Shown: positions 1 to 64,000 of the stretch, one piece after another
Position numbering within the stretch: position 1 is the first letter of the stretch
How the letters are laid out: the number at the start of each line of letters is the position of its first letter
DNA from: a virus
Reading direction: 5' to 3' (one strand)
DNA length: 64,000 nucleotides
Virus record (IMG/VR): IMGVR_UViG_3300027739_000009
Location: 7,635-71,634 of that record
Program-made: the position numbers and the translations under genes
The notes under the pieces: generated by a model
Database searches by the model: none
Seen by the model: only the letters and a program-made list of their open reading frames with translations
Told to the model about the DNA's origin: nothing

Positions 1-351
1 CAGATCAAACTCAAGGCGGAAAAGCAGGCGGAAGTTCTCATCACCGGTTGGAATCCAGGGGACGCCGGCGGAAAATATGAGAAGTGCATTGGCTCCTTGA
101 TTGCTCAGTCGTCTTGCGGTAAGTTGGTTGGGTCGGTGTCGGGGCTCACCGACGAGCAGCGCATGAGAGATCCTGAGACCTGGATCGGCCGGATCATCAC
201 CGTCACCTTCAACGCAGTTTCCACTTCTGCGAAGACTGACATCCGGTCCTTCGACCACGCCCGTATCGATGGCGATATCCGGCATGACAAGACCGTGGCT
301 GATGATCTGGATTATATCCTCAATGTGAAGGAAGCAAACCGAAACAAGTAA
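1..351 (+). CDS. ATP-dependent DNA ligase, C-terminal OB-fold part (5'-truncated by window edge)
   Basis: Frame +1 is open from base 1: QIKLKAEKQAEVLITGWNPGDAGGKYEKCIGSL...GSVSGLTDEQR...WIGRIITVTFNAVS; matches ligase motif V (K-x-K) and the OB domain of phage ligases. Confidence 0.8.
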   Translation, partial: QIKLKAEKQAEVLITGWNPGDAGGKYEKCIGSLIAQSSCGKLVGSVSGLTDEQRMRDPETWIGRIITVTFNAVSTSAKTDIRSFDHARIDGDIRHDKTVADDLDYILNVKEANRNK

Positions 352-361
352 GGAGACTGAG

Positions 362-547
362 ATGTGCGGACAAGGTAAGCCCTGCAAGGACTGCAGTATG
401 GGTCCTTGCGGGCCCGGCGGCGATTACATGAGGGGTGGAGTTTCCTACACCAACTGTGACAAGTGTGGAGGAGCGAAGCTCTACGGAAAGAAGTGCAAAT
501 GCGAGACTGAGGAGAAAAAGGAAGATGGTAAAAAGAACCGAAGTTGA
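362..547 (+). CDS. Small Cys-rich hypothetical protein
   Basis: AAGGAG RBS upstream; CxxC pairs (CKDC, CDKC). Confidence 0.55.
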   Translation: MCGQGKPCKDCSMGPCGPGGDYMRGGVSYTNCDKCGGAKLYGKKCKCETEEKKEDGKKNRS

Positions 548-983
548 AAGATTTGCTGAGGCTATGGAGAAGAAGCTCCAGCAAAAAGATCCGAAACACG
601 GAGCAACAGGGTGGAAAACCATCCATGCTGAGTACCTGCTGAACAGGATGCAGTCGAAGTTCTGTGAGCTGGATCAGGCCCTGAAGCACGGCAAGTCTGA
701 CGATGTTCTGCGGCAGGCTGTAAATGTGGCGAACTTCTCCATGATGATAGCTGATGTCAGGGGCGGGCTGATGAAGCCCGTCAAGCCAAACGACATGGAG
801 GTGGAGGACTGTAAGAAGAAAACCGTTGTCATCGACGGGCATAACTTCTACCTCACTGTCTGTGACAAGTCGGTGTCGTGCACTATTCCCCGTGAGAACA
901 GTTCAGACAACCATAAGTTGAGAGTAATAATTGATTCCCTGTGTCATGAAATAACCATGCTGCTGGGTGGAGACGACCGATGA
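525..983 (+). CDS. MazG-like (all-alpha NTP pyrophosphohydrolase fold) protein with degenerate acidic motif
   Basis: RFAEAMEKKL...GW...YLLNRMQSKFCEL...RQAVNVANFSMMIAD resembles small phage MazG-like proteins; ATG at 525 preferred over 435. Confidence 0.55.
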   Translation: MVKRTEVERFAEAMEKKLQQKDPKHGATGWKTIHAEYLLNRMQSKFCELDQALKHGKSDDVLRQAVNVANFSMMIADVRGGLMKPVKPNDMEVEDCKKKTVVIDGHNFYLTVCDKSVSCTIPRENSSDNHKLRVIIDSLCHEITMLLGGDDR

Positions 984-1237
984 GTGGGCTTGCAATATCA
1001 ACGACAAAAAGAATTGAGACGGTACCGAGGGAGGAGCTGGTGTCGTACACCATGCTCACTTGCAGGGGTTGTGGGGTCGAGGAGGAGTTCAAAGGAACTG
1101 TTGATTACAACACACTCAGCCACGGTTGGGCTGCTCTGTCTCTAAAAACAATGGACGTCAACAGAGTAACTGACTGGCTGATGTGCCCAAACTGTCAGTC
1201 TAAGGTTAGAAAAGCTGCTGGATTAATACACAAGTAA
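980..1237 (+). CDS. Zinc-ribbon hypothetical protein
   Basis: CRGC...CPNC; ATGA overlap with upstream gene. Confidence 0.6.
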   Translation: MSGLAISTTKRIETVPREELVSYTMLTCRGCGVEEEFKGTVDYNTLSHGWAALSLKTMDVNRVTDWLMCPNCQSKVRKAAGLIHK

Positions 1238-1247
1238 GGAGAAGTTA

Positions 1248-1973
1248 ATGGAACAACTCACATTAAGAGACGGAAGCAAGACCTGGGACCCGAGAGTAGC
1301 CAGCCTCGTGGAGTTTGATGAGGAGAGCAGGGATTACCCTGTATCAACATCTCTGGCCGAGGTTGGGCCAGACAGGCCGCTGATATCGAAGCAGTGGTTG
1401 GCGCCCACCTGTCTTGACCAGGGCATTACTGGAGGGTGTGGTGCGTTCATGATGACACACCTGCTGCTGAATGAGCCTGGGATCGGCGACCCGAAGAAAT
1501 ATTCGGCCAACTTTGCTATTGAAAAGCTCTACTGGCCGGCTCAGGAGAACGACCGGTTCCCTGGAGGAGAGTACCCAGGAGCAGACCCGATCTCACAGGG
1601 AACGTCAATCCTGTCCATCTTGAAGCAGGCCAAGGCGCTTGAAGAGATAGATGGTTATGAGTGGTCGTTTGATTTCCGGACCTTCTTGGAAGGTCTGGCG
1701 TATGTTGGCCCGGTTGGGGTGGGGACCGTCTGGACCGAGGGTATGAATTTTCCGGATCGATTTGGCGCTGTCAGGCCGACCGGGAGGGTGATCGGCAGGC
1801 ATGCCTACCTCTTCTACGGGATCAACATCCGGACCAGGATGCTCTCCTGCCTGAACAACTGGGGTAAGAAGTGGGGCCTGGCCGGTAGATTCCAAATGTC
1901 CTTTGATACGGCCGAGCGGCTGCTGATTGCGAGGCGAGGTGAGATGGTGTTCGTCAAGAAACGGAGGAGATAA
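1248..1973 (+). CDS. Papain-like cysteine peptidase (C1 family)
   Basis: DQGITGGCGAF (oxyanion Gln and catalytic Cys), GRHA (His), NNWGKKWGLAG (Asn, NSWG-type motif). Confidence 0.85.
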   Translation: MEQLTLRDGSKTWDPRVASLVEFDEESRDYPVSTSLAEVGPDRPLISKQWLAPTCLDQGITGGCGAFMMTHLLLNEPGIGDPKKYSANFAIEKLYWPAQENDRFPGGEYPGADPISQGTSILSILKQAKALEEIDGYEWSFDFRTFLEGLAYVGPVGVGTVWTEGMNFPDRFGAVRPTGRVIGRHAYLFYGINIRTRMLSCLNNWGKKWGLAGRFQMSFDTAERLLIARRGEMVFVKKRRR

Positions 1974-2413
1974 TGGAACCAGATTTAGGAATACAAGATC
2001 CTATGGGTTGGGTCGGTGGGTGGCTCGAGCCACCCAAAGGAGATGTGGAGAAAGTCATCCACATGATTTATAAACTGGCTGGAAGACCATCTGCTGAAGA
2101 CCACAAGCGATACCCTATGTACCACCCGATGGTAGCAGGAACGGGTAGAATGGGGTTTCAGTACGTGAGTGAGTACAAAGGGACAGCTTCCGGGGAGTCG
2201 TGGGAGGTTCCTCAGTGGACTTTGGTGGCTGCTTTGAATATAAATCAACTGGCAAGAGATGCGGAGAGCATCGGCCGTGAGCTTGGGTATGACAGTGGCC
2301 TGGCGGTTGGTAAGTCATTCGTAAAGAGACTGGCAGCTGGGACTATGGACCCATCAACATTTGAAGACGCCGACAGTCGGGACGATCGCCGGCTCAACCG
2401 GAAAAGGTGGTAA
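1973..2413 (+). CDS. Hypothetical protein
   Basis: 146-aa ORF coupled to neighbours. Confidence 0.55.
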   Translation: MEPDLGIQDPMGWVGGWLEPPKGDVEKVIHMIYKLAGRPSAEDHKRYPMYHPMVAGTGRMGFQYVSEYKGTASGESWEVPQWTLVAALNINQLARDAESIGRELGYDSGLAVGKSFVKRLAAGTMDPSTFEDADSRDDRRLNRKRW

Positions 2414-2415
2414 CC

Positions 2416-2616
2416 ATGGACCGTAGAAAGATTAGAAAGTTGGTTGAGGATATCAGGATCTACTCGAATGAGGCCGGTATGGCGCAGGCATGCCTGGCTG
2501 AGGGCGCAGCTGATATCCATAATAAGAAAGTCGATACGTTGAAACAGGAGCTGTTCGAAGAGCTGGGGATCGACAAGATCAACTCAGCTGAAACCCCAAT
2601 GCATATTCAGGTTTGA
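2416..2616 (+). CDS. Hypothetical protein
   Basis: ORF in operon context with RBS. Confidence 0.55.
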   Translation: MDRRKIRKLVEDIRIYSNEAGMAQACLAEGAADIHNKKVDTLKQELFEELGIDKINSAETPMHIQV

Positions 2617-2624
2617 GGTGCCGC

Positions 2625-2834
2625 ATGCAAGAGTTTGAAGAGATAGACAAAACCCAACTCACTTTTGGAAAATACCAGGGTGACACTCCACTGGAGGTGT
2701 CACAGATCGACCCAGACTACATCGTCTGGATGTATGAGAACATGGATGACCCTCCCTGTTCGGAAGAGTTGTACGAGGCATGCGTTGAAGGGGAAGTTGA
2801 AGATCTTTTGGATAAAATGGGAGGGATGGAATGA
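2625..2834 (+). CDS. Small acidic protein with FGKY motif (exodeoxyribonuclease X C-terminal-like / DUF3820-like)
   Basis: LTFGKYQGDTPLEVSQIDPDYIVWMYEN; GAGGTG RBS before ATG 2625. Confidence 0.6.
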   Translation: MQEFEEIDKTQLTFGKYQGDTPLEVSQIDPDYIVWMYENMDDPPCSEELYEACVEGEVEDLLDKMGGME

Positions 2835-3637
2835 TCAAGGTTATTGAGCAGTACCATAAGGTGATCGGGGAGTGTCCGGAGGAGAAGATCGAGGCCCTCG
2901 GAAGGGTTGAGGACGTGGCCCGGGTATGCTATCAGTCTCAGGACAAGAAGACTGCTGAATCATATCGGGCAATGATTGATAAGCTAACTATGAATGAACA
3001 TCTGGCCATGATCGAGCACTCTCAGCTTGTCATAACCTGCAAAATCCCCCAGAGGATCTTTGAGAAATCAAAATTCATCCACTCTGCTGTGCACGACGGG
3101 CAGATTGTCTATGCTGGGAACTACCGGGCCTTCATGGAGGCATCAGGATTTTCCACGGTAGATCAGCTGGACGTGTATCGCAGCAACCAGCTGAAGGGGG
3201 AGGAAATCCCCTGGTGGGCCAAGGCAGTCACGGTTCAGTTCATCACCAACCGGGCCATGAGTCATGAGATGGTCCGACACCGGCCCGCGTCCTTTGGTCA
3301 GCTTTCACAAAGATACGTCGACCACACCAAAGGAATATCCTTCATCAAGCCAATCCGGTTCCGCGGTAAAGAAGAGCATAACCCGAAATATGACAACTGG
3401 CTTGCTGGAATGGAGGCGGCTGAAGAGCGGTACCGGATGTCCAGGGAGTATGGAGAGAGCCCACAGGAGGCCAGGGACTTGCTACCGAACAGTACCATGA
3501 CTGAGATTTGGATCACGGCATCACTTCCTGAGTGGAGCCACATCTTCAAACTGAGAACTTCTAAGGCTGCAGATCCTACCATGAGGGATCTGATGATACC
3601 TGTCAAAGAGGATTTTATAATCGAGGGTTGGGCGTAA
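2831..3637 (+). CDS. thyX: FAD-dependent thymidylate synthase
   Basis: ThyX signature SHEMVRHRPASFGQLSQRY; ARVCYQS, HLAMIEH, ARDLLPNS, FKLRT motifs. Confidence 0.95.
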   Translation: MIKVIEQYHKVIGECPEEKIEALGRVEDVARVCYQSQDKKTAESYRAMIDKLTMNEHLAMIEHSQLVITCKIPQRIFEKSKFIHSAVHDGQIVYAGNYRAFMEASGFSTVDQLDVYRSNQLKGEEIPWWAKAVTVQFITNRAMSHEMVRHRPASFGQLSQRYVDHTKGISFIKPIRFRGKEEHNPKYDNWLAGMEAAEERYRMSREYGESPQEARDLLPNSTMTEIWITASLPEWSHIFKLRTSKAADPTMRDLMIPVKEDFIIEGWA

Positions 3638-3640
3638 AGC

Positions 3641-3678
3641 AAGAAGGCCCGGTGGAGAGATCCACCGGGCCTTTTCTT
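3641..3678. terminator. Bidirectional intrinsic terminator between the convergent thyX and endolysin genes
   Basis: AAGAAGGCCCGGTGGA-gaga-TCCACCGGGCCTTTTCTT, with A-rich and T-rich flanks. Confidence 0.85.
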
Positions 3679-4156
3679 ATTTCTTGAGCCAGAGAGCTAT
3701 CTCTTTCTCTCGCCTGTTGATCAGGCCTTCGACTATCCTGCCATTGTCCCTAACCCATCTCCGCATCTGGGCCGGGATCTCTTCATAGAGACCGAGGTTC
3801 AGCTTCTTGAGAAGGGTTGACCCAGCAAACCCTGCTTTCCCAGTACCGATATTGAATACGAAACTGACCAGGGCGTCAAATTGGTTTTGTGTGAGAGGAA
3901 CATTGACCAAGTCATTGATTGCCTTGACAGCGACCCAGGAGTCCTGTTTGGCCAGGGCCTCAATCTGGTTGTCTGTCAGACCGCCAGCATACCTAACCGG
4001 GGCGGAACCGATGATGATCTTACCTGACTTACGCTCAGAATTTGTAAGCAGATGTCCAATACCTATGGTTGGCTCACCTCCGGAGTCAGGATAAACATTA
4101 CTGTCACGACCCTCTATCTCTTCGAGGTGTTTGAAATAGGCTTTACTCACGTTCAT
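3677..4156 (-). CDS. Endolysin, GH24 (phage lysozyme/muramidase)
   Basis: EIEG...YPDSGGEPTIGIGH (E-x8-D-x5-T triad), LTQNQFDALVSFVFNIG, GLINRREKE; start at MNVSK. Confidence 0.92.
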   Translation of the reverse strand: MNVSKAYFKHLEEIEGRDSNVYPDSGGEPTIGIGHLLTNSERKSGKIIIGSAPVRYAGGLTDNQIEALAKQDSWVAVKAINDLVNVPLTQNQFDALVSFVFNIGTGKAGFAGSTLLKKLNLGLYEEIPAQMRRWVRDNGRIVEGLINRREKEIALWLKK

Positions 4157-4164
4157 TTTTTCCT

Positions 4165-4596
4165 TCATGGTGCTATTAGAACCTCCTTGCCTCCGCTTGG
4201 GAGTATGCTTGATCCGCCGAACCGGCAAACGCCTTCCTCTACATAGGCCGCCCTGAACTTCCACATGCCGTCGACGACACATTGATCGTGGAGGAACCGA
4301 TCGGCAAGAGCCTTACATTTAGCTGGGAGATGACCTTCCCTGATAAGCTGGTACAGGCCGTCGTGCCCGAATGCACCTCTCATAAACGACTTGGTATCAA
4401 CAGAAGGCCCAGACGGGCCGTCAGAGGCATAACCTCTGGCCAGGGTGAGCTGGCCAAAGGTGTCCAGGCGGATCCAATCAGTCTGGATATTGAAACCGAT
4501 GATCGGGGTGTAGACCGACATCGGCCGGCGAAGCTGGTACTTGTACCCTTTCGAGTACTCTACATGATCAGAAGTTGGATCTTCCCAGATGTCCAT
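4165..4596 (-). CDS. DUF1353-like protein
   Basis: GYASDGPSGP...MRGAFGHDGLYQL...ADRF pattern typical of DUF1353, which often sits beside phage lysis genes. Confidence 0.65.
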   Translation of the reverse strand: MDIWEDPTSDHVEYSKGYKYQLRRPMSVYTPIIGFNIQTDWIRLDTFGQLTLARGYASDGPSGPSVDTKSFMRGAFGHDGLYQLIREGHLPAKCKALADRFLHDQCVVDGMWKFRAAYVEEGVCRFGGSSILPSGGKEVLIAP

Positions 4597-4597
4597 A

Positions 4598-5119
4598 TCA
4601 GTAGTACAGGTAAAGGGTTCTTGGGTGGCGCCCAAAAGGACTGTGGGCGAAGTAGCCGCCTATTGGGCTGTTCCTGAAGACAAATCCGTTATGGGTTCCG
4701 GACCGTATTCTATTCGCATAGTTGAGCTTGATCCTGTAGCCAACCCGAGGCATGTCAGAAAACACCACAACCGCAGTTTGGCCAAGGTATCCAAAACGTG
4801 GACTCAGGCGGAAGGACTGCCTCCCTCCGTTGGCCACGGCGTAGGTGTTGGTGGTCTTCACAGCCTGGCCACCCTGCTGGGCTGACAGGTAACTGCCGAT
4901 CATGTTGGTTCCGGCCACCGGCACAGCAGAGGCAGTGGTTTCTGGCCCTCCTCCAGGCCCAAACTCCTCGTCTACGTCAAACAGCTTGTCGTCATCGTCC
5001 TGAACCCCGGTAGTCTTCACGCCGCCGGTTGGGGTCTTGTCGTCTCCATCGCCTTTATGGCAGCCGGCCAGCAGCAGAAACAACGACAACAGACACATCA
5101 AAATTACCCGACCTCTCAT
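4598..5119 (-). CDS. Lipoprotein
   Basis: Basic N-terminus, hydrophobic stretch and lipobox LLAG/C. Confidence 0.75.
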   Translation of the reverse strand: MRGRVILMCLLSLFLLLAGCHKGDGDDKTPTGGVKTTGVQDDDDKLFDVDEEFGPGGGPETTASAVPVAGTNMIGSYLSAQQGGQAVKTTNTYAVANGGRQSFRLSPRFGYLGQTAVVVFSDMPRVGYRIKLNYANRIRSGTHNGFVFRNSPIGGYFAHSPFGRHPRTLYLYY

Positions 5120-5129
5120 AACTTTCTCC

Positions 5130-5438
5130 TCATTCTGGTTTTGGATATTTAGCCTTTACGGCTTTACAGGCGTCAATATAGTCCTGAATAGCTTTCTTGT
5201 CATCTTTAACCACAGCGTCCAGGTAATCCGCGACAGGAGGATACTCTTTTTTCCTCTTGGCTATGTAGGATATGGACTCCTCGTATGCGTTGAGACGAGC
5301 CATCTCAGCCAGGAGTTCTGCTTCGGTTGGAGGATCCTCATTCGGCTCATTCCAAAACAATCTGGAGTATTCATTATTCTCAAGTATCCAAGACCTTCCT
5401 GGCTTTAGAGACAGGAGGGCTGCTGACATATCTGCCAT
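5130..5438 (-). CDS. Putative tail fibre assembly/accessory protein
   Basis: Y...R..EYP...DYLDA...VKAKYPKP motif common in small genes that follow phage fibre genes. Confidence 0.55.
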   Translation of the reverse strand: MADMSAALLSLKPGRSWILENNEYSRLFWNEPNEDPPTEAELLAEMARLNAYEESISYIAKRKKEYPPVADYLDAVVKDDKKAIQDYIDACKAVKAKYPKPE

Positions 5439-5450
5439 TGTTTTCCTCTG

Positions 5451-6278
5451 TTAAACTGCTATTTCCATTATCCAGCCTGAAGACACACCGGCCTCATAAT
5501 AATAACCCGTTGATGGGGTATACGACAGTGCTCTATTCACCGAGAAACTAGCAGCAGCTCCGTTTCTCACCCCAGGAGCGAATGTCATGGCTGTCGTCGC
5601 TCCAGCTGTGGCTGAATAGTTTACTGGAAAGGTGAAAGGGGTACTGTCAGTATTTTGGTCGTAGACGCCGTTGGATATACACGAGCCGCCTACGTTGCCT
5701 GAAACTGAGTTATACCCAACAGGAGTTGTGGTTATTAATGCTCCTCCCTTACAAATAACAAAGCACGTATTTTCATTACCTTCTCCGTGGATATGCCACT
5801 GCATGAGGAGAAGACTGGTAGAGTACTTAGGGGTTATTGTAAGGTTCAGGCCTGTTAGAATAGTAGGTGTCGTTGACGCCGGGATAGACAATACAGACTG
5901 GGTGTCATACCTGACCGTAACAACCTGCACTACGGTTCCAGGCACCTGCAGTGCGCCTTTGTCCGCCTTAAGATAATGACCTGTTGGTACTGTGACTATG
6001 TTACTGGCAGACGCTCTGCCTTTCAGGGAGTCTGTAGATACTGCTGGGGTATCTAACGAGTGGCCGGCTGGAATTAATATCGCATTGCTGTTTACTGACA
6101 GACCACGAAGCTCACCAACAGACAGCATGTTCACCACGTCAGCAGGATTTCCTCCTGGAGTGACACCATCCTGTAGAACAAGAATGTTCTTGTCGGTGTC
6201 CATGGTAAGTTCCTCTTTCTCACCAACGTAGGTAGAGAGCTTGGCTGTTGTTCCTCGTTTTACCAGTATGGATGACAT
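5451..6278 (-). CDS. Tail fibre/adhesin with Mtd-N-like N-terminal domain
   Basis: ILVKRGTTAKLSTYVGEKEELTMDTDKNILVLQDGVTPGG matches the major tropism determinant N-terminal motif; beta-rich C-terminal domain (GTVVQVV...ITPKYSTSLLL). Confidence 0.7.
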   Translation of the reverse strand: MSSILVKRGTTAKLSTYVGEKEELTMDTDKNILVLQDGVTPGGNPADVVNMLSVGELRGLSVNSNAILIPAGHSLDTPAVSTDSLKGRASASNIVTVPTGHYLKADKGALQVPGTVVQVVTVRYDTQSVLSIPASTTPTILTGLNLTITPKYSTSLLLMQWHIHGEGNENTCFVICKGGALITTTPVGYNSVSGNVGGSCISNGVYDQNTDSTPFTFPVNYSATAGATTAMTFAPGVRNGAAASFSVNRALSYTPSTGYYYEAGVSSGWIMEIAV

Positions 6279-6281
6279 GAG

Positions 6282-6881
6282 TTACGGGTTGATCCCTTTC
6301 TTCTTGGTTTGATATTCCTGAATCAGATTATTAAAGTCACATCCAGTAAGACCATACTTCTTGCCAACTTCCTCAAACCTGTAGAGGTAAACCGTGGTGA
6401 ACCTGAGGTTCGGAGGAAGCCAGTCATCAGGACCTTTGGCGCCCTTCGATCGATTCACATCTGCGGCTACGGCGAACAAGTTAATTGGGTCGTTGGCAAA
6501 CTCTTCTCTCTTCCCATCTGACCAGACATTCGCCCCGTGATTCCAGGCCCACTCGAGCGGAACCACATGGTCGACATCCATCTTGCCTGGGTCCATGATC
6601 ACGTCCCCGGTGTATGGGCAGACCCAGACCCCAGATACAATCTTATTACCATCTGTTGACAGTAATTTCAAACCATTAACTGTCAGGGCCTGATTTATTA
6701 AAACCTCGGCCCTGGTGTTGAATCCGTCGTTGTCGGCGTCGACCCAGTGGTTGAAGGATCCCCTGTCGTAATCACTGGCGTTGATTATAAAAGCCAGCCC
6801 AAAAGTAAATAGCCCTCCTACGAGAAGGAAGGCTACTATTTTTGAATACAGTCCATCTTGCGGTTTTCTTAATTCACACAT
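6282..6881 (-). CDS. Exported HNH-type endonuclease (DUF1524 family)
   Basis: N-terminal hydrophobic segment; WVCPYTG, DVDHVVPL, FANDPINLFAV...NRSKGAKGPDDWLPP. Confidence 0.85.
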   Translation of the reverse strand: MCELRKPQDGLYSKIVAFLLVGGLFTFGLAFIINASDYDRGSFNHWVDADNDGFNTRAEVLINQALTVNGLKLLSTDGNKIVSGVWVCPYTGDVIMDPGKMDVDHVVPLEWAWNHGANVWSDGKREEFANDPINLFAVAADVNRSKGAKGPDDWLPPNLRFTTVYLYRFEEVGKKYGLTGCDFNNLIQEYQTKKKGINP

Positions 6882-7254
6882 TAGCGACTTCCTTCCCCTT
6901 TTCTTTCACTGCCTCTATGACAGCTTTCTTGAGTTCAGTTCTGCTTCCGGTAAAATACACCATAATCTTATAAACGAAAGTCAGAAGAATTCCAAGACTT
7001 CCCATATCAGAAATCTCTTTTATTGAGGAAACCTCCTGACGAGAGGCCTGGTATATCTCTGCCATTTCCTTGGCCGTCTTGGCTGCGTTAAGGAGCGTGT
7101 CCTCTGGAGACACGTTACCAGCCATGGCATTTATAGCATGGTTACCAAGAGCCAACAGGTCTACCCCGGTGAGCTGTGTGACAGCTGTGGAAGCGGCAAC
7201 CATGAGCAAAAGAAACATCTGCCCTTCAAGGGACTTTATAGCTGGTTTCAACAT
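6874..7254 (-). CDS. Holin candidate (two hydrophobic segments, basic C-terminus)
   Basis: MFLLLMVAASTAVTQLTGVDLLAL and SLGILLTFVYKIMVYFTG; GGAGA RBS; lies in lysis region. Confidence 0.4.
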   Translation of the reverse strand: MLKPAIKSLEGQMFLLLMVAASTAVTQLTGVDLLALGNHAINAMAGNVSPEDTLLNAAKTAKEMAEIYQASRQEVSSIKEISDMGSLGILLTFVYKIMVYFTGSRTELKKAVIEAVKEKGKEVANV

Positions 7255-7306
7255 TGTCTTCTCCATAAGTGGATCTGGCTGCATAAAGCAGCCAGATCTA
7301 CGATCT

Positions 7307-7930
7307 TTATATCGCCACTTCTTCATAAACCAGGGAGAGCAGGACCAACGGAGTGGTACCGGCACCGGCAATACCCTGCATGCAGAGGACAGAGCCAGGG
7401 GTGACACAGATGGCACCATCAACCAGATCAAGGGCCGGGTCAGGTGGAACTGCAGTCGTTCCAACGAAGGCACCAAGCACGAAGGCTGGTCTGAGGATGG
7501 TCGGGGTAGCTGCCAAGGTTGAGCCTTGGAAAGCGCGGCCTACTCCTCTTGGCATACCGATCATGCTGCACTGAGGGATAAGCTCAGTACCAGTTGTCGG
7601 GACAGTGGCCTGGGACGGGACGATCGCATAGACGATAGAGCCGCCGCCGAGGGTGCCAGAGATGTAACCCATATAGCTTTTCAGGATGAACAAGTTCTTA
7701 CCTGAAGATGGCGGGTTCCACAAAGCCAGCGGAGGCGTAGTGGACAGGGCGGTACCAGGGGCAACACCGGCAACCGGGGTGCAAGCCTCCATGATGCCAG
7801 CTCTCATAGCTGGCTCGGTGAAAGCACCATGGCCTGAAGCAGTAATGAGAGCGCCAGTCCTTCCTGCCCTGGCAACAGACATAGCCCCTGCTCCGATAGT
7901 TACCATTCCTTCTCTGAGATCACATTGCAT
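7307..7930 (-). CDS. Putative virion structural protein (Ala/Gly/Pro/Thr-rich, beta-rich)
   Basis: 207-aa ORF in late operon; GGAG RBS. Confidence 0.45.
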   Translation of the reverse strand: MQCDLREGMVTIGAGAMSVARAGRTGALITASGHGAFTEPAMRAGIMEACTPVAGVAPGTALSTTPPLALWNPPSSGKNLFILKSYMGYISGTLGGGSIVYAIVPSQATVPTTGTELIPQCSMIGMPRGVGRAFQGSTLAATPTILRPAFVLGAFVGTTAVPPDPALDLVDGAICVTPGSVLCMQGIAGAGTTPLVLLSLVYEEVAI

Positions 7931-7941
7931 GACAATACTCC

Positions 7942-9045
7942 TTATCTAAATTCTGTGAACCCCTTCGGGAGGGGCAGGTTAAATGCCTGAGCCAGCAAGC
8001 TATTGGTCAGGGCTTGTTGCAGAAGCAACTCTTCTATTTTTGTAACAAGATCCGGCATTGCTACCAGGAGCTTATTCGTGTTCTCTTCTTGGGCGAGTGG
8101 GAGGCCTTGTGAAGCTCCTACCTCTACCCTCAGCCTTCTGTACTTCTGAGGGTATCTCGCATACTTGTTGTCAGCGTAAGCGGTTGGCTGAGGTGGGCTA
8201 ACAGAAGGAGCTATAATCTGTTGGAGTTGCTCAATGAACGATGGAGAGTACAGCGGAGTTCCACCAACCGAGGACGCAAAGTTAGTATCTGATGTGGTTT
8301 GCGAAGTGGGGAAAGTCTGGGCAGGCCGAGCTGCATCTGCTGCCATTGCTACAGAGCAGATCCCAGATGTGTAGGTGGAGTACCTGCATCTAATATACTT
8401 TATCCCCGCGCAGTTGAACGAAAAGATATTATTTGCTGTCGATGAGGTGACCACTGACCCGCCTGAAGTGGTGACTCCGGCGTTAGCAAATATAGCTGCT
8501 CCTGCTATAAGGGTGAAGTCAGCTCCATTGACGCTGGCCTCAAAGGAAATGGTACCTGCCCATGTCCCACTCAGCTGAACAGCGACAGTATTCATCCCCT
8601 CGCAATCGATCCTGACCTCAGAGTTCAAGCCGATCAGGTTTTTTATCTGGCTTCTACGCTTGTAGACAGTGGAGGTTTTTACTCCCTGCTGATCTGTTAT
8701 GGGCTCTGGACCGAACACCCTCTCCATGTGGGTGTCCCGGACGAATGACTCCTCAACACCCAGGATGTCAAGAGATGAAGTATTCTGAACCGGCACATAG
8801 GCCCAGATCTGCAAGGCATCGGCAGCAGACATGGCTGTGGTGTCCACAGCCAGAGTTATTACATTATTGGCTATGGTCGCGGCTGATTCGTCTGAAGCGA
8901 AGTTGAAAAGCTCAGCCTTAGCTGTCAAGTTGGTGATCAGGAGGAGATTCTCAAGTGCGAAAGCAGGGCATTTTGTCAGAGTGATCGTTCTGGCTGCTGG
9001 GTTAAAAACATAACCACCAAGGTCATGACCAATAAGTCGTTTCAT
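7942..9045 (-). CDS. Putative tail tip/fibre protein
   Basis: GGYVFNPAARTITL...ENLLLITN...FNFA N-terminus seen in virion proteins; central jelly-roll-like segment (VQLSGTWAGTISFEASVNG). Confidence 0.5.
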   Translation of the reverse strand: MKRLIGHDLGGYVFNPAARTITLTKCPAFALENLLLITNLTAKAELFNFASDESAATIANNVITLAVDTTAMSAADALQIWAYVPVQNTSSLDILGVEESFVRDTHMERVFGPEPITDQQGVKTSTVYKRRSQIKNLIGLNSEVRIDCEGMNTVAVQLSGTWAGTISFEASVNGADFTLIAGAAIFANAGVTTSGGSVVTSSTANNIFSFNCAGIKYIRCRYSTYTSGICSVAMAADAARPAQTFPTSQTTSDTNFASSVGGTPLYSPSFIEQLQQIIAPSVSPPQPTAYADNKYARYPQKYRRLRVEVGASQGLPLAQEENTNKLLVAMPDLVTKIEELLLQQALTNSLLAQAFNLPLPKGFTEFR

Positions 9046-9048
9046 ACG

Positions 9049-9699
9049 TTACCCCAATGCTGTGGCCATGGCTGCTGCCATGGATTTTATCTTCTTCGCT
9101 GTGGCGTCGGAGACAGGCTTATTCAAATCTGAGGTGTTGTCCACATTTCCTAAACCGATCGACGTTTTGTCAACAACGGGAGTCTCTCCAATAGGCCCCT
9201 GAATACCCTGAACACCCTGAGGACCCTGAACACCCTGTGGACCCTGAGGTCCTACATCTCCGGTGTCACCTTTATCCCCTTTCAGGCCTTGAATACCCTG
9301 TAGCCCTTGAGATCCGGTGTCACCTTTATCCCCTTTCAGGCCCTGAACTCCTTGCTGACCTTGAATACCCTGTGGTCCTTCTGGACCAGTAAGGCCTGTG
9401 TCACCTTTCAGACCCTGGTTACCCTGAGGACCCTGAGATCCGGTATCACCTTTGAGGCCCTGGACGCCCTGTTGGCCCTGAGGACCGATGTCACCTTGAG
9501 GTCCGGTAGCACCGGTAGGCCCCTGGACGCCCTGTGGGCCCTGAGGGCCCTGTGGGCCGGTCGATCCGGTCTGACCAGGACGAGCTGCGTTTGTGACAGC
9601 CATCTTTTTGGCAGATGTCACAGCAACAGTGGTGATGCCCTGATGGGTGAACGCTATCTTGTAGACCGGACCAGAGCGTATGACAGCTTTAAGGTTCAT
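9049..9699 (-). CDS. Collagen-like fibre protein
   Basis: About 44 consecutive Gly-X-Y triplets followed by the phage fibre motif [17 protein letters not shown]. Confidence 0.9.
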
Positions 9700-10055
9700 A
9701 CTTCAGTCACCGTGATGGTTCCCTTCATGAGTTGCTCTGGCACACCATCTATTGTTGCTCGGAGATCCCAGGTGTGTCGGCCGGCGGTGAATGCTGAGGT
9801 CTTGGCCGGTACAAACTTCAAAGTGATTATCTTGGTGGTTCCTGTGTTGTCGACAGATATTTCAGCAGGAATGGTCGAGGTCAGCCGGACTGTTCTCACA
9901 GCCCCAGCATAGGTAGCCAGCTCAAACACCCAGGTGGACACGTCAATAGGATTCACAGCTGGGGTGAGCTCAATCTCGATCGGGTCATTGACGCCCCGGA
10001 CAAGGCTGAAGTCTATGATTGCGACTCCTGATGGTATTTCTATGGTCATCGTCAT
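9696..10055 (-). CDS. BppU-N-like (Ig-like) baseplate/tail accessory protein
   Basis: DFSLVRG...IDVSTWVF...HTWDL...LMKGTITV pattern. Confidence 0.5.
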
Positions 10056-10636
10056 CCCTCAATACGTTGGACTTTGTCCGTTCTGATCCTAGAAGCAATA
10101 GCGTTTTCCATTCTGGCTATTGACATCTCAATTCTCTTCAGCTCTTCGACTCCGGAGTTCTTCACTACCTGCTCGACACCACCTTTAATGTGCTCGAGAT
10201 CCTTCTTGAACATACTCTGGCAGTGGAACTGCATTTTCTCGTGCTCTGATATGGTTATGACATTCAGGCCTCCCCTCTCTTGGAAAATTACCTTCTCCAT
10301 GGCAGAGACCGACTTGTTCATAACCAGTACCAAATCAGGGACAGCGGACAGCTTGTCAGCTATGCTTTCAAGTAGCCGAAGTCTATCACCAACCTCTTCT
10401 TCAGCATACTCGTCTGCGAAATCTTTTGCCGCTGTTGCCTGCTCAGTTATGGATTTCTCCAAAGCAACTACCCTGGACTCAAACTTACTGAGAGCCCAGG
10501 CCGCTCTTAGGGCGCCGATTATCCACCCGGAGATCAGGCCTATGATACCTAACCCACCGGCTATCAACCCCAAATCTGAGGATTTCGGAGGTTCCATTAT
10601 TGCTCCATCGAGGTGAGTTTCTGAAGTTGGGTACAT
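10052..10636 (-). CDS. Single-TM coiled-coil protein (holin/spanin-type candidate)
   Basis: TM LGLIAGGLGIIGLISGWIIGAL followed by a long helical region. Confidence 0.4.
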   Translation of the reverse strand: MYPTSETHLDGAIMEPPKSSDLGLIAGGLGIIGLISGWIIGALRAAWALSKFESRVVALEKSITEQATAAKDFADEYAEEEVGDRLRLLESIADKLSAVPDLVLVMNKSVSAMEKVIFQERGGLNVITISEHEKMQFHCQSMFKKDLEHIKGGVEQVVKNSGVEELKRIEMSIARMENAIASRIRTDKVQRIEG

Positions 10637-10685
10637 ACGGCTTTTCCGTTGTGTCAGTATATCGACACGGCAAAGGTTTGTACAT

Positions 10686-10720
10686 AAAAAAGAGGGCTTG
10701 GCTGAGCCAAACCCTCTGTT
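10686..10720 (-). terminator. Intrinsic terminator
   Basis: Minus strand AGAGGGTTTGGC-tca-GCCAAGCCCTCT-TTTTT just after the stop at 10726. Confidence 0.7.
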
Positions 10721-10725
10721 GAGGA

Positions 10726-11433
10726 TTAATTCACCGTGGTGGTGGTAGGAACCACAGTGGTTGTTGTGGTGGGAGTTGTCACCGGAGTGATGCCCGGGAC
10801 CTGCCCTGATCCTCCTCCAGTTGTAGCCGGTGAGTCACCACCAACAGCTGTGGCCGTCTCTGTTACTTCTGATGATGTCCTGGTCAACGGGACGCTTACA
10901 TCACCCTCATTTCCTTGAACAGTGACGTGCTGCCCAGCTTGTTTGGCAACAGTCTGTGTCACTTCCTTGACTCCCCAGACTCCTGCTAAGAATTTTGCAA
11001 AGCCGAAGAAGTCACTACCAAGCGATCTAGCCGATTGGTTTTTCTGAATAACCTCCTCCTTCGCCACGTCGAACAGAGTGGTGTCACCAGCACACGGATC
11101 GTAATTGTGCCCGGTGGCAGCGGCCAGAAGTTTCGCTGTCTGCTCCTGCATCCGGACGTTTGTCTCCTGCATTTTCAGCATAAAGCAATTCATCTCTGAA
11201 AGTCCTACGCAGCTTATTGGCTCAGGTTTTACAGCCTGGGCTGCACGACAGGCGGCCCGGTCAGCAAACTGCTGCCTGGCTACTGACGCCACACCAGACT
11301 CTGCTATGGTCTTCGAACCGTCAGGATGGAAGGTAACAGAAGCCGCCCCCATGTCCTTGTAAAGAGAAGTCCCACAACCAGATAAAAACGAAACCAGAAA
11401 CAGACTGAACACCAAATACCCGACCTTTCTCAT
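10726..11433 (-). CDS. Lipoprotein with Thr-rich C-terminal tail
   Basis: Signal peptide with lipobox LSG/C; C-terminus PVTTPTTTTTVVPTTTTVN. Confidence 0.75.
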   Translation of the reverse strand: MRKVGYLVFSLFLVSFLSGCGTSLYKDMGAASVTFHPDGSKTIAESGVASVARQQFADRAACRAAQAVKPEPISCVGLSEMNCFMLKMQETNVRMQEQTAKLLAAATGHNYDPCAGDTTLFDVAKEEVIQKNQSARSLGSDFFGFAKFLAGVWGVKEVTQTVAKQAGQHVTVQGNEGDVSVPLTRTSSEVTETATAVGGDSPATTGGGSGQVPGITPVTTPTTTTTVVPTTTTVN

Positions 11434-11445
11434 CTTCTCCTCCTT

Positions 11446-12057
11446 TTAATACCATCCTTGTGAAAAATCATACGACACTGGGTCAGCAGAAAGTCTCATT
11501 GCGTCGACGTGAGCTTTTCTCACTGAGTAATTCATGGCCCCTCTGTCGTAGATCGCATCCTCCAAATCTCGGAGATCCTGCACTGTAAAAGGAATTGGCC
11601 CATCAGTCAAGGAATCCCAGCACCCGTTGTTTATAATCGCCGGCAATGGCTCGGTACCAGGTAGAGTCTTGAGCCTACCGTTGGTCTGGGTCACGGCCTG
11701 AGTAGCCTTGAACAAGTGGCCTTTGAACATGAAAGGCTGCCATGACTGTGAATCCTCTTTGAGCGATATCAGCTTCTCTATAGCATCCTTGATCTGAGAA
11801 TCAGTCATCCCGTAATATGGGTTGGCTTTCCTGGCATCGGCCTCTGCCTTGGCTGCGGTCCATGCGTCGATCAATACCTGGTACTCTGATATGTCGTTTA
11901 CCTCGGTGTTTGGGTTACCCGCCCACTCGACGTGGCCAGTTACCCCATTCCACTGAACAACACGCAAAGTCTCTGGGAGAGACGAGGTGTCCACGCTGAA
12001 AAACAGGCCGTTTACCCCTACCACTCCGTCCGGTTTGATTATGGTTACAGTATTCAT
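11446..12057 (-). CDS. Tail fibre assembly protein (DUF4376-like C-terminus)
   Basis: VVQWNGVTGHVEW N-terminal motif; WDSLTDGPIPFTVQDL...YDFSQGW C-terminus; near tail-collar fibre. Confidence 0.55.
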   Translation of the reverse strand: MNTVTIIKPDGVVGVNGLFFSVDTSSLPETLRVVQWNGVTGHVEWAGNPNTEVNDISEYQVLIDAWTAAKAEADARKANPYYGMTDSQIKDAIEKLISLKEDSQSWQPFMFKGHLFKATQAVTQTNGRLKTLPGTEPLPAIINNGCWDSLTDGPIPFTVQDLRDLEDAIYDRGAMNYSVRKAHVDAMRLSADPVSYDFSQGWY

Positions 12058-12290
12058 TATACCCTCTGAATTGGTTGTCCAACTTCCTTGCCCATCTGGA
12101 AGGTTATTATAGCCTGCCTCTCAGGTGGGAAATACACCTCTGCGTCTTTCGAGGCGTAGTGAATAGCGTCGTCCTCGGTAATAAAAGCCCAGAATGCTCC
12201 TGGCTCGAACCTGGTGGCCTTAACATTCTTTATTTTTCTCCAAAAGATCTGGCCTGGCTGCCGATACTTCATGGTGTAGGTCTCTTTCAT
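12057..12290 (-). CDS. Hypothetical protein
   Basis: 77-aa ORF coupled by 1-nt overlaps. Confidence 0.5.
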   Translation of the reverse strand: MKETYTMKYRQPGQIFWRKIKNVKATRFEPGAFWAFITEDDAIHYASKDAEVYFPPERQAIITFQMGKEVGQPIQRV

Positions 12291-13342
12291 TAAAATACCC
12301 TTTGTAGATAGAAGCAGGTTAAGAACAGTGGTCTATTTTCCGTTACAGAAGAAGTTCCTGTGTTTGCTGTGGATGCTGCTCCGGTAGATCCGTGGTTATG
12401 CGAAGATCCACCACCTTGTGAACCGGTGTTGTACCAGTGGCCCTGCTGCGAACCGCCAGCAGAACTCCCACCAGAGTCGCCGCCATCTGAATCGTGATAG
12501 GAGTGAGTATGAGCCGGCATCTCTGTGGTGGTGAGAGTGAACGATCCGGTGGTGTGGGTATGGGCCAGGGTGTGGGTGTGGGAGACATCATTGTTTCCTC
12601 CTACGCCTCCACACGATGTCCCGCCCATAAGGAACCGACTATCAGTTATATTCGGAAGGTATCTTCCGGCCACATTAAACACTGGAGCACCTGGTATCGA
12701 TGGTGCTGCTCCGTCGCATACGAAGAACCCAAAAGGATTCACCAGGGAGTTCACGGCGGTGGCGTCGTTACCAAGCACGTTGGTGAAGCCACCGTTGGTT
12801 GCGTTTGTGAAGTACCCGCCGATGAAAGGAATGACAGCTCCTACAGGAACGCCACCTGATATTGCTGGGGCGCTGATTGAGATTGTCCAGGCGGCGTATG
12901 TACCTGACCCGTTCACAGTGGTGACGTCGACCACCAGAGCACCGGTTCCAGAGGTGTAACTGGTAACCTGACCGTGTATGTACTTGGTCGGATCAGTGGT
13001 GTAGGCGATGAGCAGGTACATGCCTACGACGATACTCTTACCAGTTTGAATAGTAAGTGACTTACTCCCAGTTCCGATAACAACACTGGTTGTACTGGTA
13101 GCCGAGGTTCCAGGAGCTGCCAGAGCGGTGGCAGCAGAGGCAGCAGCTTCACCTGCCTTTGTGGTGGCAGTAGAGGCAGACCCAGCCGCAGCGACAGCGT
13201 CCGCATCGACTTCGACAGCCAGGGCATTTGCCTCAGTCTGGAATGTGGCTAGGGCGTTTGTCCAGGCCAGGGCCTTATCGGAGAACTGCTGGGGGTTGTC
13301 AGTGTACTTATTTGGTGGTGTTGGCAGAGCTGTAAGTGCCAT
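12290..13342 (-). CDS. Tail fibre protein with tail collar domain
   Basis: VPVGAVIPF...GFFVCDG...LPNI...FLMG collar motif; HTH/HNH metal-binding repeats and NRPLF C-terminus. Confidence 0.85.
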   Translation of the reverse strand: MALTALPTPPNKYTDNPQQFSDKALAWTNALATFQTEANALAVEVDADAVAAAGSASTATTKAGEAAASAATALAAPGTSATSTTSVVIGTGSKSLTIQTGKSIVVGMYLLIAYTTDPTKYIHGQVTSYTSGTGALVVDVTTVNGSGTYAAWTISISAPAISGGVPVGAVIPFIGGYFTNATNGGFTNVLGNDATAVNSLVNPFGFFVCDGAAPSIPGAPVFNVAGRYLPNITDSRFLMGGTSCGGVGGNNDVSHTHTLAHTHTTGSFTLTTTEMPAHTHSYHDSDGGDSGGSSAGGSQQGHWYNTGSQGGGSSHNHGSTGAASTANTGTSSVTENRPLFLTCFYLQRVF

Positions 13343-13351
13343 TTCGGACTC

Positions 13352-14272
13352 CTATGTTAGACTCTCGATTTCAAGGCTGCACATACTGTGTGTCGGGCCC
13401 TCGATCACTATATCAAAATTCTTATAAAACCCATAGAGTATTGTTGAGTCAAACAGAGCTTCGTCCGACCCCACCCACACTACTGGAGTGGCTCTAACAG
13501 TTGAGAGCAGTTTGAACACTTGTGTCAGCTGTACGTTGGGAATCTCCACGTCACAGCTAAGAGTTTTGGTAAACCTTCGCTCGATGACGTCCACATAGCC
13601 GAACTCGTCAGTCTCTTTCTTCGAATAATCGATTATCCCCAGCTTCGGATTAAACTGGGTCTTCCCGATATCCACCAAAGTACCGAAGGCTATGGTTCCT
13701 ACTTTGGCACCAGTTGCATAATTTACAGTGACCCTTATTTTCGAGTTATAGAAGCTCGGTATTCCCTGCGCGATAACTACTTCGACTGGGTATGTAGGGG
13801 TGAAAAAATACCAGTACCAGTCTGGGGATACGTTATTGTCCCAGGTGTAAAGCAGGAAGCTACTGGAGTAGAGAATAGCGCTGGTGGTTGCGTCTAAAAC
13901 CTCTATTAAGACGTCAGTACCGAGAGAATCAAGTATTGCTATTCCGTTGACATACTGATCACTTGTAGGCTGGAAAACTACCTGGATGTTTGATGTGTAT
14001 TCTGTAACAGTTCCTACCCTTCGATCGAACATCTTCCACCGATTTGTAGGGCTTATTTCTATCCAGTACCCGGTGGTTGAGGACGGGTTATGATTCAAGT
14101 TACCGGCAGCCACAGACTCAAATATCTTGTGAACTCCGGTAGTCATGAAGCAGCGTTGGCCGGCGGCGTAAGTGGTAGCCGCCGACCATACTGCGAGGCC
14201 TGTCTCCGTCTCTGGGACGGAGCAGGATATAAGGTTTGAGTCGGTTACTTCGTAAGGTATCAAGACCTTCAT
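13352..14272 (-). CDS. Distal tail/tail tip protein with carbohydrate-binding-like insert
   Basis: WSAATTYAAGQ...YWIEISPTNRWKMFD; GIIDYSKKETDEFG; directly follows tape measure. Confidence 0.65.
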   Translation of the reverse strand: MKVLIPYEVTDSNLISCSVPETETGLAVWSAATTYAAGQRCFMTTGVHKIFESVAAGNLNHNPSSTTGYWIEISPTNRWKMFDRRVGTVTEYTSNIQVVFQPTSDQYVNGIAILDSLGTDVLIEVLDATTSAILYSSSFLLYTWDNNVSPDWYWYFFTPTYPVEVVIAQGIPSFYNSKIRVTVNYATGAKVGTIAFGTLVDIGKTQFNPKLGIIDYSKKETDEFGYVDVIERRFTKTLSCDVEIPNVQLTQVFKLLSTVRATPVVWVGSDEALFDSTILYGFYKNFDIVIEGPTHSMCSLEIESLT

Positions 14273-17200
14273 TATAACTCTCCTGCGTCGAGGTAGATTC
14301 CATCAACCTGCATCGCTTCAAGCGCCTTGGCAGACTTCATGGAAAATTTTGCTACCGCATAATTACCAGCTGACATCTCTCTTCGCAACTGTTTAAGCTC
14401 ACGAACCACCTCAGAAAGATCCACCAGCTGTCCTCTGTTATAGATTGTGGAAGGACCGGTGTACTCAACCTCAGGTCCGTCCTCTCCAACCACCCGCCAT
14501 CCGCCGACATGGACACCGCCAGATGCATACCCGGGCATGCCAAGTTTTGAGCCAGATAGTTTCTCCAACTCACTGGCCGCGGTCGATGTTCTCCAGTAAT
14601 CCCTGGCGTAATCAGCAGCTGTGGCGTAGTTCTTCTTGTCGATCGAGATGTCCTTCAGGACATCAGAGATCTGGGAGACAAGAGAGAAGTCACCGTTCTT
14701 GGCCATGGCCAGAGTCTCAAACAGCTTCTGTTGGGCTGCTTTCGAGCTGAGGGTTGCGTCCTCAACACCGGACATCGACTTGACGAACTCAGACAGTCCG
14801 TTGACTGCTTCTTTGATGCCTTCGTTGTTGATCTGGTCCAGCTTCTTGCCGTAGAGCTCCCGGATCTTGCCGAGATCGGTTTCAGTAGCCCCAAGCTCTT
14901 TGGCAGCAGCTATGGACTCTTGAAGGTCCCTGGTGTTCTGAGCGATATCCCTTTGAGTTTCCGTGAGGGTAAATTCCTCCATGTCGACAAGGATGTCGCT
15001 CATGTAGTCGCTGAGCTCTTTGGCCTTGTCAGCTTGCTCTTTGGCAATGAGCTTATCACGCAGACTGGTAAGCTGACCGAGTTGGGTTCCGTTGGCTCCA
15101 AGTTCCTGGGCGTGAGCGGTATAATCCACGAACTCCCTGGTCAGGTCCTCGATACTGATGGCCAGATCAGACATACTGAGCTTTCTGGTCTCGTAGCCAA
15201 CATAGTCCATGAACTCAGCAAGAGTGTCATCAGAGGCAGATACCCGGCCGCCGACAGCATACTCTTTCCTTCTCATTTTTTCGAGAAGAGGCAAGTACTT
15301 CTGTGTGGCTCCCTGAGGCATAATGTACTCGCCGCCCATGGCAACCTGCTGAACCCCATTCACGGTACCAAGGTACAGATCATCCTTGTAGCCAGACCCG
15401 CCCTGGAGGATACCGCCGGTGGCGTAATTGATCCGTCCACCAAGACGGTTATTGTTGCTGTAGTTCGCACCGTAGCTGGTTCTGGATGCATTCAGTATCT
15501 TGCTTGCGGCTGAACTGACCCCGCCGGCGGCCGAAGCGGCAGCAGAGCTGAGACCCTGCATGGAGCTCATCAACCCACCGAAGGCCCCAGCACCATTCCT
15601 GGCAACCACTGCGGTCTGGGTGATACCCGCAGCGACCAGGTCGAGACTTCCGTCAGCCGCCCGGCCTTGGCCGGCCACCGTAGAGAGACCACTGCTCAGC
15701 CCAGATACTGCGCCTCCTGCTGAACTGGCTGTTCCTCGGAGAGCGTCCAGCTCTGCGGCGAAGGATACCGCCGTGGAGGCTGCTCCGTTCTCTGAATTGG
15801 CGGCTGTGGATGCTGCCATGGCCAAGGCGTTTGTGGCCCGGGCAGCTTCAAGCATGGATACCGACACACCTCTCTCGGCCTCCATCCTGACCTTCATGTT
15901 CTGAACCATTGTCCCGGTGACCGCAGTATTCATCTGGGTCACTTGCTGGTATGAGCCGGCTGCGTTGATATTGGCAGCGTTCCACTTACCTGTGGCCTGG
16001 TCGAACTGCACTGCAGCCATCTGGGTCTGCCCGGTGAGAAGCATGGAAGCAGAGCTGGCATCATAGGCTGCTTGCTGGTAAGCACGGAGGCCTGGGATGG
16101 CGTCAAGGATGGTTCCCTTCACATCTTTGAATGCGTTGGTGAAACCAGAGGCCTCCAGGTTACCCGGGCTGATACCGGCCTTGTTCATCTCATTAGACGT
16201 ATCGTACCTGACCCTGGTGAGTCGTTTGGTGATACCGACGATGACCGGCGCAAGGACTGCTCCGAGAGCGCCTACAGACATTCCTGCTCCGGAAGAAGCG
16301 GCGGTGGATCCACCGGCAGCTGTTGCTCCCGCTGCAGCTTGAGATCCTGAGGCGGCGGCCTGGAAGGTCGCGTAAGAGGTGGCTCCTTTTCCTGCGATGT
16401 AGGTTGTAGCTATTTTTGTCCCTGCGATCTTGGCAGCCCCTCCAACACCAATTTTGGCCAAAGCTGCCTTTGCGATGTTGGTAGCTGTTCCTTCTGTTAC
16501 AACCCCTAGGGAAGTTGCACCTTTATAGGCAGAAACAGCACCCATGCCCATCTTAACAGCTCCAGACCCTGTCTTGCCCTCTTTCAGATCCTTGTAGCCG
16601 GAATACATGCCGTAGGCGCCACCGGCCAGGCCGACGGCCCCGACAACCTTACCGAGTACAGAGGTGACCCCTTCACCGAGGTTTTCAGTGATCCAGGACT
16701 TGATCCCGCCAAGTACTCCACCCTCTCCGGTGAGAGATCCAGCTATTCCAGCCAGCCCTCCGGCTCCGTTCACCACGTTGACATTCATGGCTCCGTTGGA
16801 GTAGGTAGGGCCACTGCTGCCGAACATCCCTCCAAGGCTCGGGAACAGGCTGGTGAGAAGGTCCTTGCCGACGGAGATAGTCTTTGTGGCCATGGAGTCG
16901 GCCACGAAGTTGAAGATGGTATCCTTCAGGTTTTCTCCCATGGCCTTCAGGCCATCACCGATGGAGTCGAAGTCTCCCTCGAGGATGGACTTGTACATCC
17001 CAGAGATGCCCTTCTGCAGATCAGCAAATACCTGCTTGCCGAGAGACCCAAAGTCTGCCATTTTCTCCTCAGCATCCATCAAAGCAGAGGAGAAGCCGTC
17101 AAGGAAGTTATTGCTAGAGGCAAGGGACTCTTTCCAGGCCTGTTTCAACTGCTCTGCTTCGTAAGCCGCTATGAGAGCCTTGTCGTTAGAACTGCGCTTC

Positions 17201-20200
17201 ATTTCGGCTACGTCATTTGCAATAGCCTTTTTCCTGAAGTTGTACAGAGTTTCAGCTGAAGCAATACCTTTAGTAGCGAGAAAATTGTACATCTTCTCGT
17301 TGGCCTGGGCCTCGTCCTCGAGGATCTTGTTCTTTCTCCTGGCCTCTGCTTCGTCTCTTGTTTTCTTCTTAGCTGTGTATTCCGCCTCAGCAGTCTCCAG
17401 CCCCTTGTAGTAGTTGCTGGTGAGCTGCTGCGCCATGGCATCTTGATCAGTCTTGGAGTAGTTACCCTTCATCTGATCGAACTTGGCCTTGGCGTCAGCG
17501 TAGCTGTTGTGGACCTTTGTAAGCTCCTTATCAAGACCGTCGGCCATCATCTCAGTCTTATAATCCCTGAGCTCCTTCTCCATGCTCAGCTTCTCTGACT
17601 GAGTTCGCTTGGCTGCATCTATCTCCTGTTTGCTGAGATCTCCGCTGGCGCCTACAGGAACACCCTTAGCTGCGGCTTCCATCTGGGCCTGGAACTTCCG
17701 CATTTCTTCCTGTTTAGCCTTGAGCTCTTTCTCCCTGGCTACCTTATCAGCAGCTGTTTTCGTAGTCCTTTCTTGAGCTGCCTTCTCTTCAGCCTTGAGG
17801 GTATTAAGACGGAGACCAATAGCAGACATCTCCGCAGTGGTCTCAGTTATCACCTGCTGGTTTTTCCCGTTGAACAGAGAGCCTATTGGAGAGTCTTTAT
17901 TTTCATCATAGGCCTTTTGGGCTCTTTCCCTCTTCCGAACTAAGGTAGCGAACTCATCATTTGCGGTGGCTATCTGCAGCTTCCTCAAAGATGCGGCTGA
18001 CGCCTCGGAAGCAGCCCCAGTTTCCCTGATATCGGCTATGAGCTTGGATCGATCTGACCCAGACATATTGATGGCGTCACTGAAACTCAGCACTCCGTCA
18101 GACATGAGAGCCAGCATGCCGCCCATCTCGAAACCAATTCCTATGGCGTTGGCAGCCAGAGCTATCACAGCAGCTCCAGCACTGGCCGGTCCGCCGAAGA
18201 ACAGCAGAGCGAATATACCACCAGCAGCTGCAATAGAACCGATGACCGGGTTACTTATGATCGTGATGAAGTTGGATAGACCGGTTACAGCACCAGAGAG
18301 CACCGCAGTTATCGGGGAGTTGGCTATCTCTCCAAAGATCTTCAGCAGGGTAGTAGCGGAGTTTGAGATGCCCTCTATGAGGGATTTGAAGGCGTCACCA
18401 TCAACGGCCTCAATCATGTTGTCCAGGGCGTCAGATACGGCCTTCGAGTCGAAGGCCTCGGCCATGTTCCTTTGGATGCCGGCTTTGATCTCAGCGAACT
18501 TGAACAGGGCCGTGGTAGATATTCCCTCGAACACGGTACCGAGGAAGTTCTTCTCAAGGTCGTTGGCCCGTATGGCCTTCTGCAGATCCTCGAGCTCTTT
18601 CTTCAGTTTGAAGACATCAGGAGCTTTACCGCTGGTGTTGGTAGTGACTGCGTTGCCAACTGCGTCCATCGTGGCCTTGAAGTCAAGACCGGCGACGTTC
18701 ATACCTCGGACACCGAAAGCCATCTCGGTTACAGACGCCCGTACAGTAGGAGGAAGTTTGTCAGCAGCAGCTTTGAACTCGTAAAGAGCTGCTATGCCCT
18801 GCTTGTAATGGGTCTGGCTGGCGTCAGTGAACGGGTCGTAGGCTACCTTGAACTTGTTGAACTGCTCGGTGAGCTTCTCTATTACGCTCTCCCTCTGCAG
18901 TTTCATCAGGGCATTTCTGATGGTGGTACCGGCCATTGATGACTCGATACCAACATTGTGCAAGGCACCGGCAAGGGCAAGAAGGTCTGTGTAAGAAGCG
19001 TCAGAAGCTCCTGACAGAGAGGTTACATAGGCCATGGAAGTCTTCATCGAATCCATGTCAGCTTTAGACTTCACTATCGTAAAACTCAGCAGGTTGAGGA
19101 GCTCAGACATAGACTGAACACCTCTTGAAGCTGCCTGAGAGCTCGGGCCCCAGGCAAGCCACTGTGAGGCAACAAGATCCGAGGCCTTGGCCATATCTGT
19201 CTCTGTGACAGTTACAAACTTGGCCATGTCACCTATGCCAGACAGGGCGTCCTGTGCAGAGATACCGGCTTTAACAAGTTCTTTCACACCCTCAGCAAGT
19301 TCTGCTGGGGTTTGACCAACTCCTTTTATCTCCAGCAGCTTGCTCTTTATTTCGTCAAAAGAGAAAACCACCCCAGCAGAGCTCTCCTGTAGTTGCTCGA
19401 TGTACTTCACCTGAGATTCAAACTGCGCTCCGACCTTTATAGAGGAGATGCCTGTTGCGGCGGCTCCGAAGGCAGTTATCATCGGCAGGATGCTGCCGTA
19501 GGTGAGGAACAATGAGCCAGATGCAGCTCCCACACCACGCAGGACAGAATGAAGATCCCTATGAAGGGCAGTCCATTTTGCTGTGGCTGCGTGGGCGTTT
19601 CTGGTCTTGGCAGCAACACCGTCTGTAAGATACCCAAGTTCCCTCAGTACTGCGGTGGAACCGTCCCTATCCAAGCTGGAAGTAAGAACCTTTCGAAGCT
19701 GGATATCTCGAATTGCCTGTTGGTCAAGCGCGTGTTTCTGTCTGGCTATGGCCAGGCTGGCCTCTTCAGCAGCACTTCTTCTGGCTATAGCGGCTGTCAG
19801 ACCACTCTCCAGGTTCTTCCTCTCACCGATCAGAGTGGCTATTCTGGAATATCCAGAAATGGCCTGGGCGTTGGCTCTTGAGTTGGCCTCAGTGGCAATG
19901 GCCAGATTGCGGAGGGTGACCGAGGTGCCGCTGGCGGCAGTCCCCAGTCTGGTCACCACCTGCAAGTTTTTCTCAGAGACTGCGTTTGATGCTTGGAGGG
20001 CTGCTTTGACCTCTGAGATCTTAACAACCTCTTGGGATAAAGCCTTTGTCAGTTGTCCTACAGAGGATATCTGAGCCTCTTTAGCCTTTATGTTCTCGCG
20101 GACGGAAGAAGAGTTCTCCTTCATCGCCTTGGTCAATGCGGCGAAGCCTACCTGAGCCTCAGCCCGCAGCCCGCGAGTAACCTGATCGGTGGCAGCCATC

Positions 20201-20295
20201 AGATCAAGTTGTGCCTTAGATGTTTCGTTAAGGGTCTTGAGAGCTGCCTTGAGTTCGTTTATCCCCTGGACTGTTAAGTCGAAAACTGCTGACAT
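14272..20295 (-). CDS. Tail tape measure protein
   Basis: 2007 aa, Ala/Gly-rich helical; TP901-type core (GQTPAELAEG...GISAQDAL...SMAGTTIRNAL); C-terminal YATGG / YASGG...VGEDGPE motifs. Confidence 0.95.
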   Translation of the reverse strand: MSAVFDLTVQGINELKAALKTLNETSKAQLDLMAATDQVTRGLRAEAQVGFAALTKAMKENSSSVRENIKAKEAQISSVGQLTKALSQEVVKISEVKAALQASNAVSEKNLQVVTRLGTAASGTSVTLRNLAIATEANSRANAQAISGYSRIATLIGERKNLESGLTAAIARRSAAEEASLAIARQKHALDQQAIRDIQLRKVLTSSLDRDGSTAVLRELGYLTDGVAAKTRNAHAATAKWTALHRDLHSVLRGVGAASGSLFLTYGSILPMITAFGAAATGISSIKVGAQFESQVKYIEQLQESSAGVVFSFDEIKSKLLEIKGVGQTPAELAEGVKELVKAGISAQDALSGIGDMAKFVTVTETDMAKASDLVASQWLAWGPSSQAASRGVQSMSELLNLLSFTIVKSKADMDSMKTSMAYVTSLSGASDASYTDLLALAGALHNVGIESSMAGTTIRNALMKLQRESVIEKLTEQFNKFKVAYDPFTDASQTHYKQGIAALYEFKAAADKLPPTVRASVTEMAFGVRGMNVAGLDFKATMDAVGNAVTTNTSGKAPDVFKLKKELEDLQKAIRANDLEKNFLGTVFEGISTTALFKFAEIKAGIQRNMAEAFDSKAVSDALDNMIEAVDGDAFKSLIEGISNSATTLLKIFGEIANSPITAVLSGAVTGLSNFITIISNPVIGSIAAAGGIFALLFFGGPASAGAAVIALAANAIGIGFEMGGMLALMSDGVLSFSDAINMSGSDRSKLIADIRETGAASEASAASLRKLQIATANDEFATLVRKRERAQKAYDENKDSPIGSLFNGKNQQVITETTAEMSAIGLRLNTLKAEEKAAQERTTKTAADKVAREKELKAKQEEMRKFQAQMEAAAKGVPVGASGDLSKQEIDAAKRTQSEKLSMEKELRDYKTEMMADGLDKELTKVHNSYADAKAKFDQMKGNYSKTDQDAMAQQLTSNYYKGLETAEAEYTAKKKTRDEAEARRKNKILEDEAQANEKMYNFLATKGIASAETLYNFRKKAIANDVAEMKRSSNDKALIAAYEAEQLKQAWKESLASSNNFLDGFSSALMDAEEKMADFGSLGKQVFADLQKGISGMYKSILEGDFDSIGDGLKAMGENLKDTIFNFVADSMATKTISVGKDLLTSLFPSLGGMFGSSGPTYSNGAMNVNVVNGAGGLAGIAGSLTGEGGVLGGIKSWITENLGEGVTSVLGKVVGAVGLAGGAYGMYSGYKDLKEGKTGSGAVKMGMGAVSAYKGATSLGVVTEGTATNIAKAALAKIGVGGAAKIAGTKIATTYIAGKGATSYATFQAAASGSQAAAGATAAGGSTAASSGAGMSVGALGAVLAPVIVGITKRLTRVRYDTSNEMNKAGISPGNLEASGFTNAFKDVKGTILDAIPGLRAYQQAAYDASSASMLLTGQTQMAAVQFDQATGKWNAANINAAGSYQQVTQMNTAVTGTMVQNMKVRMEAERGVSVSMLEAARATNALAMAASTAANSENGAASTAVSFAAELDALRGTASSAGGAVSGLSSGLSTVAGQGRAADGSLDLVAAGITQTAVVARNGAGAFGGLMSSMQGLSSAAASAAGGVSSAASKILNASRTSYGANYSNNNRLGGRINYATGGILQGGSGYKDDLYLGTVNGVQQVAMGGEYIMPQGATQKYLPLLEKMRRKEYAVGGRVSASDDTLAEFMDYVGYETRKLSMSDLAISIEDLTREFVDYTAHAQELGANGTQLGQLTSLRDKLIAKEQADKAKELSDYMSDILVDMEEFTLTETQRDIAQNTRDLQESIAAAKELGATETDLGKIRELYGKKLDQINNEGIKEAVNGLSEFVKSMSGVEDATLSSKAAQQKLFETLAMAKNGDFSLVSQISDVLKDISIDKKNYATAADYARDYWRTSTAASELEKLSGSKLGMPGYASGGVHVGGWRVVGEDGPEVEYTGPSTIYNRGQLVDLSEVVRELKQLRREMSAGNYAVAKFSMKSAKALEAMQVDGIYLDAGEL

Positions 20296-20312
20296 ACCAT
20301 CACCCTATAAGG

Positions 20313-20657
20313 CTATTTTTGATTCTCAGGAGGTGCTGCTGGGTCATTTTTACTCGATTTATTTAAGTAGAAATTGTCCAACATTTGTATGACTTCTATG
20401 AAAAATTCCAAGTCAAGTCGAGCTATTGCCTGATTATAAAGGAATAGCGCCTGGAAATCAATCGGATTTGGTCCGCTCATGTTATAAGTTCTAAAATGAG
20501 ACAGCCTATTGAAGTGCTTGAGGAGGATGTGGTAGCCAGCAGGTACCACTGGCATAGTTTTTAATGCCAGTGGGTCCCTGCCTTGCTGCTTCATCTTGAG
20601 GAGAAATTCGAGGTGTTTACCCCATTCCTCCTCCCATAAGAGGAATGGGAGGATTAC
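20313..20657 (-). CDS. Tail assembly chaperone, frameshifted (GT) C-terminal part
   Basis: The -1 frame is open from the slippery site to 20313: KVILPFLLWEEEWGKHLEFLLKMKQQGRDP...MSGPNPIDF. Confidence 0.8.
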   Translation of the reverse strand, partial: VILPFLLWEEEWGKHLEFLLKMKQQGRDPLALKTMPVVPAGYHILLKHFNRLSHFRTYNMSGPNPIDFQALFLYNQAIARLDLEFFIEVIQMLDNFYLNKSSKNDPAAPPENQK

Positions 20658-21088
20658 TTTTTTACTGCCTCGGCTGATACTTCAGCTACCTCCTGAAAGT
20701 TCTTCAGGTCTTCGGCATAAGCAGCGCATTTCTGACGGAATTCAGGGTATTCCTTGAAAACCTCTGTGCACTTCTCAGGAGAGAACGGCACAACCTTACC
20801 CTTGATGGCAAACTTCTTACCCCAGCCGACGACCACGGTATGAGCCAGAACCTTGGCCATGATGTCATCACCGATGGAGTTCTGGACCGAGACATCAGGG
20901 TTGGCTAGTGCGGACTCAGCAGCACGATACTCTTTGTTGAGCATGGCTCTGTAATCTGCGTTATTGGTGGATTTCTTGAGCTGGATGTACTCTTCCGGAT
21001 CTGATCCGAGAGGCATCTTTGCGCCTTTATTGGCCAGGTCTTTATCGAATCCAAATACAGCGTGAAGATCAAACATAGCTTCCTCCAT
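20654..21088 (-). CDS. Tail assembly chaperone (G)
   Basis: Between tail tube and tape measure; VVVGWGKKF...VPFSPEK; ends GTA AAA AAG TAA. Confidence 0.8.
   Translation of the reverse strand: MEEAMFDLHAVFGFDKDLANKGAKMPLGSDPEEYIQLKKSTNNADYRAMLNKEYRAAESALANPDVSVQNSIGDDIMAKVLAHTVVVGWGKKFAIKGKVVPFSPEKCTEVFKEYPEFRQKCAAYAEDLKNFQEVAEVSAEAVKK
20657..20663 (-). other. Programmed -1 ribosomal frameshift heptamer A-AAA-AAG
   Basis: X XXY YYZ slippery sequence immediately before the G stop codon; the -1 frame joins the downstream ORF. Confidence 0.85.
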
Positions 21089-21097
21089 TGAATTTTG

Positions 21098-21126
21098 TTG
21101 ACTTTACTACACCTTTTCTATAAGTT
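21098..21126 (+). promoter_or_regulatory. Sigma70-type promoter for RHH gene
   Basis: TTGACT-N17-TAAGTT. Confidence 0.55.
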
Positions 21127-21184
21127 TGTATAGAATACACACAGACTATATCAACAAAAAACATTAACTTCAAGGGGTAAAATC

Positions 21185-21370
21185 ATGCCAGGTAAGAAAG
21201 GAAACACATACGTCCAGATCACACTCACCCCGTTTCACGTCCGGAAGCTGAAAATGATCTGTGCGAGAACTGGCTTGTCGAAGAGCGGGTTGCTGCAGAG
21301 GTTGGTTGAAAACTACGAGCTGATTGGTGAAAACAACCAGAAGATACAGGCTGACAGCGAGAAGAAATAA
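21185..21370 (+). CDS. Ribbon-helix-helix DNA-binding protein (antisense to tail operon)
   Basis: TYVQITL (beta strand) then KLKMICARTGLSKSGLLQRLVENY (two helices); AAGGGG RBS. Confidence 0.7.
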   Translation: MPGKKGNTYVQITLTPFHVRKLKMICARTGLSKSGLLQRLVENYELIGENNQKIQADSEKK

Positions 21371-21394
21371 AAAAGCCGGCCCGAAGGCCGGCTT
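21368..21394. terminator. Terminator hairpin between convergent RHH and tail tube genes
   Basis: AAAAAAGCCGGCC-cgaa-GGCCGGCTT (UUCG loop and U-tract on the minus strand). Confidence 0.8.
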
Positions 21395-21413
21395 CTCCCT
21401 GTCGGGGTTGGTC

Positions 21414-22613
21414 TTACGCTATTGAGCCGAGTCTGTCTATACAGAGCATCGCTCCTGAGTTGGTACCGATGGTGGCCGAGAATTCCAAGGCCATCATAAC
21501 GTCGGTGTTTATTCCACCAGCCACGACCGTAGAAGATACGATCTTGGCCCGCTCTATTGTCAGAGCATATCCGTTGTTGTTCGCATCAACACAGCTGATC
21601 GCAAAAGATATCGGCTGATCGGTGACCATCTTGTCGTAAACAGCAGCAGAAGAAGCTGCGCCGAAATAGATGTTGATCGACCCTTTGATATCAAACGAGC
21701 CTGGGGTGATACCGGCCAGGCCAATACCAGATCCAAGACATCTTCGCTCTTTGGCGCCGGTATCGATGGTGATATCAAACGACTCAGCGCAAGAGTCACT
21801 CACAGACACGCCGTCCAAAAGAACCTTGGTGGCGTTGACGGTATTGATCAAAGGGGTCGTGGTGGCAGCTACCGTGGTGGCTACGCCAGGGAACCCTGAG
21901 ACATTTGTCCTGGCCATGGTTCTGCCCATGAAATCAAACGAGCCAGATACCGGGCTTCCGGTGGCAAAGTTCAGCTTTGCTGATTTGACCACTGCGCCGG
22001 TCATCATGAAGAACTGAACCACGTCAGAGAATTCCTTCTCTATAGAGAAAGTCTTCAGGGTCGAGGTACCATTTTTCAGACGGGAAGACGACATGCTGAA
22101 CGCCTGGGTGGCGCTGGTTGAAGCGATGGCCTTCACAGCCGGGTCTACAGCGATCGATGTGGCTGTCGGCGCAACTGAGTCAGAACACTTGTATATACCA
22201 TTCAAAGCAGGAACTGAATGACCAGTGATCAGGAACCATTGACCCTTGGCATATACCGGCATGCCTGTACCGGAAATGATGTTGGTACCGGTGGTCATGG
22301 TGATACCGGTGACCGCGGTGACGCCGTTTGTTCCGCCGGTTACCCAGGTACTGGCAAGCAGAGCCTCGAGGAACTCGTCATGGGTCTTGAAGGAGAATTC
22401 CCACTCAAGAGCACCGCCTACAGACCCGGACACCAAAGTGGAGTCGGACATCTGCCGATCAGACCGCAGCTCCTGGGAGCCGCTCGATTCAATAGACTGG
22501 TTGAGTGATTCTTTTGTTACACGGTATTTCTGGGGATTTCCTGAAGGGATAGTACCCTCCACGGTCTCTACCTTGTAACGTATCTGGGCCGCTGATGCTG
22601 ACGCTGTAGTCAT
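21414..22613 (-). CDS. Major tail tube protein (Phage_tube_2-like)
   Basis: RYKVETVEGTIP...RVTKESL...SQELRSDRQ...VGGALEWEFS...DEFLEALL; FSIEKEFSD. Confidence 0.85.
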   Translation of the reverse strand: MTTASASAAQIRYKVETVEGTIPSGNPQKYRVTKESLNQSIESSGSQELRSDRQMSDSTLVSGSVGGALEWEFSFKTHDEFLEALLASTWVTGGTNGVTAVTGITMTTGTNIISGTGMPVYAKGQWFLITGHSVPALNGIYKCSDSVAPTATSIAVDPAVKAIASTSATQAFSMSSSRLKNGTSTLKTFSIEKEFSDVVQFFMMTGAVVKSAKLNFATGSPVSGSFDFMGRTMARTNVSGFPGVATTVAATTTPLINTVNATKVLLDGVSVSDSCAESFDITIDTGAKERRCLGSGIGLAGITPGSFDIKGSINIYFGAASSAAVYDKMVTDQPISFAISCVDANNNGYALTIERAKIVSSTVVAGGINTDVMMALEFSATIGTNSGAMLCIDRLGSIA

Positions 22614-22624
22614 GACATTACTCC

Positions 22625-23032
22625 TTAAACATTAAAATATTCGGTTTGAAAGGGCACAACATTCAGCGTCCCTTCCCAGCCTGCCATTCCCGCATCGTAG
22701 TACGGGCTTACTGTCTGGAATACTATTCCATTTATTGTGCGTAATCCAAACTTATCTACCAGAAAATCAGAGAATTGGCTACTTTCCTTTATCCCTGTCC
22801 CGGGCCGGTAGAAAAATGTGATGTTGATGCTGCCTTTGACCTTAACATTCCTGCTGCCGAGTTCCAGCTGAGTAACCGGCGAGAAGGTGAAATAGACGTG
22901 AACAAAAGGATCCGTCCTTCCTTCGGGATCACAGGCTACTCTATTTGGAAAGTTCACCGGCAGGTTTGGGTAGGAGGTAGTTATGAAGCTCTCTATTGCG
23001 CCTGCAAGTTTTGTTCTCAGCTCATCAAACAT
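22625..23032 (-). CDS. Tail terminator protein
   Basis: LPVNFPN...G.INITFF...GTG pattern; position upstream of tail tube. Confidence 0.65.
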   Translation of the reverse strand: MFDELRTKLAGAIESFITTSYPNLPVNFPNRVACDPEGRTDPFVHVYFTFSPVTQLELGSRNVKVKGSINITFFYRPGTGIKESSQFSDFLVDKFGLRTINGIVFQTVSPYYDAGMAGWEGTLNVVPFQTEYFNV

Positions 23033-23543
23033 TGTAATCCCTATATATTTTCCAGGTACTTGATCCTACGTAAATTCTCTTAGCCAACCTGGCCCTCATC
23101 CTACCCTCAAACCTTCCAAAGTGACCAGCTGAACCTGTGTTACCTGGATCACCAGCATACCCGCTATTTGGTTTACGACCTTCCTGTGACTGAGCTGCGT
23201 CGGCGTATGAGACTGGGTTTGTCACCGTAATCATTGGTATCTGCTGGACAGCGCCGTAGCCTGAGAACTGAGCCTTGAACCTCCTCACTGTTGAAAGAGC
23301 TTTAGAGACGGCAGGCTCTGACCCTTGGCTATACCAGGTACCTTCAGGTGGCTCTTTTACGGTTTTCTCTCCACCGCCACCGGACCCGACATACCAGCTG
23401 GCCACATACGATCCATATCTCTGAGGAGACTCTCTAATAAGCTCTTCCATCTCCATGGCCACCATTCCGGCCAGAACGGCACCCAGCTCAGCGATGTCCT
23501 CTTTGAACTTATTGGCCAACTTGAGATCAGGAGTGAACTTCAT
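23025..23543 (-). CDS. HK97 gp10-like tail completion protein
   Basis: ESPQRYGSYVASWYVG...ITVTNPVSYA motif; synteny. Confidence 0.6.
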   Translation of the reverse strand: MKFTPDLKLANKFKEDIAELGAVLAGMVAMEMEELIRESPQRYGSYVASWYVGSGGGGEKTVKEPPEGTWYSQGSEPAVSKALSTVRRFKAQFSGYGAVQQIPMITVTNPVSYADAAQSQEGRKPNSGYAGDPGNTGSAGHFGRFEGRMRARLAKRIYVGSSTWKIYRDYNV

Positions 23544-23544
23544 A

Positions 23545-24393
23545 TCAGTGTTTCTGCCGGCAGTGGGCTGTCCAGGTGTTCCCACTGGACTGCACAGAGA
23601 GTACAAGGTTGGTACCTATCTTGTCCCCGACGAGCAGGGAAGGAACTGCAGATTTCAGAACCGATATAGCAAGATCCCCTGCCTCTGGTTTCACAAATCC
23701 AAGTACCTCATGACGGAAGTTCATAACCAGAGGCTCCAGGAAGGCCAGGACTGACACAGGTGTCATACCGACAACAGAGTCAGTGGCAGCGTCATATTTG
23801 CTGGTGTTTCCGTAATAGTTCAGGGTCTGGACAGGAGCGTATAACTCAACAACCTCAGAGACACCCAAACCGATATCGTCCTTTCTGGAGGTTTCCCTGG
23901 TTCTGAACCACTGACCACCGCCGACAAATATCATCCCAGGCTGTACCGGCCCGAAAGCCGCACTATAGATCATCTCGTAACCACCCAGGTAATCAGAGGT
24001 CTCCTCCAGGATGACCCGGCGAATGTAAGAAGGCTCGGCCCAGACACCTAGAGTACCGCCGGTACCGGCCAGGATATTCTCAATGCTCTTGATATCGAAC
24101 TGCCGCCCAACCGGCAGGGCCGGGTGCTTCACGGCGATGACTCTCCCCCGGTACCAGTCAGGAGATCCCTCAGCCATGACGAACACCTGTTGTGAGCTTT
24201 TCTCCTTCACGGTGAGCTGATCCGGCATTACCACATCAGGGGCAACCTCGATGATCCTTCTCCGAGAGGATGGTCCAGACCGTACTGACTCGTTGAATAG
24301 CTGGATCTGACCGAAGAAGTCAGAGGAAACACCATAGGCATCCTCAAACCCTTCCGTGTCGGCTGATCGGGCCAGATCAAATAAGCTCATCAT
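23545..24393 (-). CDS. Putative head completion/head-tail joining protein
   Basis: Synteny between connector and gp10-like genes; beta-rich. Confidence 0.45.
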   Translation of the reverse strand: MMSLFDLARSADTEGFEDAYGVSSDFFGQIQLFNESVRSGPSSRRRIIEVAPDVVMPDQLTVKEKSSQQVFVMAEGSPDWYRGRVIAVKHPALPVGRQFDIKSIENILAGTGGTLGVWAEPSYIRRVILEETSDYLGGYEMIYSAAFGPVQPGMIFVGGGQWFRTRETSRKDDIGLGVSEVVELYAPVQTLNYYGNTSKYDAATDSVVGMTPVSVLAFLEPLVMNFRHEVLGFVKPEAGDLAISVLKSAVPSLLVGDKIGTNLVLSVQSSGNTWTAHCRQKH

Positions 24394-24893
24394 TCGTTGG
24401 TCACCACGTTCACAAATGGCTTTACTGCTGAGAGCAGCGGGAACACGACTATTTCAGGAGAGACGATATTCTCTATCTGCTGCCTGAGGTCGTCCAGCTG
24501 CTTCTTGATGTTGTTCGCTGTGGTTTCATACACAGACTCTGGAGAGAACCGAACGAGGGTTCTCTTACCGTCAGACGAGGACTTCGGTGCCCTGGTGCTG
24601 AGGGATGTGGCCACTTCAGCCGCCACGACATAGGTTGAGAAGAGCCTGGTCAGATTGTAAAGGCGCTGCTCGAGAGGCGTCCTGGCCGACTCAAGGATGG
24701 CTACAATGGCCAGGAACCTCGTATCAAGAGGTCCTGGCCCTGGAGCGACGGACGGTAGAGTAACCTCTTGTAACTTCAACTGCAGGGTATTGGCGTACAT
24801 TTCCGCCGATAGCATGCTGTCAGACAGTTCGTCTGAGCTCAGGCCTACCGCCTGCCGAATCTCGTCAAAAGAGGTATACTCTAAGATGTCCAT
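24390..24893 (-). CDS. Putative head-tail connector/adaptor
   Basis: YTSFDEIRQAVGLSSDELSD helical N-terminus; synteny after capsid gene. Confidence 0.55.
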   Translation of the reverse strand: MDILEYTSFDEIRQAVGLSSDELSDSMLSAEMYANTLQLKLQEVTLPSVAPGPGPLDTRFLAIVAILESARTPLEQRLYNLTRLFSTYVVAAEVATSLSTRAPKSSSDGKRTLVRFSPESVYETTANNIKKQLDDLRQQIENIVSPEIVVFPLLSAVKPFVNVVTNE

Positions 24894-24894
24894 G

Positions 24895-25215
24895 TTATTC
24901 GACCTCTGTCAAAATCCCGGCATCTACCTGTGCTTGGGTCCAGGTGTCCATCTCCAGCTCTACTTCAGAACCATACGGAATCGACCGTTTCTGCAATGGG
25001 TGGTGCATGGCCAGGGTCGAGACGAATTTCTTCAAAACGACTTTCTTGCCCTTCGGCTCTTTCTTCTTATCAGCTTTAGCAGCATCGGCAGCGGCAGCTT
25101 GTTCAGCAGCTTTTGCCTCTTCTTCAGCCTTTTTAGCAGCCTCTTCATCAGCGATCTTCTTCTCAGCTTCGAGTTCCTCTGGGGTCTTGGTGGAAATACC
25201 GGTTTCGTCTGGCAT
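24895..25215 (-). CDS. Small Ala/Glu/Lys-rich protein, possibly capsid-associated
   Basis: AGAGGA RBS; low-complexity EEAAKKAEEEAK N-terminus. Confidence 0.5.
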   Translation of the reverse strand: MPDETGISTKTPEELEAEKKIADEEAAKKAEEEAKAAEQAAAADAAKADKKKEPKGKKVVLKKFVSTLAMHHPLQKRSIPYGSEVELEMDTWTQAQVDAGILTEVE

Positions 25216-25299
25216 GTTGTCCTCTTCTGGTTGAGTTTTATGGGGTTGAGCCAATTTGTTGACAGTATAGGGTGTTGACAAAGAAATTACAAGAAAATC

Positions 25300-25328
25300 T
25301 TGACTTGTCGAAAAGTTGGGTATAATGT
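25300..25328 (+). promoter_or_regulatory. Sigma70-type promoter for RHH-HNH cassette
   Basis: TTGACT-N17-TAATGT (overlapping TATAAT). Confidence 0.6.
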
Positions 25329-25379
25329 TTGGATTGGAAGGTATATAGGATAGGTTAAACATTAACACTTGGAGACTCT

Positions 25380-25526
25380 ATGGCTGAAAAAATGGTACTT
25401 CGATCTGTGCATGTGAAGTTTGATATCTGGGAAAAGTTGAAGGAGAGAGCCGGTAAGTTGGAGGTCCCTGTTTCATATTTGGTTCGAGTGGCTATTAAAG
25501 AGTATCTGGAGAGGGTTGAGAAATGA
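25380..25526 (+). CDS. Ribbon-helix-helix protein, 48 aa (not in the ORF track)
   Basis: MAEKMVLRSVHVKFDIWEKLKERAGKLEVPVSYLVRVAIKEYLERVEK; GGAGA RBS; ATGA overlap with HNH. Confidence 0.75.
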   Translation: MAEKMVLRSVHVKFDIWEKLKERAGKLEVPVSYLVRVAIKEYLERVEK

Positions 25527-26404
25527 GTAGGAAACTTACCACTGAAGGATTCATGGATCGGGCTCGAGCGGTCCACGGCGATCGTTATGACTATACGTTG
25601 GTTGATTACAAAAGTGCACACGTAAAAATAACGATAAAGTGTAAAGAGCACGGGGAGTTTCTTCAGGACCCTGCTTCGCACCTGGCAGGACACGGGTGTA
25701 AGGATTGCGCTGTGGAGGCAACTGTTGGAAGAGATGTAGAGAGGAATAGACTGAGGGCTATTGAAAGATCAAGTGACTATTACCACAGCAACAAGAAGGA
25801 GATAGCTGTGAAGGCCAAAGAGTACCGAGAGAAAAACAAGGACACCATAAATCAAAGGAACAAGGAGTATTCAGAGAAAAACGCTGAAAACATCAGGGAA
25901 AGAGTAAGAGAGTGGGGGAGATCCCCGGCTAAGTTCTCCACATTTGGGAACAGACTGCCTGAAGATGCTAGAGCAGTGTGCGGGGACGATGACGAACTGC
26001 TTGTTTCATGCAAACACTGTGGGGTGGTGTTTACCGCGGCTAACAGTCAGTGTAAGAGGAGAATAGCGGCTGCAAGAAGCACAGAGTTTGGCGAGTCCCA
26101 TCTATACTGCTCTGACGAGTGTAAAAGAAAGTGTGATATTTATCAGGCCAGAAAGTTCAAGAAATCAGAAAGGACCAGGAGTAGTAAGGCAAGATCATGT
26201 CAGCAGACACATAAAAAAGCCCTCACCCAACTTCAGTGTGACGAGACCGGATATAACTTTTGTGAACGCTGCGGGGATATAATTATCGGGGTTGATTACC
26301 ACCACACTATACCTGTCTCTGCTGGGGTTGATAGGATTTCTGGGCCAGAAGAGGCTGAGCTGCTCTGTGCTGGTTGCCATGTAGACCTACACGGATCTTG
26401 CTAA
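25523..26404 (+). CDS. HNH homing-type endonuclease with N-terminal DUF723-like Zn domain
   Basis: AVHGDRYDYTLVDY...CKEHGEFLQDPASHLAGHGCKDC; C-terminal CERCG...DYHHTIP...LLCAGCHVDLH. Confidence 0.8.
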   Translation: MSRKLTTEGFMDRARAVHGDRYDYTLVDYKSAHVKITIKCKEHGEFLQDPASHLAGHGCKDCAVEATVGRDVERNRLRAIERSSDYYHSNKKEIAVKAKEYREKNKDTINQRNKEYSEKNAENIRERVREWGRSPAKFSTFGNRLPEDARAVCGDDDELLVSCKHCGVVFTAANSQCKRRIAAARSTEFGESHLYCSDECKRKCDIYQARKFKKSERTRSSKARSCQQTHKKALTQLQCDETGYNFCERCGDIIIGVDYHHTIPVSAGVDRISGPEEAELLCAGCHVDLHGSC

Positions 26405-26438
26405 AACAAAAGCCCTGTCAGCTTTCGCTGACAGGGCT
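26405..26438 (-). terminator. Intrinsic terminator after major capsid gene
   Basis: AGCCCTGTCAGC-gaaa-GCTGACAGGGCT-TTTGTTTT on the minus strand. Confidence 0.85.
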
Positions 26439-26467
26439 AAAGAACCTAGGGAGAGGAAGGCCCTAGA

Positions 26468-27664
26468 TTATGACATGACCATGCAATTAAATGCTGAATC
26501 GTACATACGATATGTAATAAATCCGCGGTCAATACGAATCTCGGTGGACTTCTTGATTACCATTTCCTCGATGGCCTGATACTCTGCGGCGGTCGAAGTG
26601 ACCTTGGCAATGGCCTGGCTCTTATCCAAAGACAGGATGGTACTGGCCGGGAAGGTACCGACCGGCATGATCAGCATGTCGATGGTGCTATTGAAAGAAG
26701 GATAGGTGACCCGGAAAGGTACATCGATCCGATCAATCGAGTTGTTCATGACGTTTGTAGGACGATTTGCCCGATTCTCAATCGCCATTGCGGCGTTGAA
26801 GTCACAGATAAGGTTCGTCTTGGTCATCGTCATGGAGTTCTTGTACAGAAACGCCAGCCATGCCTTTTGGGTCATGGTGTTAGCGCCGGTACAAGCCGCA
26901 TCCAAGGAGGTAGCGGTGAAGGTAGCCAGAGCTGAGGTACCAGCTGACATAGAGTTCACAGCCGCATCCGGATCACCATTCAGCAAGTAGCCAATCTGAG
27001 TGACCCACTCATTGTAATTGGCGATCTTGAAGAAGCGGGCCAGGGTCATTGCTACGAAATCCAGGCTGTTCTGAGCAAGAGCCTCGCGGGAGATCTCCAT
27101 ACCGATGGCGGTGGTGGGGATCTTACGGGAGATGTCAGATGCCTTGATAGAGAGCATGATCGGAGGACGAGCGTTCTGAGCGACTGCCTGGAACTGAGAA
27201 TTCTCAGGACCGCCAGCACCAGAGTAGCTGATTACCGGCTGCTCAATTCGAGGAGACGATACAGTCTGACGATACCCTACCAGGTTCTCGAAAGCACCGG
27301 TGGCCACATCCTCAGTACCCTGCAGCTTGTCCTCGATCACCTCCATCAACGCGGCTGGAAAAAGGATCCTACTATCCGGCACGGCCGGGGCATTTACGTA
27401 GGAACCAGCAGCGTCAAGCGACGGATCCAAAATGTCTCGGAGGTTAGCGGAAGGAGTACCAGTGTGCTCGTCAGCGCGGAATCGCAATCCAGCAGAGGCA
27501 CACATCTGCTGGAAAGCATCTGGGCCGCTGGCAGCGGTTGGGTACTTGGAATTTACGAGCTGACGAACGGACACTTTCTTGTCCATGGCCTCTCGGTAAA
27601 ATGACATGCCGTTGAGTTCTACTTGCGCCTGTTTACCGTCGGCGCCGATGATTGTAACAGCCAT
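26468..27664 (-). CDS. Major capsid protein
   Basis: 398 aa after decoration and scaffold genes, followed by strong terminator; HK97-like features (GMEISREAL...DFVAMTLARF). Confidence 0.8.
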   Translation of the reverse strand: MAVTIIGADGKQAQVELNGMSFYREAMDKKVSVRQLVNSKYPTAASGPDAFQQMCASAGLRFRADEHTGTPSANLRDILDPSLDAAGSYVNAPAVPDSRILFPAALMEVIEDKLQGTEDVATGAFENLVGYRQTVSSPRIEQPVISYSGAGGPENSQFQAVAQNARPPIMLSIKASDISRKIPTTAIGMEISREALAQNSLDFVAMTLARFFKIANYNEWVTQIGYLLNGDPDAAVNSMSAGTSALATFTATSLDAACTGANTMTQKAWLAFLYKNSMTMTKTNLICDFNAAMAIENRANRPTNVMNNSIDRIDVPFRVTYPSFNSTIDMLIMPVGTFPASTILSLDKSQAIAKVTSTAAEYQAIEEMVIKKSTEIRIDRGFITYRMYDSAFNCMVMS

Positions 27665-27682
27665 GATGATTATCTCCTTAAA

Positions 27683-28105
27683 TTACTGTTTTTCGAGAAC
27701 TACAGTTGCGCCGTCCAGACCAGTTCCGGAGATAACCAACCAGAGAAAAGTGGTGGTGGCAGCAACTACATGAGCCTCAACCAGACCATACTCACCAACT
27801 TTGGCAGTGCCAGCAGCGGTGTTGGTCGTGGACTGGACGAATGTCCCTACGGCAGCGGCACCGACCAGGATCGCTTTGACACGACCGGCTGTGGTGACAC
27901 CAACCAGCTTCTTACCGTCGACAGTCTGCGGTTCGACCGAGGCGATGAAGCCATAGATCTGATCGCCATCGACGCACAGGGCTACTTCATCAGCAGCTCC
28001 AATTTTTACAGGTTTACCGATATCGTTATCGGTGACGGCCACAGGGGCCTTGTAGGTCTTGACAATGTTCTCGCCTACATTGATCTGGGAAACAAAACGT
28101 GGCAT
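27683..28105 (-). CDS. Capsid decoration/cement protein
   Basis: DIGKPVKIGAADEVALCVDGDQIYGFIASVE, 140 aa, directly upstream of MCP. Confidence 0.65.
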   Translation of the reverse strand: MPRFVSQINVGENIVKTYKAPVAVTDNDIGKPVKIGAADEVALCVDGDQIYGFIASVEPQTVDGKKLVGVTTAGRVKAILVGAAAVGTFVQSTTNTAAGTAKVGEYGLVEAHVVAATTTFLWLVISGTGLDGATVVLEKQ

Positions 28106-28128
28106 GGTATAGCCCTCCTAAAAGTTGG

Positions 28129-28722
28129 TTATTTGAACCCTAATGCGTTGATCTTAGCAGCATCCAGATTCGTCATAGCGCTTGCTGCCGGTTTTGTTTC
28201 TTTGGTCTCTGGAACCTGGGAACCAACTGGCAGGGCTTTCTCAAAAGACTCTGAGGTAGAGGTGTACTCTCTCAAAATCGCTTCAGCTGTCCAATTCGTC
28301 ATGTCGACAGCAGCCAGTGAAAGGGCCGTCCGCATGACACTGATTTGGCCGATTACAATGGCCTTAAACTCCTGAGACTCTTCGGCAGACGCCTTGACCT
28401 TGACATCAGCAGACAGGGCCTGGGCCTCAAGATCAGTAACCTTGGCAGTCAACTCAACAATCTGAGCGTCCTTGGCAGAAACGTCGGCGGTGAGAGCATC
28501 GATCTGACCCTGCAGCTCAACTGCCTGTGTGTCGTCTTCAGTCTCTGCGCCTTCTGCTTCTCCAGCCGTACCGTCCGTGGCTGACTGGTTTTCTACGGTG
28601 GTATCCCCTGCAGATGCATCTGCGCCAGTTCCCGCCTCACCGGTCGCGTCGGCAGAGTGATCTACCAACTTTCCGGCGGCCAGAGCAGCCAATGCTTCAG
28701 GAGACATAATCTTTTTCTTCAT
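28129..28722 (-). CDS. Scaffolding protein
   Basis: Acidic disordered N-terminus plus coiled coil, between protease and decoration genes. Confidence 0.65.
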   Translation of the reverse strand: MKKKIMSPEALAALAAGKLVDHSADATGEAGTGADASAGDTTVENQSATDGTAGEAEGAETEDDTQAVELQGQIDALTADVSAKDAQIVELTAKVTDLEAQALSADVKVKASAEESQEFKAIVIGQISVMRTALSLAAVDMTNWTAEAILREYTSTSESFEKALPVGSQVPETKETKPAASAMTNLDAAKINALGFK

Positions 28723-28757
28723 GTCTGTTCTCCTCGCTCCGTGGAGCTGATTTAGAG

Positions 28758-29618
28758 TTATAACCTGCCATAGGGTACAGGCTGTTTGGTTCTACTGTCA
28801 ATATTTTTCTTAGCAAGTCCGGCTATTTTCAAAAAAGCGTCATCGAAAGTCAAAATTCCGTCCACCAAGCCAACAGCATGTGCCTGCTCACCGATGAAGG
28901 TCCGTCCGGAGGTGATATCCAGCGAATCGAGCATCGGAACAGGTATCCCACGGGCCTCGGAAACGATGTTGTAGAACTTGTCAGCCAGAAGCATTACCTG
29001 CTCCTGCATGTACTTGCCTTCTTTGTCAGTAGGCTTGAATGCCGGGTGCCCTGCCATCTTCAGATCACCAGAGCGGTACCGTATCGGCCGGATACCCTCT
29101 TTCTTGTACTTTTCAGACATATCGGCGCTGACAGACACAACACCGACAGATCCTACAGAGGCAAAGTCACCGGCATAAACGTGATCAGCCTGAATTCCTA
29201 AAAATAGGGCTGCGGAGGCCATCATCTCTTCGGAGAAGGCCAGGGTCGGGACTGGCAAGGAGGAGATGAGTTCCGCAGCCCCATTCATTCCAGCTACCCG
29301 CCCGCCCGGGGAGCCAATGTGATACATCACGCCACCAACCCCTGACTCTACGGCCTGGAGTGAGGCTTTTCTGATCTCATCATACGCCACAAGGCCGAAA
29401 TACTTGTTCAGCCAGCTATTGTTGTTCGTGAGCATGCCTTTGATCGTTACCACCCCGACGCCCTGCTCGATCTGGAGGATCTCAGACTGCTCATTCTCGT
29501 CGTCGTCCAGGTCGGAAGCGGCCACGGCCATCAGCTTCTCAGCCAAGGCCCTTTCACACGCCGAGAATTGGTCAGCGTGGCTTTCCATGATGGCTAGTAT
29601 CTCAAAGTCATTGTTCAT
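28758..29618 (-). CDS. Prohead protease, S49 (SppA/ClpP-like) family
   Basis: IGSPGGRVAG, MMASAALFLG, VGSVGVV, GRTFIGEQAHAVGLVDGI. Confidence 0.9.
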   Translation of the reverse strand: MNNDFEILAIMESHADQFSACERALAEKLMAVAASDLDDDENEQSEILQIEQGVGVVTIKGMLTNNNSWLNKYFGLVAYDEIRKASLQAVESGVGGVMYHIGSPGGRVAGMNGAAELISSLPVPTLAFSEEMMASAALFLGIQADHVYAGDFASVGSVGVVSVSADMSEKYKKEGIRPIRYRSGDLKMAGHPAFKPTDKEGKYMQEQVMLLADKFYNIVSEARGIPVPMLDSLDITSGRTFIGEQAHAVGLVDGILTFDDAFLKIAGLAKKNIDSRTKQPVPYGRL

Positions 29619-31108
29619 TTCGATTTAACTCCAGGACTCTTGGTATCCCCGCTGTCCTTCTGGGACTGGGTACTGTTCGGTTTACCCTCACCGGTACCGG
29701 CCGAGGTATTTGAATAGTCGTTGGTACCGCCGTCATTCGGGCTGGCTGTCTTGAACATGGTACCAGAAAGAGGCTTGAAGCCTTTTGGAGGAAGTGTCCC
29801 GGTGAGCCTGATAGAGGCCTCGATATCAGAAATGAAGCCCAGAGACAGCTGCTCTAGGACTGTTGCCTGATCCACCGCCTTAAACGACGCCAGTTCCAGC
29901 TCTGGCCTGAGATTTGCCTCTGCGTATTTGAATTGTACGGTTACGGCCTTTCCAAAAACTTTCGCCACCAAAGTCAGAGCACGGGAGAATATGATGTTGA
30001 GCTCCTGCTGCAGCTTGGTGGCTGAGCTTACGAATAACTGGGCTTCCATACTGGCGGCAGAAGATCCCTCCCCACGCCCGATTACTGACGGCAGTATCGA
30101 GGCCCCAGCCGTTATCCTTCCGTTGATCAGGTCCTTCAGGACCGCGATCGATTTATCCTCAGACCGGTTTTTGTCCTGTACCGTGGTCACCGACAAGGAG
30201 TCGAAGACCACCAGGGCGTCTTCCGGCTGCAGGTTATTGAGCTGATCTTCCAACTGAGCAACCGTGGCGTCCATGTATTCCTTCATGGCCTTGGCGTCAG
30301 ATTGGATGGTCAGCGGAACGGTTTTTCTAAAATTCTCAGACTCGATGGTAACGACCAGGCGGCCGAGCAGGTTCTTGATCGCAGCCTTTCTCAGGGCGTC
30401 TGTGAACTCGAAGTCCCACAAACAGGCCTGGATAGCAGCCTGGAGAGGGCTGTCGGCATACGGAGACTCGCTGTCCTGCATCGTGGCAGTATAGAAAACG
30501 GTAGGGAAATTCAGAGGTACATCGGCGTCCGGACCCTTGTAGATCGGGTAAGTGCCTGGGGTATCATCAGCCCACTTCAACAGACGAGCCGCGATCGGTT
30601 TCAAGTGGCTGGGAATCCTCCCCTTACCGAGGACGACCTCCAGGCCCATGGCCCCATATCGCAAGTTATCGTAGAGAAGAGACGATGCAAGTGAGCGAAA
30701 GTCCGTGCTTTTATAGAATTTGGTGTAATCAGGTGCCCCGAAGTCCAACCGGCGAGTAAACGCCTGCATCAGCTCCGTAGCTTGCTCATCCACCCGGCCA
30801 GCCTCATCGTAGGCAATCACCGTGTAGCTGGTGGTCACCGCCGTCCCAATCTTCCGCATAACAGTAGAGAAGAGATCAGGGCTGGCCAGTACCAGCTTCT
30901 TGATCGTCTCCCCCATCGTAGCCTCGCTACGGGTGAAGGCGCTCAGGGCTGTGTTGGTGATATTGTTGGTCTTATCAGAGACAGTGGCTCCCCGCGTCTT
31001 GCCGAGAAACTTGGGTATTACCTGCTCAGACGAAGGCAGCTTCGGCGGCTTCTCAGCCGGCAAGGCTGCGGCTCTGGGCCGAAATATGCTGAAGAGTGAG
31101 TTTAACAT
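29615..31108 (-). CDS. Portal protein
   Basis: About 497 aa between TerL and protease; start MLNSLF at 31108 preferred. Confidence 0.8.
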   Translation of the reverse strand: MLNSLFSIFRPRAAALPAEKPPKLPSSEQVIPKFLGKTRGATVSDKTNNITNTALSAFTRSEATMGETIKKLVLASPDLFSTVMRKIGTAVTTSYTVIAYDEAGRVDEQATELMQAFTRRLDFGAPDYTKFYKSTDFRSLASSLLYDNLRYGAMGLEVVLGKGRIPSHLKPIAARLLKWADDTPGTYPIYKGPDADVPLNFPTVFYTATMQDSESPYADSPLQAAIQACLWDFEFTDALRKAAIKNLLGRLVVTIESENFRKTVPLTIQSDAKAMKEYMDATVAQLEDQLNNLQPEDALVVFDSLSVTTVQDKNRSEDKSIAVLKDLINGRITAGASILPSVIGRGEGSSAASMEAQLFVSSATKLQQELNIIFSRALTLVAKVFGKAVTVQFKYAEANLRPELELASFKAVDQATVLEQLSLGFISDIEASIRLTGTLPPKGFKPLSGTMFKTASPNDGGTNDYSNTSAGTGEGKPNSTQSQKDSGDTKSPGVKSK

Positions 31109-31177
31109 GCTGGAAGGGTATCGCCAAAACTTTGGCATGTCAATACTTAATGGTAAACCGAGACGTATTTTTGACAC

Positions 31178-31214
31178 AAAAAAGCCCAACCAGGGTCAGA
31201 GTCCTGGTTGGGCT
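31178..31214 (-). terminator. Intrinsic terminator
   Basis: AGCCCAACCAGG-8nt-CCTGGTTGGGCT followed by a U-tract on the minus strand. Confidence 0.75.
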
Positions 31215-31275
31215 GGGGACGAGGACCAGCCTCGATCTGAAGGAAAAGCCAGGATAACCTACTTAACCGACCCTG

Positions 31276-31497
31276 TCAATCCCTCTTTGAGCATGTCTTA
31301 ACTCCTGTCGCACCACGGTCAAAGTGCTGACAGCGCTCCTGCACGTTCCCCGCGTGATCCTGCCTCAGGCAGAAACCTTTTTTACAATAGCGATTAATAA
31401 TTGTAACTCCCTCATCATCTGAAACACTCTTCAAATTGTACTCGCTCATCACAGCCATAACACCCTCCAATAATTGAGTTTCGTTGGAGGGTACCAT
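31276..31497 (-). CDS. Small Cys-containing hypothetical protein
   Basis: 73-aa ORF between TerL and portal. Confidence 0.35.
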   Translation of the reverse strand: MVPSNETQLLEGVMAVMSEYNLKSVSDDEGVTIINRYCKKGFCLRQDHAGNVQERCQHFDRGATGVKTCSKRD

Positions 31498-31519
31498 ATA
31501 CGCGCCCGCGAGGCAATTA

Positions 31520-33193
31520 TTACTGCCTGTGCTTGAACTTCATCAACAACGTCGGTATGGCAAATGAGTCGTCCAGACCAGCCATCGCCAGCTTCCCGGC
31601 TGTGAAGAAATAGGTCATGGCATGGAAGAAGTGATCCTCCCCAATCTTCGATTTGATCCACATGTAAATCATCTCCTCGAACCGGTAGTCCCGCACCCTC
31701 CGCATATCGAGCAGGTGCTTGACCATCAGCCCTTCCATCGGACTAGGCTCGAAAGTAACGAAATTATTCAAAGAATTCGACAGCAGATCCATCATCGGAG
31801 ACTTATTGATGCTCACCTGCCTGACCATTTCGTCATATTTATCGTCAATCTTCAGTTTGAACAACTCCGGGATGGGCGTTGTCGGGCTGACGTAGATGGC
31901 TGAGTAAAGTCTGGGGTATTTCTTAACCAACCGGTAGACAAGGTCTGAGTATGGTTGGGAGTCCAGCACGGCGGCCGAAAAAACGGTTTTCTGAAATTGC
32001 TCTTGCAGAAAATCTTCCAATTCGGACAATTTAACAATGTGCATTTCATCCACATGAAGTGTCGTATCATTATTCAGCCTCCCCTTGACAAAATGACATA
32101 ACTTACCGAGATCTAAGCCAAATATCTGCTGCGCTGGGACCATCGGCTTGTGCTCGAAGTGAATGTGCTCCCGCTGGATACTCGAGTCCTTCAAATCCGC
32201 CACCCTGCCCAGCCCCTGGTTCAAAAACTCTACGTGACTGGTGTAACTCAAGCTCGACTCCACCAGATCAGGCATGGAGATGAACTCAGGCGCACAGAAT
32301 GGGCTCAGCTTCACCCCTATGGTGTTCTTCATGCCCAACGGGTTGTAATCAATCCTCCACACCAGTTTAGGCTTAACGATCGCCTTGAGGCACTCAGGAC
32401 ACTCCAGAAAGGCATCCTCAATCGGCAGCAACGCAGCCTTGGACTTCGTGAGGATCAGCAGACTCTCGTTATACTCAGGAATCTTGACATGGGCATAGTA
32501 ATCCGGCTCAAACTCATGACCGCAATGCTCGCACTTGGTCAAAGCGACGTGCTGTTCCCTCGATTCGTTGAACTCAGCGTCAATTCCTATACCTTGAACA
32601 GTCGGAGTCGATATCCTGATGATCACCCGTTTCTCTGCCGGGGTGTGAGTCATACGAGATCTATACCCGGTGACGATGTCCGGGTCCTGCCGATCCAGCT
32701 CATCGATGAGACACACGGCAATCGGCCTGTTCAACAGAGACCCGGAGGAGTTCTTTGATCCTCCGAGGGCATACATGATCGATCCGTTATGAAATGCCTT
32801 GGCGCTGGCCGAGTCAATGTCCCTGTTCAGCATCCCCGACAGCTTTGGAGACTCGCTGATGATACTGGCAAACCTGGTCTTGAGTACCTCCTGGGCGAAG
32901 AGTTTGCTTGGGAAGGATATCAACGCACCGATCCCAGGAAACAGCGCCATTAATGCCAGTACAACTCGGTTTGCTATCTCTGATAGCCCAATTTGGGACG
33001 GCTTAAGAACATTCAGAATATGACCAGGTCTGGTCTCCAGCAGGTTGCAAAGGTACTCTTGGTATTCGTGACCCTTAAATGAGAAGGGCTTGCCGTTCAG
33101 CCAGGTGTCAGACTCGATAAACGCGGAGAGTGAGGCCGAGTTCTTGAGTTGGGCTGTGAGGGAGTCGAGAAAGGTTCTGGCGATCTTATTCAT
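31520..33193 (-). CDS. terL: Terminase large subunit (GpA-like)
   Basis: KPSQIGLSE Walker A, CLIDELDR Walker B, ISTPT coupling motif, CxxC Zn sites, FGLDLG and DHFFHA nuclease motifs. Confidence 0.9.
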   Translation of the reverse strand: MNKIARTFLDSLTAQLKNSASLSAFIESDTWLNGKPFSFKGHEYQEYLCNLLETRPGHILNVLKPSQIGLSEIANRVVLALMALFPGIGALISFPSKLFAQEVLKTRFASIISESPKLSGMLNRDIDSASAKAFHNGSIMYALGGSKNSSGSLLNRPIAVCLIDELDRQDPDIVTGYRSRMTHTPAEKRVIIRISTPTVQGIGIDAEFNESREQHVALTKCEHCGHEFEPDYYAHVKIPEYNESLLILTKSKAALLPIEDAFLECPECLKAIVKPKLVWRIDYNPLGMKNTIGVKLSPFCAPEFISMPDLVESSLSYTSHVEFLNQGLGRVADLKDSSIQREHIHFEHKPMVPAQQIFGLDLGKLCHFVKGRLNNDTTLHVDEMHIVKLSELEDFLQEQFQKTVFSAAVLDSQPYSDLVYRLVKKYPRLYSAIYVSPTTPIPELFKLKIDDKYDEMVRQVSINKSPMMDLLSNSLNNFVTFEPSPMEGLMVKHLLDMRRVRDYRFEEMIYMWIKSKIGEDHFFHAMTYFFTAGKLAMAGLDDSFAIPTLLMKFKHRQ

Positions 33194-33831
33194 ACGGTTT
33201 CCAGATGGACCTCCAACAGATCCAGGACCCGTTGCTTGAACTCCGGCGAGGCATCCTCCAGGGCGTTGAAGATTGCTTGCTGTATTCTCGCTATGGTGTC
33301 TGCGTTGTGCGCTTCCATCTGCAGCTTCACCAGCTCCTTGAGCATACTCGTGGTGGCGTTCAGGACGCTTGCCACTGAAGCTCCGTTGGCCTCAGGGTTG
33401 AAGAGGATGCTGTCTCGTGCCTCGATGACACGATCATAGTGGGCCCGCAGCTCCTCAGCTACCTGGATTGACCCGTCAGCCGGCCGCTCAGCGTTCCTTC
33501 TCGCTATCCTCTCATCTTCCAGCTTTTTCCGTCGCTCGAAAAATCCTTCTTCTTCTATCTTTTTCACCTCTTCCTCTAAGGCTTTCTTGAAAAAGACCTC
33601 TTCCTCGTCTGGCAGCAACTCTGGAGTTAACTCAACGGGCTTTGCCTGTTCCTGGGCCACTTTTTCCAGTTCTGCATCGACTATTTCCTTTATTTCGTCA
33701 TACGTCGGTTCGTTGTGGACTTCCCAGGACCCCTCTTGCAGCTTAGCCCGCTCTTTGTCCGGAATGAGATCCTTTTCTTCAGGTTTGTTCGACTGGACCG
33801 GGACGAATGGGTTATTTTTCCGTATTGCCAT
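33190..33831 (-). CDS. Putative terminase small subunit
   Basis: Helical acidic protein overlapping TerL start. Confidence 0.5.
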   Translation of the reverse strand: MAIRKNNPFVPVQSNKPEEKDLIPDKERAKLQEGSWEVHNEPTYDEIKEIVDAELEKVAQEQAKPVELTPELLPDEEEVFFKKALEEEVKKIEEEGFFERRKKLEDERIARRNAERPADGSIQVAEELRAHYDRVIEARDSILFNPEANGASVASVLNATTSMLKELVKLQMEAHNADTIARIQQAIFNALEDASPEFKQRVLDLLEVHLETV

Positions 33832-33836
33832 TGGTT

Positions 33837-34088
33837 TTACCTATTGTAGAGATCTGGATACTTCGCTTTTAGCTTCTCGTAGAGTTCTGGCATCTTCTCG
33901 ATGAAGGTTTCTCTGTACTGTCCCTCGGGTCTCACTTTTCCGTTGAGCCACCTGGAGACATTCCCCTGGGTCGTTTTGAGCCGCTTGGCGAGTTCGCGTT
34001 GAGTCATGGGATCATAGTAGTGGGTTCTGCGTTGGATGTCAACGATGTATATGCATTTCGTTGGTGGTTGTTCTGTGGTTGTTTTCAT
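33837..34088 (-). CDS. Cro/C1-type HTH protein
   Basis: MTQRELAKRLKTTQGNVSRWLNGKVRP; GAGG RBS before ATG 34088. Confidence 0.8.
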   Translation of the reverse strand: MKTTTEQPPTKCIYIVDIQRRTHYYDPMTQRELAKRLKTTQGNVSRWLNGKVRPEGQYRETFIEKMPELYEKLKAKYPDLYNR

Positions 34089-34220
34089 TACAGCCTCGGA
34101 ATATACGTTGGCTCGGCCGAAGTTGATGCATGTGCATACTTGTCCCAAAATTTCCGGGGGTACCCACTCGACCTACGAGGCCACTTTACGTAAACGTCAA
34201 CCTGACCGGTACACGTCAAC

Positions 34221-34347
34221 GTACCACGCCGTGGTATACCACAAAGTGGTACGCCTCAACGCGCCATCGCATGTACTACAATGTAGTACCTCTCCTCTGA
34301 GTACCACATTGTAGGATGTCACGTTGTAGGATGTCACGTTGTGGTAC
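34221..34347. repeat. Six degenerate palindromes GTACCAC-N3-GTGGTAC, mostly at 15-bp period
   Basis: Copies at 34221, 34236, 34273, 34301, 34316 and 34331. Confidence 0.75.
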
Positions 34348-34798
34348 CTCGCCTCCTGGCCCTGGTAAACACATCAATATAATAGATGTATATAATAACA
34401 TATAGTTATACGTTGTATAGTATGCCTGACATATACTATCATTATGTGATATGCCCTAGAATGTCCATATTGCCTTGTTTTTCGCGTCTTACTGTCAGGA
34501 CATACAATGGTATTAGTTGCCTATTGATCGTTGAAATTTGATTTTTAAGGGTAAAAACTACCGTATATTGTTCAGGATATCAGTCTATAATCTGTATTAT
34601 ATACATGAATTGTATGGATAATCCGCATATTATAAGGCGTTTTTGTGGTGGTATAACCTTTGACTATACGTTGTATAGGTAAAGTCCTATGAATATATAC
34701 TCTCTTGAATGGTTAGGATAGATGGCTATATTATATAGGCTGGATGAATATGGCATAGACTGGCAAAGAAAGAAAAAAGAAAAAGATAGAAAAAAGAC

Positions 34799-34828
34799 TT
34801 TACAATAGTATTTTTTCAATGGTATAAA
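34799..34828 (+). promoter_or_regulatory. Strong sigma70-type promoter with A-tract UP element
   Basis: TTTACA-N18-TATAAA with extended -10 TGn; A-tracts at 34765-34795. Confidence 0.65.
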
Positions 34829-34903
34829 GAAGCATACAGTTTGTTTAGTGCTTGCCGGGTGGACCGGCCAGCCATGACAAACAAATAAATAAAAGGTGAA
34901 ATT

Positions 34904-35614
34904 ATGAATACTGTATCCGCTCCCGTTGTATCCGCTCCCGTTGTTTCCTCAGATGTTACTTTAGTACCTGGCCAGGAAGTAAAGGTAAGTATTCCAGTTA
35001 TTAACCTTGAAAGATTGACGACTGACGCCAGGGTTATAGATTTGGCAACGGTAACAACAAGACAATTGATTACAGACTGTCGGCTGGCCACCTCTCACGA
35101 TACCAATATCCCTGATTACCTTATAGGTATAGCTGCCAGCGCTGGCCAGTGGTTAGCTGCGAGAAGGGGAAAGAGTGAGGAAAAAATTAGGCTTTTCGGC
35201 GTAGTCTGTTCAGGGGATTTGAAACCGCGTGGACTGTCTAACAGTCTGAGGGATTTGGTCGCTTTGTCGTCTGATCCTGCTTTATCTCCTGAAACTAGGG
35301 CAAAGTATGCCGATATGTTACTGATTGCTCGCTTGGTTAATTCCGTTGCTAAAATGGTATCGGATGACAAAAACCAGGCTTTCAAGTCTCAACAAGAAAT
35401 AATTGATCATGAGGCCAGCAAGGCCAGCAAGGCCAAAGAAGACAGGGAGCAAGAGAAGGCCAGCGCAAGCGCAAGCGCTCTTGTTATTGCAGAACAAGAG
35501 GAAAAGCTTAAAAAGCTTTCTGCCTTTCTGGTTTTTTCGGCTGAAGTTATCAATAAACCTGACAGTATGACGAAAAGCCAGATTATCGCTCGATTGGCAG
35601 AATTGAGCAAATAA
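34904..35614 (+). CDS. Hypothetical protein (first rightward gene; C-terminal coiled coil)
   Basis: 236-aa ORF with promoter, AAGGTGA RBS and terminator; 15-nt duplication encoding VSAPV twice. Confidence 0.7.
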   Translation: MNTVSAPVVSAPVVSSDVTLVPGQEVKVSIPVINLERLTTDARVIDLATVTTRQLITDCRLATSHDTNIPDYLIGIAASAGQWLAARRGKSEEKIRLFGVVCSGDLKPRGLSNSLRDLVALSSDPALSPETRAKYADMLLIARLVNSVAKMVSDDKNQAFKSQQEIIDHEASKASKAKEDREQEKASASASALVIAEQEEKLKKLSAFLVFSAEVINKPDSMTKSQIIARLAELSK

Positions 35615-35622
35615 TCTGTGAT

Positions 35623-35656
35623 ACAAGACAGGGGAAAATTTTCCCTGTCTTGTTTC
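35623..35656 (+). terminator. Intrinsic terminator
   Basis: ACAAGACAGGG-gaaaatttt-CCCTGTCTTGT-TTC. Confidence 0.75.
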
Positions 35657-36165
35657 ATGGCTATTTTCTCAACCATGCTAGAATGATCTTTCTCCCTGGA
35701 TGTTTATCCACCTCTTTTTTCTGGTAAATAATTACAAGGCTTTATCCCTCGGAATTATCCGCTAAAAGACTGATTTTTTCTTGTTGCTCCCGATAATTGC
35801 ATAATGTTTGCATAGGGTTAAAGATACAACAAGGACGGCTTATCAGTCTAACGTTCAGAACAGAAAAGGCTTTTATATGGCTTTTCTCGACTGATAAAAG
35901 GTTTCCGTTTAGCATGGTTTCAACCATGTAGGATATCGGGTTTTTATAGCGTAATTCAGGCTATATGTACAAGACTTGTAAGGTATTGAGCAAGGCTAGA
36001 AAAAAGATTGTTTCTCTTTACATTGTTGTTTTCCCCTTGGGCATATCGGCCAGCTATATATAGTTGACCAGGTATAAGCTATTTTAATTACCAGGTAATT
36101 AAAAAGGATTTATGAAAGATTTTAATTACCAGTAATTAAAAAAGACTGGCTGAACAAGTTAAGTC

Positions 36166-36222
36166 TTGCCTAAATGTTTCAGGCCTGCCTAAATGTTTCA
36201 GGCTTGCCTAAATGTTTCAGTC
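36166..36222 (+). repeat. Three tandem 19-bp repeats (T/C)TGCCTAAATGTTTCAGGC
   Basis: Units at 36166, 36185 and 36204 with no spacers. Confidence 0.9.
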
Positions 36223-36474
36223 TACCCAAAAATGCCTGACAAACTAGAACAGCGGAGCTATGCTCAAAATCCAGAAAAACGGGTTAAACTGTTTTAATTA
36301 CAGGTAATTAAAAAATGACAGTGGTACAGATGAGTTTGACAGACTCGGAGAGACAAGTGAGGCGTTGATAGGTGTGAACCATGACGAGCTGACGCAAGCT
36401 ACCGCACAGCGGAGTTGCCAAGTATGTGGTCACATCTGAGCCGAAAAGATTTACTGAAGATGCCTAGCAAGCAT

Positions 36475-36540
36475 TTTCAGTATCTCTATATCAGTGACAT
36501 AACCCAGCGAAGCTATGTCCTTGATACAGAGATACTGAAA
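36475..36540 (+). ncRNA. Rod-like RNA hairpin in an ORF-free interval
   Basis: Perfect 13-bp outer stem TTTCAGTATCTCT/AGAGATACTGAAA plus two inner 6-bp stems. Confidence 0.45.
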
Positions 36541-36597
36541 TGATGACGGTAATGATTTCTAATTACCGGTAATTAAAATTCAACAAACGGTGACATT

Positions 36598-36960
36598 ATG
36601 AAGATCGTAACATTGAACGGACGAGGTGCATTGGTTGCTGATCCTGAAGCCTTGGTTAGCCGCTTGAGCGGAGCAAAGATAGTTGGGCTGGCTGAGGCCA
36701 GCAAAATGACTGTGCTCGATATAAGGCACAGTATTAAGACTCCTGCAGCGAAAGCGGCACGAGACTGGCTGATAATGGGAAAAGGCTTTGCGAGATTTTC
36801 CCAGCTGGCGGTGCCTTGTCCACACACTGAGGCTGGATTTTCAGCCGGTGAAGTCAGAAAAGCCTTTATGGCTGGCCAGCAGCGACCCGGAAAAGTCAAG
36901 GGTTTGAAAATGGTTGGTGGAATATTTGATTCCACAGTAGGCTGGAAGAATTTGAAGTAA
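36598..36960 (+). CDS. Hypothetical protein
   Basis: ACGGTGA RBS; terminator downstream. Confidence 0.65.
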   Translation: MKIVTLNGRGALVADPEALVSRLSGAKIVGLAEASKMTVLDIRHSIKTPAAKAARDWLIMGKGFARFSQLAVPCPHTEAGFSAGEVRKAFMAGQQRPGKVKGLKMVGGIFDSTVGWKNLK

Positions 36961-36975
36961 GAAGAAAGAAAAGAA

Positions 36976-37008
36976 GCGCCCAGGCAGAAAATCGCCTGGG
37001 CTTTGTTG
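36976..37008 (+). terminator. Intrinsic terminator
   Basis: GCCCAGGC-agaaaatc-GCCTGGGC-TTTGTTGTTT. Confidence 0.65.
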
Positions 37009-37033
37009 TTTAATAACCACAAACGGTGAAACC

Positions 37034-37243
37034 ATGCCTAGAAGAAAGAGTAAAGAAACCAGCGAAGAAAGAGGATTGAGAGAAGCTCGGCAATATGCCA
37101 ACAAATTGTTGGCAGGCGCTGGTAGTCATCAAGACTACAGCGATTTGACCAACACCCTGCTTGTTGGTATGCAGTATGGAGATGACGCTATAGTCTACGA
37201 GCCTGCGGTGAAACAGGCACAGCGAATTATAAATGGCAGGTAA
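37034..37243 (+). CDS. Hypothetical protein
   Basis: ACGGTGA RBS, 69 aa. Confidence 0.6.
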   Translation: MPRRKSKETSEERGLREARQYANKLLAGAGSHQDYSDLTNTLLVGMQYGDDAIVYEPAVKQAQRIINGR

Positions 37244-37315
37244 AAGACGAAAAATAAGATCCGGATTCGATTTCAAATTCGATTTCAAATCCGGATCGTA
37301 ACCTGAGGGAAAATC

Positions 37316-37468
37316 ATGAAGAAACCGATATGTCCGTGTTGTGGTGGAAAAGATGTAATAATGATTCTGAATGGTGGCGGACGCTATCTGGAATGTGAAA
37401 GGTGTGGTGTCTCGACAAAGATCAATCCGCCCAAGAAAGTTTTGAAAAGATGGAGGTGGAAAGAATGA
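37316..37468 (+). CDS. Small Zn-ribbon protein, Lar-like architecture (not in the ORF track)
   Basis: MKKPICPCCGGKDV...YLECERCGVST; GAGGG RBS; ATGA coupling to next gene. Confidence 0.55.
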   Translation: MKKPICPCCGGKDVIMILNGGGRYLECERCGVSTKINPPKKVLKRWRWKE

Positions 37469-37632
37469 AACCTCAAGAATTGGAAAAGATCAGGAACTTA
37501 TACCAGGCTCGGTTGATATCCGAGTCTGAAGTCATTAACATTCTGCTCCTCGCCCATATTGAGGAGCGCCAGATCGAGGAAAACTTCGACTCGTATATCG
37601 AGTCAGAAGTTTCCCGCCGGCAGGCTGCATGA
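37465..37632 (+). CDS. Hypothetical protein
   Basis: GGAGGTGG RBS; ATGA overlap. Confidence 0.55.
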   Translation: MKPQELEKIRNLYQARLISESEVINILLLAHIEERQIEENFDSYIESEVSRRQAA

Positions 37633-37633
37633 C

Positions 37634-38074
37634 TTATGCCTCGATCTGAGCTGGCTTGCGATTGTATGGCTTTGGAAGAGATTGAGGAGTATATGCCATC
37701 CAGTTGCCGTTGTAATATTTGAATTGGAAACCAAACGAGATTGCCATGGCGAAAAAAGTTCTCTTGTTGTACTGAGGAATTTTGTGAACCTGGCAGAAAC
37801 TGACGTAGCCAGAAAAAAGTTTGGATCTGAGCATTGGCTCAGATATCGATCTCAAATATTCAGACGGCAACTTCTCTTCCATGCACTCTTTAATGATACT
37901 CTTGCCAGCTTCCCTTGCCTTTTGAAAAACATCCAACGCCCTTGCAGCTGTCGTGGTGTTCTGGGTTGTTTCTGCAATCTCCAAGAATCGAGTTGCAATC
38001 CCCTGCAGCTTCTCAACGACCATTAGTGCGTCGAGTCCTACAGACAATTTTTCAAGCTCTTCCATGTGCTCCAT
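37634..38074 (-). CDS. Hypothetical protein, possibly winged-helix
   Basis: GGAGAGG RBS; YVSFCQ...FFAMAISFGFQFKYYNGNW resembles the primase-helicase C-terminal domain nearby. Confidence 0.55.
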   Translation of the reverse strand: MEHMEELEKLSVGLDALMVVEKLQGIATRFLEIAETTQNTTTAARALDVFQKAREAGKSIIKECMEEKLPSEYLRSISEPMLRSKLFSGYVSFCQVHKIPQYNKRTFFAMAISFGFQFKYYNGNWMAYTPQSLPKPYNRKPAQIEA

Positions 38075-38133
38075 TGCCTCTCCTATGCGAAATACTTAAT
38101 TTGGCGTAAAGTGCCGGTTTAACTTCAAATAAA

Positions 38134-38510
38134 TTTTGGGGCATGCTTGGGGCGAAAGTTTGGGGCGAAACTTGAGAATCTCGGACACGGAACTTTGCGC
38201 ACTTAGCAATTTTTAGGGCATTTAGGGCGAAACTTTTCAAAAACTATCTCTATATTGAAAAAAAAATTTATCTCTATATTATATATTTTTTTTCAAATCC
38301 TACCATTATTTAATAAAAAAAGAAAAAAGTGCCCCAAACGAGCATAAGCATCCGGAATCAAACAAGAAAAAAAACCCCAAATTCTGCCCTCAGCATGCCC
38401 CAACCAAGCCCCAACGCAGAGGCAGTTTTCAACACGACTCAGATCAAAAATCAAAAAACTAAAAATTTCCATCTCCGAACCCAAGTCGTGTTTCATTTTC
38501 GCCCCAGACC
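38134..38510. repeat. Putative replication origin: GGGGCGAAA-type iterons in opposite orientations around an AT-rich core
   Basis: TTGGGGCGAAA at 38147 and 38160, TTTAGGGCGAAA at 38221; inverse GCCCCAA/TTTCGCCCC at about 38330-38506; A/T tracts and TATCTCTATATT twice between them. Confidence 0.5.
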
Positions 38511-41276
38511 TCACTTCGAAATTCCTAACAACTTTGCGAGACGTTTTCCCTCGTCGTTGAGGGTAGCCCCAGCATAAACCCAATGACCATTATACTTGAC
38601 CGGAGCCCCAAACATCTTCTCCATCTCGACCGAAACCTGGCCCTTTTTCTGAACATAATAGCCAGAATCAACGCAGAATCGAGAGAAGACATCCAGGACC
38701 ACAGATCGCTTAACCCTCTCAGCTGGGTCAAACACCATGCACTCCTCAATGAACAACGAAACCGGATCGAAACTCGAAACCCATTTCCCAAAAAGTTCCA
38801 GAGAATGCTGATCATCAATCCCGTTCCTAAAGTAATCAACGATGCCATCGATGGCCCAGGCCAGTACCCCAGGTAACTCCTTGGCAATGATCCTCTCCTC
38901 CAGGTTGTCAATCTTCTCAACGTGGTTTTTTCTGAACTCAATTATGAAGTGACCCACCCGGCGCCGGATCTCTTCCCCGGCCGAGTCCAGAACTGGCCAG
39001 TCATTAATATTGATCACCTGCGCTGCGTTGGGACGAAAATCCACAGCGTCCATATAAAGACGTCTGGCCCTCATCGAGTCACCGCCGGTTGCCATCTTAA
39101 AGCCTTCCGTTGCCTGAGCCTTGCCGCCTTTCTTCATCTCAGGAATGAAATTGACTACAGAGTGAACAAGAGGATGAACTTTAACCATATCACACATATC
39201 CTCGAAGGAAACGGATGAGGTACACCCAGTCGGCAACATCGCAGTCAGGACCTTATTAGTGGTGCCCTTGCCGGTTCCACCCTCGCCCTTGAGGATCATG
39301 GCCATCTGGCCGCCTCGGGTGAGGTACCCACACAGAGCAAGCCCAAACGCCTGCTGAAAAGCCCTGACATTGACCACGTTGGCCAGAACCTTGTCCCAAT
39401 ATGGGGTTGCCAAACTCCAGTCAGGGTTGAACTTCAATTTGAATCTGCAGCCAAGGTCCAGGCAATACTGGGTCCAGGAAGCGCCGACGCCCTCTCCGTG
39501 AGTGCTGCCGACTGAGCCAACGCAGTCCTGGCCGACCTGGAGAAAACTCGAAGAGCAGGGGATACCGTAGATCATTGGCCATTCCTCCACATAGGCGGAC
39601 TCCTTGGCCATGACCAGCTTGTGGATGGCTGTGTAATCTCCACCCCGTTTGCAAACCAGACAGTGAGAAAATCTGATCGAGACTTTCTCTCGGATCACAT
39701 CATCACGGACCTGATTCCAAATATGGTTCGGACCAGCCACGTAAAAGAAGGAGCCATACGATCGACACTGGCCAAGGTGACGAACCATGTCAGTTGCTAT
39801 TTCACCCTGAGTCGCATCCTTGAGAAGGGCACATGGGTCTTTCTCCCCATCCTCTTCCGCATCTGCCTGGCGGATGGCTGCGTCATTCAGGGCTGAAGAT
39901 ATTTTCACATCGGCCTTCAAATCGGTGGCGGTGGAGCCGACCTTCTTGGCTGCGATCTTGGTCAGGCGGCTGAGTTGGGATGTGGTCATGGTGGACTGAG
40001 ACGCAAACGAGCCCCAGCACTCCAGGACTTCATCGACTGAGGCCTCGTCCAGCCATCTCTCAAGGCCTTCATAACTGAAGCGGAGTTGATAGTACAGGCC
40101 GCCATGGGCGAAGGATTTCAGGCGGACTGAGTCTGCGTCGGCCATGATCATTGCCTTGTTGGTGCCGGACTTGGGACTGATCGGGTCTTGGAAGCCCTTG
40201 GCAGTTTTCTCGTCGCGGTAGCTGTCCCGGTCGACCAGGATATCATAGACTGAGACCTGGCTGCCGTTTGATCGGGTCAGGAAATCGTCGGAAGTGATAA
40301 TGTGATCTGATACCAGGAGGGTGGCGGCGTGGCCTGCCTTCTTGTGGTCGATGCCGGTGGCGGCGAGACGCAGGGTCTCTCGTTCCTCAGCTGCAATCTT
40401 GGCAGAGACATAGTCTGGGGATCGGAAGATTTCCTGCTTATACGCCTGCCATTTGGAATTGTAAGAGAAGGTTTCGTCCTTGAGGATGGCTATGGCGGAG
40501 TCACAGTCGATGACCGAGCCGTCAATGAACTGGCACTCTCTCTCGACCAGCTCTACAAGTTCGGTGTGGCCGGTTACCTCAGGGTTAGCTTCGAAGATCA
40601 ATCGGCTGGCGGTTTTGACACTTTCGTCAATGATACTACGGGCTTCGACGGTGGCTGCCTTGGTGATGATGTGGGAAGACCAGGAGTTGAGCCAGGCAAA
40701 TTTGAAGATCTGTTCAAGAAGTTCGGCCCGCATGTTGCGGACTGGGACATAGATGTGGAGTCCAGTTCCGGTTCGGCCGGAGACCTTGACCCTGGCAGAT
40801 GGTGAGGCCTTTCTGAACTGCATGATCTTCTTGGAGCCGTTGGAGATGAAGGAGTTCTCCAGTCTGTTTTCGAGCAGGCTTATGAATTTGTCGACCTGGC
40901 CGGCGTCATAGTCTCCATCGATATCAAGGAGCATGAGCGAGATAGAATCGTTGTTTGCATATCTAAAAAATTTGGATGATCGGGAGACAACGCCATTCTC
41001 TGGGTCTTCCTTCCCAGCCAACGTGATGTCGTACTCCAGAAAATCATCGCCTGCTGGCCAGATGGCCGGGACGATACAGGTTGCTGGGCGGTAGCTTAAG
41101 TCCGTGAGATACTGAGCAAAATCCTCAGGGGACATCTCGACAGTGGACGCAATTCCTTGGGAGATGGTGGCCTGGCTGGACTTCTTCAAACTGCCATCAG
41201 GTTGGATTTCGATTTTCTTGAAAATTGCCTTGTTCTTGTCGCAGAGCTCACTAAACGTCAACATTATCTCGGACAT
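38511..41276 (-). CDS. Primase-helicase (N-terminal AEP/PrimPol-like domain, D5_N plus SF3 helicase, P4-family)
   Basis: LLDIDGD and TGLHIY primase motifs; GEGGTGKGT Walker A; MATGGDSMRARRLY; ININDWP; RRVGHFIIEF; C-terminal winged helix. Confidence 0.85.
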   Translation of the reverse strand: MSEIMLTFSELCDKNKAIFKKIEIQPDGSLKKSSQATISQGIASTVEMSPEDFAQYLTDLSYRPATCIVPAIWPAGDDFLEYDITLAGKEDPENGVVSRSSKFFRYANNDSISLMLLDIDGDYDAGQVDKFISLLENRLENSFISNGSKKIMQFRKASPSARVKVSGRTGTGLHIYVPVRNMRAELLEQIFKFAWLNSWSSHIITKAATVEARSIIDESVKTASRLIFEANPEVTGHTELVELVERECQFIDGSVIDCDSAIAILKDETFSYNSKWQAYKQEIFRSPDYVSAKIAAEERETLRLAATGIDHKKAGHAATLLVSDHIITSDDFLTRSNGSQVSVYDILVDRDSYRDEKTAKGFQDPISPKSGTNKAMIMADADSVRLKSFAHGGLYYQLRFSYEGLERWLDEASVDEVLECWGSFASQSTMTTSQLSRLTKIAAKKVGSTATDLKADVKISSALNDAAIRQADAEEDGEKDPCALLKDATQGEIATDMVRHLGQCRSYGSFFYVAGPNHIWNQVRDDVIREKVSIRFSHCLVCKRGGDYTAIHKLVMAKESAYVEEWPMIYGIPCSSSFLQVGQDCVGSVGSTHGEGVGASWTQYCLDLGCRFKLKFNPDWSLATPYWDKVLANVVNVRAFQQAFGLALCGYLTRGGQMAMILKGEGGTGKGTTNKVLTAMLPTGCTSSVSFEDMCDMVKVHPLVHSVVNFIPEMKKGGKAQATEGFKMATGGDSMRARRLYMDAVDFRPNAAQVININDWPVLDSAGEEIRRRVGHFIIEFRKNHVEKIDNLEERIIAKELPGVLAWAIDGIVDYFRNGIDDQHSLELFGKWVSSFDPVSLFIEECMVFDPAERVKRSVVLDVFSRFCVDSGYYVQKKGQVSVEMEKMFGAPVKYNGHWVYAGATLNDEGKRLAKLLGISK

Positions 41277-41277
41277 A

Positions 41278-41475
41278 TTAACCTCTCGGGGTTGAAATAA
41301 GATCTTGGTACTTCACCTTACCCCGAGTCTTTTGAACGATGGTCATCGCATTCTGTAGTGTGATCTCTCCTCGTTCTTGGCATATATTGTATAACACGCC
41401 TCGTTTGAGGCCAATTTTTGCTGCCAGGTCGTCATAAGTTAAGCTGTTGTTCTTACGATATTCTTCTAACTTCAT
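41278..41475 (-). CDS. Cro-like HTH protein
   Basis: MKLEEYRKNNSLTYDDLAAKIGLKRGVLYNIC...GKVKYQDL. Confidence 0.8.
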   Translation of the reverse strand: MKLEEYRKNNSLTYDDLAAKIGLKRGVLYNICQERGEITLQNAMTIVQKTRGKVKYQDLISTPRG

Positions 41476-41528
41476 TCCCGTCCCCCTGTTTAATATTTAC
41501 AATAATGAAAAAGTCCTTGTAGAGGTTC

Positions 41529-41557
41529 ATGATAGATGGTAACCTGTTCAAAGTCAA
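41529..41557 (-). promoter_or_regulatory. Sigma70-type promoter for cro-like/primase operon
   Basis: TTGACT-N17-TATCAT on the minus strand. Confidence 0.65.
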
Positions 41558-41591
41558 GTACAACATTCATTATTCTGAACAGAGGTTGATT

Positions 41592-42506
41592 ATGAAGATA
41601 TGCACAAGGTGTGGTGAAGAGAAGCCTATATCAGAGTTTAGACCAGGCAGCCGTAGATGCCGGTTGTGTCTTAATGAATTAACCGCTGAATACAGAGCAA
41701 ATAACCCGGAAAAGGTAAAAGCCTCCCAGAACAAGTACAGAAAAACAGAAAAATCAAAAGCAACCCAGCAGCGCTTTCTGAATAAGAACCCTAACTACGG
41801 AGCTAAAGCTCAGAGGAAACATCTGGCTAAAATGTCAGAAGAGCAAAGGGAGGAGGTTAAGAAACGGGACCGCGAGTATAAACGGAAAATCCAAGCTGAA
41901 ACCAAAGCTAAATTCGACGCATTGCCGGAAGAAGAGAAAAAGATCAAGCGAGAACAACGCCAGGAGTGGGTACGAAAATATAAGAATAAGAATAAGGAAA
42001 CAGAAGCAATAGCTAATGGCCTTGTTCCGTCCAGATCCAAATATCTTCTAGGACTGCTACCTGTGGACGCCACCGCAATCATGACTGAGAGCGGAATTGA
42101 GTGTGAGTGTAAGTTTTGCAAGAAAAGATTTCTACCCACACGCAGAGACATTACGCTCAGAACAAAAGTATTTAGAGGTGTAGCTGGTAGTCTTGGTAGT
42201 GAATACCACCTCTACTGCTCAGAAACCTGCAAGGAAGCCTGCCCAATATTCAAGCAAAGGACCAGAAGAAAAGACCAAATCCCAGCCTCAGCTCGTGCCA
42301 GATCCTGCCAGAACGACGTTCTCAAGCAACTTCAATGTGACGAATTTGGTTATAATTTTTGTGAAAAGTGTGGAGATATAATCGATGTGGAACTCCATCA
42401 CACTCTGCCTATTGCGGAATTTGAAGACGAGGCCATATCCTCTGCCAGTCATATTCTGATGTGCGTCAAGTGCCATACCGCCAAGCACTCGGAGTGCAAA
42501 AATTAA
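41592..42506 (+). CDS. HNH homing-type endonuclease, paralogue of 25523-26404
   Basis: N-terminal KICTRCGEEKPISEF...CRLC; C-terminal HLYCSETC...QLQCDEFGYNFCEKCGDIIDVELHHTLP...CVKCH; AGAGG RBS. Confidence 0.8.
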   Translation: MKICTRCGEEKPISEFRPGSRRCRLCLNELTAEYRANNPEKVKASQNKYRKTEKSKATQQRFLNKNPNYGAKAQRKHLAKMSEEQREEVKKRDREYKRKIQAETKAKFDALPEEEKKIKREQRQEWVRKYKNKNKETEAIANGLVPSRSKYLLGLLPVDATAIMTESGIECECKFCKKRFLPTRRDITLRTKVFRGVAGSLGSEYHLYCSETCKEACPIFKQRTRRKDQIPASARARSCQNDVLKQLQCDEFGYNFCEKCGDIIDVELHHTLPIAEFEDEAISSASHILMCVKCHTAKHSECKN

Positions 42507-42521
42507 AAACCGGTTATCAAA

Positions 42522-42575
42522 ATGAAAATTGAAACAGTGAAGGTACAAACCTTATTTGAAATGGAGAACTCATGA
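42522..42575 (+). pseudogene. 17-aa remnant of an array-family gene (MKIETVKVQTLFEMENS)
   Basis: Family-type N-terminus (MK[VI]ET) fused directly to the family C-terminal QTLFEM motif. Confidence 0.5.
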
Positions 42576-42886
42576 GCGCAGCCAGCCAACTTATAAAAAG
42601 AGACATGAAGAAGACCCTAAAGAAGCTGGATCTTCTTATGGAACAACTCCAGGATGAGTATTTCACCGCGATTCAGGAACGGGTGAACAAGCATAATGTG
42701 GTGTTGGCCACCGGTCACATGAGCAACACATGGCTGATCAGCAAGGTCGGCAAGCATGACTTCAAAGACGATATCGATTGCAAACACAGAATCTTCAAAG
42801 AACTGAAAATCCTGGATGAAATGGTAGAGCCTTACGGGCTCGGGCCTTCAAACATGATGCGGTTTGATCCTCCTGGAGTGGATTGA
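42572..42886 (+). CDS. Hypothetical protein
   Basis: GGAGA RBS; lacks the array motif. Confidence 0.6.
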   Translation: MSAASQLIKRDMKKTLKKLDLLMEQLQDEYFTAIQERVNKHNVVLATGHMSNTWLISKVGKHDFKDDIDCKHRIFKELKILDEMVEPYGLGPSNMMRFDPPGVD

Positions 42887-42887
42887 A

Positions 42888-43229
42888 ATGAAAGTTGAAA
42901 CCATTACCAGAGATACGTTTACAACATCCGGTATGATGCTTTTTAGGCCCCACAGCGGCGGGCAAGTAGTATTCAAAATCCCGTATGTAAAGGCTTGGGA
43001 GTATGCATCAGGGGACTTATGTAAAGAGGTCTATGAGTATTTCAGGGTGGAGTTCGGATCGCTGGCCTGTTACATCACCATCAGTGAGTATCTGCCCAAG
43101 GTAATTTGGTGGAAAAATGACTACTCAGAGCTGACTGATCTGTATTGCCATCCTGAATCCTGGAAGCAATTCCTGATGGAACATCCAGATCTATTATCAG
43201 CTCAAACCTTATTCGAGATGCAAAAATGA
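42888..43229 (+). CDS. Array family member 1
   Basis: C-terminus HPESWKQFLMEHPDLLSAQTLFEMQK. Confidence 0.8.
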   Translation: MKVETITRDTFTTSGMMLFRPHSGGQVVFKIPYVKAWEYASGDLCKEVYEYFRVEFGSLACYITISEYLPKVIWWKNDYSELTDLYCHPESWKQFLMEHPDLLSAQTLFEMQK

Positions 43230-43618
43230 AAATATCAATCAATCCGTATGACCATATCCTGGTCAGAAGAAACAACCACCACAAAAGTCCATTCGAAAAA
43301 GGAAAGTTTGTCTTATTCACAGAGGATGAAGATTTCATAATAACAAGGACTGAAAACTGGTTCCTACGGTCTAGGGCAAGAGCATGCCCAGAAGTGATTC
43401 ATGCACTGGAGGAGAAGTTCGGCGCAGGTGTGGTTTTATTTATAGTTGACGACGCACCAGTATGGAAGTGGCTGGATCATGTCCAGTATGAGGACGAGGA
43501 ACAGGGAGGGGAGGGCATGTTCTCGTCCGTGTACATTCACCCCGAAACCTGGAAGCGGTTCTTGACTGAAAACCCAGATCTATTATCAGCTCAAACCTTA
43601 TTCGAGATGCAAAAATGA
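43226..43618 (+). CDS. Array family member 2
   Basis: C-terminus HPETWKRFLTENPDLLSAQTLFEMQK. Confidence 0.8.
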   Translation: MKISINPYDHILVRRNNHHKSPFEKGKFVLFTEDEDFIITRTENWFLRSRARACPEVIHALEEKFGAGVVLFIVDDAPVWKWLDHVQYEDEEQGGEGMFSSVYIHPETWKRFLTENPDLLSAQTLFEMQK

Positions 43619-43953
43619 AAGTTGAAACATTAAATCTTGTGATTGTGAATGGATATGAGACGAGGCTTGTGAGGGAGTCAGAGAGAGAAATGGTACTGGA
43701 GGGTAGAATATTCTTCCAGTCGATTTTCACAGGACATATCTGTCTGGAGGTTGATTCCTACATCAGGAAAAAACTGGACCATCTACTCAACAAGAAGCAC
43801 CCTCGAATCTATTTTCATAACGATCTGCCGGTAGGGGTGTGCTTCATTGACGCCCCAAATATGTACATGCACCTGGAGTCCTGGAAGCAGTTCTTGATGG
43901 AACATCCGGATCTTCTTTCCGCTCAAACTCTACTCGAGATGCAACGTGGCTAG
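43615..43953 (+). CDS. Array family member 3
   Basis: C-terminus HLESWKQFLMEHPDLLSAQTLLEMQRG. Confidence 0.8.
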   Translation: MKVETLNLVIVNGYETRLVRESEREMVLEGRIFFQSIFTGHICLEVDSYIRKKLDHLLNKKHPRIYFHNDLPVGVCFIDAPNMYMHLESWKQFLMEHPDLLSAQTLLEMQRG

Positions 43954-44200
43954 AGAACTGTCCAGACCTGGAGATTACACAATACAGATCGGTCTCCAGT
44001 TGAAGAGGAAGCTGTGGAAGTTGTTTCCAAACCTGGCCACAGTGATGCTGCAGCCTAAAGCAATAATCCAGCCAGATGGGGTGGTGCCATTCACCTTTGG
44101 AGGTAGGGCTTATATTCCAGAGTCAAAATACAGACAGATGCTCGAAAACTGCCCAGAGATAATGTCAGAGCAGATGTTTTTGGAGATGCTTAATGACTGA
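43946..44200 (+). CDS. Array family member 4
   Basis: C-terminus IPESKYRQMLENCPEIMSEQMFLEM. Confidence 0.75.
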   Translation: MARELSRPGDYTIQIGLQLKRKLWKLFPNLATVMLQPKAIIQPDGVVPFTFGGRAYIPESKYRQMLENCPEIMSEQMFLEMLND

Positions 44201-44465
44201 TTGGAGATGGTCGATGCCCAGTAATGACTACAAAATAATTCTCGGTGAACACCTGAAAGAACGCTTTATCAGGAAGTTCTACCCGGCCATAACCCAATCG
44301 AGGATCTGGCCAAGGGCAGTAATCCAACCAGACGGCAAGGCCACATTTCTCCTTGCCTCGGTGCTTTACATTCCAGAGTCAAAGTACAAATGGATGCTGG
44401 AGAATTTCCCAGAAATAAAATCAGAGCAAATGTACCTGGAGATGCACGATGGAGAACTATTATGA
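44193..44465 (+). CDS. Array family member 5
   Basis: C-terminus IPESKYKWMLENFPEIKSEQMYLEM; close paralogue of member 4. Confidence 0.75.
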   Translation: MTDWRWSMPSNDYKIILGEHLKERFIRKFYPAITQSRIWPRAVIQPDGKATFLLASVLYIPESKYKWMLENFPEIKSEQMYLEMHDGELL

Positions 44466-44691
44466 AGTAGCCTGTGGGCCGGCCCTGGCCAAGTGGATCG
44501 ATGAGGAGATTCCGAGTTCACCGATTGCTCCTGTGATCGAGCAAGTGACGGTATTCGTGACATACAAAAATCAGGAGATCCGTAGATTTCAAAGTGAGTG
44601 CTGGATGTCTGAGCGGACATACCTAAGGCTCTTGGAGGAGTATCCAATTATAAAGTCTGAGCAGATGTACCTGGCTATGACGGAGGAATAA
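44449..44691 (+). CDS. Array family member 6
   Basis: C-terminus LLEEYPIIKSEQMYLAM. Confidence 0.75.
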   Translation: MENYYEVACGPALAKWIDEEIPSSPIAPVIEQVTVFVTYKNQEIRRFQSECWMSERTYLRLLEEYPIIKSEQMYLAMTEE

Positions 44692-44693
44692 AT

Positions 44694-44966
44694 ATGCTTG
44701 ATTATATGGACGAGTCAGCGAGTGAGACTCTCAGCCCAACAATACACAGGCTTCTCGCGGAAGAGCTCCTGGCCAGGTACAAAGTAGGGTGCCACGACTC
44801 GTGGAATTGGACTGTCAACATGATCTTTATCTACAACCGGGTAATTGCAACAGCGTATGGTCCGGTGACCGCCCACATCTCCATAGCAACTCTGGCTGAG
44901 ATTTTCAAACTGAATCCAAAAATCGAGGAAGAATATATCCTGGCTCAAATGCTGGAGGGATCATGA
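44694..44966 (+). CDS. Array family member 7
   Basis: C-terminus LNPKIEEEYILAQMLEG. Confidence 0.7.
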   Translation: MLDYMDESASETLSPTIHRLLAEELLARYKVGCHDSWNWTVNMIFIYNRVIATAYGPVTAHISIATLAEIFKLNPKIEEEYILAQMLEGS

Positions 44967-45196
44967 CAACTTTATCAGTGTGCCCTGAGCTGGCTAAATA
45001 TCTGGAAGACAAGAGGAAGGAGAAAGGGGTTACGTCAGTAGGAAGTTACTGGGGGATACGAGAGGTGATTGTCCAGGCAAATAGTTTCCACGCGATAGAC
45101 ACCAAATTCTTCATCTCCGATGACAAGCTCAAGGAGATTCTCGACTCAAATCCAAAACTGAAGAGTGCTCAGGTGCTCTGGGAGATGATGAAATGA
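44963..45196 (+). CDS. Array family member 8
   Basis: N-terminal VCPELAKYL; C-terminus SNPKLKSAQVLWEM. Confidence 0.8.
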   Translation: MTTLSVCPELAKYLEDKRKEKGVTSVGSYWGIREVIVQANSFHAIDTKFFISDDKLKEILDSNPKLKSAQVLWEMMK

Positions 45197-45417
45197 CAAT
45201 AGAGCGTGGTGGGATCGGGCAGAAGGGCGGCCCGGGTGAGGAATGTGCGAGGATGGCATGTCGGAGCCGGCCGGCGATCGGGTACAACAGATCAACTGGC
45301 TGGTGGTACTGTGACGAGTGCTCCCACATGCTGAACGAGATCCATAAGGATGAGGCTGAAAAACTCTTTGGAGGGCCGCTGGTAATCATCCCGGCCATAA
45401 AGGCAGATGAGTGCTAG
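45193..45417 (+). CDS. Small Cys/His Zn-finger protein inserted in the array (not a family member)
   Basis: CARMAC...WYCDECSH. Confidence 0.6.
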   Translation: MTIERGGIGQKGGPGEECARMACRSRPAIGYNRSTGWWYCDECSHMLNEIHKDEAEKLFGGPLVIIPAIKADEC

Positions 45418-45643
45418 AATAGTTAAGTGTGGAGAGAAACTCAACGCATGGTTCAAACTGAGGCTGCCTCATCTTGGTAAGGATCTGAAGGCCAAGGAGG
45501 TGTTCCTCGAGGATGGCGCAGAAACTGCTCCTCTGTTTGGCCTTGGGGGTGATATTTTCATGACTGAGGCCAGGTACCTGGCCCTGTTGGAAGATCGTCC
45601 GGACATAAAATCTGAACAGATGTACCTGGAGATGAAGGAATGA
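45407..45643 (+). CDS. Array family member 9
   Basis: C-terminus LLEDRPDIKSEQMYLEM. Confidence 0.75.
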   Translation: MSARIVKCGEKLNAWFKLRLPHLGKDLKAKEVFLEDGAETAPLFGLGGDIFMTEARYLALLEDRPDIKSEQMYLEMKE

Positions 45644-45936
45644 CAGTAGACGAGCTGGATAAGCTACCCAATCTGAGAAATGCGCTGATCTCTCGGTTAC
45701 CAAGTGCAACCCACCCGAAGCTGGCTAATCTGTGTTTCCAGAGATTTCAAGCATGGCAGGCAGCGCAGGAAAGGCGCCTTGTAGAGGAAATACTGGTGTG
45801 GGATGATGCACAAACTGCAGACACTTATGGTCCAGTCTACGCCTACCTAACCGTGAGTACCTTCAAAATAATCCTGGAAACCAGGCCAGACATCAGGGAA
45901 GAGTATATCCTCAACCAAATGCTGGAGGGAAAATGA
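45640..45936 (+). CDS. Array family member 10
   Basis: C-terminus TRPDIREEYILNQMLEG; pairs with member 7. Confidence 0.7.
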   Translation: MTVDELDKLPNLRNALISRLPSATHPKLANLCFQRFQAWQAAQERRLVEEILVWDDAQTADTYGPVYAYLTVSTFKIILETRPDIREEYILNQMLEGK

Positions 45937-46262
45937 TACCTGTAAAAGATTTCTGCCCAGAACTGACCCATGCAGTGGAGGACCGGGCCAGATTGATTTC
46001 TGGGAAAACCCACACTTACTGGCACATGGAGATGATGGTGAATGTGGAGGAAGCCGGGGCCGTAGAGGTGAAGTTCAGGATGGGTCCAGAAAGGGAGCTT
46101 AATTTCAAAAATATCTGGCAGATAGAGAGCACTCCAACTTGGGACTCTATGATTAAGCCAACAAAATACGTCAGAGTTGTGGTCCCGTGGAGGGTCGTAG
46201 AGGATCTTCTGCTTAACCCTGAAATCAGATCCGCCCAGGTTCTGTGGATGATGTCGAGATGA
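45933..46262 (+). CDS. Array family member 11
   Basis: FCPELT N-terminus; LNPEIRSAQVLWMM C-terminus. Confidence 0.75.
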   Translation: MIPVKDFCPELTHAVEDRARLISGKTHTYWHMEMMVNVEEAGAVEVKFRMGPERELNFKNIWQIESTPTWDSMIKPTKYVRVVVPWRVVEDLLLNPEIRSAQVLWMMSR

Positions 46263-46558
46263 AGCTCAATGACTACCTCTGGCTGAACAGCACATTTTGT
46301 CAGGAAGTGATTGATATGTTGGCAGACTATGGCGCCAGGGAAAAATATGGGCTGCCCAAGGCATCAACCAGAATAACCTTGTTTAACGAGGCTACTGATT
46401 TCGGTGAAGGGAAGCTGAAACTGTTTTACGGGGATAGGAGAGTTACAGAAGCCAATGCAAAATATAGGAGCCTTCACCTGACCATGGAGGACATCAACGT
46501 AATGATAAACGACAACGGACTGAGGTCCACCCAGGTCCTGTGGGAGATGCAGAGATGA
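46259..46558 (+). CDS. Array family member 12
   Basis: FCQEV N-terminal part; GLRSTQVLWEM C-terminus. Confidence 0.75.
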   Translation: MKLNDYLWLNSTFCQEVIDMLADYGAREKYGLPKASTRITLFNEATDFGEGKLKLFYGDRRVTEANAKYRSLHLTMEDINVMINDNGLRSTQVLWEMQR

Positions 46559-46809
46559 CTGTTACTACACCCACCAACCTTGTTGGAGTATGTACAGAAG
46601 TAGGTACAGCTCTCAAGAACAGGGATGGATTCACTATCGATGACGTGATCAAATCAACTGGTCGGTGGATAACTGTTGTCTGGAGTCCTGCTGGAGAAAC
46701 CTTAAGAAGTAGCTCCATCTACATCCCAGAGTCACTATTAAAAAGGCTACTGGATGAAAATCAAACCTTGAGGAGTGCGCAGATATTATGGGAGATGACA
46801 GAGAAATAA
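46555..46809 (+). CDS. Array family member 13
   Basis: C-terminus IPESLLKRLLDENQTLRSAQILWEM. Confidence 0.75.
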   Translation: MTVTTPTNLVGVCTEVGTALKNRDGFTIDDVIKSTGRWITVVWSPAGETLRSSSIYIPESLLKRLLDENQTLRSAQILWEMTEK

Positions 46810-47030
46810 AACTGAGCCCTGAGCTGGCCAAATACCTGAATAATGAGAAGGCCAAGGAGTTCGGAGTGAAGCCGATCTTTTTCATAAAAAAGCTGATCAT
46901 AACCGACAAGGTATCGACGGTCAGATACAGCGTGGATGTCTGTGAAATGTCCGAGGTCTATTACCGGATGATCCTGGAGTCGGATCCAAAACTCAAATCG
47001 GCTCAGGTTCTCATCGATATGGAGGGGTGA
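46788..47030 (+). CDS. Array family member 14 (start uncertain)
   Basis: LSPELAKYL; SDPKLKSAQVLIDM. Confidence 0.7.
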   Translation: MGDDREIKLSPELAKYLNNEKAKEFGVKPIFFIKKLIITDKVSTVRYSVDVCEMSEVYYRMILESDPKLKSAQVLIDMEG

Positions 47031-47031
47031 G

Positions 47032-47361
47032 ATGGACTCTCAGGAATATCTGGAATCCCTATATGATTCTCCAGTGGTTCTTTTCTCCTATTACCCTGGC
47101 CCGAAGATGCTGGCCTATGCTGAGAAGGCCAACGTGAGGTTTTACAACTCGCCAGTAATTAAGGTATTCGTGTGGAGTGGGGACTTAGAGCCAGCCGAAG
47201 GAAGACAGATGAACATCCACATCTCGAAGCGGGAGTGGGAAGAGATCCTGGACTCTAATCCTGAAATCAAATCAGAATATATGCTGATGGAGATGATAGA
47301 TGCGTACCGTAGTCCCACTGAGCCCAGAGCTGGCTGTCTATCTAACCCAGGAGAGGTATAG
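47032..47361 (+). CDS. Array family member 15
   Basis: SNPEIKSEYMLMEM, then a 19-aa extension overlapping the next gene. Confidence 0.7.
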   Translation: MDSQEYLESLYDSPVVLFSYYPGPKMLAYAEKANVRFYNSPVIKVFVWSGDLEPAEGRQMNIHISKREWEEILDSNPEIKSEYMLMEMIDAYRSPTEPRAGCLSNPGEV

Positions 47362-47539
47362 GGCCACCAAAACCTACATGATGTTTCACAAATTGATACT
47401 GGACGATGACGAAGATGTATCTGGCTCAACAGTACGTACCTGCCGGATGACTCCAACCAGGTACCGAAAGATCCTTGACGACCATTATGAGATAAAAAGC
47501 GCCCAAACCTTATTGGAGATGCAAGATGAAAGTCTATAG
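47300..47539 (+). CDS. Array family member 16
   Basis: LSPELAVYL; YEIKSAQTLLEM. Confidence 0.75.
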   Translation: MRTVVPLSPELAVYLTQERYRATKTYMMFHKLILDDDEDVSGSTVRTCRMTPTRYRKILDDHYEIKSAQTLLEMQDESL

Positions 47540-47795
47540 CAACCTGTTCGAGCACGAGTTCCTGAATGCATGCCATGAGCTCAAGGTAAAGATCTCTGAG
47601 CTTAAGGACGAGCTTGAGGTCAGGCTCCCAGAGAATGTGTATGTGGATCACAGGGACAACTCAGAGAGGAAGAATCATATTGGTTACCTGGCTGGACAAG
47701 CGTTTATATCAGCCAGCTTTCTGAAAAAGATCTACGAGGACAACCCAGATATCCTTTCCGCTCAAATAGTATGGGAGATGCAAGATGAAAGTTGA
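47526..47795 (+). CDS. Array family member 17
   Basis: C-terminus DNPDILSAQIVWEM. Confidence 0.75.
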   Translation: MKVYSNLFEHEFLNACHELKVKISELKDELEVRLPENVYVDHRDNSERKNHIGYLAGQAFISASFLKKIYEDNPDILSAQIVWEMQDES

Positions 47796-48030
47796 GGAAA
47801 TCAGCAACGATCTGAGATGGGCCATAGTGAGTTATGGCAGGAGGTGTTTGGGCCTGATGGGGAATGGACCTCTTCAATCTTTCGTGCCTGATGATATGGG
47901 AGGTGTCATGGTGAGTGTGAACAGGGTGCAACAGTATTATGTCTCAGAATCTGAGATAAAGCACCTTCTGGATACCAGGCCAAAGCTCCAGGCTGCCCAG
48001 GTCTTGCACTCTTTCATGGAGGAGGACTGA
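47785..48030 (+). CDS. Array family member 18
   Basis: C-terminus TRPKLQAAQVLHSFM. Confidence 0.7.
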   Translation: MKVEEISNDLRWAIVSYGRRCLGLMGNGPLQSFVPDDMGGVMVSVNRVQQYYVSESEIKHLLDTRPKLQAAQVLHSFMEED

Positions 48031-48032
48031 TC

Positions 48033-48314
48033 ATGATGTACTGTCCTGAGGTGCTGGATTGGCTGCAAAGAGAGGCCCTGATGACGAATGAGTCCAGGAA
48101 GGAGGTTCCGTGGTTTCCGGCCGGTGCTGTGGCTCATATAGACAGAATTGCTTTCTTGTTCGCCTACATGGGGGCTTCACTGGAGATTCAGCTCACCTAC
48201 AAGAAAATTACAGAGCTGATCGCATCTGACAGGGAGATGCTGAACAAGCAGCTGATCTGGGAAATGACCGATAGGGCCGGAAACGATTTCAACGAAATGA
48301 TGGTGGCGCCATGA
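48033..48314 (+). CDS. Array family member 19
   Basis: YCPEVL; MLNKQLIWEM. Confidence 0.7.
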   Translation: MMYCPEVLDWLQREALMTNESRKEVPWFPAGAVAHIDRIAFLFAYMGASLEIQLTYKKITELIASDREMLNKQLIWEMTDRAGNDFNEMMVAP

Positions 48315-48592
48315 GGTACTGTCCGGATGTTATTGGTCTTCTCAGAGATGCCTCCTACATGAAAGTGGTCAAAGAACATCCAGAGTATGACTGGGTCTAT
48401 ATAGGGGTCACAGAGTTTGAAATTGGGGCGGCGTTCAAATTCATGAACCTGAAGCGTAACCTAACGTCTGGCTACAGGTTTATGAATGAGGAAATTCAGG
48501 AGGAAATACGGAAAGACCCAAAACTGCTGGAAGCACAGATTCTGTGGGAGATGATGGACGATGGCAATAAACGGAGATTATTGGCGCCATGA
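48311..48592 (+). CDS. Array family member 20
   Basis: YCPDV; DPKLLEAQILWEM. Confidence 0.75.
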   Translation: MRYCPDVIGLLRDASYMKVVKEHPEYDWVYIGVTEFEIGAAFKFMNLKRNLTSGYRFMNEEIQEEIRKDPKLLEAQILWEMMDDGNKRRLLAP

Positions 48593-48876
48593 GGTACTGT
48601 CCGGAGGTAATGGAGAGGATCTGGAACCTGGCTATATTGTCTGCCGAGTCCAGTTACGACAAAAAGTACCTGTGGGAACGTCTGGTGTCTACTGACCAGG
48701 ACAACGGAGACACGGTGCTCACCGTCACTGATCTTAAACACAACGTGTCTGCTGACATCCCGGTACCTCAGGACTTTGTCACTAGGGTGTTAAACTCATA
48801 TCCAAAACTGCTTGAAGCACAGATTCTGTGGGAGATGATGGACGATGGCAATAAAAGAAGGTTACTGGTGCCCTGA
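48589..48876 (+). CDS. Array family member 21
   Basis: YCPEV; YPKLLEAQILWEM. Confidence 0.75.
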   Translation: MRYCPEVMERIWNLAILSAESSYDKKYLWERLVSTDQDNGDTVLTVTDLKHNVSADIPVPQDFVTRVLNSYPKLLEAQILWEMMDDGNKRRLLVP

Positions 48877-49114
48877 GATAATGAGCCTGCTCGATAAGGT
48901 TGCCAGGAGAAAGGGTAAGCTACGGAAAGACAGGTATTTCATACTCACCACAGTCACTGTCCCTGGAAAGAGGGTATCCATTATCTACGCCACTACTACC
49001 GACAGATATGTGAATACGATCGATATCCTGGAGTCAACAATCACGGGAGTTCTCGAAAGAGACCCTGGCCTCAGATCAAAACAAGTTCTATGGAGCATGA
49101 CCGATGAAACCTGA
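48845..49114 (+). CDS. Array family member 22
   Basis: WCPEI; DPGLRSKQVLWSM. Confidence 0.7.
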   Translation: MAIKEGYWCPEIMSLLDKVARRKGKLRKDRYFILTTVTVPGKRVSIIYATTTDRYVNTIDILESTITGVLERDPGLRSKQVLWSMTDET

Positions 49115-49343
49115 TTATCGAATAGACTTCGAGTTCAATCTAATTGGGGAGGACACTCCACCGAGAGTGGGGCTGTGTCAGAAATGCAGCTACACATTCA
49201 GGTTCGTCTCTGAATACTATCCATTCTGCCCGCTATGCGGCGTCAGGGTCAAGAGAGTGGGTAGACTTGAACCTGGCATTGCACAGTGTAAACAGTGTGG
49301 AGGTGCTCCATGCTACTGCGATGAAATCAAGAAAAGGAGGTAG
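49104..49343 (+). CDS. Cys-rich Zn-finger protein closing the array
   Basis: CQKC...CPLC...CKQC...CYC. Confidence 0.6.
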   Translation: MKPDYRIDFEFNLIGEDTPPRVGLCQKCSYTFRFVSEYYPFCPLCGVRVKRVGRLEPGIAQCKQCGGAPCYCDEIKKRR

Positions 49344-49361
49344 ACAACCAATGGGCGGATA

Positions 49362-49379
49362 TTAATTACTGGTAATTAA
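49362..49379. promoter_or_regulatory. Operator-like palindrome TTAATTAC-TG-GTAATTAA
   Basis: Same motif as the 36.1-36.6 kb sites. Confidence 0.7.
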
Positions 49380-49459
49380 AATTTGATCTTGTGCTCCTGC
49401 TTCAAACCAAACCATTTTCGCAGCAAAGAAGAGATTGTTAGTTTCCTATCAAATCGAAT

Positions 49460-49606
49460 GGAGGACGATATGACCCAGGCCTGAAAACAGGCGCCTAGAA
49501 GATCCGGCCATCTGTCGGCTGGATCTTCACTCGTGGCCCGCTTCCGAAGAAAGTGGGCCTCGTAGTTGTGCTGAGCTCGTCGGGAGCCGGCGAAATTACG
49601 AGGAGG
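49460..49606 (+). ncRNA. Structured RNA leader: 4-codon uORF plus four stacked hairpins
   Basis: Stems at 49479-92, 49498-528, 49535-59 and 49559-602, several with G-U pairs; the last overlaps the GAGGAGG RBS. Confidence 0.55.
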
Positions 49607-49613
49607 ATAGAAT

Positions 49614-50423
49614 ATGACAGAGGAACCGATCGATGTAGTTGAGACTTTGATACTTACCCTGCTCGACGCAGACAGGGCTAAGACTCAAGAAAACCTTAGG
49701 TTTGATAACGGCAGGAGAGGCGGTGGCCCAAGAAGGATGGAAGACCAGGGAAAGTTTCTCCACTTTGAGAGGATGTATCCGGAGTCGATGTTCACTTATG
49801 AGTTGGGAGAAGACGGGCCAGGTAGATTGTTTGCTACAAACCACGAATATCTTCTCTACCACCCGAAAGAGGTTTATAAAGACCAGGCTGAAATCTGTGT
49901 TTTTATAGGACCTGAAAATGTAGTTAAATGGTTCGGTGTCAGAAAGTTAAATCGTGCACCAAAGGGGGCTGTACCACTGGGAAAAGTTGATGCCTGGTAT
50001 GAGTCTCATACTGAAGTATTTAGTGCCGACCTACGCCCTATTTACCAGAAGAGGCTACTTGCTTTTGATGCGCTGGGAAGGGAGGTCCTTGTAAAAATGC
50101 GTGGGCAAATAGTAGCCCATGCAGACGGATTTGGTACTCTCTTCGCGTCCATAATTGAGGACGCTATAAGAAAAGATGTCATGCTTGCCTCTTTGTCAGA
50201 TGGGCTTGAGGTAAAATTCCCAGTACCTTTGGACTCATACAAAGAGCTGTTCATAATTCGTGATGGCCCACTTACCCAGGCCCAGAAGAAGAGGGCTATT
50301 GTCCATTGGGTCAGAAAGCATAAAAGAGTAACTGATACCTCAACCACTGAGGTTAAAAAACACACCAGAGGAGTTGAGGAGTTCTCCATAGGGACATTCA
50401 AGGTAAAGCTGACTCCAAATTAA
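49614..50423 (+). CDS. Hypothetical protein with C-terminal HWVRKH motif
   Basis: 269-aa ORF, strong RBS. Confidence 0.65.
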   Translation: MTEEPIDVVETLILTLLDADRAKTQENLRFDNGRRGGGPRRMEDQGKFLHFERMYPESMFTYELGEDGPGRLFATNHEYLLYHPKEVYKDQAEICVFIGPENVVKWFGVRKLNRAPKGAVPLGKVDAWYESHTEVFSADLRPIYQKRLLAFDALGREVLVKMRGQIVAHADGFGTLFASIIEDAIRKDVMLASLSDGLEVKFPVPLDSYKELFIIRDGPLTQAQKKRAIVHWVRKHKRVTDTSTTEVKKHTRGVEEFSIGTFKVKLTPN

Positions 50424-50436
50424 GAAAGGTGAAGAC

Positions 50437-50646
50437 ATGATATTGAAAGTAAACGGAAAGCCGGCCAAAGTGGGCCAGATGGTGACCACCCACGACGGGA
50501 CGACGGGGATTCTCCACCGGTGGAGGGAGCCGAGGAATGACCCGGGCCGGGTGTATATTGTGACAGTGAGAGGAATGTTGGATTTCTATCCATCAGTGAT
50601 CGGAGCAAAATTCGAAGAGGTGAAACCATGCAGAAGACGACAGTAA
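50437..50646 (+). CDS. Small beta-barrel (SH3/KOW-like) hypothetical protein
   Basis: KVGQMVTTHDG...GRVYIV; AGGTGA RBS. Confidence 0.55.
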   Translation: MILKVNGKPAKVGQMVTTHDGTTGILHRWREPRNDPGRVYIVTVRGMLDFYPSVIGAKFEEVKPCRRRQ

Positions 50647-51044
50647 CGAAACTCGAACCGACAAACGGAATTGACACAGTTTCCAAGGATTTCTTGAAAA
50701 AACTGAAAGACACTTACGGGCTGAACGGAGTTGTGGTAGCGGAGAGTGAGCCGGTGCCTCTTCAGGACGTTGAGGGGGTAGGCTGCAATGTCCTGGCCGT
50801 CATCCACGGTACCAAACCAGGGGGAGAAGTCCACATCCCTGAATCGGCAGTGTTCTTCATCGCCTCCTTGGCCGTGTACTGCTCAAGCCACGACAAGCCT
50901 TTCAACATGCAGGGGTTTCTGGCTTGCCTGTCGGAGAGGTTCCCGGACGACTTCAGAGCGTTTGTCACAGCTGAGGTGACCAGGACCATACAGAACATCA
51001 ACGCAGCCAGGATACTCGCAACATCACAAGGTAGGGAACACTGA
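50628..51044 (+). CDS. Hypothetical protein
   Basis: GAGGTGA RBS, operon context. Confidence 0.6.
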   Translation: MQKTTVTKLEPTNGIDTVSKDFLKKLKDTYGLNGVVVAESEPVPLQDVEGVGCNVLAVIHGTKPGGEVHIPESAVFFIASLAVYCSSHDKPFNMQGFLACLSERFPDDFRAFVTAEVTRTIQNINAARILATSQGREH

Positions 51045-51054
51045 GAGGTGCGGT

Positions 51055-51321
51055 ATGTCCGGAAAACTTAAAGTAATAACTACCCATAGTGTCTCGATTG
51101 AGTGGAACACCGGGTTCGAATACGGCACCAAGGAGTATGATATGATCACGGAAAGAGTCGTCGGTTTCTCCAAAAGGTTATCGTATGGTGGTGATCTTGA
51201 ATTCAGTATTTCCTCCTATGACGACTGGATGTCTGTATCCGGAGAGGACCTCAAAGCTGTCTGGAGCGAGGCTTTGAGGATAAGAACAGCAATTCAACTG
51301 ATGGGAGCAAGAATAGTATGA
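51055..51321 (+). CDS. Hypothetical protein
   Basis: GAGAGGTG RBS. Confidence 0.6.
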   Translation: MSGKLKVITTHSVSIEWNTGFEYGTKEYDMITERVVGFSKRLSYGGDLEFSISSYDDWMSVSGEDLKAVWSEALRIRTAIQLMGARIV

Positions 51322-51524
51322 GCAACGAAAGGGTAATGCTGACATATTTGAGGGGCTGCGTGGCTGAGCTGCCCTATACAGAGCAGGGGAAGGTGGCCAA
51401 GGCAGAGGAGAGGTTCTTCGCAGCCATGGATGAGATCTCAAAGGACCTGGGTGAGGAGCCTGCTATTTTAGCCCTGACTATTGTTGGCCTTTCAGTAGCA
51501 ATCGTCAACGGAGAGAAGAAATGA
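51318..51524 (+). CDS. Hypothetical protein
   Basis: ATGA coupling. Confidence 0.55.
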   Translation: MSNERVMLTYLRGCVAELPYTEQGKVAKAEERFFAAMDEISKDLGEEPAILALTIVGLSVAIVNGEKK

Positions 51525-51742
51525 CCGAGAAATCCAAAATCATTGAAAATGCTGAGAAAAACGTCCCATTCATCGGCCAGAGCTTTATTGAGGAAGTTAC
51601 CTGGCTCTGCAACTCCGGGGCCGTCGGGGAAGATACTCCCCAGTCAGCAATATTTGTGGTGGCCCTGGAGAACATCGCCGCCGGGATCAGAAGCAGGGAC
51701 CAGACTGCTTCCAAAGAAATCACCAACCTGAGGAAATTCTGA
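51521..51742 (+). CDS. Hypothetical protein
   Basis: ATGA coupling. Confidence 0.55.
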   Translation: MTEKSKIIENAEKNVPFIGQSFIEEVTWLCNSGAVGEDTPQSAIFVVALENIAAGIRSRDQTASKEITNLRKF

Positions 51743-52242
51743 TGAACTTTTGGATAACTACAGACACACACTTTGGCCATGAGTCCATTGTAAAGGCAGG
51801 GCACCGGCCGCCAAAATTTGAAGACAAAATTCTCAATAATACCAGGAATTGTGTGAGACATGAGGATGTTCTCATTCACCTGGGCGATGTGTCTTTTACC
51901 GACCACAAATACTGGTTGAATACCCTTCGGAGGTTCTGCCTGGGAAAAATGTGGCTGACGGTCGGTAATCATGACAAGCCGCCGAGCTGGTACATCGAGA
52001 ATGGGTTCGATTTCGCTTCTGAGTTTATAATCCTGACCTACTTGGGAAAGAGGGTGCTGCTCTCTCATGAACCAAAGGAGGATCTCCTGGGGTGCGACTT
52101 GAATATCCACGGTCATCTTCACACTGGTGTCCACCGTGCCGATGAAGGGTACCCACAGACAGACAGGCATATCTGTGTCGCTTTAGAGAGTAACCACTAC
52201 CAGGCGGTGACACTTAAAACCTTAATCAGAGGTAAATTCTGA
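51742..52242 (+). CDS. Calcineurin-like metallophosphoesterase
   Basis: TDTHFGH, HLGDV, VGNHD, LSHEP, IHGHLH. Confidence 0.92.
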   Translation: MNFWITTDTHFGHESIVKAGHRPPKFEDKILNNTRNCVRHEDVLIHLGDVSFTDHKYWLNTLRRFCLGKMWLTVGNHDKPPSWYIENGFDFASEFIILTYLGKRVLLSHEPKEDLLGCDLNIHGHLHTGVHRADEGYPQTDRHICVALESNHYQAVTLKTLIRGKF

Positions 52243-52330
52243 TGGATCTGAAAGAACTGCCAGAGGGTATAAACCCTGACGATGCGGTTGCAACCTGTTG
52301 CACACACAAAACCTTCTCAGGAGACTAATT

Positions 52331-52750
52331 ATGCCAGTAAGCAAAAAGTGGCTGGAGGATCTGAGAGCCATCCACAAATCCATGATCAAGTTCAAGAGGC
52401 TTCCCTATGGTTTTGACCATAGTGGCTGGTACATGATATTCCGGAACAACCGCCCCTATGTCCTGAATGCGAGGGACGAGGACATGACGGCCATGGTCTA
52501 CATCGCCGGCGGGGACTATGAATCAGCAGCAAAACTCATTTCAGAAGAGAAACTGGCCGGGGCCATATCCTCAATAGGGGAGATGATCAAGCTGAAGGAG
52601 AAGTGTCTTGAGCTCTTCCTGGAGATGGCTATGGGCCTGGCCCAGAAGGACAGGAAAGTGATCAATAAACAAGAACTGAGATATGCAGTTGTAAATTCAT
52701 CTGAGCTCGGTAAGAGCTTATCAGCCAGGGACGTAATGGAGAAAATATGA
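52331..52750 (+). CDS. Hypothetical protein
   Basis: GGAGA RBS before ATG 52331. Confidence 0.55.
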   Translation: MPVSKKWLEDLRAIHKSMIKFKRLPYGFDHSGWYMIFRNNRPYVLNARDEDMTAMVYIAGGDYESAAKLISEEKLAGAISSIGEMIKLKEKCLELFLEMAMGLAQKDRKVINKQELRYAVVNSSELGKSLSARDVMEKI

Positions 52751-53073
52751 GCGAACAAGACGGCCGTACTCAAGACCTACGACTCAACATGGAGTTTTAT
52801 TTCTACAACGATGATGACAGGGGTGTTTTCAAAAGGGCTGTAAGGACTTTAGCTAAAGAGTGCAACGGCTTATGGTGTGAGAGGTCAGCTGACTCGGTCA
52901 CCAGACAACATCCTCCAGATTCTGATCTGTACCAGACTGGGAAAAAGTTTGTTGATCTGGGCGAAGCCCTGATGAACGAGGGCACTGATGTAGCAACCCT
53001 CCTGCGTAAGGCAGGGGAACTTGGAATGAAGATGGAGTTTTCATTAACAGAAGACAAAGGAGTGAAATTATGA
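52747..53073 (+). CDS. Hypothetical protein
   Basis: ATGA coupling. Confidence 0.55.
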   Translation: MSEQDGRTQDLRLNMEFYFYNDDDRGVFKRAVRTLAKECNGLWCERSADSVTRQHPPDSDLYQTGKKFVDLGEALMNEGTDVATLLRKAGELGMKMEFSLTEDKGVKL

Positions 53074-53447
53074 GAAATGTTATTATCGCAATGTTGGCCG
53101 CTCTTGCAATGCTGCTCGTTTTCGCAATGTTTTCCCATGCTGAGGCCAGGTCCAGTTCAGGAGGAAGGTCTGTATCGTCCAGGCCGTCGGTGTCAAGATC
53201 AACGTCCACGGTCAAACCAACGCCAAAAGTCAAATCCACAGTAAAATCCACCGCCGCCAAAAAATCCTCCAGCTCCAGCTCCAGCTTCTTCCTCCTGCAC
53301 TCTGATGAAGAGGACTGCGACCTGGAGGACTTCCAGAACAGGGAAGACGACTGTGACAACATCTCAGAAGATGAGAGGAAAGAGCTCGAAAGGCAGGACA
53401 AGGAAGAGAAGGAAAGGCCTGGCATGTTCGATCTGCTGTTCAACTAA
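53070..53447 (+). CDS. Signal-peptide protein with Ser/Lys/Arg-rich then acidic low-complexity segments
   Basis: MRNVIIAMLAALAMLLVFAMFSHAEA/; SSSGGRSVSSRPSVSRS; DEEDCDLEDF. Confidence 0.65.
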   Translation: MRNVIIAMLAALAMLLVFAMFSHAEARSSSGGRSVSSRPSVSRSTSTVKPTPKVKSTVKSTAAKKSSSSSSSFFLLHSDEEDCDLEDFQNREDDCDNISEDERKELERQDKEEKERPGMFDLLFN

Positions 53448-53463
53448 AAAGTAAGACCAAAAG

Positions 53464-53925
53464 GTGACTGCCATGGATTTGAAAACGAAAGTAAAGCTCA
53501 ACGACGATCAAGGTGTGTTCGTTATCTCTACCGGTGACGGGTACTCCTGCCTGGGATACGACTACTGCTGGAGTAGGTATGAAGCTATGTGTAAGGAGAT
53601 GAAAATAGAGAAGGCTGTGGTCTTCAAACCACTCACAGACAGAGGACGGATGCTGCTTTACCAGGAGTATCTTAAGGTTCTCGATGCAGGAGCGGCCAGG
53701 AATAAGAGAACCGGCTGGAGATCCAAGACTGGACTGACCGAGCAGCTTAATGGGCTAGAAGGCATGGTGGTCCGGGTTGTAGACAGCTTTGACGACGAGC
53801 GGGTATTTATCGTTGGAAAATCCACTGGCTGGTGTCCATGCCACCTTGAGATTGAGTCCAGGGACGAAGATGGAGGAGTGTCTGTGAGTGGAGCCCCATT
53901 CAAGTCTGTGAAAGTTATCAAGTAA
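53464..53925 (+). CDS. Hypothetical protein
   Basis: 153-aa ORF. Confidence 0.6.
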   Translation: MTAMDLKTKVKLNDDQGVFVISTGDGYSCLGYDYCWSRYEAMCKEMKIEKAVVFKPLTDRGRMLLYQEYLKVLDAGAARNKRTGWRSKTGLTEQLNGLEGMVVRVVDSFDDERVFIVGKSTGWCPCHLEIESRDEDGGVSVSGAPFKSVKVIK

Positions 53926-53938
53926 TTACCTTCATACG

Positions 53939-54574
53939 ATGTCAAAATGTAAACAAACGGTGATATTTATGGAAGAAAAAACCGAATTTACCTTCAAAGA
54001 ACTGAGCGAGGACGCCCAGGAATCAGCAGTCGAGGCATACAACTTCACCGACTTCGAGTGGTGGGATTTCACCATCGATGAGTGGAAGGAGAGGCTGGAG
54101 GCCATGGGGTTCAACGATCCAGATATAGGTTTCAGTGGGTTCTCCTCCCAAGGTGACGGTGCCAGCTTCACGGCCTGGGTTGATAACGAGAAGATGATCT
54201 CAACCCTGATGTATTGTGGGGAGAGCTTTGAGGACGTGGCTGAGTTTCAATCCCTGATCGAGATGACGCCAAATCTGGCTGAAATGCTCGGTATCCAGGA
54301 TGACAACTATGATCTGAGCATCACCCTCACAAGACGTGACCACCACTACTTCCACGAGAACACTATCACTGTGGAGGTGGAGGCTCATGAGATGTTTTAT
54401 GAGAAAGCTGATAGGTACGGCGAGGCTGTCAACTCTCTCAGGAAGAGCCTGTGTCGGGAGCTTTACAAGGATCTGGAGGCAGAATACAACTGGATGGCGT
54501 CTGCCGAGTATTTCGCTGAAACAGCCGAGGCCAACAACTGGCTCTTTGACGAATACGGGGTGATGATCAAGTAG
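53939..54574 (+). CDS. Highly acidic conserved phage protein
   Basis: FKELSEDAQE...FSGFSSQGDGASF...EANNWLFDEYG pattern; strong Asp/Glu excess. Confidence 0.6.
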   Translation: MSKCKQTVIFMEEKTEFTFKELSEDAQESAVEAYNFTDFEWWDFTIDEWKERLEAMGFNDPDIGFSGFSSQGDGASFTAWVDNEKMISTLMYCGESFEDVAEFQSLIEMTPNLAEMLGIQDDNYDLSITLTRRDHHYFHENTITVEVEAHEMFYEKADRYGEAVNSLRKSLCRELYKDLEAEYNWMASAEYFAETAEANNWLFDEYGVMIK

Positions 54575-54647
54575 ATTGTTAGGAATGTGAAAACTTTTCA
54601 TTTTTCAAAATTTCCGTTTCACCCTCAACCAAGAACTGGAGTTTCAA

Positions 54648-55307
54648 ATGACAGAAATACCGGTACCGAAGAAAGAAGCGGTTAAAAAGACATCAGACTC
54701 ATCGTTGGCCAAGACACTAAAGGCCATAATCGGAGGACTGGTGATTGCCGCTGTTATCATCATGGTGGTTGAAACCTCCGTCCAAAAGGTGGAGCCCAAG
54801 GATCACCTTGCTCAGGAGGTCAAGATCGATCCGGAAATTAATATCCTGGCCCAGTACATGAAGGCCAGGAACTCTAAAATGCCGGTAGAGCTGGCAGAGA
54901 TGATGGCCCAGCTCATTATATCGGTTGCCAAGGCAGAAGGATTGCCTGTGGAGCTACTTGTGGGGATGATCGAGTCAGAGTCCAGGTTCGATCCTTTCTC
55001 CGTCTCAGGGGTGGGTGCTGCTGGCCTGATGCAGATCCTGCTTGAGGACGGAGTAGTCATTGATGACAACCAGAAGTTCGATATCAAATACAACTTGGAG
55101 AAGGGCTGCGAGATCCTGCACTCCAAGTTGGAGAAGCTGGATGGCCACTTGCAGAAGTCCCTGGCCGCCTATTCAGGAAATGCAGAGGGGTATGCTGACC
55201 GGGTCTATACCGGCGTCGGCCGCTACACCCTCTACCGAAGCAGAAAGAACGACTCAAAAATTCTAATCGTAAAAGGAGACACGAATGAGACTGACAAACG
55301 CAATTAA
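54648..55307 (+). CDS. Membrane-anchored lytic transglycosylase (SLT/GH23)
   Basis: TM IIGGLVIAAVIIMVV; MIESESRFDP (catalytic Glu), SGVGAAGLMQI, NLEKGC, LAAYSG. Confidence 0.9.
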   Translation: MTEIPVPKKEAVKKTSDSSLAKTLKAIIGGLVIAAVIIMVVETSVQKVEPKDHLAQEVKIDPEINILAQYMKARNSKMPVELAEMMAQLIISVAKAEGLPVELLVGMIESESRFDPFSVSGVGAAGLMQILLEDGVVIDDNQKFDIKYNLEKGCEILHSKLEKLDGHLQKSLAAYSGNAEGYADRVYTGVGRYTLYRSRKNDSKILIVKGDTNETDKRN

Positions 55308-55872
55308 AGAGGCAATTGTAGCCCACGTTTTGCAAGATGCATTTGGAGATAGGAAGTCCCAGCTTATCAGAAGGAAGGTGAGATTCGCCAACGATTTCTG
55401 GTGGGAGCTTTACAACAAACATGAGAAAGCAATGAAAAGTTTACCTAAGGCTGCCTTCCGGTATGTGTCAGAGATAAATGGATATTGCGGTGGGAAGTAC
55501 TTCCACAGCTGGAGTTTATCTGAATCAGGAGACGTCAGTCTTCCTGAGTACCATCACGACGACCGAATCAACAAACTCGCAACTGACCACCCGCTTACCA
55601 GGGAGTTTGAGGAAATCGGCAGAGTCAGCGACAAGCTGGATGCCGAGAGGAAGGAGTTGAAACAAGAGATCAACTCCATCCTCAACGCATGTTCCACTGA
55701 CAAAAAGCTCCTTGCTATCTGGCCGGAGGGCGAGAAGTGGATCACTGCTCATTGTAAACCTGATTTCGCCCCGGTCCCGATGGTGAGTGTGAACCGGTTG
55801 AACGAAAAACTGTGTGGGTTGATTGGCCCTGCCTCACCCACCTGCCCTGAGCAAAGGAAAGATGCCGAGTAA
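55285..55872 (+). CDS. Nmad5-like (nucleotide-modification-associated domain 5) protein
   Basis: MRLTNAIKEAI...LNACSTDKKLLAIWPE motif. Confidence 0.65.
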   Translation: MRLTNAIKEAIVAHVLQDAFGDRKSQLIRRKVRFANDFWWELYNKHEKAMKSLPKAAFRYVSEINGYCGGKYFHSWSLSESGDVSLPEYHHDDRINKLATDHPLTREFEEIGRVSDKLDAERKELKQEINSILNACSTDKKLLAIWPEGEKWITAHCKPDFAPVPMVSVNRLNEKLCGLIGPASPTCPEQRKDAE

Positions 55873-56110
55873 AAAGATAGTGTTCACCAAAGCAGAGGAG
55901 GGGAAGTACAGAGCCAGTTTCAAAGACTGGATATTTGAAATGTCAATCAACTATCACAATAAGTGGGAGCTGTTCGCTCAGAGGGAGGTTTCGGCTCCAC
56001 TAGCAGGTTGTTACTACCATGTTTTCCATGATGATTTCACCAGCACGAAGGTAGACCTCCGCACTCTATTCCTTCGTAGATACGATGCGGATTTGGAGTG
56101 GGATCTATGA
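55862..56110 (+). CDS. Hypothetical protein
   Basis: AAGGA RBS, overlapping start. Confidence 0.5.
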   Translation: MPSKKIVFTKAEEGKYRASFKDWIFEMSINYHNKWELFAQREVSAPLAGCYYHVFHDDFTSTKVDLRTLFLRRYDADLEWDL

Positions 56111-56421
56111 AAGGATTTATAAGAATACTCGACAAGAAAGAGAGGATTGGTAAGCATACCTTGCAGACTTACCTGGTTATCATGCCAGACTTCCTGCTGC
56201 CAGAGAAATACTGTTACTTTGAGAACATCACCCTGTTTTTATACTCGGTGTGGTCCATGTGCTTCCTGGTTATGTGTGCTGCTGGTGATCTGGCTGTGCC
56301 TGGGGCCGTGACCTATGCTATCCTGGCTTTCTGCATCTGCAGAATGGCCCACATCGAGGAGCAGGTAGAGGCGTATATGATCCACAAAATTCTGATAAGG
56401 AGAAAAGAATGCCCGCTATAA
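56107..56421 (+). CDS. Two-TM membrane protein
   Basis: ITLFLYSVWSMCFLVMCAAG and AVPGAVTYAILAFCIC. Confidence 0.55.
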   Translation: MKGFIRILDKKERIGKHTLQTYLVIMPDFLLPEKYCYFENITLFLYSVWSMCFLVMCAAGDLAVPGAVTYAILAFCICRMAHIEEQVEAYMIHKILIRRKECPL

Positions 56422-56672
56422 AGAAAGAAAGAAAGAAAGTTGTGGTAAATAAGATCCTTCTGCATGAGTTGGTCTCAGACCTGAAAGACTCATCGCTGGC
56501 TGTCATAGCCCTGTGCAAAAACTGTGGCTCACCAAGATCCAGGGAGGGTTGCAATGGGTTGTTCTACTGGGATAAGCCGGAGGAGCTTCTGGTGGTCGAT
56601 CAGTTTGATCTGGATCAGTCCCTGTCCAAAGTCGAACTCGCTGTCAAAATGCTGAGGAGGTACGGTAAATGA
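56409..56672 (+). CDS. Hypothetical protein
   Basis: AAGGAG RBS. Confidence 0.5.
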   Translation: MPAIKKERKKVVVNKILLHELVSDLKDSSLAVIALCKNCGSPRSREGCNGLFYWDKPEELLVVDQFDLDQSLSKVELAVKMLRRYGK

Positions 56673-56851
56673 ACCTGATCAGCTGCACCACCTGTGGTGT
56701 CGTCTTGAATAAGAAGTTTGCAAACGTACTGGACATGGACGACGCTGATGGGAACCACATCCCAGGCAATTCTGAATGGGATGATGATCGGTATGTCCAG
56801 CTGTGCCTGTGCCCTGTCTGTAAGGAGAAGTTTCCGGTACCGGAAGATTAA
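56669..56851 (+). CDS. Zinc-ribbon protein
   Basis: CTTCG...CPVC. Confidence 0.6.
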   Translation: MNLISCTTCGVVLNKKFANVLDMDDADGNHIPGNSEWDDDRYVQLCLCPVCKEKFPVPED

Positions 56852-56961
56852 AAAAGTTGAGGCCCTGGCTACGAGCCAGGGCCTCTAGGAGAATCGAGAT
56901 GCATTGTGAGTTGCGGGGGAGCAGTTCAGCATCCAATCTGCAGCCACTTTAACGTCAGGAG

Positions 56962-57495
56962 GTGACAAAGTCAATGGCAAAATCAAAAATCACTACGTAC
57001 ATGGAATTCGGTGAGGCCCTGGCCAAGGGGACAAGGGTGCCGGAACACAGCAGTCTTTTTATAGAAGACGACAGGATCTATTCTTTTGGCTACCATTATG
57101 TTTTGGCAAGGAGGATGTGGGACAGCGGGTCAGTAAGGTTTTTCCTTCTGAACTCGACGCCATACAGTAATACAACGTCAGCGCAAACAAGGGTGATACA
57201 CGATGAGCTGACCCATTATGGTACTGTGATCCCAGTGTCAGATTGTGACCCTCGTAATCTCCATGACGACTTCCTCCGGGCTATCGGGGAAGAACAGAAT
57301 AAGGCTCTAAGATCCAGGGACCTTGAGAATCTGGTAGAGTACATAGAGATTCGAGTAAAGAACTACCACAAATACTGCAGCCTGTTGGAGACCAGGCCTA
57401 TGGTAGAAGAACACGAGAAGTACATCAAGGATTTTCTGAAAGCCAACCCAAAAATAGAATCACGACTTGTTTATCAAAAGATGAAAAACAAATAA
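56962..57495 (+). CDS. Hypothetical protein
   Basis: IYSFGYHY...YSNTTSAQ motif typical of a widespread phage early family; AGGAGG RBS. Confidence 0.6.
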   Translation: MTKSMAKSKITTYMEFGEALAKGTRVPEHSSLFIEDDRIYSFGYHYVLARRMWDSGSVRFFLLNSTPYSNTTSAQTRVIHDELTHYGTVIPVSDCDPRNLHDDFLRAIGEEQNKALRSRDLENLVEYIEIRVKNYHKYCSLLETRPMVEEHEKYIKDFLKANPKIESRLVYQKMKNK

Positions 57496-57513
57496 ACCAA
57501 ACGGAGACACATT

Positions 57514-58566
57514 ATGAACATCGTACAAGCCAAAACAGCCCTGAAAGCAGCCTACAAAGCCAACCTCCCAACCATGCTCAGTGGCTCACCAGGCCTGGGA
57601 AAATCAGAGATTATTCGCCAGCTCAGAGAAGACCTCGAAGCGGAGTCTGGCAGACCTTTCGGCTGCATCATCTTCAAGCCCCAGACCGCAGACATTTCTG
57701 AGATGGGCGACCTTCGCTGGATCGTAGAAGAGGACGGCGTCCCGGTCATGAAGAACGTCAAACAGGGTTGGATTCCAACTCTCGAGACAGTGGCCAAGGG
57801 TATCCATCCTGATCAGGGCATCATCTTCTTGGATGAGATCCTGGACTGTGCGCCGGCCATTCAGTCTGTCCTCCAGGGTTTGGTATTGGATCGTCACCTC
57901 GGCACTGCAGATCTGCACCCTGGTTGGTTCCCAGTGGCAGCATCGAACAGAAGGAAGGACAACGCAGCAGCAGGGAGAATGTCCACTGCTCTGGCCAGAA
58001 GGCTCCTCCACATCACGGTCGACACCGACGTGGATGTGACCGTGGCTTACGCTTACAAACATGACTGGCATCCTATGATCCCGGCTTTCCTCCGGTGGAA
58101 GTCTGACCTGTTGGATACCTCAGAGCAGGCCAAGAAGCAGACCGAAGAATATGCCTTCGCCAACCCTGCGTCCTGGGAAAAGACGAGCACTCTGCTTAAG
58201 TCTGGATGCCCTGACGATCTCATGCTGGAGATGATCTCCGGCCTGATCGGCAAAGGCCCGGCCGGTGAGTTCTACGCCTTCCTTCAGGTTTACAAGTCAC
58301 TTCCGGATCTGAATGTGATTCGGAATACTCCGGAGACTGTGCCAATCCCAGAGGAACCGTCCGTAATGTTCGCTACACTGGGTGCCCTGGTCAACAAGAT
58401 CACCAAGCGTGACTTCATCAGGGTGTGGCCGTTTGTTCGCCGCCTGCAGCCCGAGTATGCCACCTACTTCACGAAGTCCTCGGTCAATATCATCGGCCCT
58501 GACATCGTCAACAGCAATCCTGCTTGGGATGAATACCTGGTGCTCTTCGCATCTTACACCTACTGA
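57514..58566 (+). CDS. MoxR-like AAA+ ATPase
   Basis: GSPGLGKS Walker A, IIFLDEI Walker B, AASN sensor 1, MSTALARR arginine finger. Confidence 0.9.
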   Translation: MNIVQAKTALKAAYKANLPTMLSGSPGLGKSEIIRQLREDLEAESGRPFGCIIFKPQTADISEMGDLRWIVEEDGVPVMKNVKQGWIPTLETVAKGIHPDQGIIFLDEILDCAPAIQSVLQGLVLDRHLGTADLHPGWFPVAASNRRKDNAAAGRMSTALARRLLHITVDTDVDVTVAYAYKHDWHPMIPAFLRWKSDLLDTSEQAKKQTEEYAFANPASWEKTSTLLKSGCPDDLMLEMISGLIGKGPAGEFYAFLQVYKSLPDLNVIRNTPETVPIPEEPSVMFATLGALVNKITKRDFIRVWPFVRRLQPEYATYFTKSSVNIIGPDIVNSNPAWDEYLVLFASYTY

Positions 58567-58605
58567 TAAAAGAAAGGGGCGGCTTCGGCCGCCCCGAGGA
58601 GGAAC

Positions 58606-58881
58606 ATGGTGAATCAAGAGTTGATAGCCTTCTGGAACCACGACCAGTTCCCGTTTTTACTCGGGCAGGAAGTTGATGAGTTTCGCCCTGGTGGACTGGT
58701 TAAAACCACCGGCTACGCTGGGATGCTTTTCAAACCTCAGCTGATCCTGACCAAGGAGGATGGACAAGAACTGGGTAAGGCCCTACGGGAGTTGACCAAG
58801 GCCAGGACTAAAGAGATCAACGAAGTAGATGAGAAGTACAAGAAGATGTTGACTGAGACACTCAGGAAGTACAAAAAATAA
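58606..58881 (+). CDS. Hypothetical protein
   Basis: GAGGAGG RBS. Confidence 0.6.
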   Translation: MVNQELIAFWNHDQFPFLLGQEVDEFRPGGLVKTTGYAGMLFKPQLILTKEDGQELGKALRELTKARTKEINEVDEKYKKMLTETLRKYKK

Positions 58882-58900
58882 AATCCAAAAGGAGATACAA

Positions 58901-59743
58901 ATGTTAAGTGAATCCGCAATCATAATCGTCCCTACAGTCCAGGCAACCACCCTGAAAGTAACTGACAAGTCGGCCGGCGCCGAGCTCACCAAACAGAAAG
59001 GTGCGGCTGAGAAGTCTGCCAGGGTAGTCAAGACCCTGATCGACCCCCTGCACCTGAAACCCATCCTGGCAGTCCAGGCCGCCTTCAGGACGTACCTCCA
59101 GGGCATCACGGTGCCCTGGTTTGGTGATGCCTGTCTGCTCCCCAAGACCAGGTACCAGGAGTTCCTGGACAAGGTGTCCCAGTTCCGGGACGACCTGGAC
59201 AAAGAGGTGGACAATTTTGTCCGGTCATACGCCAACCTGATCGAGCAGGCCCACTCCTCACTTGGTGAGCTGTTCGACTCCTCGGCATACCCTGACGTGT
59301 TTGATCTACGGTCGAAGTTCAGTATCAGTGTGAGCTTCATGCCGGTGCCGGATGTGAATCAGTTCCATGACTTGGGCTTCGAGTCGGCGTCGGTCGACAA
59401 GCTGATTGCCGATGCTCTAGCAGCAGAGAATGAGATGCTCAAGCAGGCAACGGAGAATCTTTTTAAGAGGGTCCAGACCAGGATCTCATTACTGCACAAC
59501 AGATTGACTGATCCTGAGACGAAACGGTACCGTGAGTCGTTGGTAGAGGGTTTGCAGGTGCTGGTGGATACCCTGCCGGAACTGAACATCCTGCACGATC
59601 CTATGTTGGATCTGATCACAGTCCAGATCAAGGACATGCTCAGCACCTTCACGATGGATGAGGTACGGTCCTCTGAGGAGATCAGGAAGGACGTGGCCGC
59701 TCAGTGTGATGAGATCCTGGCCAAGATGTCGGGTATGTTCTAA
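58901..59743 (+). CDS. DUF3150-like helical protein
   Basis: TVPWFG...LLP...FVRSY...LGELFDSSAYPD...LRSKFSISVSFMPVP pattern. Confidence 0.7.
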   Translation: MLSESAIIIVPTVQATTLKVTDKSAGAELTKQKGAAEKSARVVKTLIDPLHLKPILAVQAAFRTYLQGITVPWFGDACLLPKTRYQEFLDKVSQFRDDLDKEVDNFVRSYANLIEQAHSSLGELFDSSAYPDVFDLRSKFSISVSFMPVPDVNQFHDLGFESASVDKLIADALAAENEMLKQATENLFKRVQTRISLLHNRLTDPETKRYRESLVEGLQVLVDTLPELNILHDPMLDLITVQIKDMLSTFTMDEVRSSEEIRKDVAAQCDEILAKMSGMF

Positions 59744-60048
59744 TGGCTCTCCAGACGAACTTCAACAAGGCCAAGCGTGGGGACGAGCTTGGCCTTAAAG
59801 AAGCCAGGAGACGTCTCTCCAAGATCTCAGTGATAGAGTACCGGTCTCTTCTCAAGTATGTAGACCGGGAGGAGTTCCGGACACTCGAAGTCAGTCTGGG
59901 TTTTGACTGGCGACAAGATCGAGGCAACCACATGCTTGACCACCCAGGGAGGGTAAAATTTTACTCCTGCCTGCTGGATAAAATTCACAGGGTGTTGGTG
60001 GTCAGGTGTGACAAGATTAGATTTTTCCTATTCCAAAAGGTGACATGA
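59743..60048 (+). CDS. Hypothetical protein
   Basis: TAATG coupling. Confidence 0.55.
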   Translation: MALQTNFNKAKRGDELGLKEARRRLSKISVIEYRSLLKYVDREEFRTLEVSLGFDWRQDRGNHMLDHPGRVKFYSCLLDKIHRVLVVRCDKIRFFLFQKVT

Positions 60049-61235
60049 TGGTAAAGAACAAGAAGGCAGCAATGGCAGTGAGTGGTGGCAGGACCTACAT
60101 GCTTATGAAGAGTCCTTTCTTCGGAACCCTGGCCATGCTTATCAGGGTGGTAGAGCAACCTGCCTGCAAGACCATGGCGGTGGATGGGGTCAGCCTGTTT
60201 TACAATCCAGAGTTTGTACTGAGTCTCTCAGCAAATCATCTCAGATCTGGTATCGTCCACGAGCTCTTCCACATCATCCTGAAGCACCATCTCCGGAGAG
60301 GAAGCAGGAACCATCTGGTGTGGAACTTCGCCTGTGACTATGCAGTGAATCTCATGCTGGTCAAGGCTGGCTTCGAGTTGGGGCCGGGTTGGCTTCTTGA
60401 CCATCAGTATGAAGGCATGACTGCGGAGCAGATCTATCACAAGCTGACGAGTTCGATGACCCCAGAGCAGAAGCAGAAGATGGAAGACGGGCAGTTCGGT
60501 GACGTCCAGGATCTCCCTGCCGGTGGCGGTAAGGGTGACCAGGAAGGAAAGGGAGCTGGCGGAAGACAACTGACTGCATCTCCTGCTGAGATGTCAGCTG
60601 CTGAGATGGATCTGAACTCGAAAATCAGAATGGCAGCCACCGCAGCCAAGAAGGCTGGGAATTTGCCTGCTGGACTTGAGGCCATGATTGATCAGATGAC
60701 CGAGTCCAAGACTGACTGGCAGTCAAGGCTGTCCAGGTTCGTTGACTCCCATGCCAAGAACGATTACTCCTACAGGAAACTCAGCAGATCCGCAATGCAA
60801 CGCGGATTCGTAGCCCCTACTCTGGATTCAGAGGAGCTTGGGGAGTGCGTCATCATCATGGATCTTTCCGGATCGATCGGGAGGAAGGAGCAGTGTAAGC
60901 AGCTCGGAGAAGTGTTCGCCATCCTGGACCGGTACGATGTCCAGCTGACCCTGGCCTCGGCCGACACTGATATCTACATGGTGGGCCAGTGGGAGAAGGG
61001 AGACATGCCTGACCCAGACTCTCTGGTCTTCACAGGCGGGGGAGGAACTTCTCTTCACGGTCTGAACGACTGGCTGGCTGAGAAAAATATCCGGCCCAGG
61101 TTTGCCATTTACCTGACAGATGGGTACCTGTCACAGTGGGGTGACGAGCCTGCCTTTCCGCTTCTGGTAGGGCTGCTGCCGGATGCTACCAAACAGTATG
61201 TCCCAGAGTGGGCAGAGATTGTGGAAATAATCTAA
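60045..61235 (+). CDS. DUF2201 family: HEXXH metallopeptidase-like domain plus VWA domain
   Basis: TMAVDG...YNPEFV, VHELFH, WNFACDYAVN; MIDAS DLSGS, GGGGT, LTDG. Confidence 0.88.
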   Translation: MMVKNKKAAMAVSGGRTYMLMKSPFFGTLAMLIRVVEQPACKTMAVDGVSLFYNPEFVLSLSANHLRSGIVHELFHIILKHHLRRGSRNHLVWNFACDYAVNLMLVKAGFELGPGWLLDHQYEGMTAEQIYHKLTSSMTPEQKQKMEDGQFGDVQDLPAGGGKGDQEGKGAGGRQLTASPAEMSAAEMDLNSKIRMAATAAKKAGNLPAGLEAMIDQMTESKTDWQSRLSRFVDSHAKNDYSYRKLSRSAMQRGFVAPTLDSEELGECVIIMDLSGSIGRKEQCKQLGEVFAILDRYDVQLTLASADTDIYMVGQWEKGDMPDPDSLVFTGGGGTSLHGLNDWLAEKNIRPRFAIYLTDGYLSQWGDEPAFPLLVGLLPDATKQYVPEWAEIVEII

Positions 61236-61247
61236 AGGAGGTTTGAA

Positions 61248-61535
61248 ATGCCAATAAAATTAGAGATGCTAAAGGCTCCAGAAGGGAGGGAGCTGGCTAA
61301 AATGAAGTTCCAATTCAGCTCCCCACAGGAGCCAAACAGGAAACACAGCATGAGTCTCCACCAGGACGACAACGGCAACTGGAACCCTGTGTTGGGTGTA
61401 GACCTAGAAGGGTGTGCTGATCCATCGGTGGTGACAACCTTAGGGCACATCGCCTCTAGGTTAATTGAAGCTGCTTACTGCCTGCAAGCTGCCGATGCCT
61501 GCAAACTAGAAGAAGCAGCTTATATGCTGCGGTAA
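61248..61535 (+). CDS. Hypothetical protein (paralogue pair, copy A)
   Basis: AAAGGAGGTTTGAAATGCCA shared with the next gene. Confidence 0.6.
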   Translation: MPIKLEMLKAPEGRELAKMKFQFSSPQEPNRKHSMSLHQDDNGNWNPVLGVDLEGCADPSVVTTLGHIASRLIEAAYCLQAADACKLEEAAYMLR

Positions 61536-61548
61536 AAGGAGGTTTGAA

Positions 61549-61854
61549 ATGCCATTAAAATTGATCAAAGCACAACTTGGAAACGGAGCTTCTAATACCT
61601 ACATCGAGGCGAAGATTCACAGTCTCGAGAAGCCAGGACCAGCGCACAACGTAACATTTATCAGAAACCTTCAAGGTAAATGGGTGGTACACCTGGTAGC
61701 CGTTGATTTCACAGCCTGCGACCGCAGCTCAATCGGTGAGGTAAAAGACAAGATGGTGGAGGTCCTGAGAAGTTTTATCGATGAGCTGGCCATCGATAAA
61801 AGGCTTGACCTGATAGCCAGAGGACTTGAGGAGGAAATACCAGATGGGGAATAG
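61549..61854 (+). CDS. Hypothetical protein (paralogue pair, copy B)
   Basis: Same RBS and start sequence; MP[IL]KL...G[NK]W similarity. Confidence 0.6.
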   Translation: MPLKLIKAQLGNGASNTYIEAKIHSLEKPGPAHNVTFIRNLQGKWVVHLVAVDFTACDRSSIGEVKDKMVEVLRSFIDELAIDKRLDLIARGLEEEIPDGE

Positions 61855-62521
61855 ATTCGTAGCAGCAGTTGAGTTTACCCCTGGAGGGAAGCTCTATTAT
61901 TATTGGCACACTTACAACGATCTTCAAGAGGGGGAGGATCTTTGTAGAAACTCCAGCAACGTGACAGTTGTCCACCCCTACGTTTTTAACGGAGCCAGAC
62001 CGACTTCAGACTCAGCAAGAGTTCATCGCTATCCAAACTCAGAAAAATCAGAAGGAGAAGAAACTATGGACGATTCAACCGTAAAAGTAGCATCTGTAAC
62101 CTTTCCGGGAAGTATCAGAAAATACAATTACTTCCACAATTTCAAAATGCTCTGTGCTGGAGACGAGGTCGTTGCCAGCAAGGACAACAGGCAGGTGGTA
62201 ACTGTCATTGATCCAAACGTTCAAGATAAAGGGCAACGAAGCCTGGCAACCAAGTGGCTGTACGGAAAAGTGTGCGGCATTGACCAGCAGGAAGAGGGCC
62301 AGAGAGCCCAGCAGGCCAGGATTGTAGAGGCCAAGAAGCGCAAGGAGACCTTCACCAAAATGAAGGCCCAGCTGGACACCATGTTGAAGGCGCGAGGCAT
62401 AGACAAGGACATCCTGGTCTACCGGTTGCTCAATCTGGATCAGACCCTACCTCTGGATGTAAAATGTAAACTGGCAGAAGTAATTAACGCAGCTGCAGGC
62501 AACGAGGAGACTTGCATATAA
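61844..62521 (+). CDS. Protein with two tandem small beta-barrel repeats and a C-terminal coiled coil
   Basis: VAAVEFTPGGKLYYY...LQEGED and VASVTFPGSIRKYNY...LCAGDEV. Confidence 0.55.
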   Translation: MGNRFVAAVEFTPGGKLYYYWHTYNDLQEGEDLCRNSSNVTVVHPYVFNGARPTSDSARVHRYPNSEKSEGEETMDDSTVKVASVTFPGSIRKYNYFHNFKMLCAGDEVVASKDNRQVVTVIDPNVQDKGQRSLATKWLYGKVCGIDQQEEGQRAQQARIVEAKKRKETFTKMKAQLDTMLKARGIDKDILVYRLLNLDQTLPLDVKCKLAEVINAAAGNEETCI

Positions 62522-62772
62522 TGGCACCACAGAAATGGAAAAAGACAGGCAAGGAAGGGGACAAGTACCTCAAGCAAGGTTACATTGTCCCTGATCGGCG
62601 GTACTTCTTCGACTTCAAATTGAGGTTGGTGAAGGCTGGAGAGGAGAAGGTCCGGACAGGTTACACCCGGGCCGACACCATCAAGGAAGCCATGAATAGC
62701 CTGGAGGCTGTGGCTGCTTCACTGGCCAAGGAGGAGGCCTGGGAGTCCTACAAGATAGAACTTGCAGCTTAA
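62521..62772 (+). CDS. Hypothetical protein
   Basis: TAATG coupling, GAGGAG RBS. Confidence 0.55.
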   Translation: MAPQKWKKTGKEGDKYLKQGYIVPDRRYFFDFKLRLVKAGEEKVRTGYTRADTIKEAMNSLEAVAASLAKEEAWESYKIELAA

Positions 62773-62823
62773 ATACTAATTCAAGAAGGGGCCGGACTCG
62801 ATCCGGCCCCGGAGGTGACACTG

Positions 62824-63216
62824 ATGAGTAGGGTCTATTTTACCGTTGCGAATCAAGATAAAGAGAAACTCATTAAGATGTGGGGGGAAGAGGACATCGA
62901 CAACGACTCCATGGACTGTGAGAACGGGCTGTTCACAGAGTACTATGAGGACGACCCAGCGTGGGGCCCGGTGCGTAACCTTATCGAGAATCCAAAGTGC
63001 CCGCCGCTGACTGTATATGCTGCTGGAGATGACAACGGCGCCGGGGTAACTGCTGCTGCGATCAATGGAAAGTACTCCATCATGCCAGGAGACAGCGAAG
63101 GCACCCCGACAGTGGCATACAGAGAGAGTGGCCTTGATACCCAGCAGCTGAATGCTGCTGAGCTTTACTGGGAACTGAAAAAAGAAATCGATCTCTACAT
63201 CGAGATGAGAGGGTGA
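62824..63216 (+). CDS. Second paralogue array, member A (acidic)
   Basis: Ends ELYWELKKEIDLYIEMRG. Confidence 0.7.
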   Translation: MSRVYFTVANQDKEKLIKMWGEEDIDNDSMDCENGLFTEYYEDDPAWGPVRNLIENPKCPPLTVYAAGDDNGAGVTAAAINGKYSIMPGDSEGTPTVAYRESGLDTQQLNAAELYWELKKEIDLYIEMRG

Positions 63217-63217
63217 T

Positions 63218-63649
63218 ATGAGCGAGGTGACGATATTGTGTGCTCCGGCTGACAAAGAGGATCTTGAAAAACTCATGAACCTTAACTGGGAGGACGACGC
63301 GAAAGATTATGCTGCCGAGGTGGAGTGGTCGACAGAGGACGGTCATTTTTATCATAGCCATAGTTGTGACACAGAGTTCAACTCCCACTATTACGAGATC
63401 GAGCAGATGATGGAGGGAAATGATCCAGTTCCACCTTTCATGGCCCAGTGTGCGTCAACATACTCCTACGTGGCCATAAACATAGGAGGGTTCTTCCGGT
63501 TCTTCGACACCGACGCCGCGTTCAACCCAGTGGTGGTTGTCAAGTCACTGGTAGAAGGAGGGTGTGTGGATTATGACGCTTTCGCAGAGGCCTTGTTGTT
63601 TTACGAGGTTAAACAAGAATTCGAAATCTATATGCAAATGAGAGGGTGA
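63218..63649 (+). CDS. Second paralogue array, member B (acidic)
   Basis: Ends LLFYEVKQEFEIYMQMRG. Confidence 0.7.
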   Translation: MSEVTILCAPADKEDLEKLMNLNWEDDAKDYAAEVEWSTEDGHFYHSHSCDTEFNSHYYEIEQMMEGNDPVPPFMAQCASTYSYVAINIGGFFRFFDTDAAFNPVVVVKSLVEGGCVDYDAFAEALLFYEVKQEFEIYMQMRG

Positions 63650-63650
63650 C

Positions 63651-64000
63651 ATGGGAGACAGATGCTACTTTGAAATTACCTGCGCGGACCAGGATGAGAA
63701 ACTGTTGCTGGAGTTTCTGGAGAAGGTAGATATTGATGGGTTGGTGGTAGAGGGGGCCAACTATGCCTTTTACTCGGAGCTAGAGCAGCTTGCACAGCTT
63801 GCACAGCTTCCAGATGTACCACCATTTTACTATGAGCACGGGTCTGGAAGTGAATACGGAGCAGGGTGCGGGGTGATGATGAACATGGGGCATCGCATCA
63901 TGGACAAAGACGGGAATGGGAACGTCGTCGTTCCTGTCACCAAGGATGGAGTTCATGAGAGAAACCTTAAAGAAGCTCAGGCCTACTTCGATCTCCTGGA
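63651..64000 (+). CDS. Second paralogue array, member C (3'-truncated)
   Basis: Open to window end: MGDRCYFEITCADQDEKLL...GNVVVPV...NLKEAQAYFDLL, aligning with A and B. Confidence 0.65.
   Translation, partial: MGDRCYFEITCADQDEKLLLEFLEKVDIDGLVVEGANYAFYSELEQLAQLAQLPDVPPFYYEHGSGSEYGAGCGVMMNMGHRIMDKDGNGNVVVPVTKDGVHERNLKEAQAYFDLL

What the first reader, a model, noticed from the sequence alone, without database searches (positions are those of the whole stretch)
42888..49114. Tandem array of 22 small paralogues with variable cores and a constant C-terminal helix
Seen directly: 22 of 23 consecutive 77-130 aa ORFs over about 6.2 kb end in the same motif, [YF]-[IM]-[PS]-E...[LI]-L-x-x-[NDR]-P-x-[LI]-[KRL]-S-[AE]-Q-x-L-[WFY]-E-M. 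Many also start with [CS]-P-E-[LV]-A, while the middle 40-80 aa differ strongly. Genes overlap (ATGA or a few nt), which implies translational coupling. I recognise no named family. Inference: a diversifying repertoire built as constant docking element plus variable binding module. It could be an anti-defence or host-takeover arsenal, or a set of adaptors binding one common partner through the C-terminal helix. This is the best candidate for an undescribed system in the window.
Basis: partly seen in the sequence, partly recalled or inferred. Interest (0 to 1): 0.9.

Follow-up and report, generated by a model that had tools for sequence, protein, structure and literature searches.

The report
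Orphan 22-gene small-protein array in phage
A freshwater tailed phage devotes 6.2 kb of one tightly packed operon to 22 old, diverged copies of a small protein that resembles no known family or fold. The copies are probably a panel of binders aimed at host proteins, but the function is untested.

Summary
Twenty-two of 23 consecutive plus-strand genes (42888-49114) belong to one family: each matches the family profile at E 1e-13 to 1e-23, and nothing else in the 73-kb phage record does. The genes overlap or sit 1-13 nt apart, so they form one operon.

The shared part is more than a C-terminal helix. A 12-residue N-terminal helix and a 26-residue, almost indel-free C-terminal helix-turn-helix frame a variable middle of 26-63 residues.

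Synonymous sites between copies are saturated. The C-terminus is under purifying selection, with dN/dS of 0.12-0.35 in closer paralogue pairs and 0.10 between alleles. Only the last 2-3 conserved codons double as the next gene's ribosome-binding site.

Pfam, PHROGs, NCBIfam, PDB sequences and five fold libraries gave no match. A profile search of 1.84 billion proteins found one other lineage, in an ENA metagenome, with at least three members and the same overlap design.

Contigs from three JGI metagenomes and a Logan run are nearly clonal. The exception is a 124-nt recombinant tract in the variable insert of gene 12.

My best reading is an early-operon repertoire of scaffold-plus-variable-insert binders against host targets (about 0.4). 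The "docking helix" idea is not supported.

This scan has reported similar arrays of other families in other phages.

The parts
41278..41475 (-). 65-aa Cro/CI-type HTH regulator. It diverges from the operon that holds the array.
   Evidence: Pfam HTH_3, E 3.7e-6. Also called as a gene in L003.
41529..42506 (+). First gene of the rightward operon: a 325-aa HNH-type endonuclease-like protein.
   Evidence: PHROG endonuclease / HNH families, E 3.6e-6. An HNH motif is visible at the C-terminus.
42522..42575 (+). 17-codon mini-ORF, a collapsed family member. It has a family-type start (MKIETV) joined to a family-type end (QTLFEM). Its GGAG and an ATGA overlap feed the next gene.
   Evidence: Sequence and stop-to-stop ORF. 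DNA repeat family D7. SD at -9 of the next start.
42572..42886 (+). 104-aa non-member ORF between the mini-ORF and gene 1.
   Evidence: No Pfam or PHROG hit. Family profile E 35.
42888..43229 (+). Member g1 (113 aa), clade g1-g3, with a 44-residue N-terminal extension.
   Evidence: Profile E 6e-17; tree; segment lengths.
43226..43618 (+). Member g2 (130 aa). Its last 47 nt are identical to those of g1.
   Evidence: Profile E 2.5e-22; repeat D2; unitig depth doubled on the 47-mer.
43615..43953 (+). Member g3 (112 aa).
   Evidence: Profile E 2.7e-20.
43946..44200 (+). Member g4 (84 aa, GTG start).
   Evidence: Profile E 1e-18. A variant with two compensating indels occurs in L003.
44214..44465 (+). 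Member g5 (83 aa; alternative start at 44193).
   Evidence: Profile E 1.7e-19; sister to g4.
44449..44691 (+). Member g6 (80 aa).
   Evidence: Profile E 7e-21.
44694..44966 (+). Member g7 (90 aa), E-E-Y-I-L-x-Q-M subtype.
   Evidence: Profile E 4e-19; sister to g11.
44963..45196 (+). Member g8 (77 aa), the shortest member and the one modelled.
   Evidence: Profile E 1.3e-23. AlphaFold2 pLDDT 74, order beta-alpha-beta-beta-beta-alpha-alpha.
45193..45417 (+). Non-member ORF9 (74 aa, Cys-rich with CxxC, GC 0.57), inserted in the array with overlaps on both sides.
   Evidence: No profile, Pfam or PHROG match; GC value.
45407..45643 (+). Member g10 (78 aa).
   Evidence: Profile E 3e-18.
45640..45936 (+). 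Member g11 (98 aa).
   Evidence: Profile E 1.6e-15.
45933..46262 (+). Member g12 (109 aa), with the longest variable middle (63 residues). It carries the only polymorphic tract, 46091-46214.
   Evidence: Profile E 6e-17. Three haplotypes occur in the window, L003 and L002, with dS 0.4-0.5.
46259..46558 (+). Member g13 (99 aa; the ATG start gives an ATGA overlap).
   Evidence: Profile E 1.3e-16; start as in P0019.
46555..46809 (+). Member g14 (84 aa).
   Evidence: Profile E 2.5e-16; start as in P0020.
46788..47030 (+). Member g15 (80 aa).
   Evidence: Profile E 1.6e-21.
47032..47361 (+). Member g16 (109 aa). Its 21-residue tail overlaps g17 by 62 nt.
   Evidence: Profile E 5.5e-21; overlap.
47300..47539 (+). 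Member g17 (79 aa).
   Evidence: Profile E 2e-21.
47526..47795 (+). Member g18 (89 aa).
   Evidence: Profile E 5e-20.
47785..48030 (+). Member g19 (81 aa), the most divergent. It ends in ...H-S-F-M.
   Evidence: Profile E 3.7e-13, C-terminal half only.
48033..48314 (+). Member g20 (93 aa), with a 15-residue tail.
   Evidence: Profile E 6.6e-20.
48311..48592 (+). Member g21 (93 aa).
   Evidence: Profile E 2.9e-18; sister to g22.
48589..48876 (+). Member g22 (95 aa).
   Evidence: Profile E 2e-21; 82-nt repeat D6 shared with g21.
48845..49114 (+). Member g23 (89 aa), the last member and the only clearly basic one (pI 9.4).
   Evidence: Profile E 5.8e-23; pI.
49104..49343 (+). 79-aa Cys-rich (zinc-ribbon-like) ORF that closes the operon.
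   Evidence: ORF and overlap. No Pfam or PHROG match.
49363..49378 (.). Palindromic operator-like site TAATTAC-N2-GTAATTA, 20 nt after the operon's last stop. Four more copies lie at 36085-36575.
   Evidence: 5 matches against 0 expected in 100 shuffles.

Best explanation
The array is a lineage-restricted multigene family of small, soluble, mostly acidic cytoplasmic proteins.

Expression. The genes form one tightly packed, probably translationally coupled operon. It begins at the divergent regulatory region next to the primase gene.

Protein design. Each protein has a conserved helical scaffold: a 12-residue N-terminal helix and a 26-residue C-terminal helix-turn-helix. Between them lies a variable beta-rich middle of 26-63 residues. 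Some members add an N-terminal extension or a C-terminal tail.

Origin. The family grew by old tandem and segmental duplications. Short conserved 3' segments still allow gene conversion and unequal crossing-over.

Function (inferred, not shown). Each member probably binds and blocks or redirects a different host protein early in infection, for example defence or other takeover targets. The variable middle would carry the specificity.

Dual coding. The last conserved codons (W/L-E-M, xxG-GAG-ATG) also supply the ribosome-binding site of the next gene.
For: Shown:
- There are 22 profile matches at E 1e-13 to 1e-23, and none elsewhere in the record.
- No gap exceeds 13 nt over 25 genes and ten junctions are ATGA overlaps. 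No promoter or terminator excess was found inside the array.
- The segment architecture has an almost indel-free C-terminus and N-terminal helix.
- Synonymous sites are saturated (pS 0.73-0.76), but pN is 0.48 in the C-terminus against 0.64 elsewhere. Five closer paralogue pairs give C-terminal dN/dS of 0.12-0.35; other pairs were higher (up to 0.81) or saturated.
- Between alleles of g12, dN/dS is 0.10 in the conserved C-terminal part and 0.72 in the variable insert.
- AlphaFold2 models give pLDDT 74 for g8. For g2 they give 87-95 for the three conserved helices only.
- All members lack predicted membrane character, and 20 of 22 have pI 4.5-6.7.
- A second phage lineage (L001, L009) keeps the family, the GGAG-in-W-E-M design and the ATGA overlaps.

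Context:
- The array lies in the rightward operon beside the primase and an HTH regulator.
- In the distantly related cultured phage checked, Pseudomonas phage PMBT3 (TerL 24% identical), long runs of small genes on the primase strand consist of unrelated small genes without detectable paralogy.
Against: - No target, timing or phenotype is known, and no RNA data exist.
- The host is unknown.
- No similarity to any known anti-defence or takeover protein was found.
- The models are of moderate confidence and rest on a 24-sequence alignment.
- The contigs from the JGI samples and the Logan run show no copy-number change and almost no variation. This argues against rapid ongoing diversification.
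Confidence: 0.4

Rival explanations
1. Common-partner adaptors. The conserved C-terminal helix-turn-helix docks every member onto one shared phage or host machine, such as the MoxR AAA+ / DUF2201-VWA pair, a protease or RNA polymerase. The variable middle recruits different substrates.
For: - A few conserved polar positions (Q 19/22, E 15/22, S 16/22) sit in the last helix.
- A MoxR / DUF3150 / DUF2201 module lies 8 kb downstream.
- The 177-aa ORF just upstream of MoxR ends in a faintly similar motif (N-P-K-I-E-S-...-Y-x-K-M; E 0.015 in a search of this genome only).
Against: - Most conserved positions read as helix caps plus one hydrophobic face.
- AlphaFold2 gives the C-terminal helices and the N-terminal helix its highest confidence, which suggests a packed core.
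- The E is partly fixed by its role in the next gene's GGAG site.
- The motif match in the 177-aa ORF is not significant.
Confidence: 0.15
2. Self-assembling set. Members associate with one another through the conserved helices as homo- or hetero-oligomers. They would form a mixed complex, such as a regulatory or structural early-infection assembly, rather than 22 independent binders.
For: - The genes are packed in a way that fits translational coupling of all members, which could favour co-ordinated amounts.
- The conserved helical surfaces are shared by all copies.
Against: - No test was run.
- The strong divergence of the middles and the variable extensions are not expected for subunits of one assembly.
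- The second lineage has interspersed non-members and, as far as its short contigs show, fewer copies.
Confidence: 0.1
3. Largely neutral or selfish expansion. Unequal crossing-over at the conserved 3' ends inflated a family whose single-copy function, whatever it is, does not need 22 versions.
For: - Exact repeats of 47 and 42 nt lie at gene ends.
- A collapsed 17-codon remnant sits at the 5' edge.
- The g6-g7 and g10-g11 pairs look like a two-gene duplication.
Against: - All 22 frames are intact despite saturated synonymous divergence.
- The C-terminus is under purifying selection.
- Packaging limits make 6.2 kb of a genome of about 73-100 kb costly to carry.
- The family persists in a second lineage.
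Confidence: 0.1
4. Nucleic-acid-binding regulators. The N-terminal helix plus the C-terminal helix-turn-helix form a tri-helical HTH-like unit, and the array is a set of DNA- or RNA-binding factors.
For: - The C-terminus has a helix-turn-helix geometry.
- The ESM Atlas's own low-confidence model of g8 lies near HTH_3 clusters at TM 0.45-0.52.
Against: - No HTH profile matches.
- 20 of 22 members are acidic or neutral.
- The Atlas model has pLDDT 0.47.
- The fold search with the better model gave an XRE-family hit at only Z 2.3.
Confidence: 0.05

Closest known systems
Multigene families of large DNA viruses (ASFV MGF110/360/505; poxvirus host-range gene 'accordions'). The comparison rests on my own knowledge.
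   Same: Both are tandem arrays of diverged paralogues of one small or medium protein in a variable, host-interaction part of a viral genome. Both grow by unequal recombination.
   Different: This is a bacteriophage of about 73-100 kb. The proteins are about 80-130 aa with no sequence or fold relation to those families. All copies sit in one overlapping operon. No copy-number variation was seen among the available contigs.
Tandem small-paralogue arrays reported earlier in this scan. Examples are about 45 and 29 copies in jumbo E. coli phages, 17 in a rumen phage and 11 in a Microcystis phage (AI notes, unchecked).
   Same: They share the overall design: many translationally coupled small paralogues with conserved anchors, variable inserts and no known fold, guessed to be host-interaction repertoires.
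   Different: The family is unrelated: no sequence look-alike was found in the scan's index. The virus is a mid-sized siphovirus-like phage, not a jumbo phage. The Shine-Dalgarno site is embedded in conserved codons.
Segmental amplification of the counter-defence gene tifA in phage T4 under toxIN selection (PMC9391042).
   Same: A phage multiplies a small counter-defence gene in tandem by recombination between short repeats.
   Different: Those copies are recent and identical, and they raise dosage. Here the copies are ancient (dS saturated) and differ in sequence, which implies different specificities rather than dosage.
Tandem immunity-gene arrays of polymorphic toxin systems (PMC3482391).
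   Same: Both are runs of small, diverged, soluble paralogues, each thought to neutralise a different variant of a partner protein.
   Different: There is no adjacent toxin gene, no match to any immunity family in Pfam, and the context is phage rather than bacterial.

Membership tests
Any curated protein family (Pfam, PHROGs, NCBIfam, PDB sequences) | A significant profile match for the members. | tested here: not met
   Pfam best E 0.08. PHROGs none. NCBIfam best E 0.024, one member each. PDB sequence profile best E 0.09.
Any known fold | A structural match of the model above noise. | tested here: not met
   Foldseek PDB best E 2.7. VIA-align wide best Z 3.9. AFDB clusters best E 1.5. BFVD best E 1.4. 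Atlas TM at most 0.53 to parts of much larger proteins. The model pLDDT is only 74, so a known fold is not excluded.
Diversity-generating retroelement (DGR) target | A reverse transcriptase gene and a template repeat matching the variable tract, with changes confined to template adenines. | tested here: not met
   The variable tract of g12 has no second copy in the 73-kb record. No RT-like ORF was noticed among the ORFs I scanned or inspected; I ran no reverse-transcriptase profile over all ORFs. The changes hit all four bases and include synonymous multi-base codon changes.
Viral multigene family / genomic accordion | Tandem paralogues of one family. | tested here: met
   22 members in 6.2 kb. 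Neighbouring members are often closest relatives.
Viral multigene family / genomic accordion | Copy number differs between related strains. | tested here: inconclusive
   Seven contigs from three JGI samples and one Logan run keep the same genes in the same order, but they are nearly clonal. The second lineage is known only from contigs of 860 and 1398 nt.
Anti-CRISPR / anti-defence locus | Homology to a known inhibitor, or an associated aca-type HTH gene in the same operon. | tested here: inconclusive
   PHROGs and Pfam give no homology. An HTH_3 gene lies nearby but is divergently transcribed upstream. No dedicated anti-defence library was available.
Polymorphic-toxin immunity array | An adjacent toxin with a variable C-terminal domain, and membership of an immunity family. 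| tested here: not met
   Neighbours are an HNH-like gene, a 104-aa ORF and Cys-rich ORFs with no toxin domain. There is no immunity-family match.
HTH DNA-binding proteins | An HTH profile match and a basic DNA-binding surface. | tested here: not met
   No HTH profile matches. pI is 4.5-6.7 in 20 of 22 members.

The most novel reading that the evidence does not exclude
The array is a germ-line 'binder library' on a previously unseen small alpha/beta scaffold. A conserved three-helix frame presents a variable beta insert, and each of the 22 versions neutralises a different host defence or takeover target. New specificities are imported by short-tract recombination into the insert, as caught in gene 12. 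This would be a phage counterpart of the multigene immune-evasion families of large eukaryotic viruses, and a new protein fold usable as a binder scaffold.
Probability: 0.25. Interest if true: 0.8.

Novelty: new variant of a known kind. Interest (0 to 1): 0.55.

Why it matters
Tandem families of small early proteins are where phages keep many counter-defence and host-takeover functions, and most such families are unstudied.

This one is unusually large for a mid-sized phage: 22 copies, about 8.5% of the 73-kb record. It has no detectable relative or fold, so it may hold a new scaffold and new inhibitors.

It also shows a clear case of dual coding, in which conserved codons supply the ribosome-binding site of the next gene. 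A population snapshot adds that almost the only variation over about 18 kb is a recombinant tract in one member's variable insert.

The limits are serious. The host is unknown, there is no expression data and no close cultured relative. Similar arrays of other families have already been seen in this scan.

Tried and rejected
- Related sequences in public collections. DNA search of 50,697 phage records with the whole array gave no match. tblastn with g2 gave none.
- Motif scans. IMG/VR and JGI metagenome contigs gave only chance pattern hits.
- Word-indexed protein searches. g8 and the 26-sequence alignment found only the window's own proteins or near-identical copies.
- P0024, a 549-aa repeat protein at E 2.9e-4. 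It matches only 19 profile positions in each of four repeats. I treat it as chance.
- Relatives of the phage. Searches with the 269-aa neighbour and the primase (IMG/VR) and with TerL (bacterial genomes) found none.
- Host clues. No tRNA genes. No Rfam family at 41000-50000.
- DGR hypothesis. Rejected because there is no template repeat and no A-bias, and I noticed no RT-like ORF.
- Second paralogue family at the window end. Profile-profile probability 3.9% over 17 columns, which is not evidence of kinship.
- Complex prediction of g8 with MoxR and the DUF2201-VWA protein. It gave no verdict (score 0.02, partner poorly folded), so it is evidence neither way.
- Reads. Only Logan contigs of one DNA run hold the stretch, and no RNA run does.
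- Literature searches found no description of this family.

Full report
SETTING. The window is bases 7635-71634 of a 73,080-bp IMG/VR virus record rated 74% complete. It was assembled from a freshwater metagenome. It encodes a large terminase, portal, major head protein and a 2007-aa tape measure on the minus strand, so it is a siphovirus-like tailed phage. Its terminase is only 23-28% identical to those of cultured phages of about 82-87 kb that infect Vibrio, Pseudomonas and Acinetobacter. No close relative was found in IMG/VR or in bacterial genomes. No tRNA genes are present, and the host is unknown.

THE OBSERVATION. Between 42888 and 49114 the plus strand carries 23 consecutive small ORFs. 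A profile built from 22 of them matches each at E 1e-13 to 1e-23 and matches nothing else in the whole record. The exception is ORF9 (45193-45417). It is a 74-aa Cys-rich protein with higher G+C (0.57 against 0.44-0.51) and looks like an insertion.

Taken literally, its full form fits none of the 22 and its strict C-terminal part fits two. The best-kept columns are M 21/22, Q 19, P 18, L 17, S 16 and E 15. The N-terminal C-P-E columns are each occupied in 13 of 22 members. In genes 1-3 they lie behind an extension of 42-53 residues.

OPERON ANATOMY. From the 104-aa ORF at 42572 to the Cys-rich ORF ending at 49343 there are 25 genes with no gap above 13 nt. Ten junctions are ATGA overlaps and the rest overlap by 8-62 nt or leave 1-2 nt.

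Eighteen of the 25 starts have an SD-like 4-mer upstream. In about a dozen it is the xxG-GAG of the conserved W/L-E-M codons of the preceding gene. The promoter and terminator scan shows no excess inside the array.

Upstream lie an HNH-like gene (41529-42506) and, divergently, an HTH_3 regulator and the primase. A palindromic site TAATTAC-N2-GTAATTA sits 20 nt after the operon. It has four sister copies at 36085-36575, against none expected by chance.

At the 5' edge a 17-codon ORF (42522-42575) joins a family-type start to a family-type end. It keeps the GGAG and the ATGA overlap for the next gene. It is a collapsed member, possibly kept as a coupling leader.

PROTEIN ARCHITECTURE. An L-INS-i alignment gives these segments:
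- an N-terminal extension of 3-53 residues;
- a helix segment that is 12 residues in 18 of 22 members, and 11, 11, 13 or 5 in the others;
- a variable middle of 26-63 residues;
- a C-terminal segment of 26 residues in 20 members and 25 in two;
- a tail of 2-21 residues.

AlphaFold2 on g8 with a 24-sequence alignment gives pLDDT 74 and pTM 0.58, with the order beta-alpha-beta-beta-beta-alpha-alpha. On g2 only the N-terminal helix (about 87) and the two C-terminal helices (about 95) are confident.

The conserved polar residues sit where helix N-caps are expected (C/S-P-E, N-P-x, S-A-Q). The conserved hydrophobic residues follow an i, i+3, i+4, i+7 spacing. I therefore infer that the constant part is the packed scaffold of the fold rather than a free docking helix. 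This is an inference, because I could not inspect coordinates.

The proteins are soluble and mostly acidic: pI is 4.5-6.7 in 20 of 22.

SELECTION AND AGE. Between paralogues the synonymous sites are saturated everywhere (mean pS 0.76 in the C-terminal 26 codons and 0.73 elsewhere). The nonsynonymous difference is lower in the C-terminus (0.48 against 0.64).

Five closer pairs (g1-g2, g2-g3, g6-g10, g5-g6, g7-g11) give C-terminal dN/dS of 0.12-0.35. Other pairs gave higher values, up to 0.81 for g21-g22, or were saturated. The similarity is therefore protein-level homology under constraint, not a by-product of the ribosome-binding site, which covers only the last 2-3 conserved codons.

Tree branches are long (median 1.5 changes per column). 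The supported clades are g1-g3, g4+g5, g7+g11 and g21+g22. The g6-g7 and g10-g11 pairs suggest a two-gene duplication.

Exact repeats of 47 nt (ends of g1 and g2) and 42 nt (g21 and g22) show recent gene conversion or offer substrates for unequal crossing-over.

POPULATION DATA. Seven contigs from three JGI samples and one Logan run cover 40780-59114. Outside g4, g12 and g13 they carry one substitution in each of two contigs (L004 and L006).

The main exception is a tract at 46091-46214 inside the long insert of g12, plus two substitutions in g13. It occurs as three nested haplotypes. L003 also carries two compensating indels in g4.

The g12 tract differs at dS 0.4-0.5 and includes multi-base synonymous codon changes, so it is an imported diverged allele, not hypermutation. 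Its dN/dS is 0.72 in the insert (codons 53-77) and 0.10 in the conserved C-terminal part (codons 78-94). The counts are small.

The tract has no template copy in the record, and I noticed no reverse-transcriptase-like ORF, so a DGR is excluded. JGI contigs break at exactly this place, as expected for a strain bubble. No copy-number variant was seen.

DISTRIBUTION. An exhaustive profile search of 1.84 billion representative proteins returned four kinds of hit:
- the window's own members;
- two near-identical variants;
- one real distant homologue, P0023 (124 aa);
- a repeat protein that I regard as chance.

P0023 and its 56%-identical relative P0026 lie on two short contigs of one ENA metagenome. 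Contig L009 carries three members, one interspersed non-member and a small hydrophobic ORF, with ATGA or similar overlaps. L001 ends with the same GGAG-in-W-E-M codons followed by an ATGA overlap into a further gene. P0023 nests inside the family tree. The family and its design therefore exist in at least two phage lineages, but they are very rare in public data.

COMPARISON WITH WHAT IS KNOWN. No Pfam, PHROG, NCBIfam or PDB-sequence match exists. No fold match rises above noise in PDB (Foldseek and VIA-align), AFDB clusters, BFVD or the ESM Atlas. The language-model neighbours of g8 are unnamed and below the chance level stated by the tool.

The nearest known kinds are viral multigene families and phage small-paralogue arrays. 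This scan has already reported several of the latter, from other families. In the distantly related cultured phage checked, PMBT3, the long runs of small genes on the primase strand consist of unrelated small genes without detectable paralogy. A recent tandem amplification of a counter-defence gene is documented for T4 (PMC9391042), but those copies are identical.

MECHANISM AND VERDICT. Shown:
- a real, ancient, constrained 22-member family in one overlapping operon;
- a constant-scaffold, variable-insert design;
- dual use of the conserved codons as ribosome-binding sites.

Inferred (about 0.4): an early-expressed repertoire of independent binders or inhibitors of host proteins. The rivals are common-partner adaptors (0.15), a self-assembling set (0.1), a largely neutral expansion (0.1) and nucleic-acid binders (0.05).

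One complex prediction of g8 with the MoxR and DUF2201-VWA proteins gave no verdict and counts neither way.

The finding is a genuine orphan family and a good candidate for structural and functional work. Function and host are unknown, and the general phenomenon is no longer unprecedented.

Noticed in passing
window 62824-64000, continuing to L010:459-2090 (record 70458-72092): A second tandem family of four acidic proteins of 128-143 aa that end in ...Y-x-E/Q-M-R-G. The genes are separated by 1 nt. Profile-profile comparison with the main family gives only 3.9% probability over 17 columns.
   Followed up: partly
window 46091-46214 (gene 12), with 46297 and 46301 (gene 13): Apart from two compensating indels in g4 and single substitutions in two contigs, this is the only polymorphism over about 18 kb of otherwise identical contigs. 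It is a nested recombinant tract with dS 0.4-0.5 in the variable insert of one member. JGI contigs also break here.
   Followed up: yes
window 44133 and 44152 (gene 4), seen in L003: One JGI contig has a 1-nt insertion and a 1-nt deletion 19 nt apart. They re-read six codons of the conserved helix of gene 4 in another frame (protein P0021). It may be a real variant or an assembly error.
   Followed up: no
window 45193-45417 and 49104-49343: Two small Cys-rich (CxxC pairs, zinc-finger or zinc-ribbon-like) ORFs. One is embedded in the array with overlaps on both sides and higher G+C. The other closes the operon. Neither has a Pfam or PHROG match.
   Followed up: partly
window 36085-36575 and 49363-49378: Five copies of the palindrome TAATTAC-N2/3-GTAATTA (none expected by chance). 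Four are clustered upstream of the primase region and one lies directly after the array operon.
   Followed up: partly
window 56962-57495: A 177-aa ORF just upstream of the MoxR ATPase ends in a motif faintly like the family's C-terminus (N-P-K-I-E-S-R-L-V-Y-Q-K-M). E is 0.015 in a search of this genome only, which is not significant.
   Followed up: partly
window 55285-55872 and 57514-61235: An Nmad5 domain protein (a nucleotide-modification-associated domain, E 5e-25). Downstream lies a MoxR AAA+ / weak DUF3150 / DUF2201_N metallopeptidase-like plus VWA-like module.
   Followed up: partly
L009:1-1398 and L001:1-860 (ENA ERZ925105): A second phage lineage carries the family. L009 has three members, an 83-aa non-member and a 49-aa hydrophobic ORF. 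L001 and L009 share a conserved upstream gene, but their first members are only 56% identical.
   Followed up: partly
window 44889-44920: A 234-nt, low-depth (3.2x) contig of the source run matches only 32 nt at the end of gene 7 and then diverges. It may be a trace of a related strain or phage with a different neighbouring gene.
   Followed up: no

Follow-up and report, generated by a model that had tools for sequence, protein, structure and literature searches.

A strand-specific four-hairpin leader in front of a 269-aa gene of a tailed phage without close relatives

The early and late mRNAs of phage T7 are cut at intercistronic RNase III hairpins, while Bacillus phage SP82 and the cryIIIA STAB-SD supply stabilisers at the 5' end of a message. 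To our knowledge, very few antitermination or decoy RNAs have been described, and none from phages like the one analysed here. In T4-type phages, shuffling of gene cassettes has been described at the hairpins of PeSL elements (Arbiol et al. 2010, PMC2839356). Here we analyse a structured leader found in a 64-kb window, by which we mean the whole stretch of DNA under study, and compare it with these systems.

The leader and the palindrome in front of it

A 73-kb IMG/VR virus record contains the window, which derives from a tailed phage. This phage has no close relative, its large terminase being at most 25-32% identical to those of GenBank phages or IMG/VR entries, and the closest terminase found among GenBank phages and in IMG/VR was only 32% identical. 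The leader lies in a 270-nt gap (49344-49613), the largest clean intergenic gap of a rightward gene block, which is flanked upstream by a 79-aa zinc-ribbon-like ORF and downstream by a 269-aa gene. The gap and its surroundings comprise the following features.

49341..49368, plus strand: candidate sigma-70-like promoter TAGACA-N16-TAATTA, putative and read by eye
49362..49382, no strand: palindromic operator-type site TTAATTAC-TGG-GTAATTAA, one of five copies in the genome
49383..49459, plus strand: A/U-rich, weakly structured 5' part of the leader, mean pair probability 0.46
49460..49484, plus strand: first GGAGG (49460-49464) and the four-codon frame MTQA-stop (49470-49484)
49479..49492, plus strand: hairpin H1, GCCTG-AAAA-CAGGC, with a 5-bp stem and an AAAA loop, pair probability about 0.8
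49498..49528, plus strand: hairpin H2, with a 12-bp stem (49498-49509 with 49517-49528), one G-U pair and a 7-nt loop, pair probability 1.0
49535..49559, plus strand: hairpin H3, with a 9-bp stem (49535-49543 with 49551-49559), one G-U pair and a 7-nt loop, pair probability about 0.95
49560..49601, plus strand: hairpin H4, irregular, 17 bp (8+5+4 bp), ending at the ribosome-binding site
49600..49616, plus strand: GAGGAGG ribosome-binding site (49600-49606) and ATG (49614) of the 269-aa gene, the GGAGG core lying outside H4
49614..50423, plus strand: the 269-aa gene, first after the leader, with no Pfam or PHROG match

Every element named in the original prediction, that is, the GGAGG, the MTQA-stop frame and the four hairpins, was present, and the coordinates agreed within 1 nt. 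Its placement of the block behind an operator held to the extent that the palindrome at 49362-49382 is real as a repeat and that the leader lies in the non-coding gap downstream of it. When the 270-nt gap was searched against the window by short-word BLAST, only this palindrome recurred: copies that are identical or one base off lie at 36119-36139, 36560-36580 and 36294-36313, and a half-site at 36081-36094. Since the palindrome is common to this 36-kb regulatory region, the leader probably heads a transcription unit. The -10-like hexamer of the candidate promoter (49341..49368) sits within the palindrome, and a sequence similar to that promoter, TTGACC-N15-TAATTA, precedes the palindrome at 36085. 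Against a transcription unit beginning here, the promoter assignment is weak, since a scan of 49000-50000 for sigma-70 consensus promoters was silent, calling none and not reporting TAGACA-N16-TAATTA.

Further observations concern the surroundings of the leader and of the palindrome copies. Neither the 79-aa upstream gene nor a 138-aa downstream gene had relatives in IMG/VR, and a tRNA and tmRNA search gave no hit. The rightward block also encodes a protein with nucleotide modification associated domain 5 (Nmad5; window 55285-55872) and an SLT-domain transglycosylase (54648-55307). Between palindrome copies, at window 36166-36222, three tandem 19-bp direct repeats with the consensus TGCCTAAATGTTTCAGGCY, set in an AT-rich stretch, look like replication-origin iterons or the binding array of a second regulator. 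A 66-aa ORF with a typical Cro/CI-type helix-turn-helix (window 41277-41474, minus strand) lies directly upstream of a 921-aa DUF5906 gene, and its product is a candidate binder of the TAATTAC-N2-3-GTAATTA palindromes.

A stable, strand-specific fold before an exposed ribosome-binding site

Positions 49479-49601 fold into four independent hairpins, H1 to H4. The minimum free energy (MFE) of the sense strand was -69.7 kcal/mol, compared with -52.1 +/- 4.05 kcal/mol for 200 dinucleotide shuffles (z -4.35), not one of which folded as well as the native sequence. The antisense strand reached -56.0 kcal/mol (z -2.26), and H4 was absent from its fold. The original prediction had taken the G-U pairs as a sign of selection on RNA, and the strand asymmetry supported this, in that all five of them (one in H2, one in H3 and three in H4) exist only on the sense strand and become A-C mismatches on the antisense strand, in keeping with the two z scores. 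H4 has a 1x1 internal loop and a bulged A in addition to its G-U pairs. In the context of a 326-nt transcript, the arms of H2, H3 and H4 paired with a mean probability of 0.95-1.0 and those of H1 with about 0.8, and the centroid of a 297-nt fold retained all four hairpins. In a scan of both strands with sliding 150-nt windows, in which MFE was regressed on GC, the leader ranked 14th of 5110 windows, or about sixth among the distinct loci of the 64 kb; the loci outranking it include the operator and iteron region at 36 kb and a palindrome cluster at 34.2 kb. We conclude that the four-hairpin leader is real, strand-specific and far beyond chance.

The top locus of the window by GC-corrected MFE was 20501-20675 (z -4.3 on the plus strand and -3.2 on the minus strand), where three adjacent hairpins lie between a 2007-aa gene and the next leftward gene.

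Folding with DNA parameters gave the same hairpins and the same strand asymmetry (z -3.94 versus -2.29), as would also suit an element acting as single-stranded DNA, such as a priming or single-strand initiation signal or a recombination site. However, the hairpins occupy the sense strand directly before a ribosome-binding site and are not repeated elsewhere in the genome, and a candidate origin, rich in iterons and palindromes, is located in another region (36.0-36.6 kb). We regard a single-stranded DNA element as extremely improbable.

The proposal that the 3' arm of H4 covers the start of the ribosome-binding site of the 269-aa gene was correct for the first GA of GAGGAGG, which is paired in that arm (49594-49601), but the GGAGG core (49602-49606) lies outside the hairpin. 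Its bases were unpaired with a probability of 0.33-0.46 each, and no single partner exceeded 0.36. With only GA held in H4, the leader does not qualify as a Shine-Dalgarno-sequestering riboregulator or an RNA thermometer. A long-range pairing of CUCCU (49392-49396) with the GGAGG of the gene was present in the MFE structure, but had a probability of 0.17 and was rejected. Nor does the leader have the makeup of a leader-peptide attenuator, as it lacks a terminator and its four hairpins coexist in both the MFE and the centroid structure at 0.8-1.0. We found no intrinsic terminator in 49000-50000, and no competing fold either in the ensemble or in longer context. Because the hairpins are mutually compatible, a terminator is lacking and the ribosome-binding site is exposed, the leader does not look like a switch.

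The predicted micro-ORF (ATG ACC CAG GCC TGA) was found at its site, but its GGAGG-N5-ATG start is no better than chance. The sense strand carries 127 GGAGG, because of which a few chance pairs of Shine-Dalgarno and ATG are expected; of its 23 GGAGG-N4-9-ATG sites, 20 mark real gene starts and three do not, and besides that of the micro-ORF, one such chance pair occurs inside a gene at 49299. The frame itself forms the last codons of a longer one, which is read in phase from a TTG (33 codons, 49383-49484) and lacks a ribosome-binding site. Two further ideas about this part of the leader were rejected. If the hairpin block had been inserted together with a duplicated translation start, the gene start should resemble the micro-ORF region, yet it ranked only 46th of 260 gene starts in similarity; and a Rho-utilisation site fails on a C/G ratio of 1.5, which is unexceptional, being only in the 9th percentile of the window.

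Control through the micro-ORF would mean that ribosomes loading or stalling on MTQA-stop open H1 and thereby alter Rho access or downstream folding. The good spacing of its GGAGG, the stop codon inside H1, the large share of such motifs that are real gene starts and the C-rich, G-poor run upstream (about 49392-49424) agree with this mechanism. However, the roughly 100 non-start GGAGG on the strand make a chance Shine-Dalgarno-ATG pair expected, a ribosome that has arrived at the stop codon would extend no further than the foot of H2, and the 12 bp of H2 have no rival among alternative pairings. The C/G ratio is in a low percentile, moreover, and a terminator is missing. Such control is therefore very improbable.

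A new cis-regulator, an antitermination element or a small RNA had been offered as possible identities of the block; the evidence fits a structured RNA leader, but it does not decide among the three. The original prediction could match the block to no riboswitch or ribozyme consensus, and in Rfam 15, likewise, no family reached its gathering threshold anywhere in the window. At E up to 10, the region 49200-49800 gave only four eukaryotic snoRNA or lncRNA matches, which are chance matches at 12-17 bits against thresholds of 52-100.

The place of the leader directly downstream of a probable promoter and operator matches that of nut and put sites, and its stable stem-loops carry no U-tract, both of which suit a cis-acting antitermination RNA, either put-like (as in HK022) and acting on RNA polymerase, or with H1 serving as a boxB-like site for an N-like protein. 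We take H1, with its 5-bp GC stem and A-rich loop, to resemble lambda boxB, and a UGCUC-containing run at 49390 is presumably boxA-like. The copies of the operator elsewhere speak against this, as neither H1 nor any other hairpin has a second copy behind them; the search for another H1 within the window was negative, the sole near match (41398-41411) lying inside the Cro-like coding frame. A lambda-type nut site was rejected, there being no second boxB-like hairpin in non-coding sequence, and the boxA-like run is 75 nt from H1 and not about 8 nt as in lambda nut. With no Rfam family matching at any threshold in addition, antitermination is decidedly unlikely.

A processed trans-acting small RNA or decoy, like the P1 c4 or P4 CI RNA, with phage, host or defence targets, would account for a compact, very stable and strand-specific multi-hairpin RNA in an early region without coding potential. 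Yet the block lacks a promoter-terminator pair of its own, its antisense matches across the genome do not exceed 11-12 nt, which is chance level, and it has no match in Rfam, the C4 family included. We consider a small RNA improbable.

Orthologues of the 269-aa gene and the hairpins around them

No homologue of the leader was found by blastn against 50,697 phage records, and the exact H2 pattern had no match in IMG/VR. Orthologues of the 269-aa gene, 35-47% identical, were found as four database proteins and in ten metagenome loci, four viral loci and the prophage of one Rhodocyclaceae metagenome-assembled genome (MAG), the closest of them (P0002-P0005) being 40-47% identical to the 269-aa protein. 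The original prediction had looked to the sequences upstream of these orthologues for covarying homologues of the leader; nothing there could be aligned to its hairpins. At two loci, L004 and L015, the orthologue directly follows its neighbour gene and has no leader. A homology of H3 and H4 to the small second hairpin of L006, L007 and L009 was rejected, as the MAFFT alignment was unconvincing. Since the orthologues do not conserve the leader, this sequence comparison suggests that it is not a conserved, dedicated regulator of the 269-aa gene family.

The 269-aa protein had no match in Pfam, PHROGs or a PDB sequence-profile search. Its AlphaFold2 model, computed from 16 sequences, had a mean pLDDT of 61; its beta-rich core, spanning roughly residues 84-186, was modelled with confidence. 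With this model, Foldseek found nothing in the PDB at E below 0.001, the wide VIA-align search gave no fold match (best Z 4.0), and the ESM Atlas provided no usable lead for the protein.

Most of the orthologues are flanked on both sides by hairpins of another family, CCUAACG...GGGUUAGG. These hairpins are irregular and 56-120 nt long, and they combine an invariant base helix, CCUAAC/GUUAGG, with a variable upper stem. Their first six bases (CCT AAC) code for the conserved C-terminal Pro-Asn of the orthologue. Across 55 kb of the relatives' loci, a covariance model, R1, built from five copies had 42 matches, of which 39 lie on the gene-sense strand, and the 64-kb window, searched with E values up to 1, gave not a single match; the exact CCUAACG...GGGUUAGG pattern is likewise missing from the window. 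In the alignment of the 42 copies, which was fitted to the model, 94.5% of cells pair and 14 of the 19 pairs show double changes. The same model-fitted alignment had a covariation score of 0.391, compared with 0.121 after shuffling and no more than 0.06 when the partners were slid.

All orthologues end in ...L-T-P-N, and in the relatives the two codons for Pro-Asn double as the 5' arm of the hairpin that follows the gene. The gene in the window keeps the T-P-N (ACT CCA AAT, 50410-50423) and has no hairpin there; its last codons are CCA AAT TAA, and 13 nt on, the next gene begins.

The copies of the relatives' hairpin include L007:2882-2957, L008:889-948 and L014:2922-2985, with 39 more in L004-L014, and they occur at nearly every junction of an accessory-gene operon. 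In L014 they occupy consecutive junctions (2519-2583, 2922-2985, 3788-3858 and 4299-4363), the distance from hairpin to the end or start of the flanking gene being 2-45 nt, unless the two overlap, by 14 nt at most. Of 80 further IMG/VR loci, at least 30 contain the family, which reaches eight copies in a single locus and has no Rfam match. In the Rhodocyclaceae MAG, its members are clustered in a few contigs and are not chromosome-wide. This widespread family, absent from Rfam and set between the genes of accessory-gene operons in relatives of a Rhodocyclaceae prophage, is a by-product of our analysis more notable than the leader, and of wider use.

A gene shared by L007 (2464-2913) and L014 (3881-4312), with 96.5% identity at the protein level, precedes the orthologue in the former and follows it in the latter, and the remaining neighbours of the orthologue in these two loci are unrelated. 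Because this gene has swapped sides, the comparison points to a shuffling of gene cassettes at the hairpin junctions of the relatives. The relatives, too, carry a hairpin a few nucleotides ahead of the ribosome-binding site, both at the orthologue and at neighbouring genes, which makes this placement a recurrent design around the 269-aa gene, although the sequence family differs.

Since the orthologue's cassette is shuffled in the relatives, the leader junction may be a recombination seam, and the block could have no dedicated function, being the scar of a cassette exchange or a decayed remnant that is GC-rich and self-complementary by chance. Its uniqueness in the genome, its lack of conservation upstream of any orthologue, and the behaviour of the 269-aa gene in relatives as a shuffled cassette bounded by hairpins would all agree with such an origin. 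However, without selection it is unlikely that four adjacent hairpins would reach so low a z score and that all five G-U pairs would favour the transcribed strand. Phage genomes, moreover, seldom retain 150 nt of idle DNA, and the block resembles neither the hairpins of the relatives nor the start region of the gene behind it. On balance we hold a functionless scar to be unlikely.

A possible role in message processing and comparison with described systems

The reading we favour, tentatively and as a possibility somewhat short of probable, is that of a constitutive protective or processing leader of an operator-controlled operon. Positions 49460-49613 would then be the structured 3' two-thirds of an untranslated leader of about 240 nt, or of an intercistronic spacer, belonging to a rightward operon that starts with the 269-aa gene just downstream of the repeated palindrome, with transcription presumably beginning near 49375. 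The hairpins would act constitutively and after transcription, blocking exonucleolytic or RNase E-type decay as well as Rho entry across a long untranslated RNA. H4 and the 12-bp H2 may offer a site for cutting by a double-strand RNase of the RNase III type, and such a cut would leave a mature message with a hairpin cap directly before its exposed ribosome-binding site, as happens at the intercistronic T7 sites and with the SP82 stabiliser. The upstream GGAGG with its four-codon frame may, moreover, park a ribosome as a 5' stabiliser, in the manner of the STAB-SD. We infer an effect of the leader on message processing and stability; its geometry is that of a processing site or stabiliser, because the hairpins abut the translation start without masking the ribosome-binding site. 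Against processing stands the uniqueness of the element in the genome, whereas T7-type sites and the hairpins of the relatives recur at many junctions, and against protection the fact that four hairpins exceed what simple protection needs. If the leader is a processing or stabilising module, it represents an ordinary solution in a lineage without cultured or sequenced relatives, and it would chiefly aid the annotation of transcription units there.

It is rather unlikely that the block is a new kind of cis-acting RNA from this freshwater lineage, independent of protein or dependent on a phage factor, which would head an operator-controlled operon and work, for example, put-like on RNA polymerase or as an anti-defence decoy. 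A true antitermination or decoy RNA would matter more than a processing module, since such RNAs are scarce.

Several described systems share parts of this architecture. The stem-loops of HK022 put and lambda nut form in nascent leader RNA shortly after an early promoter under operator control, as is probable here, and H1 is comparable to lambda boxB in size and in its A-rich loop. Unlike put and nut, the leader has neither a second site behind the other operators nor a boxA at the right distance. PeSLs (PMC2839356) and the relatives' CCUAACG...GGGUUAGG hairpins bound small accessory cassettes, and the orthologue is so flanked in the relatives; however, the hairpins of the window are unrepeated and are not recognised by R1, the covariance model built on the relatives, and PeSLs consist of a promoter and a terminating stem-loop. 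With the cryIIIA STAB-SD and the lambda bar minigenes, the leader shares a strong Shine-Dalgarno sequence that is not followed by a real gene, although its motif is within chance expectation for this genome.

The closest likeness in form is to the RNase III sites of T7 (R0.3, R0.5 and R1.1, among others) and the 5' stabilisers that RNase III generates in SP82. These, too, are irregular sense-strand hairpins of about 15-20 bp with internal loops, placed in an untranslated spacer just before a ribosome-binding site and without a U-tract. H4, which precedes a cistron, corresponds to them in form, being irregular, about two helical turns long and interrupted by an internal loop, and H2 contributes 12 bp. 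The T7 sites differ in that they recur and share sequence, whereas the four hairpins of the leader are unlike one another and occur only here in the genome, short-word BLAST having found no related sites at other junctions of the window. Though uncatalogued, the element is, in kind, an ordinary structured phage leader.
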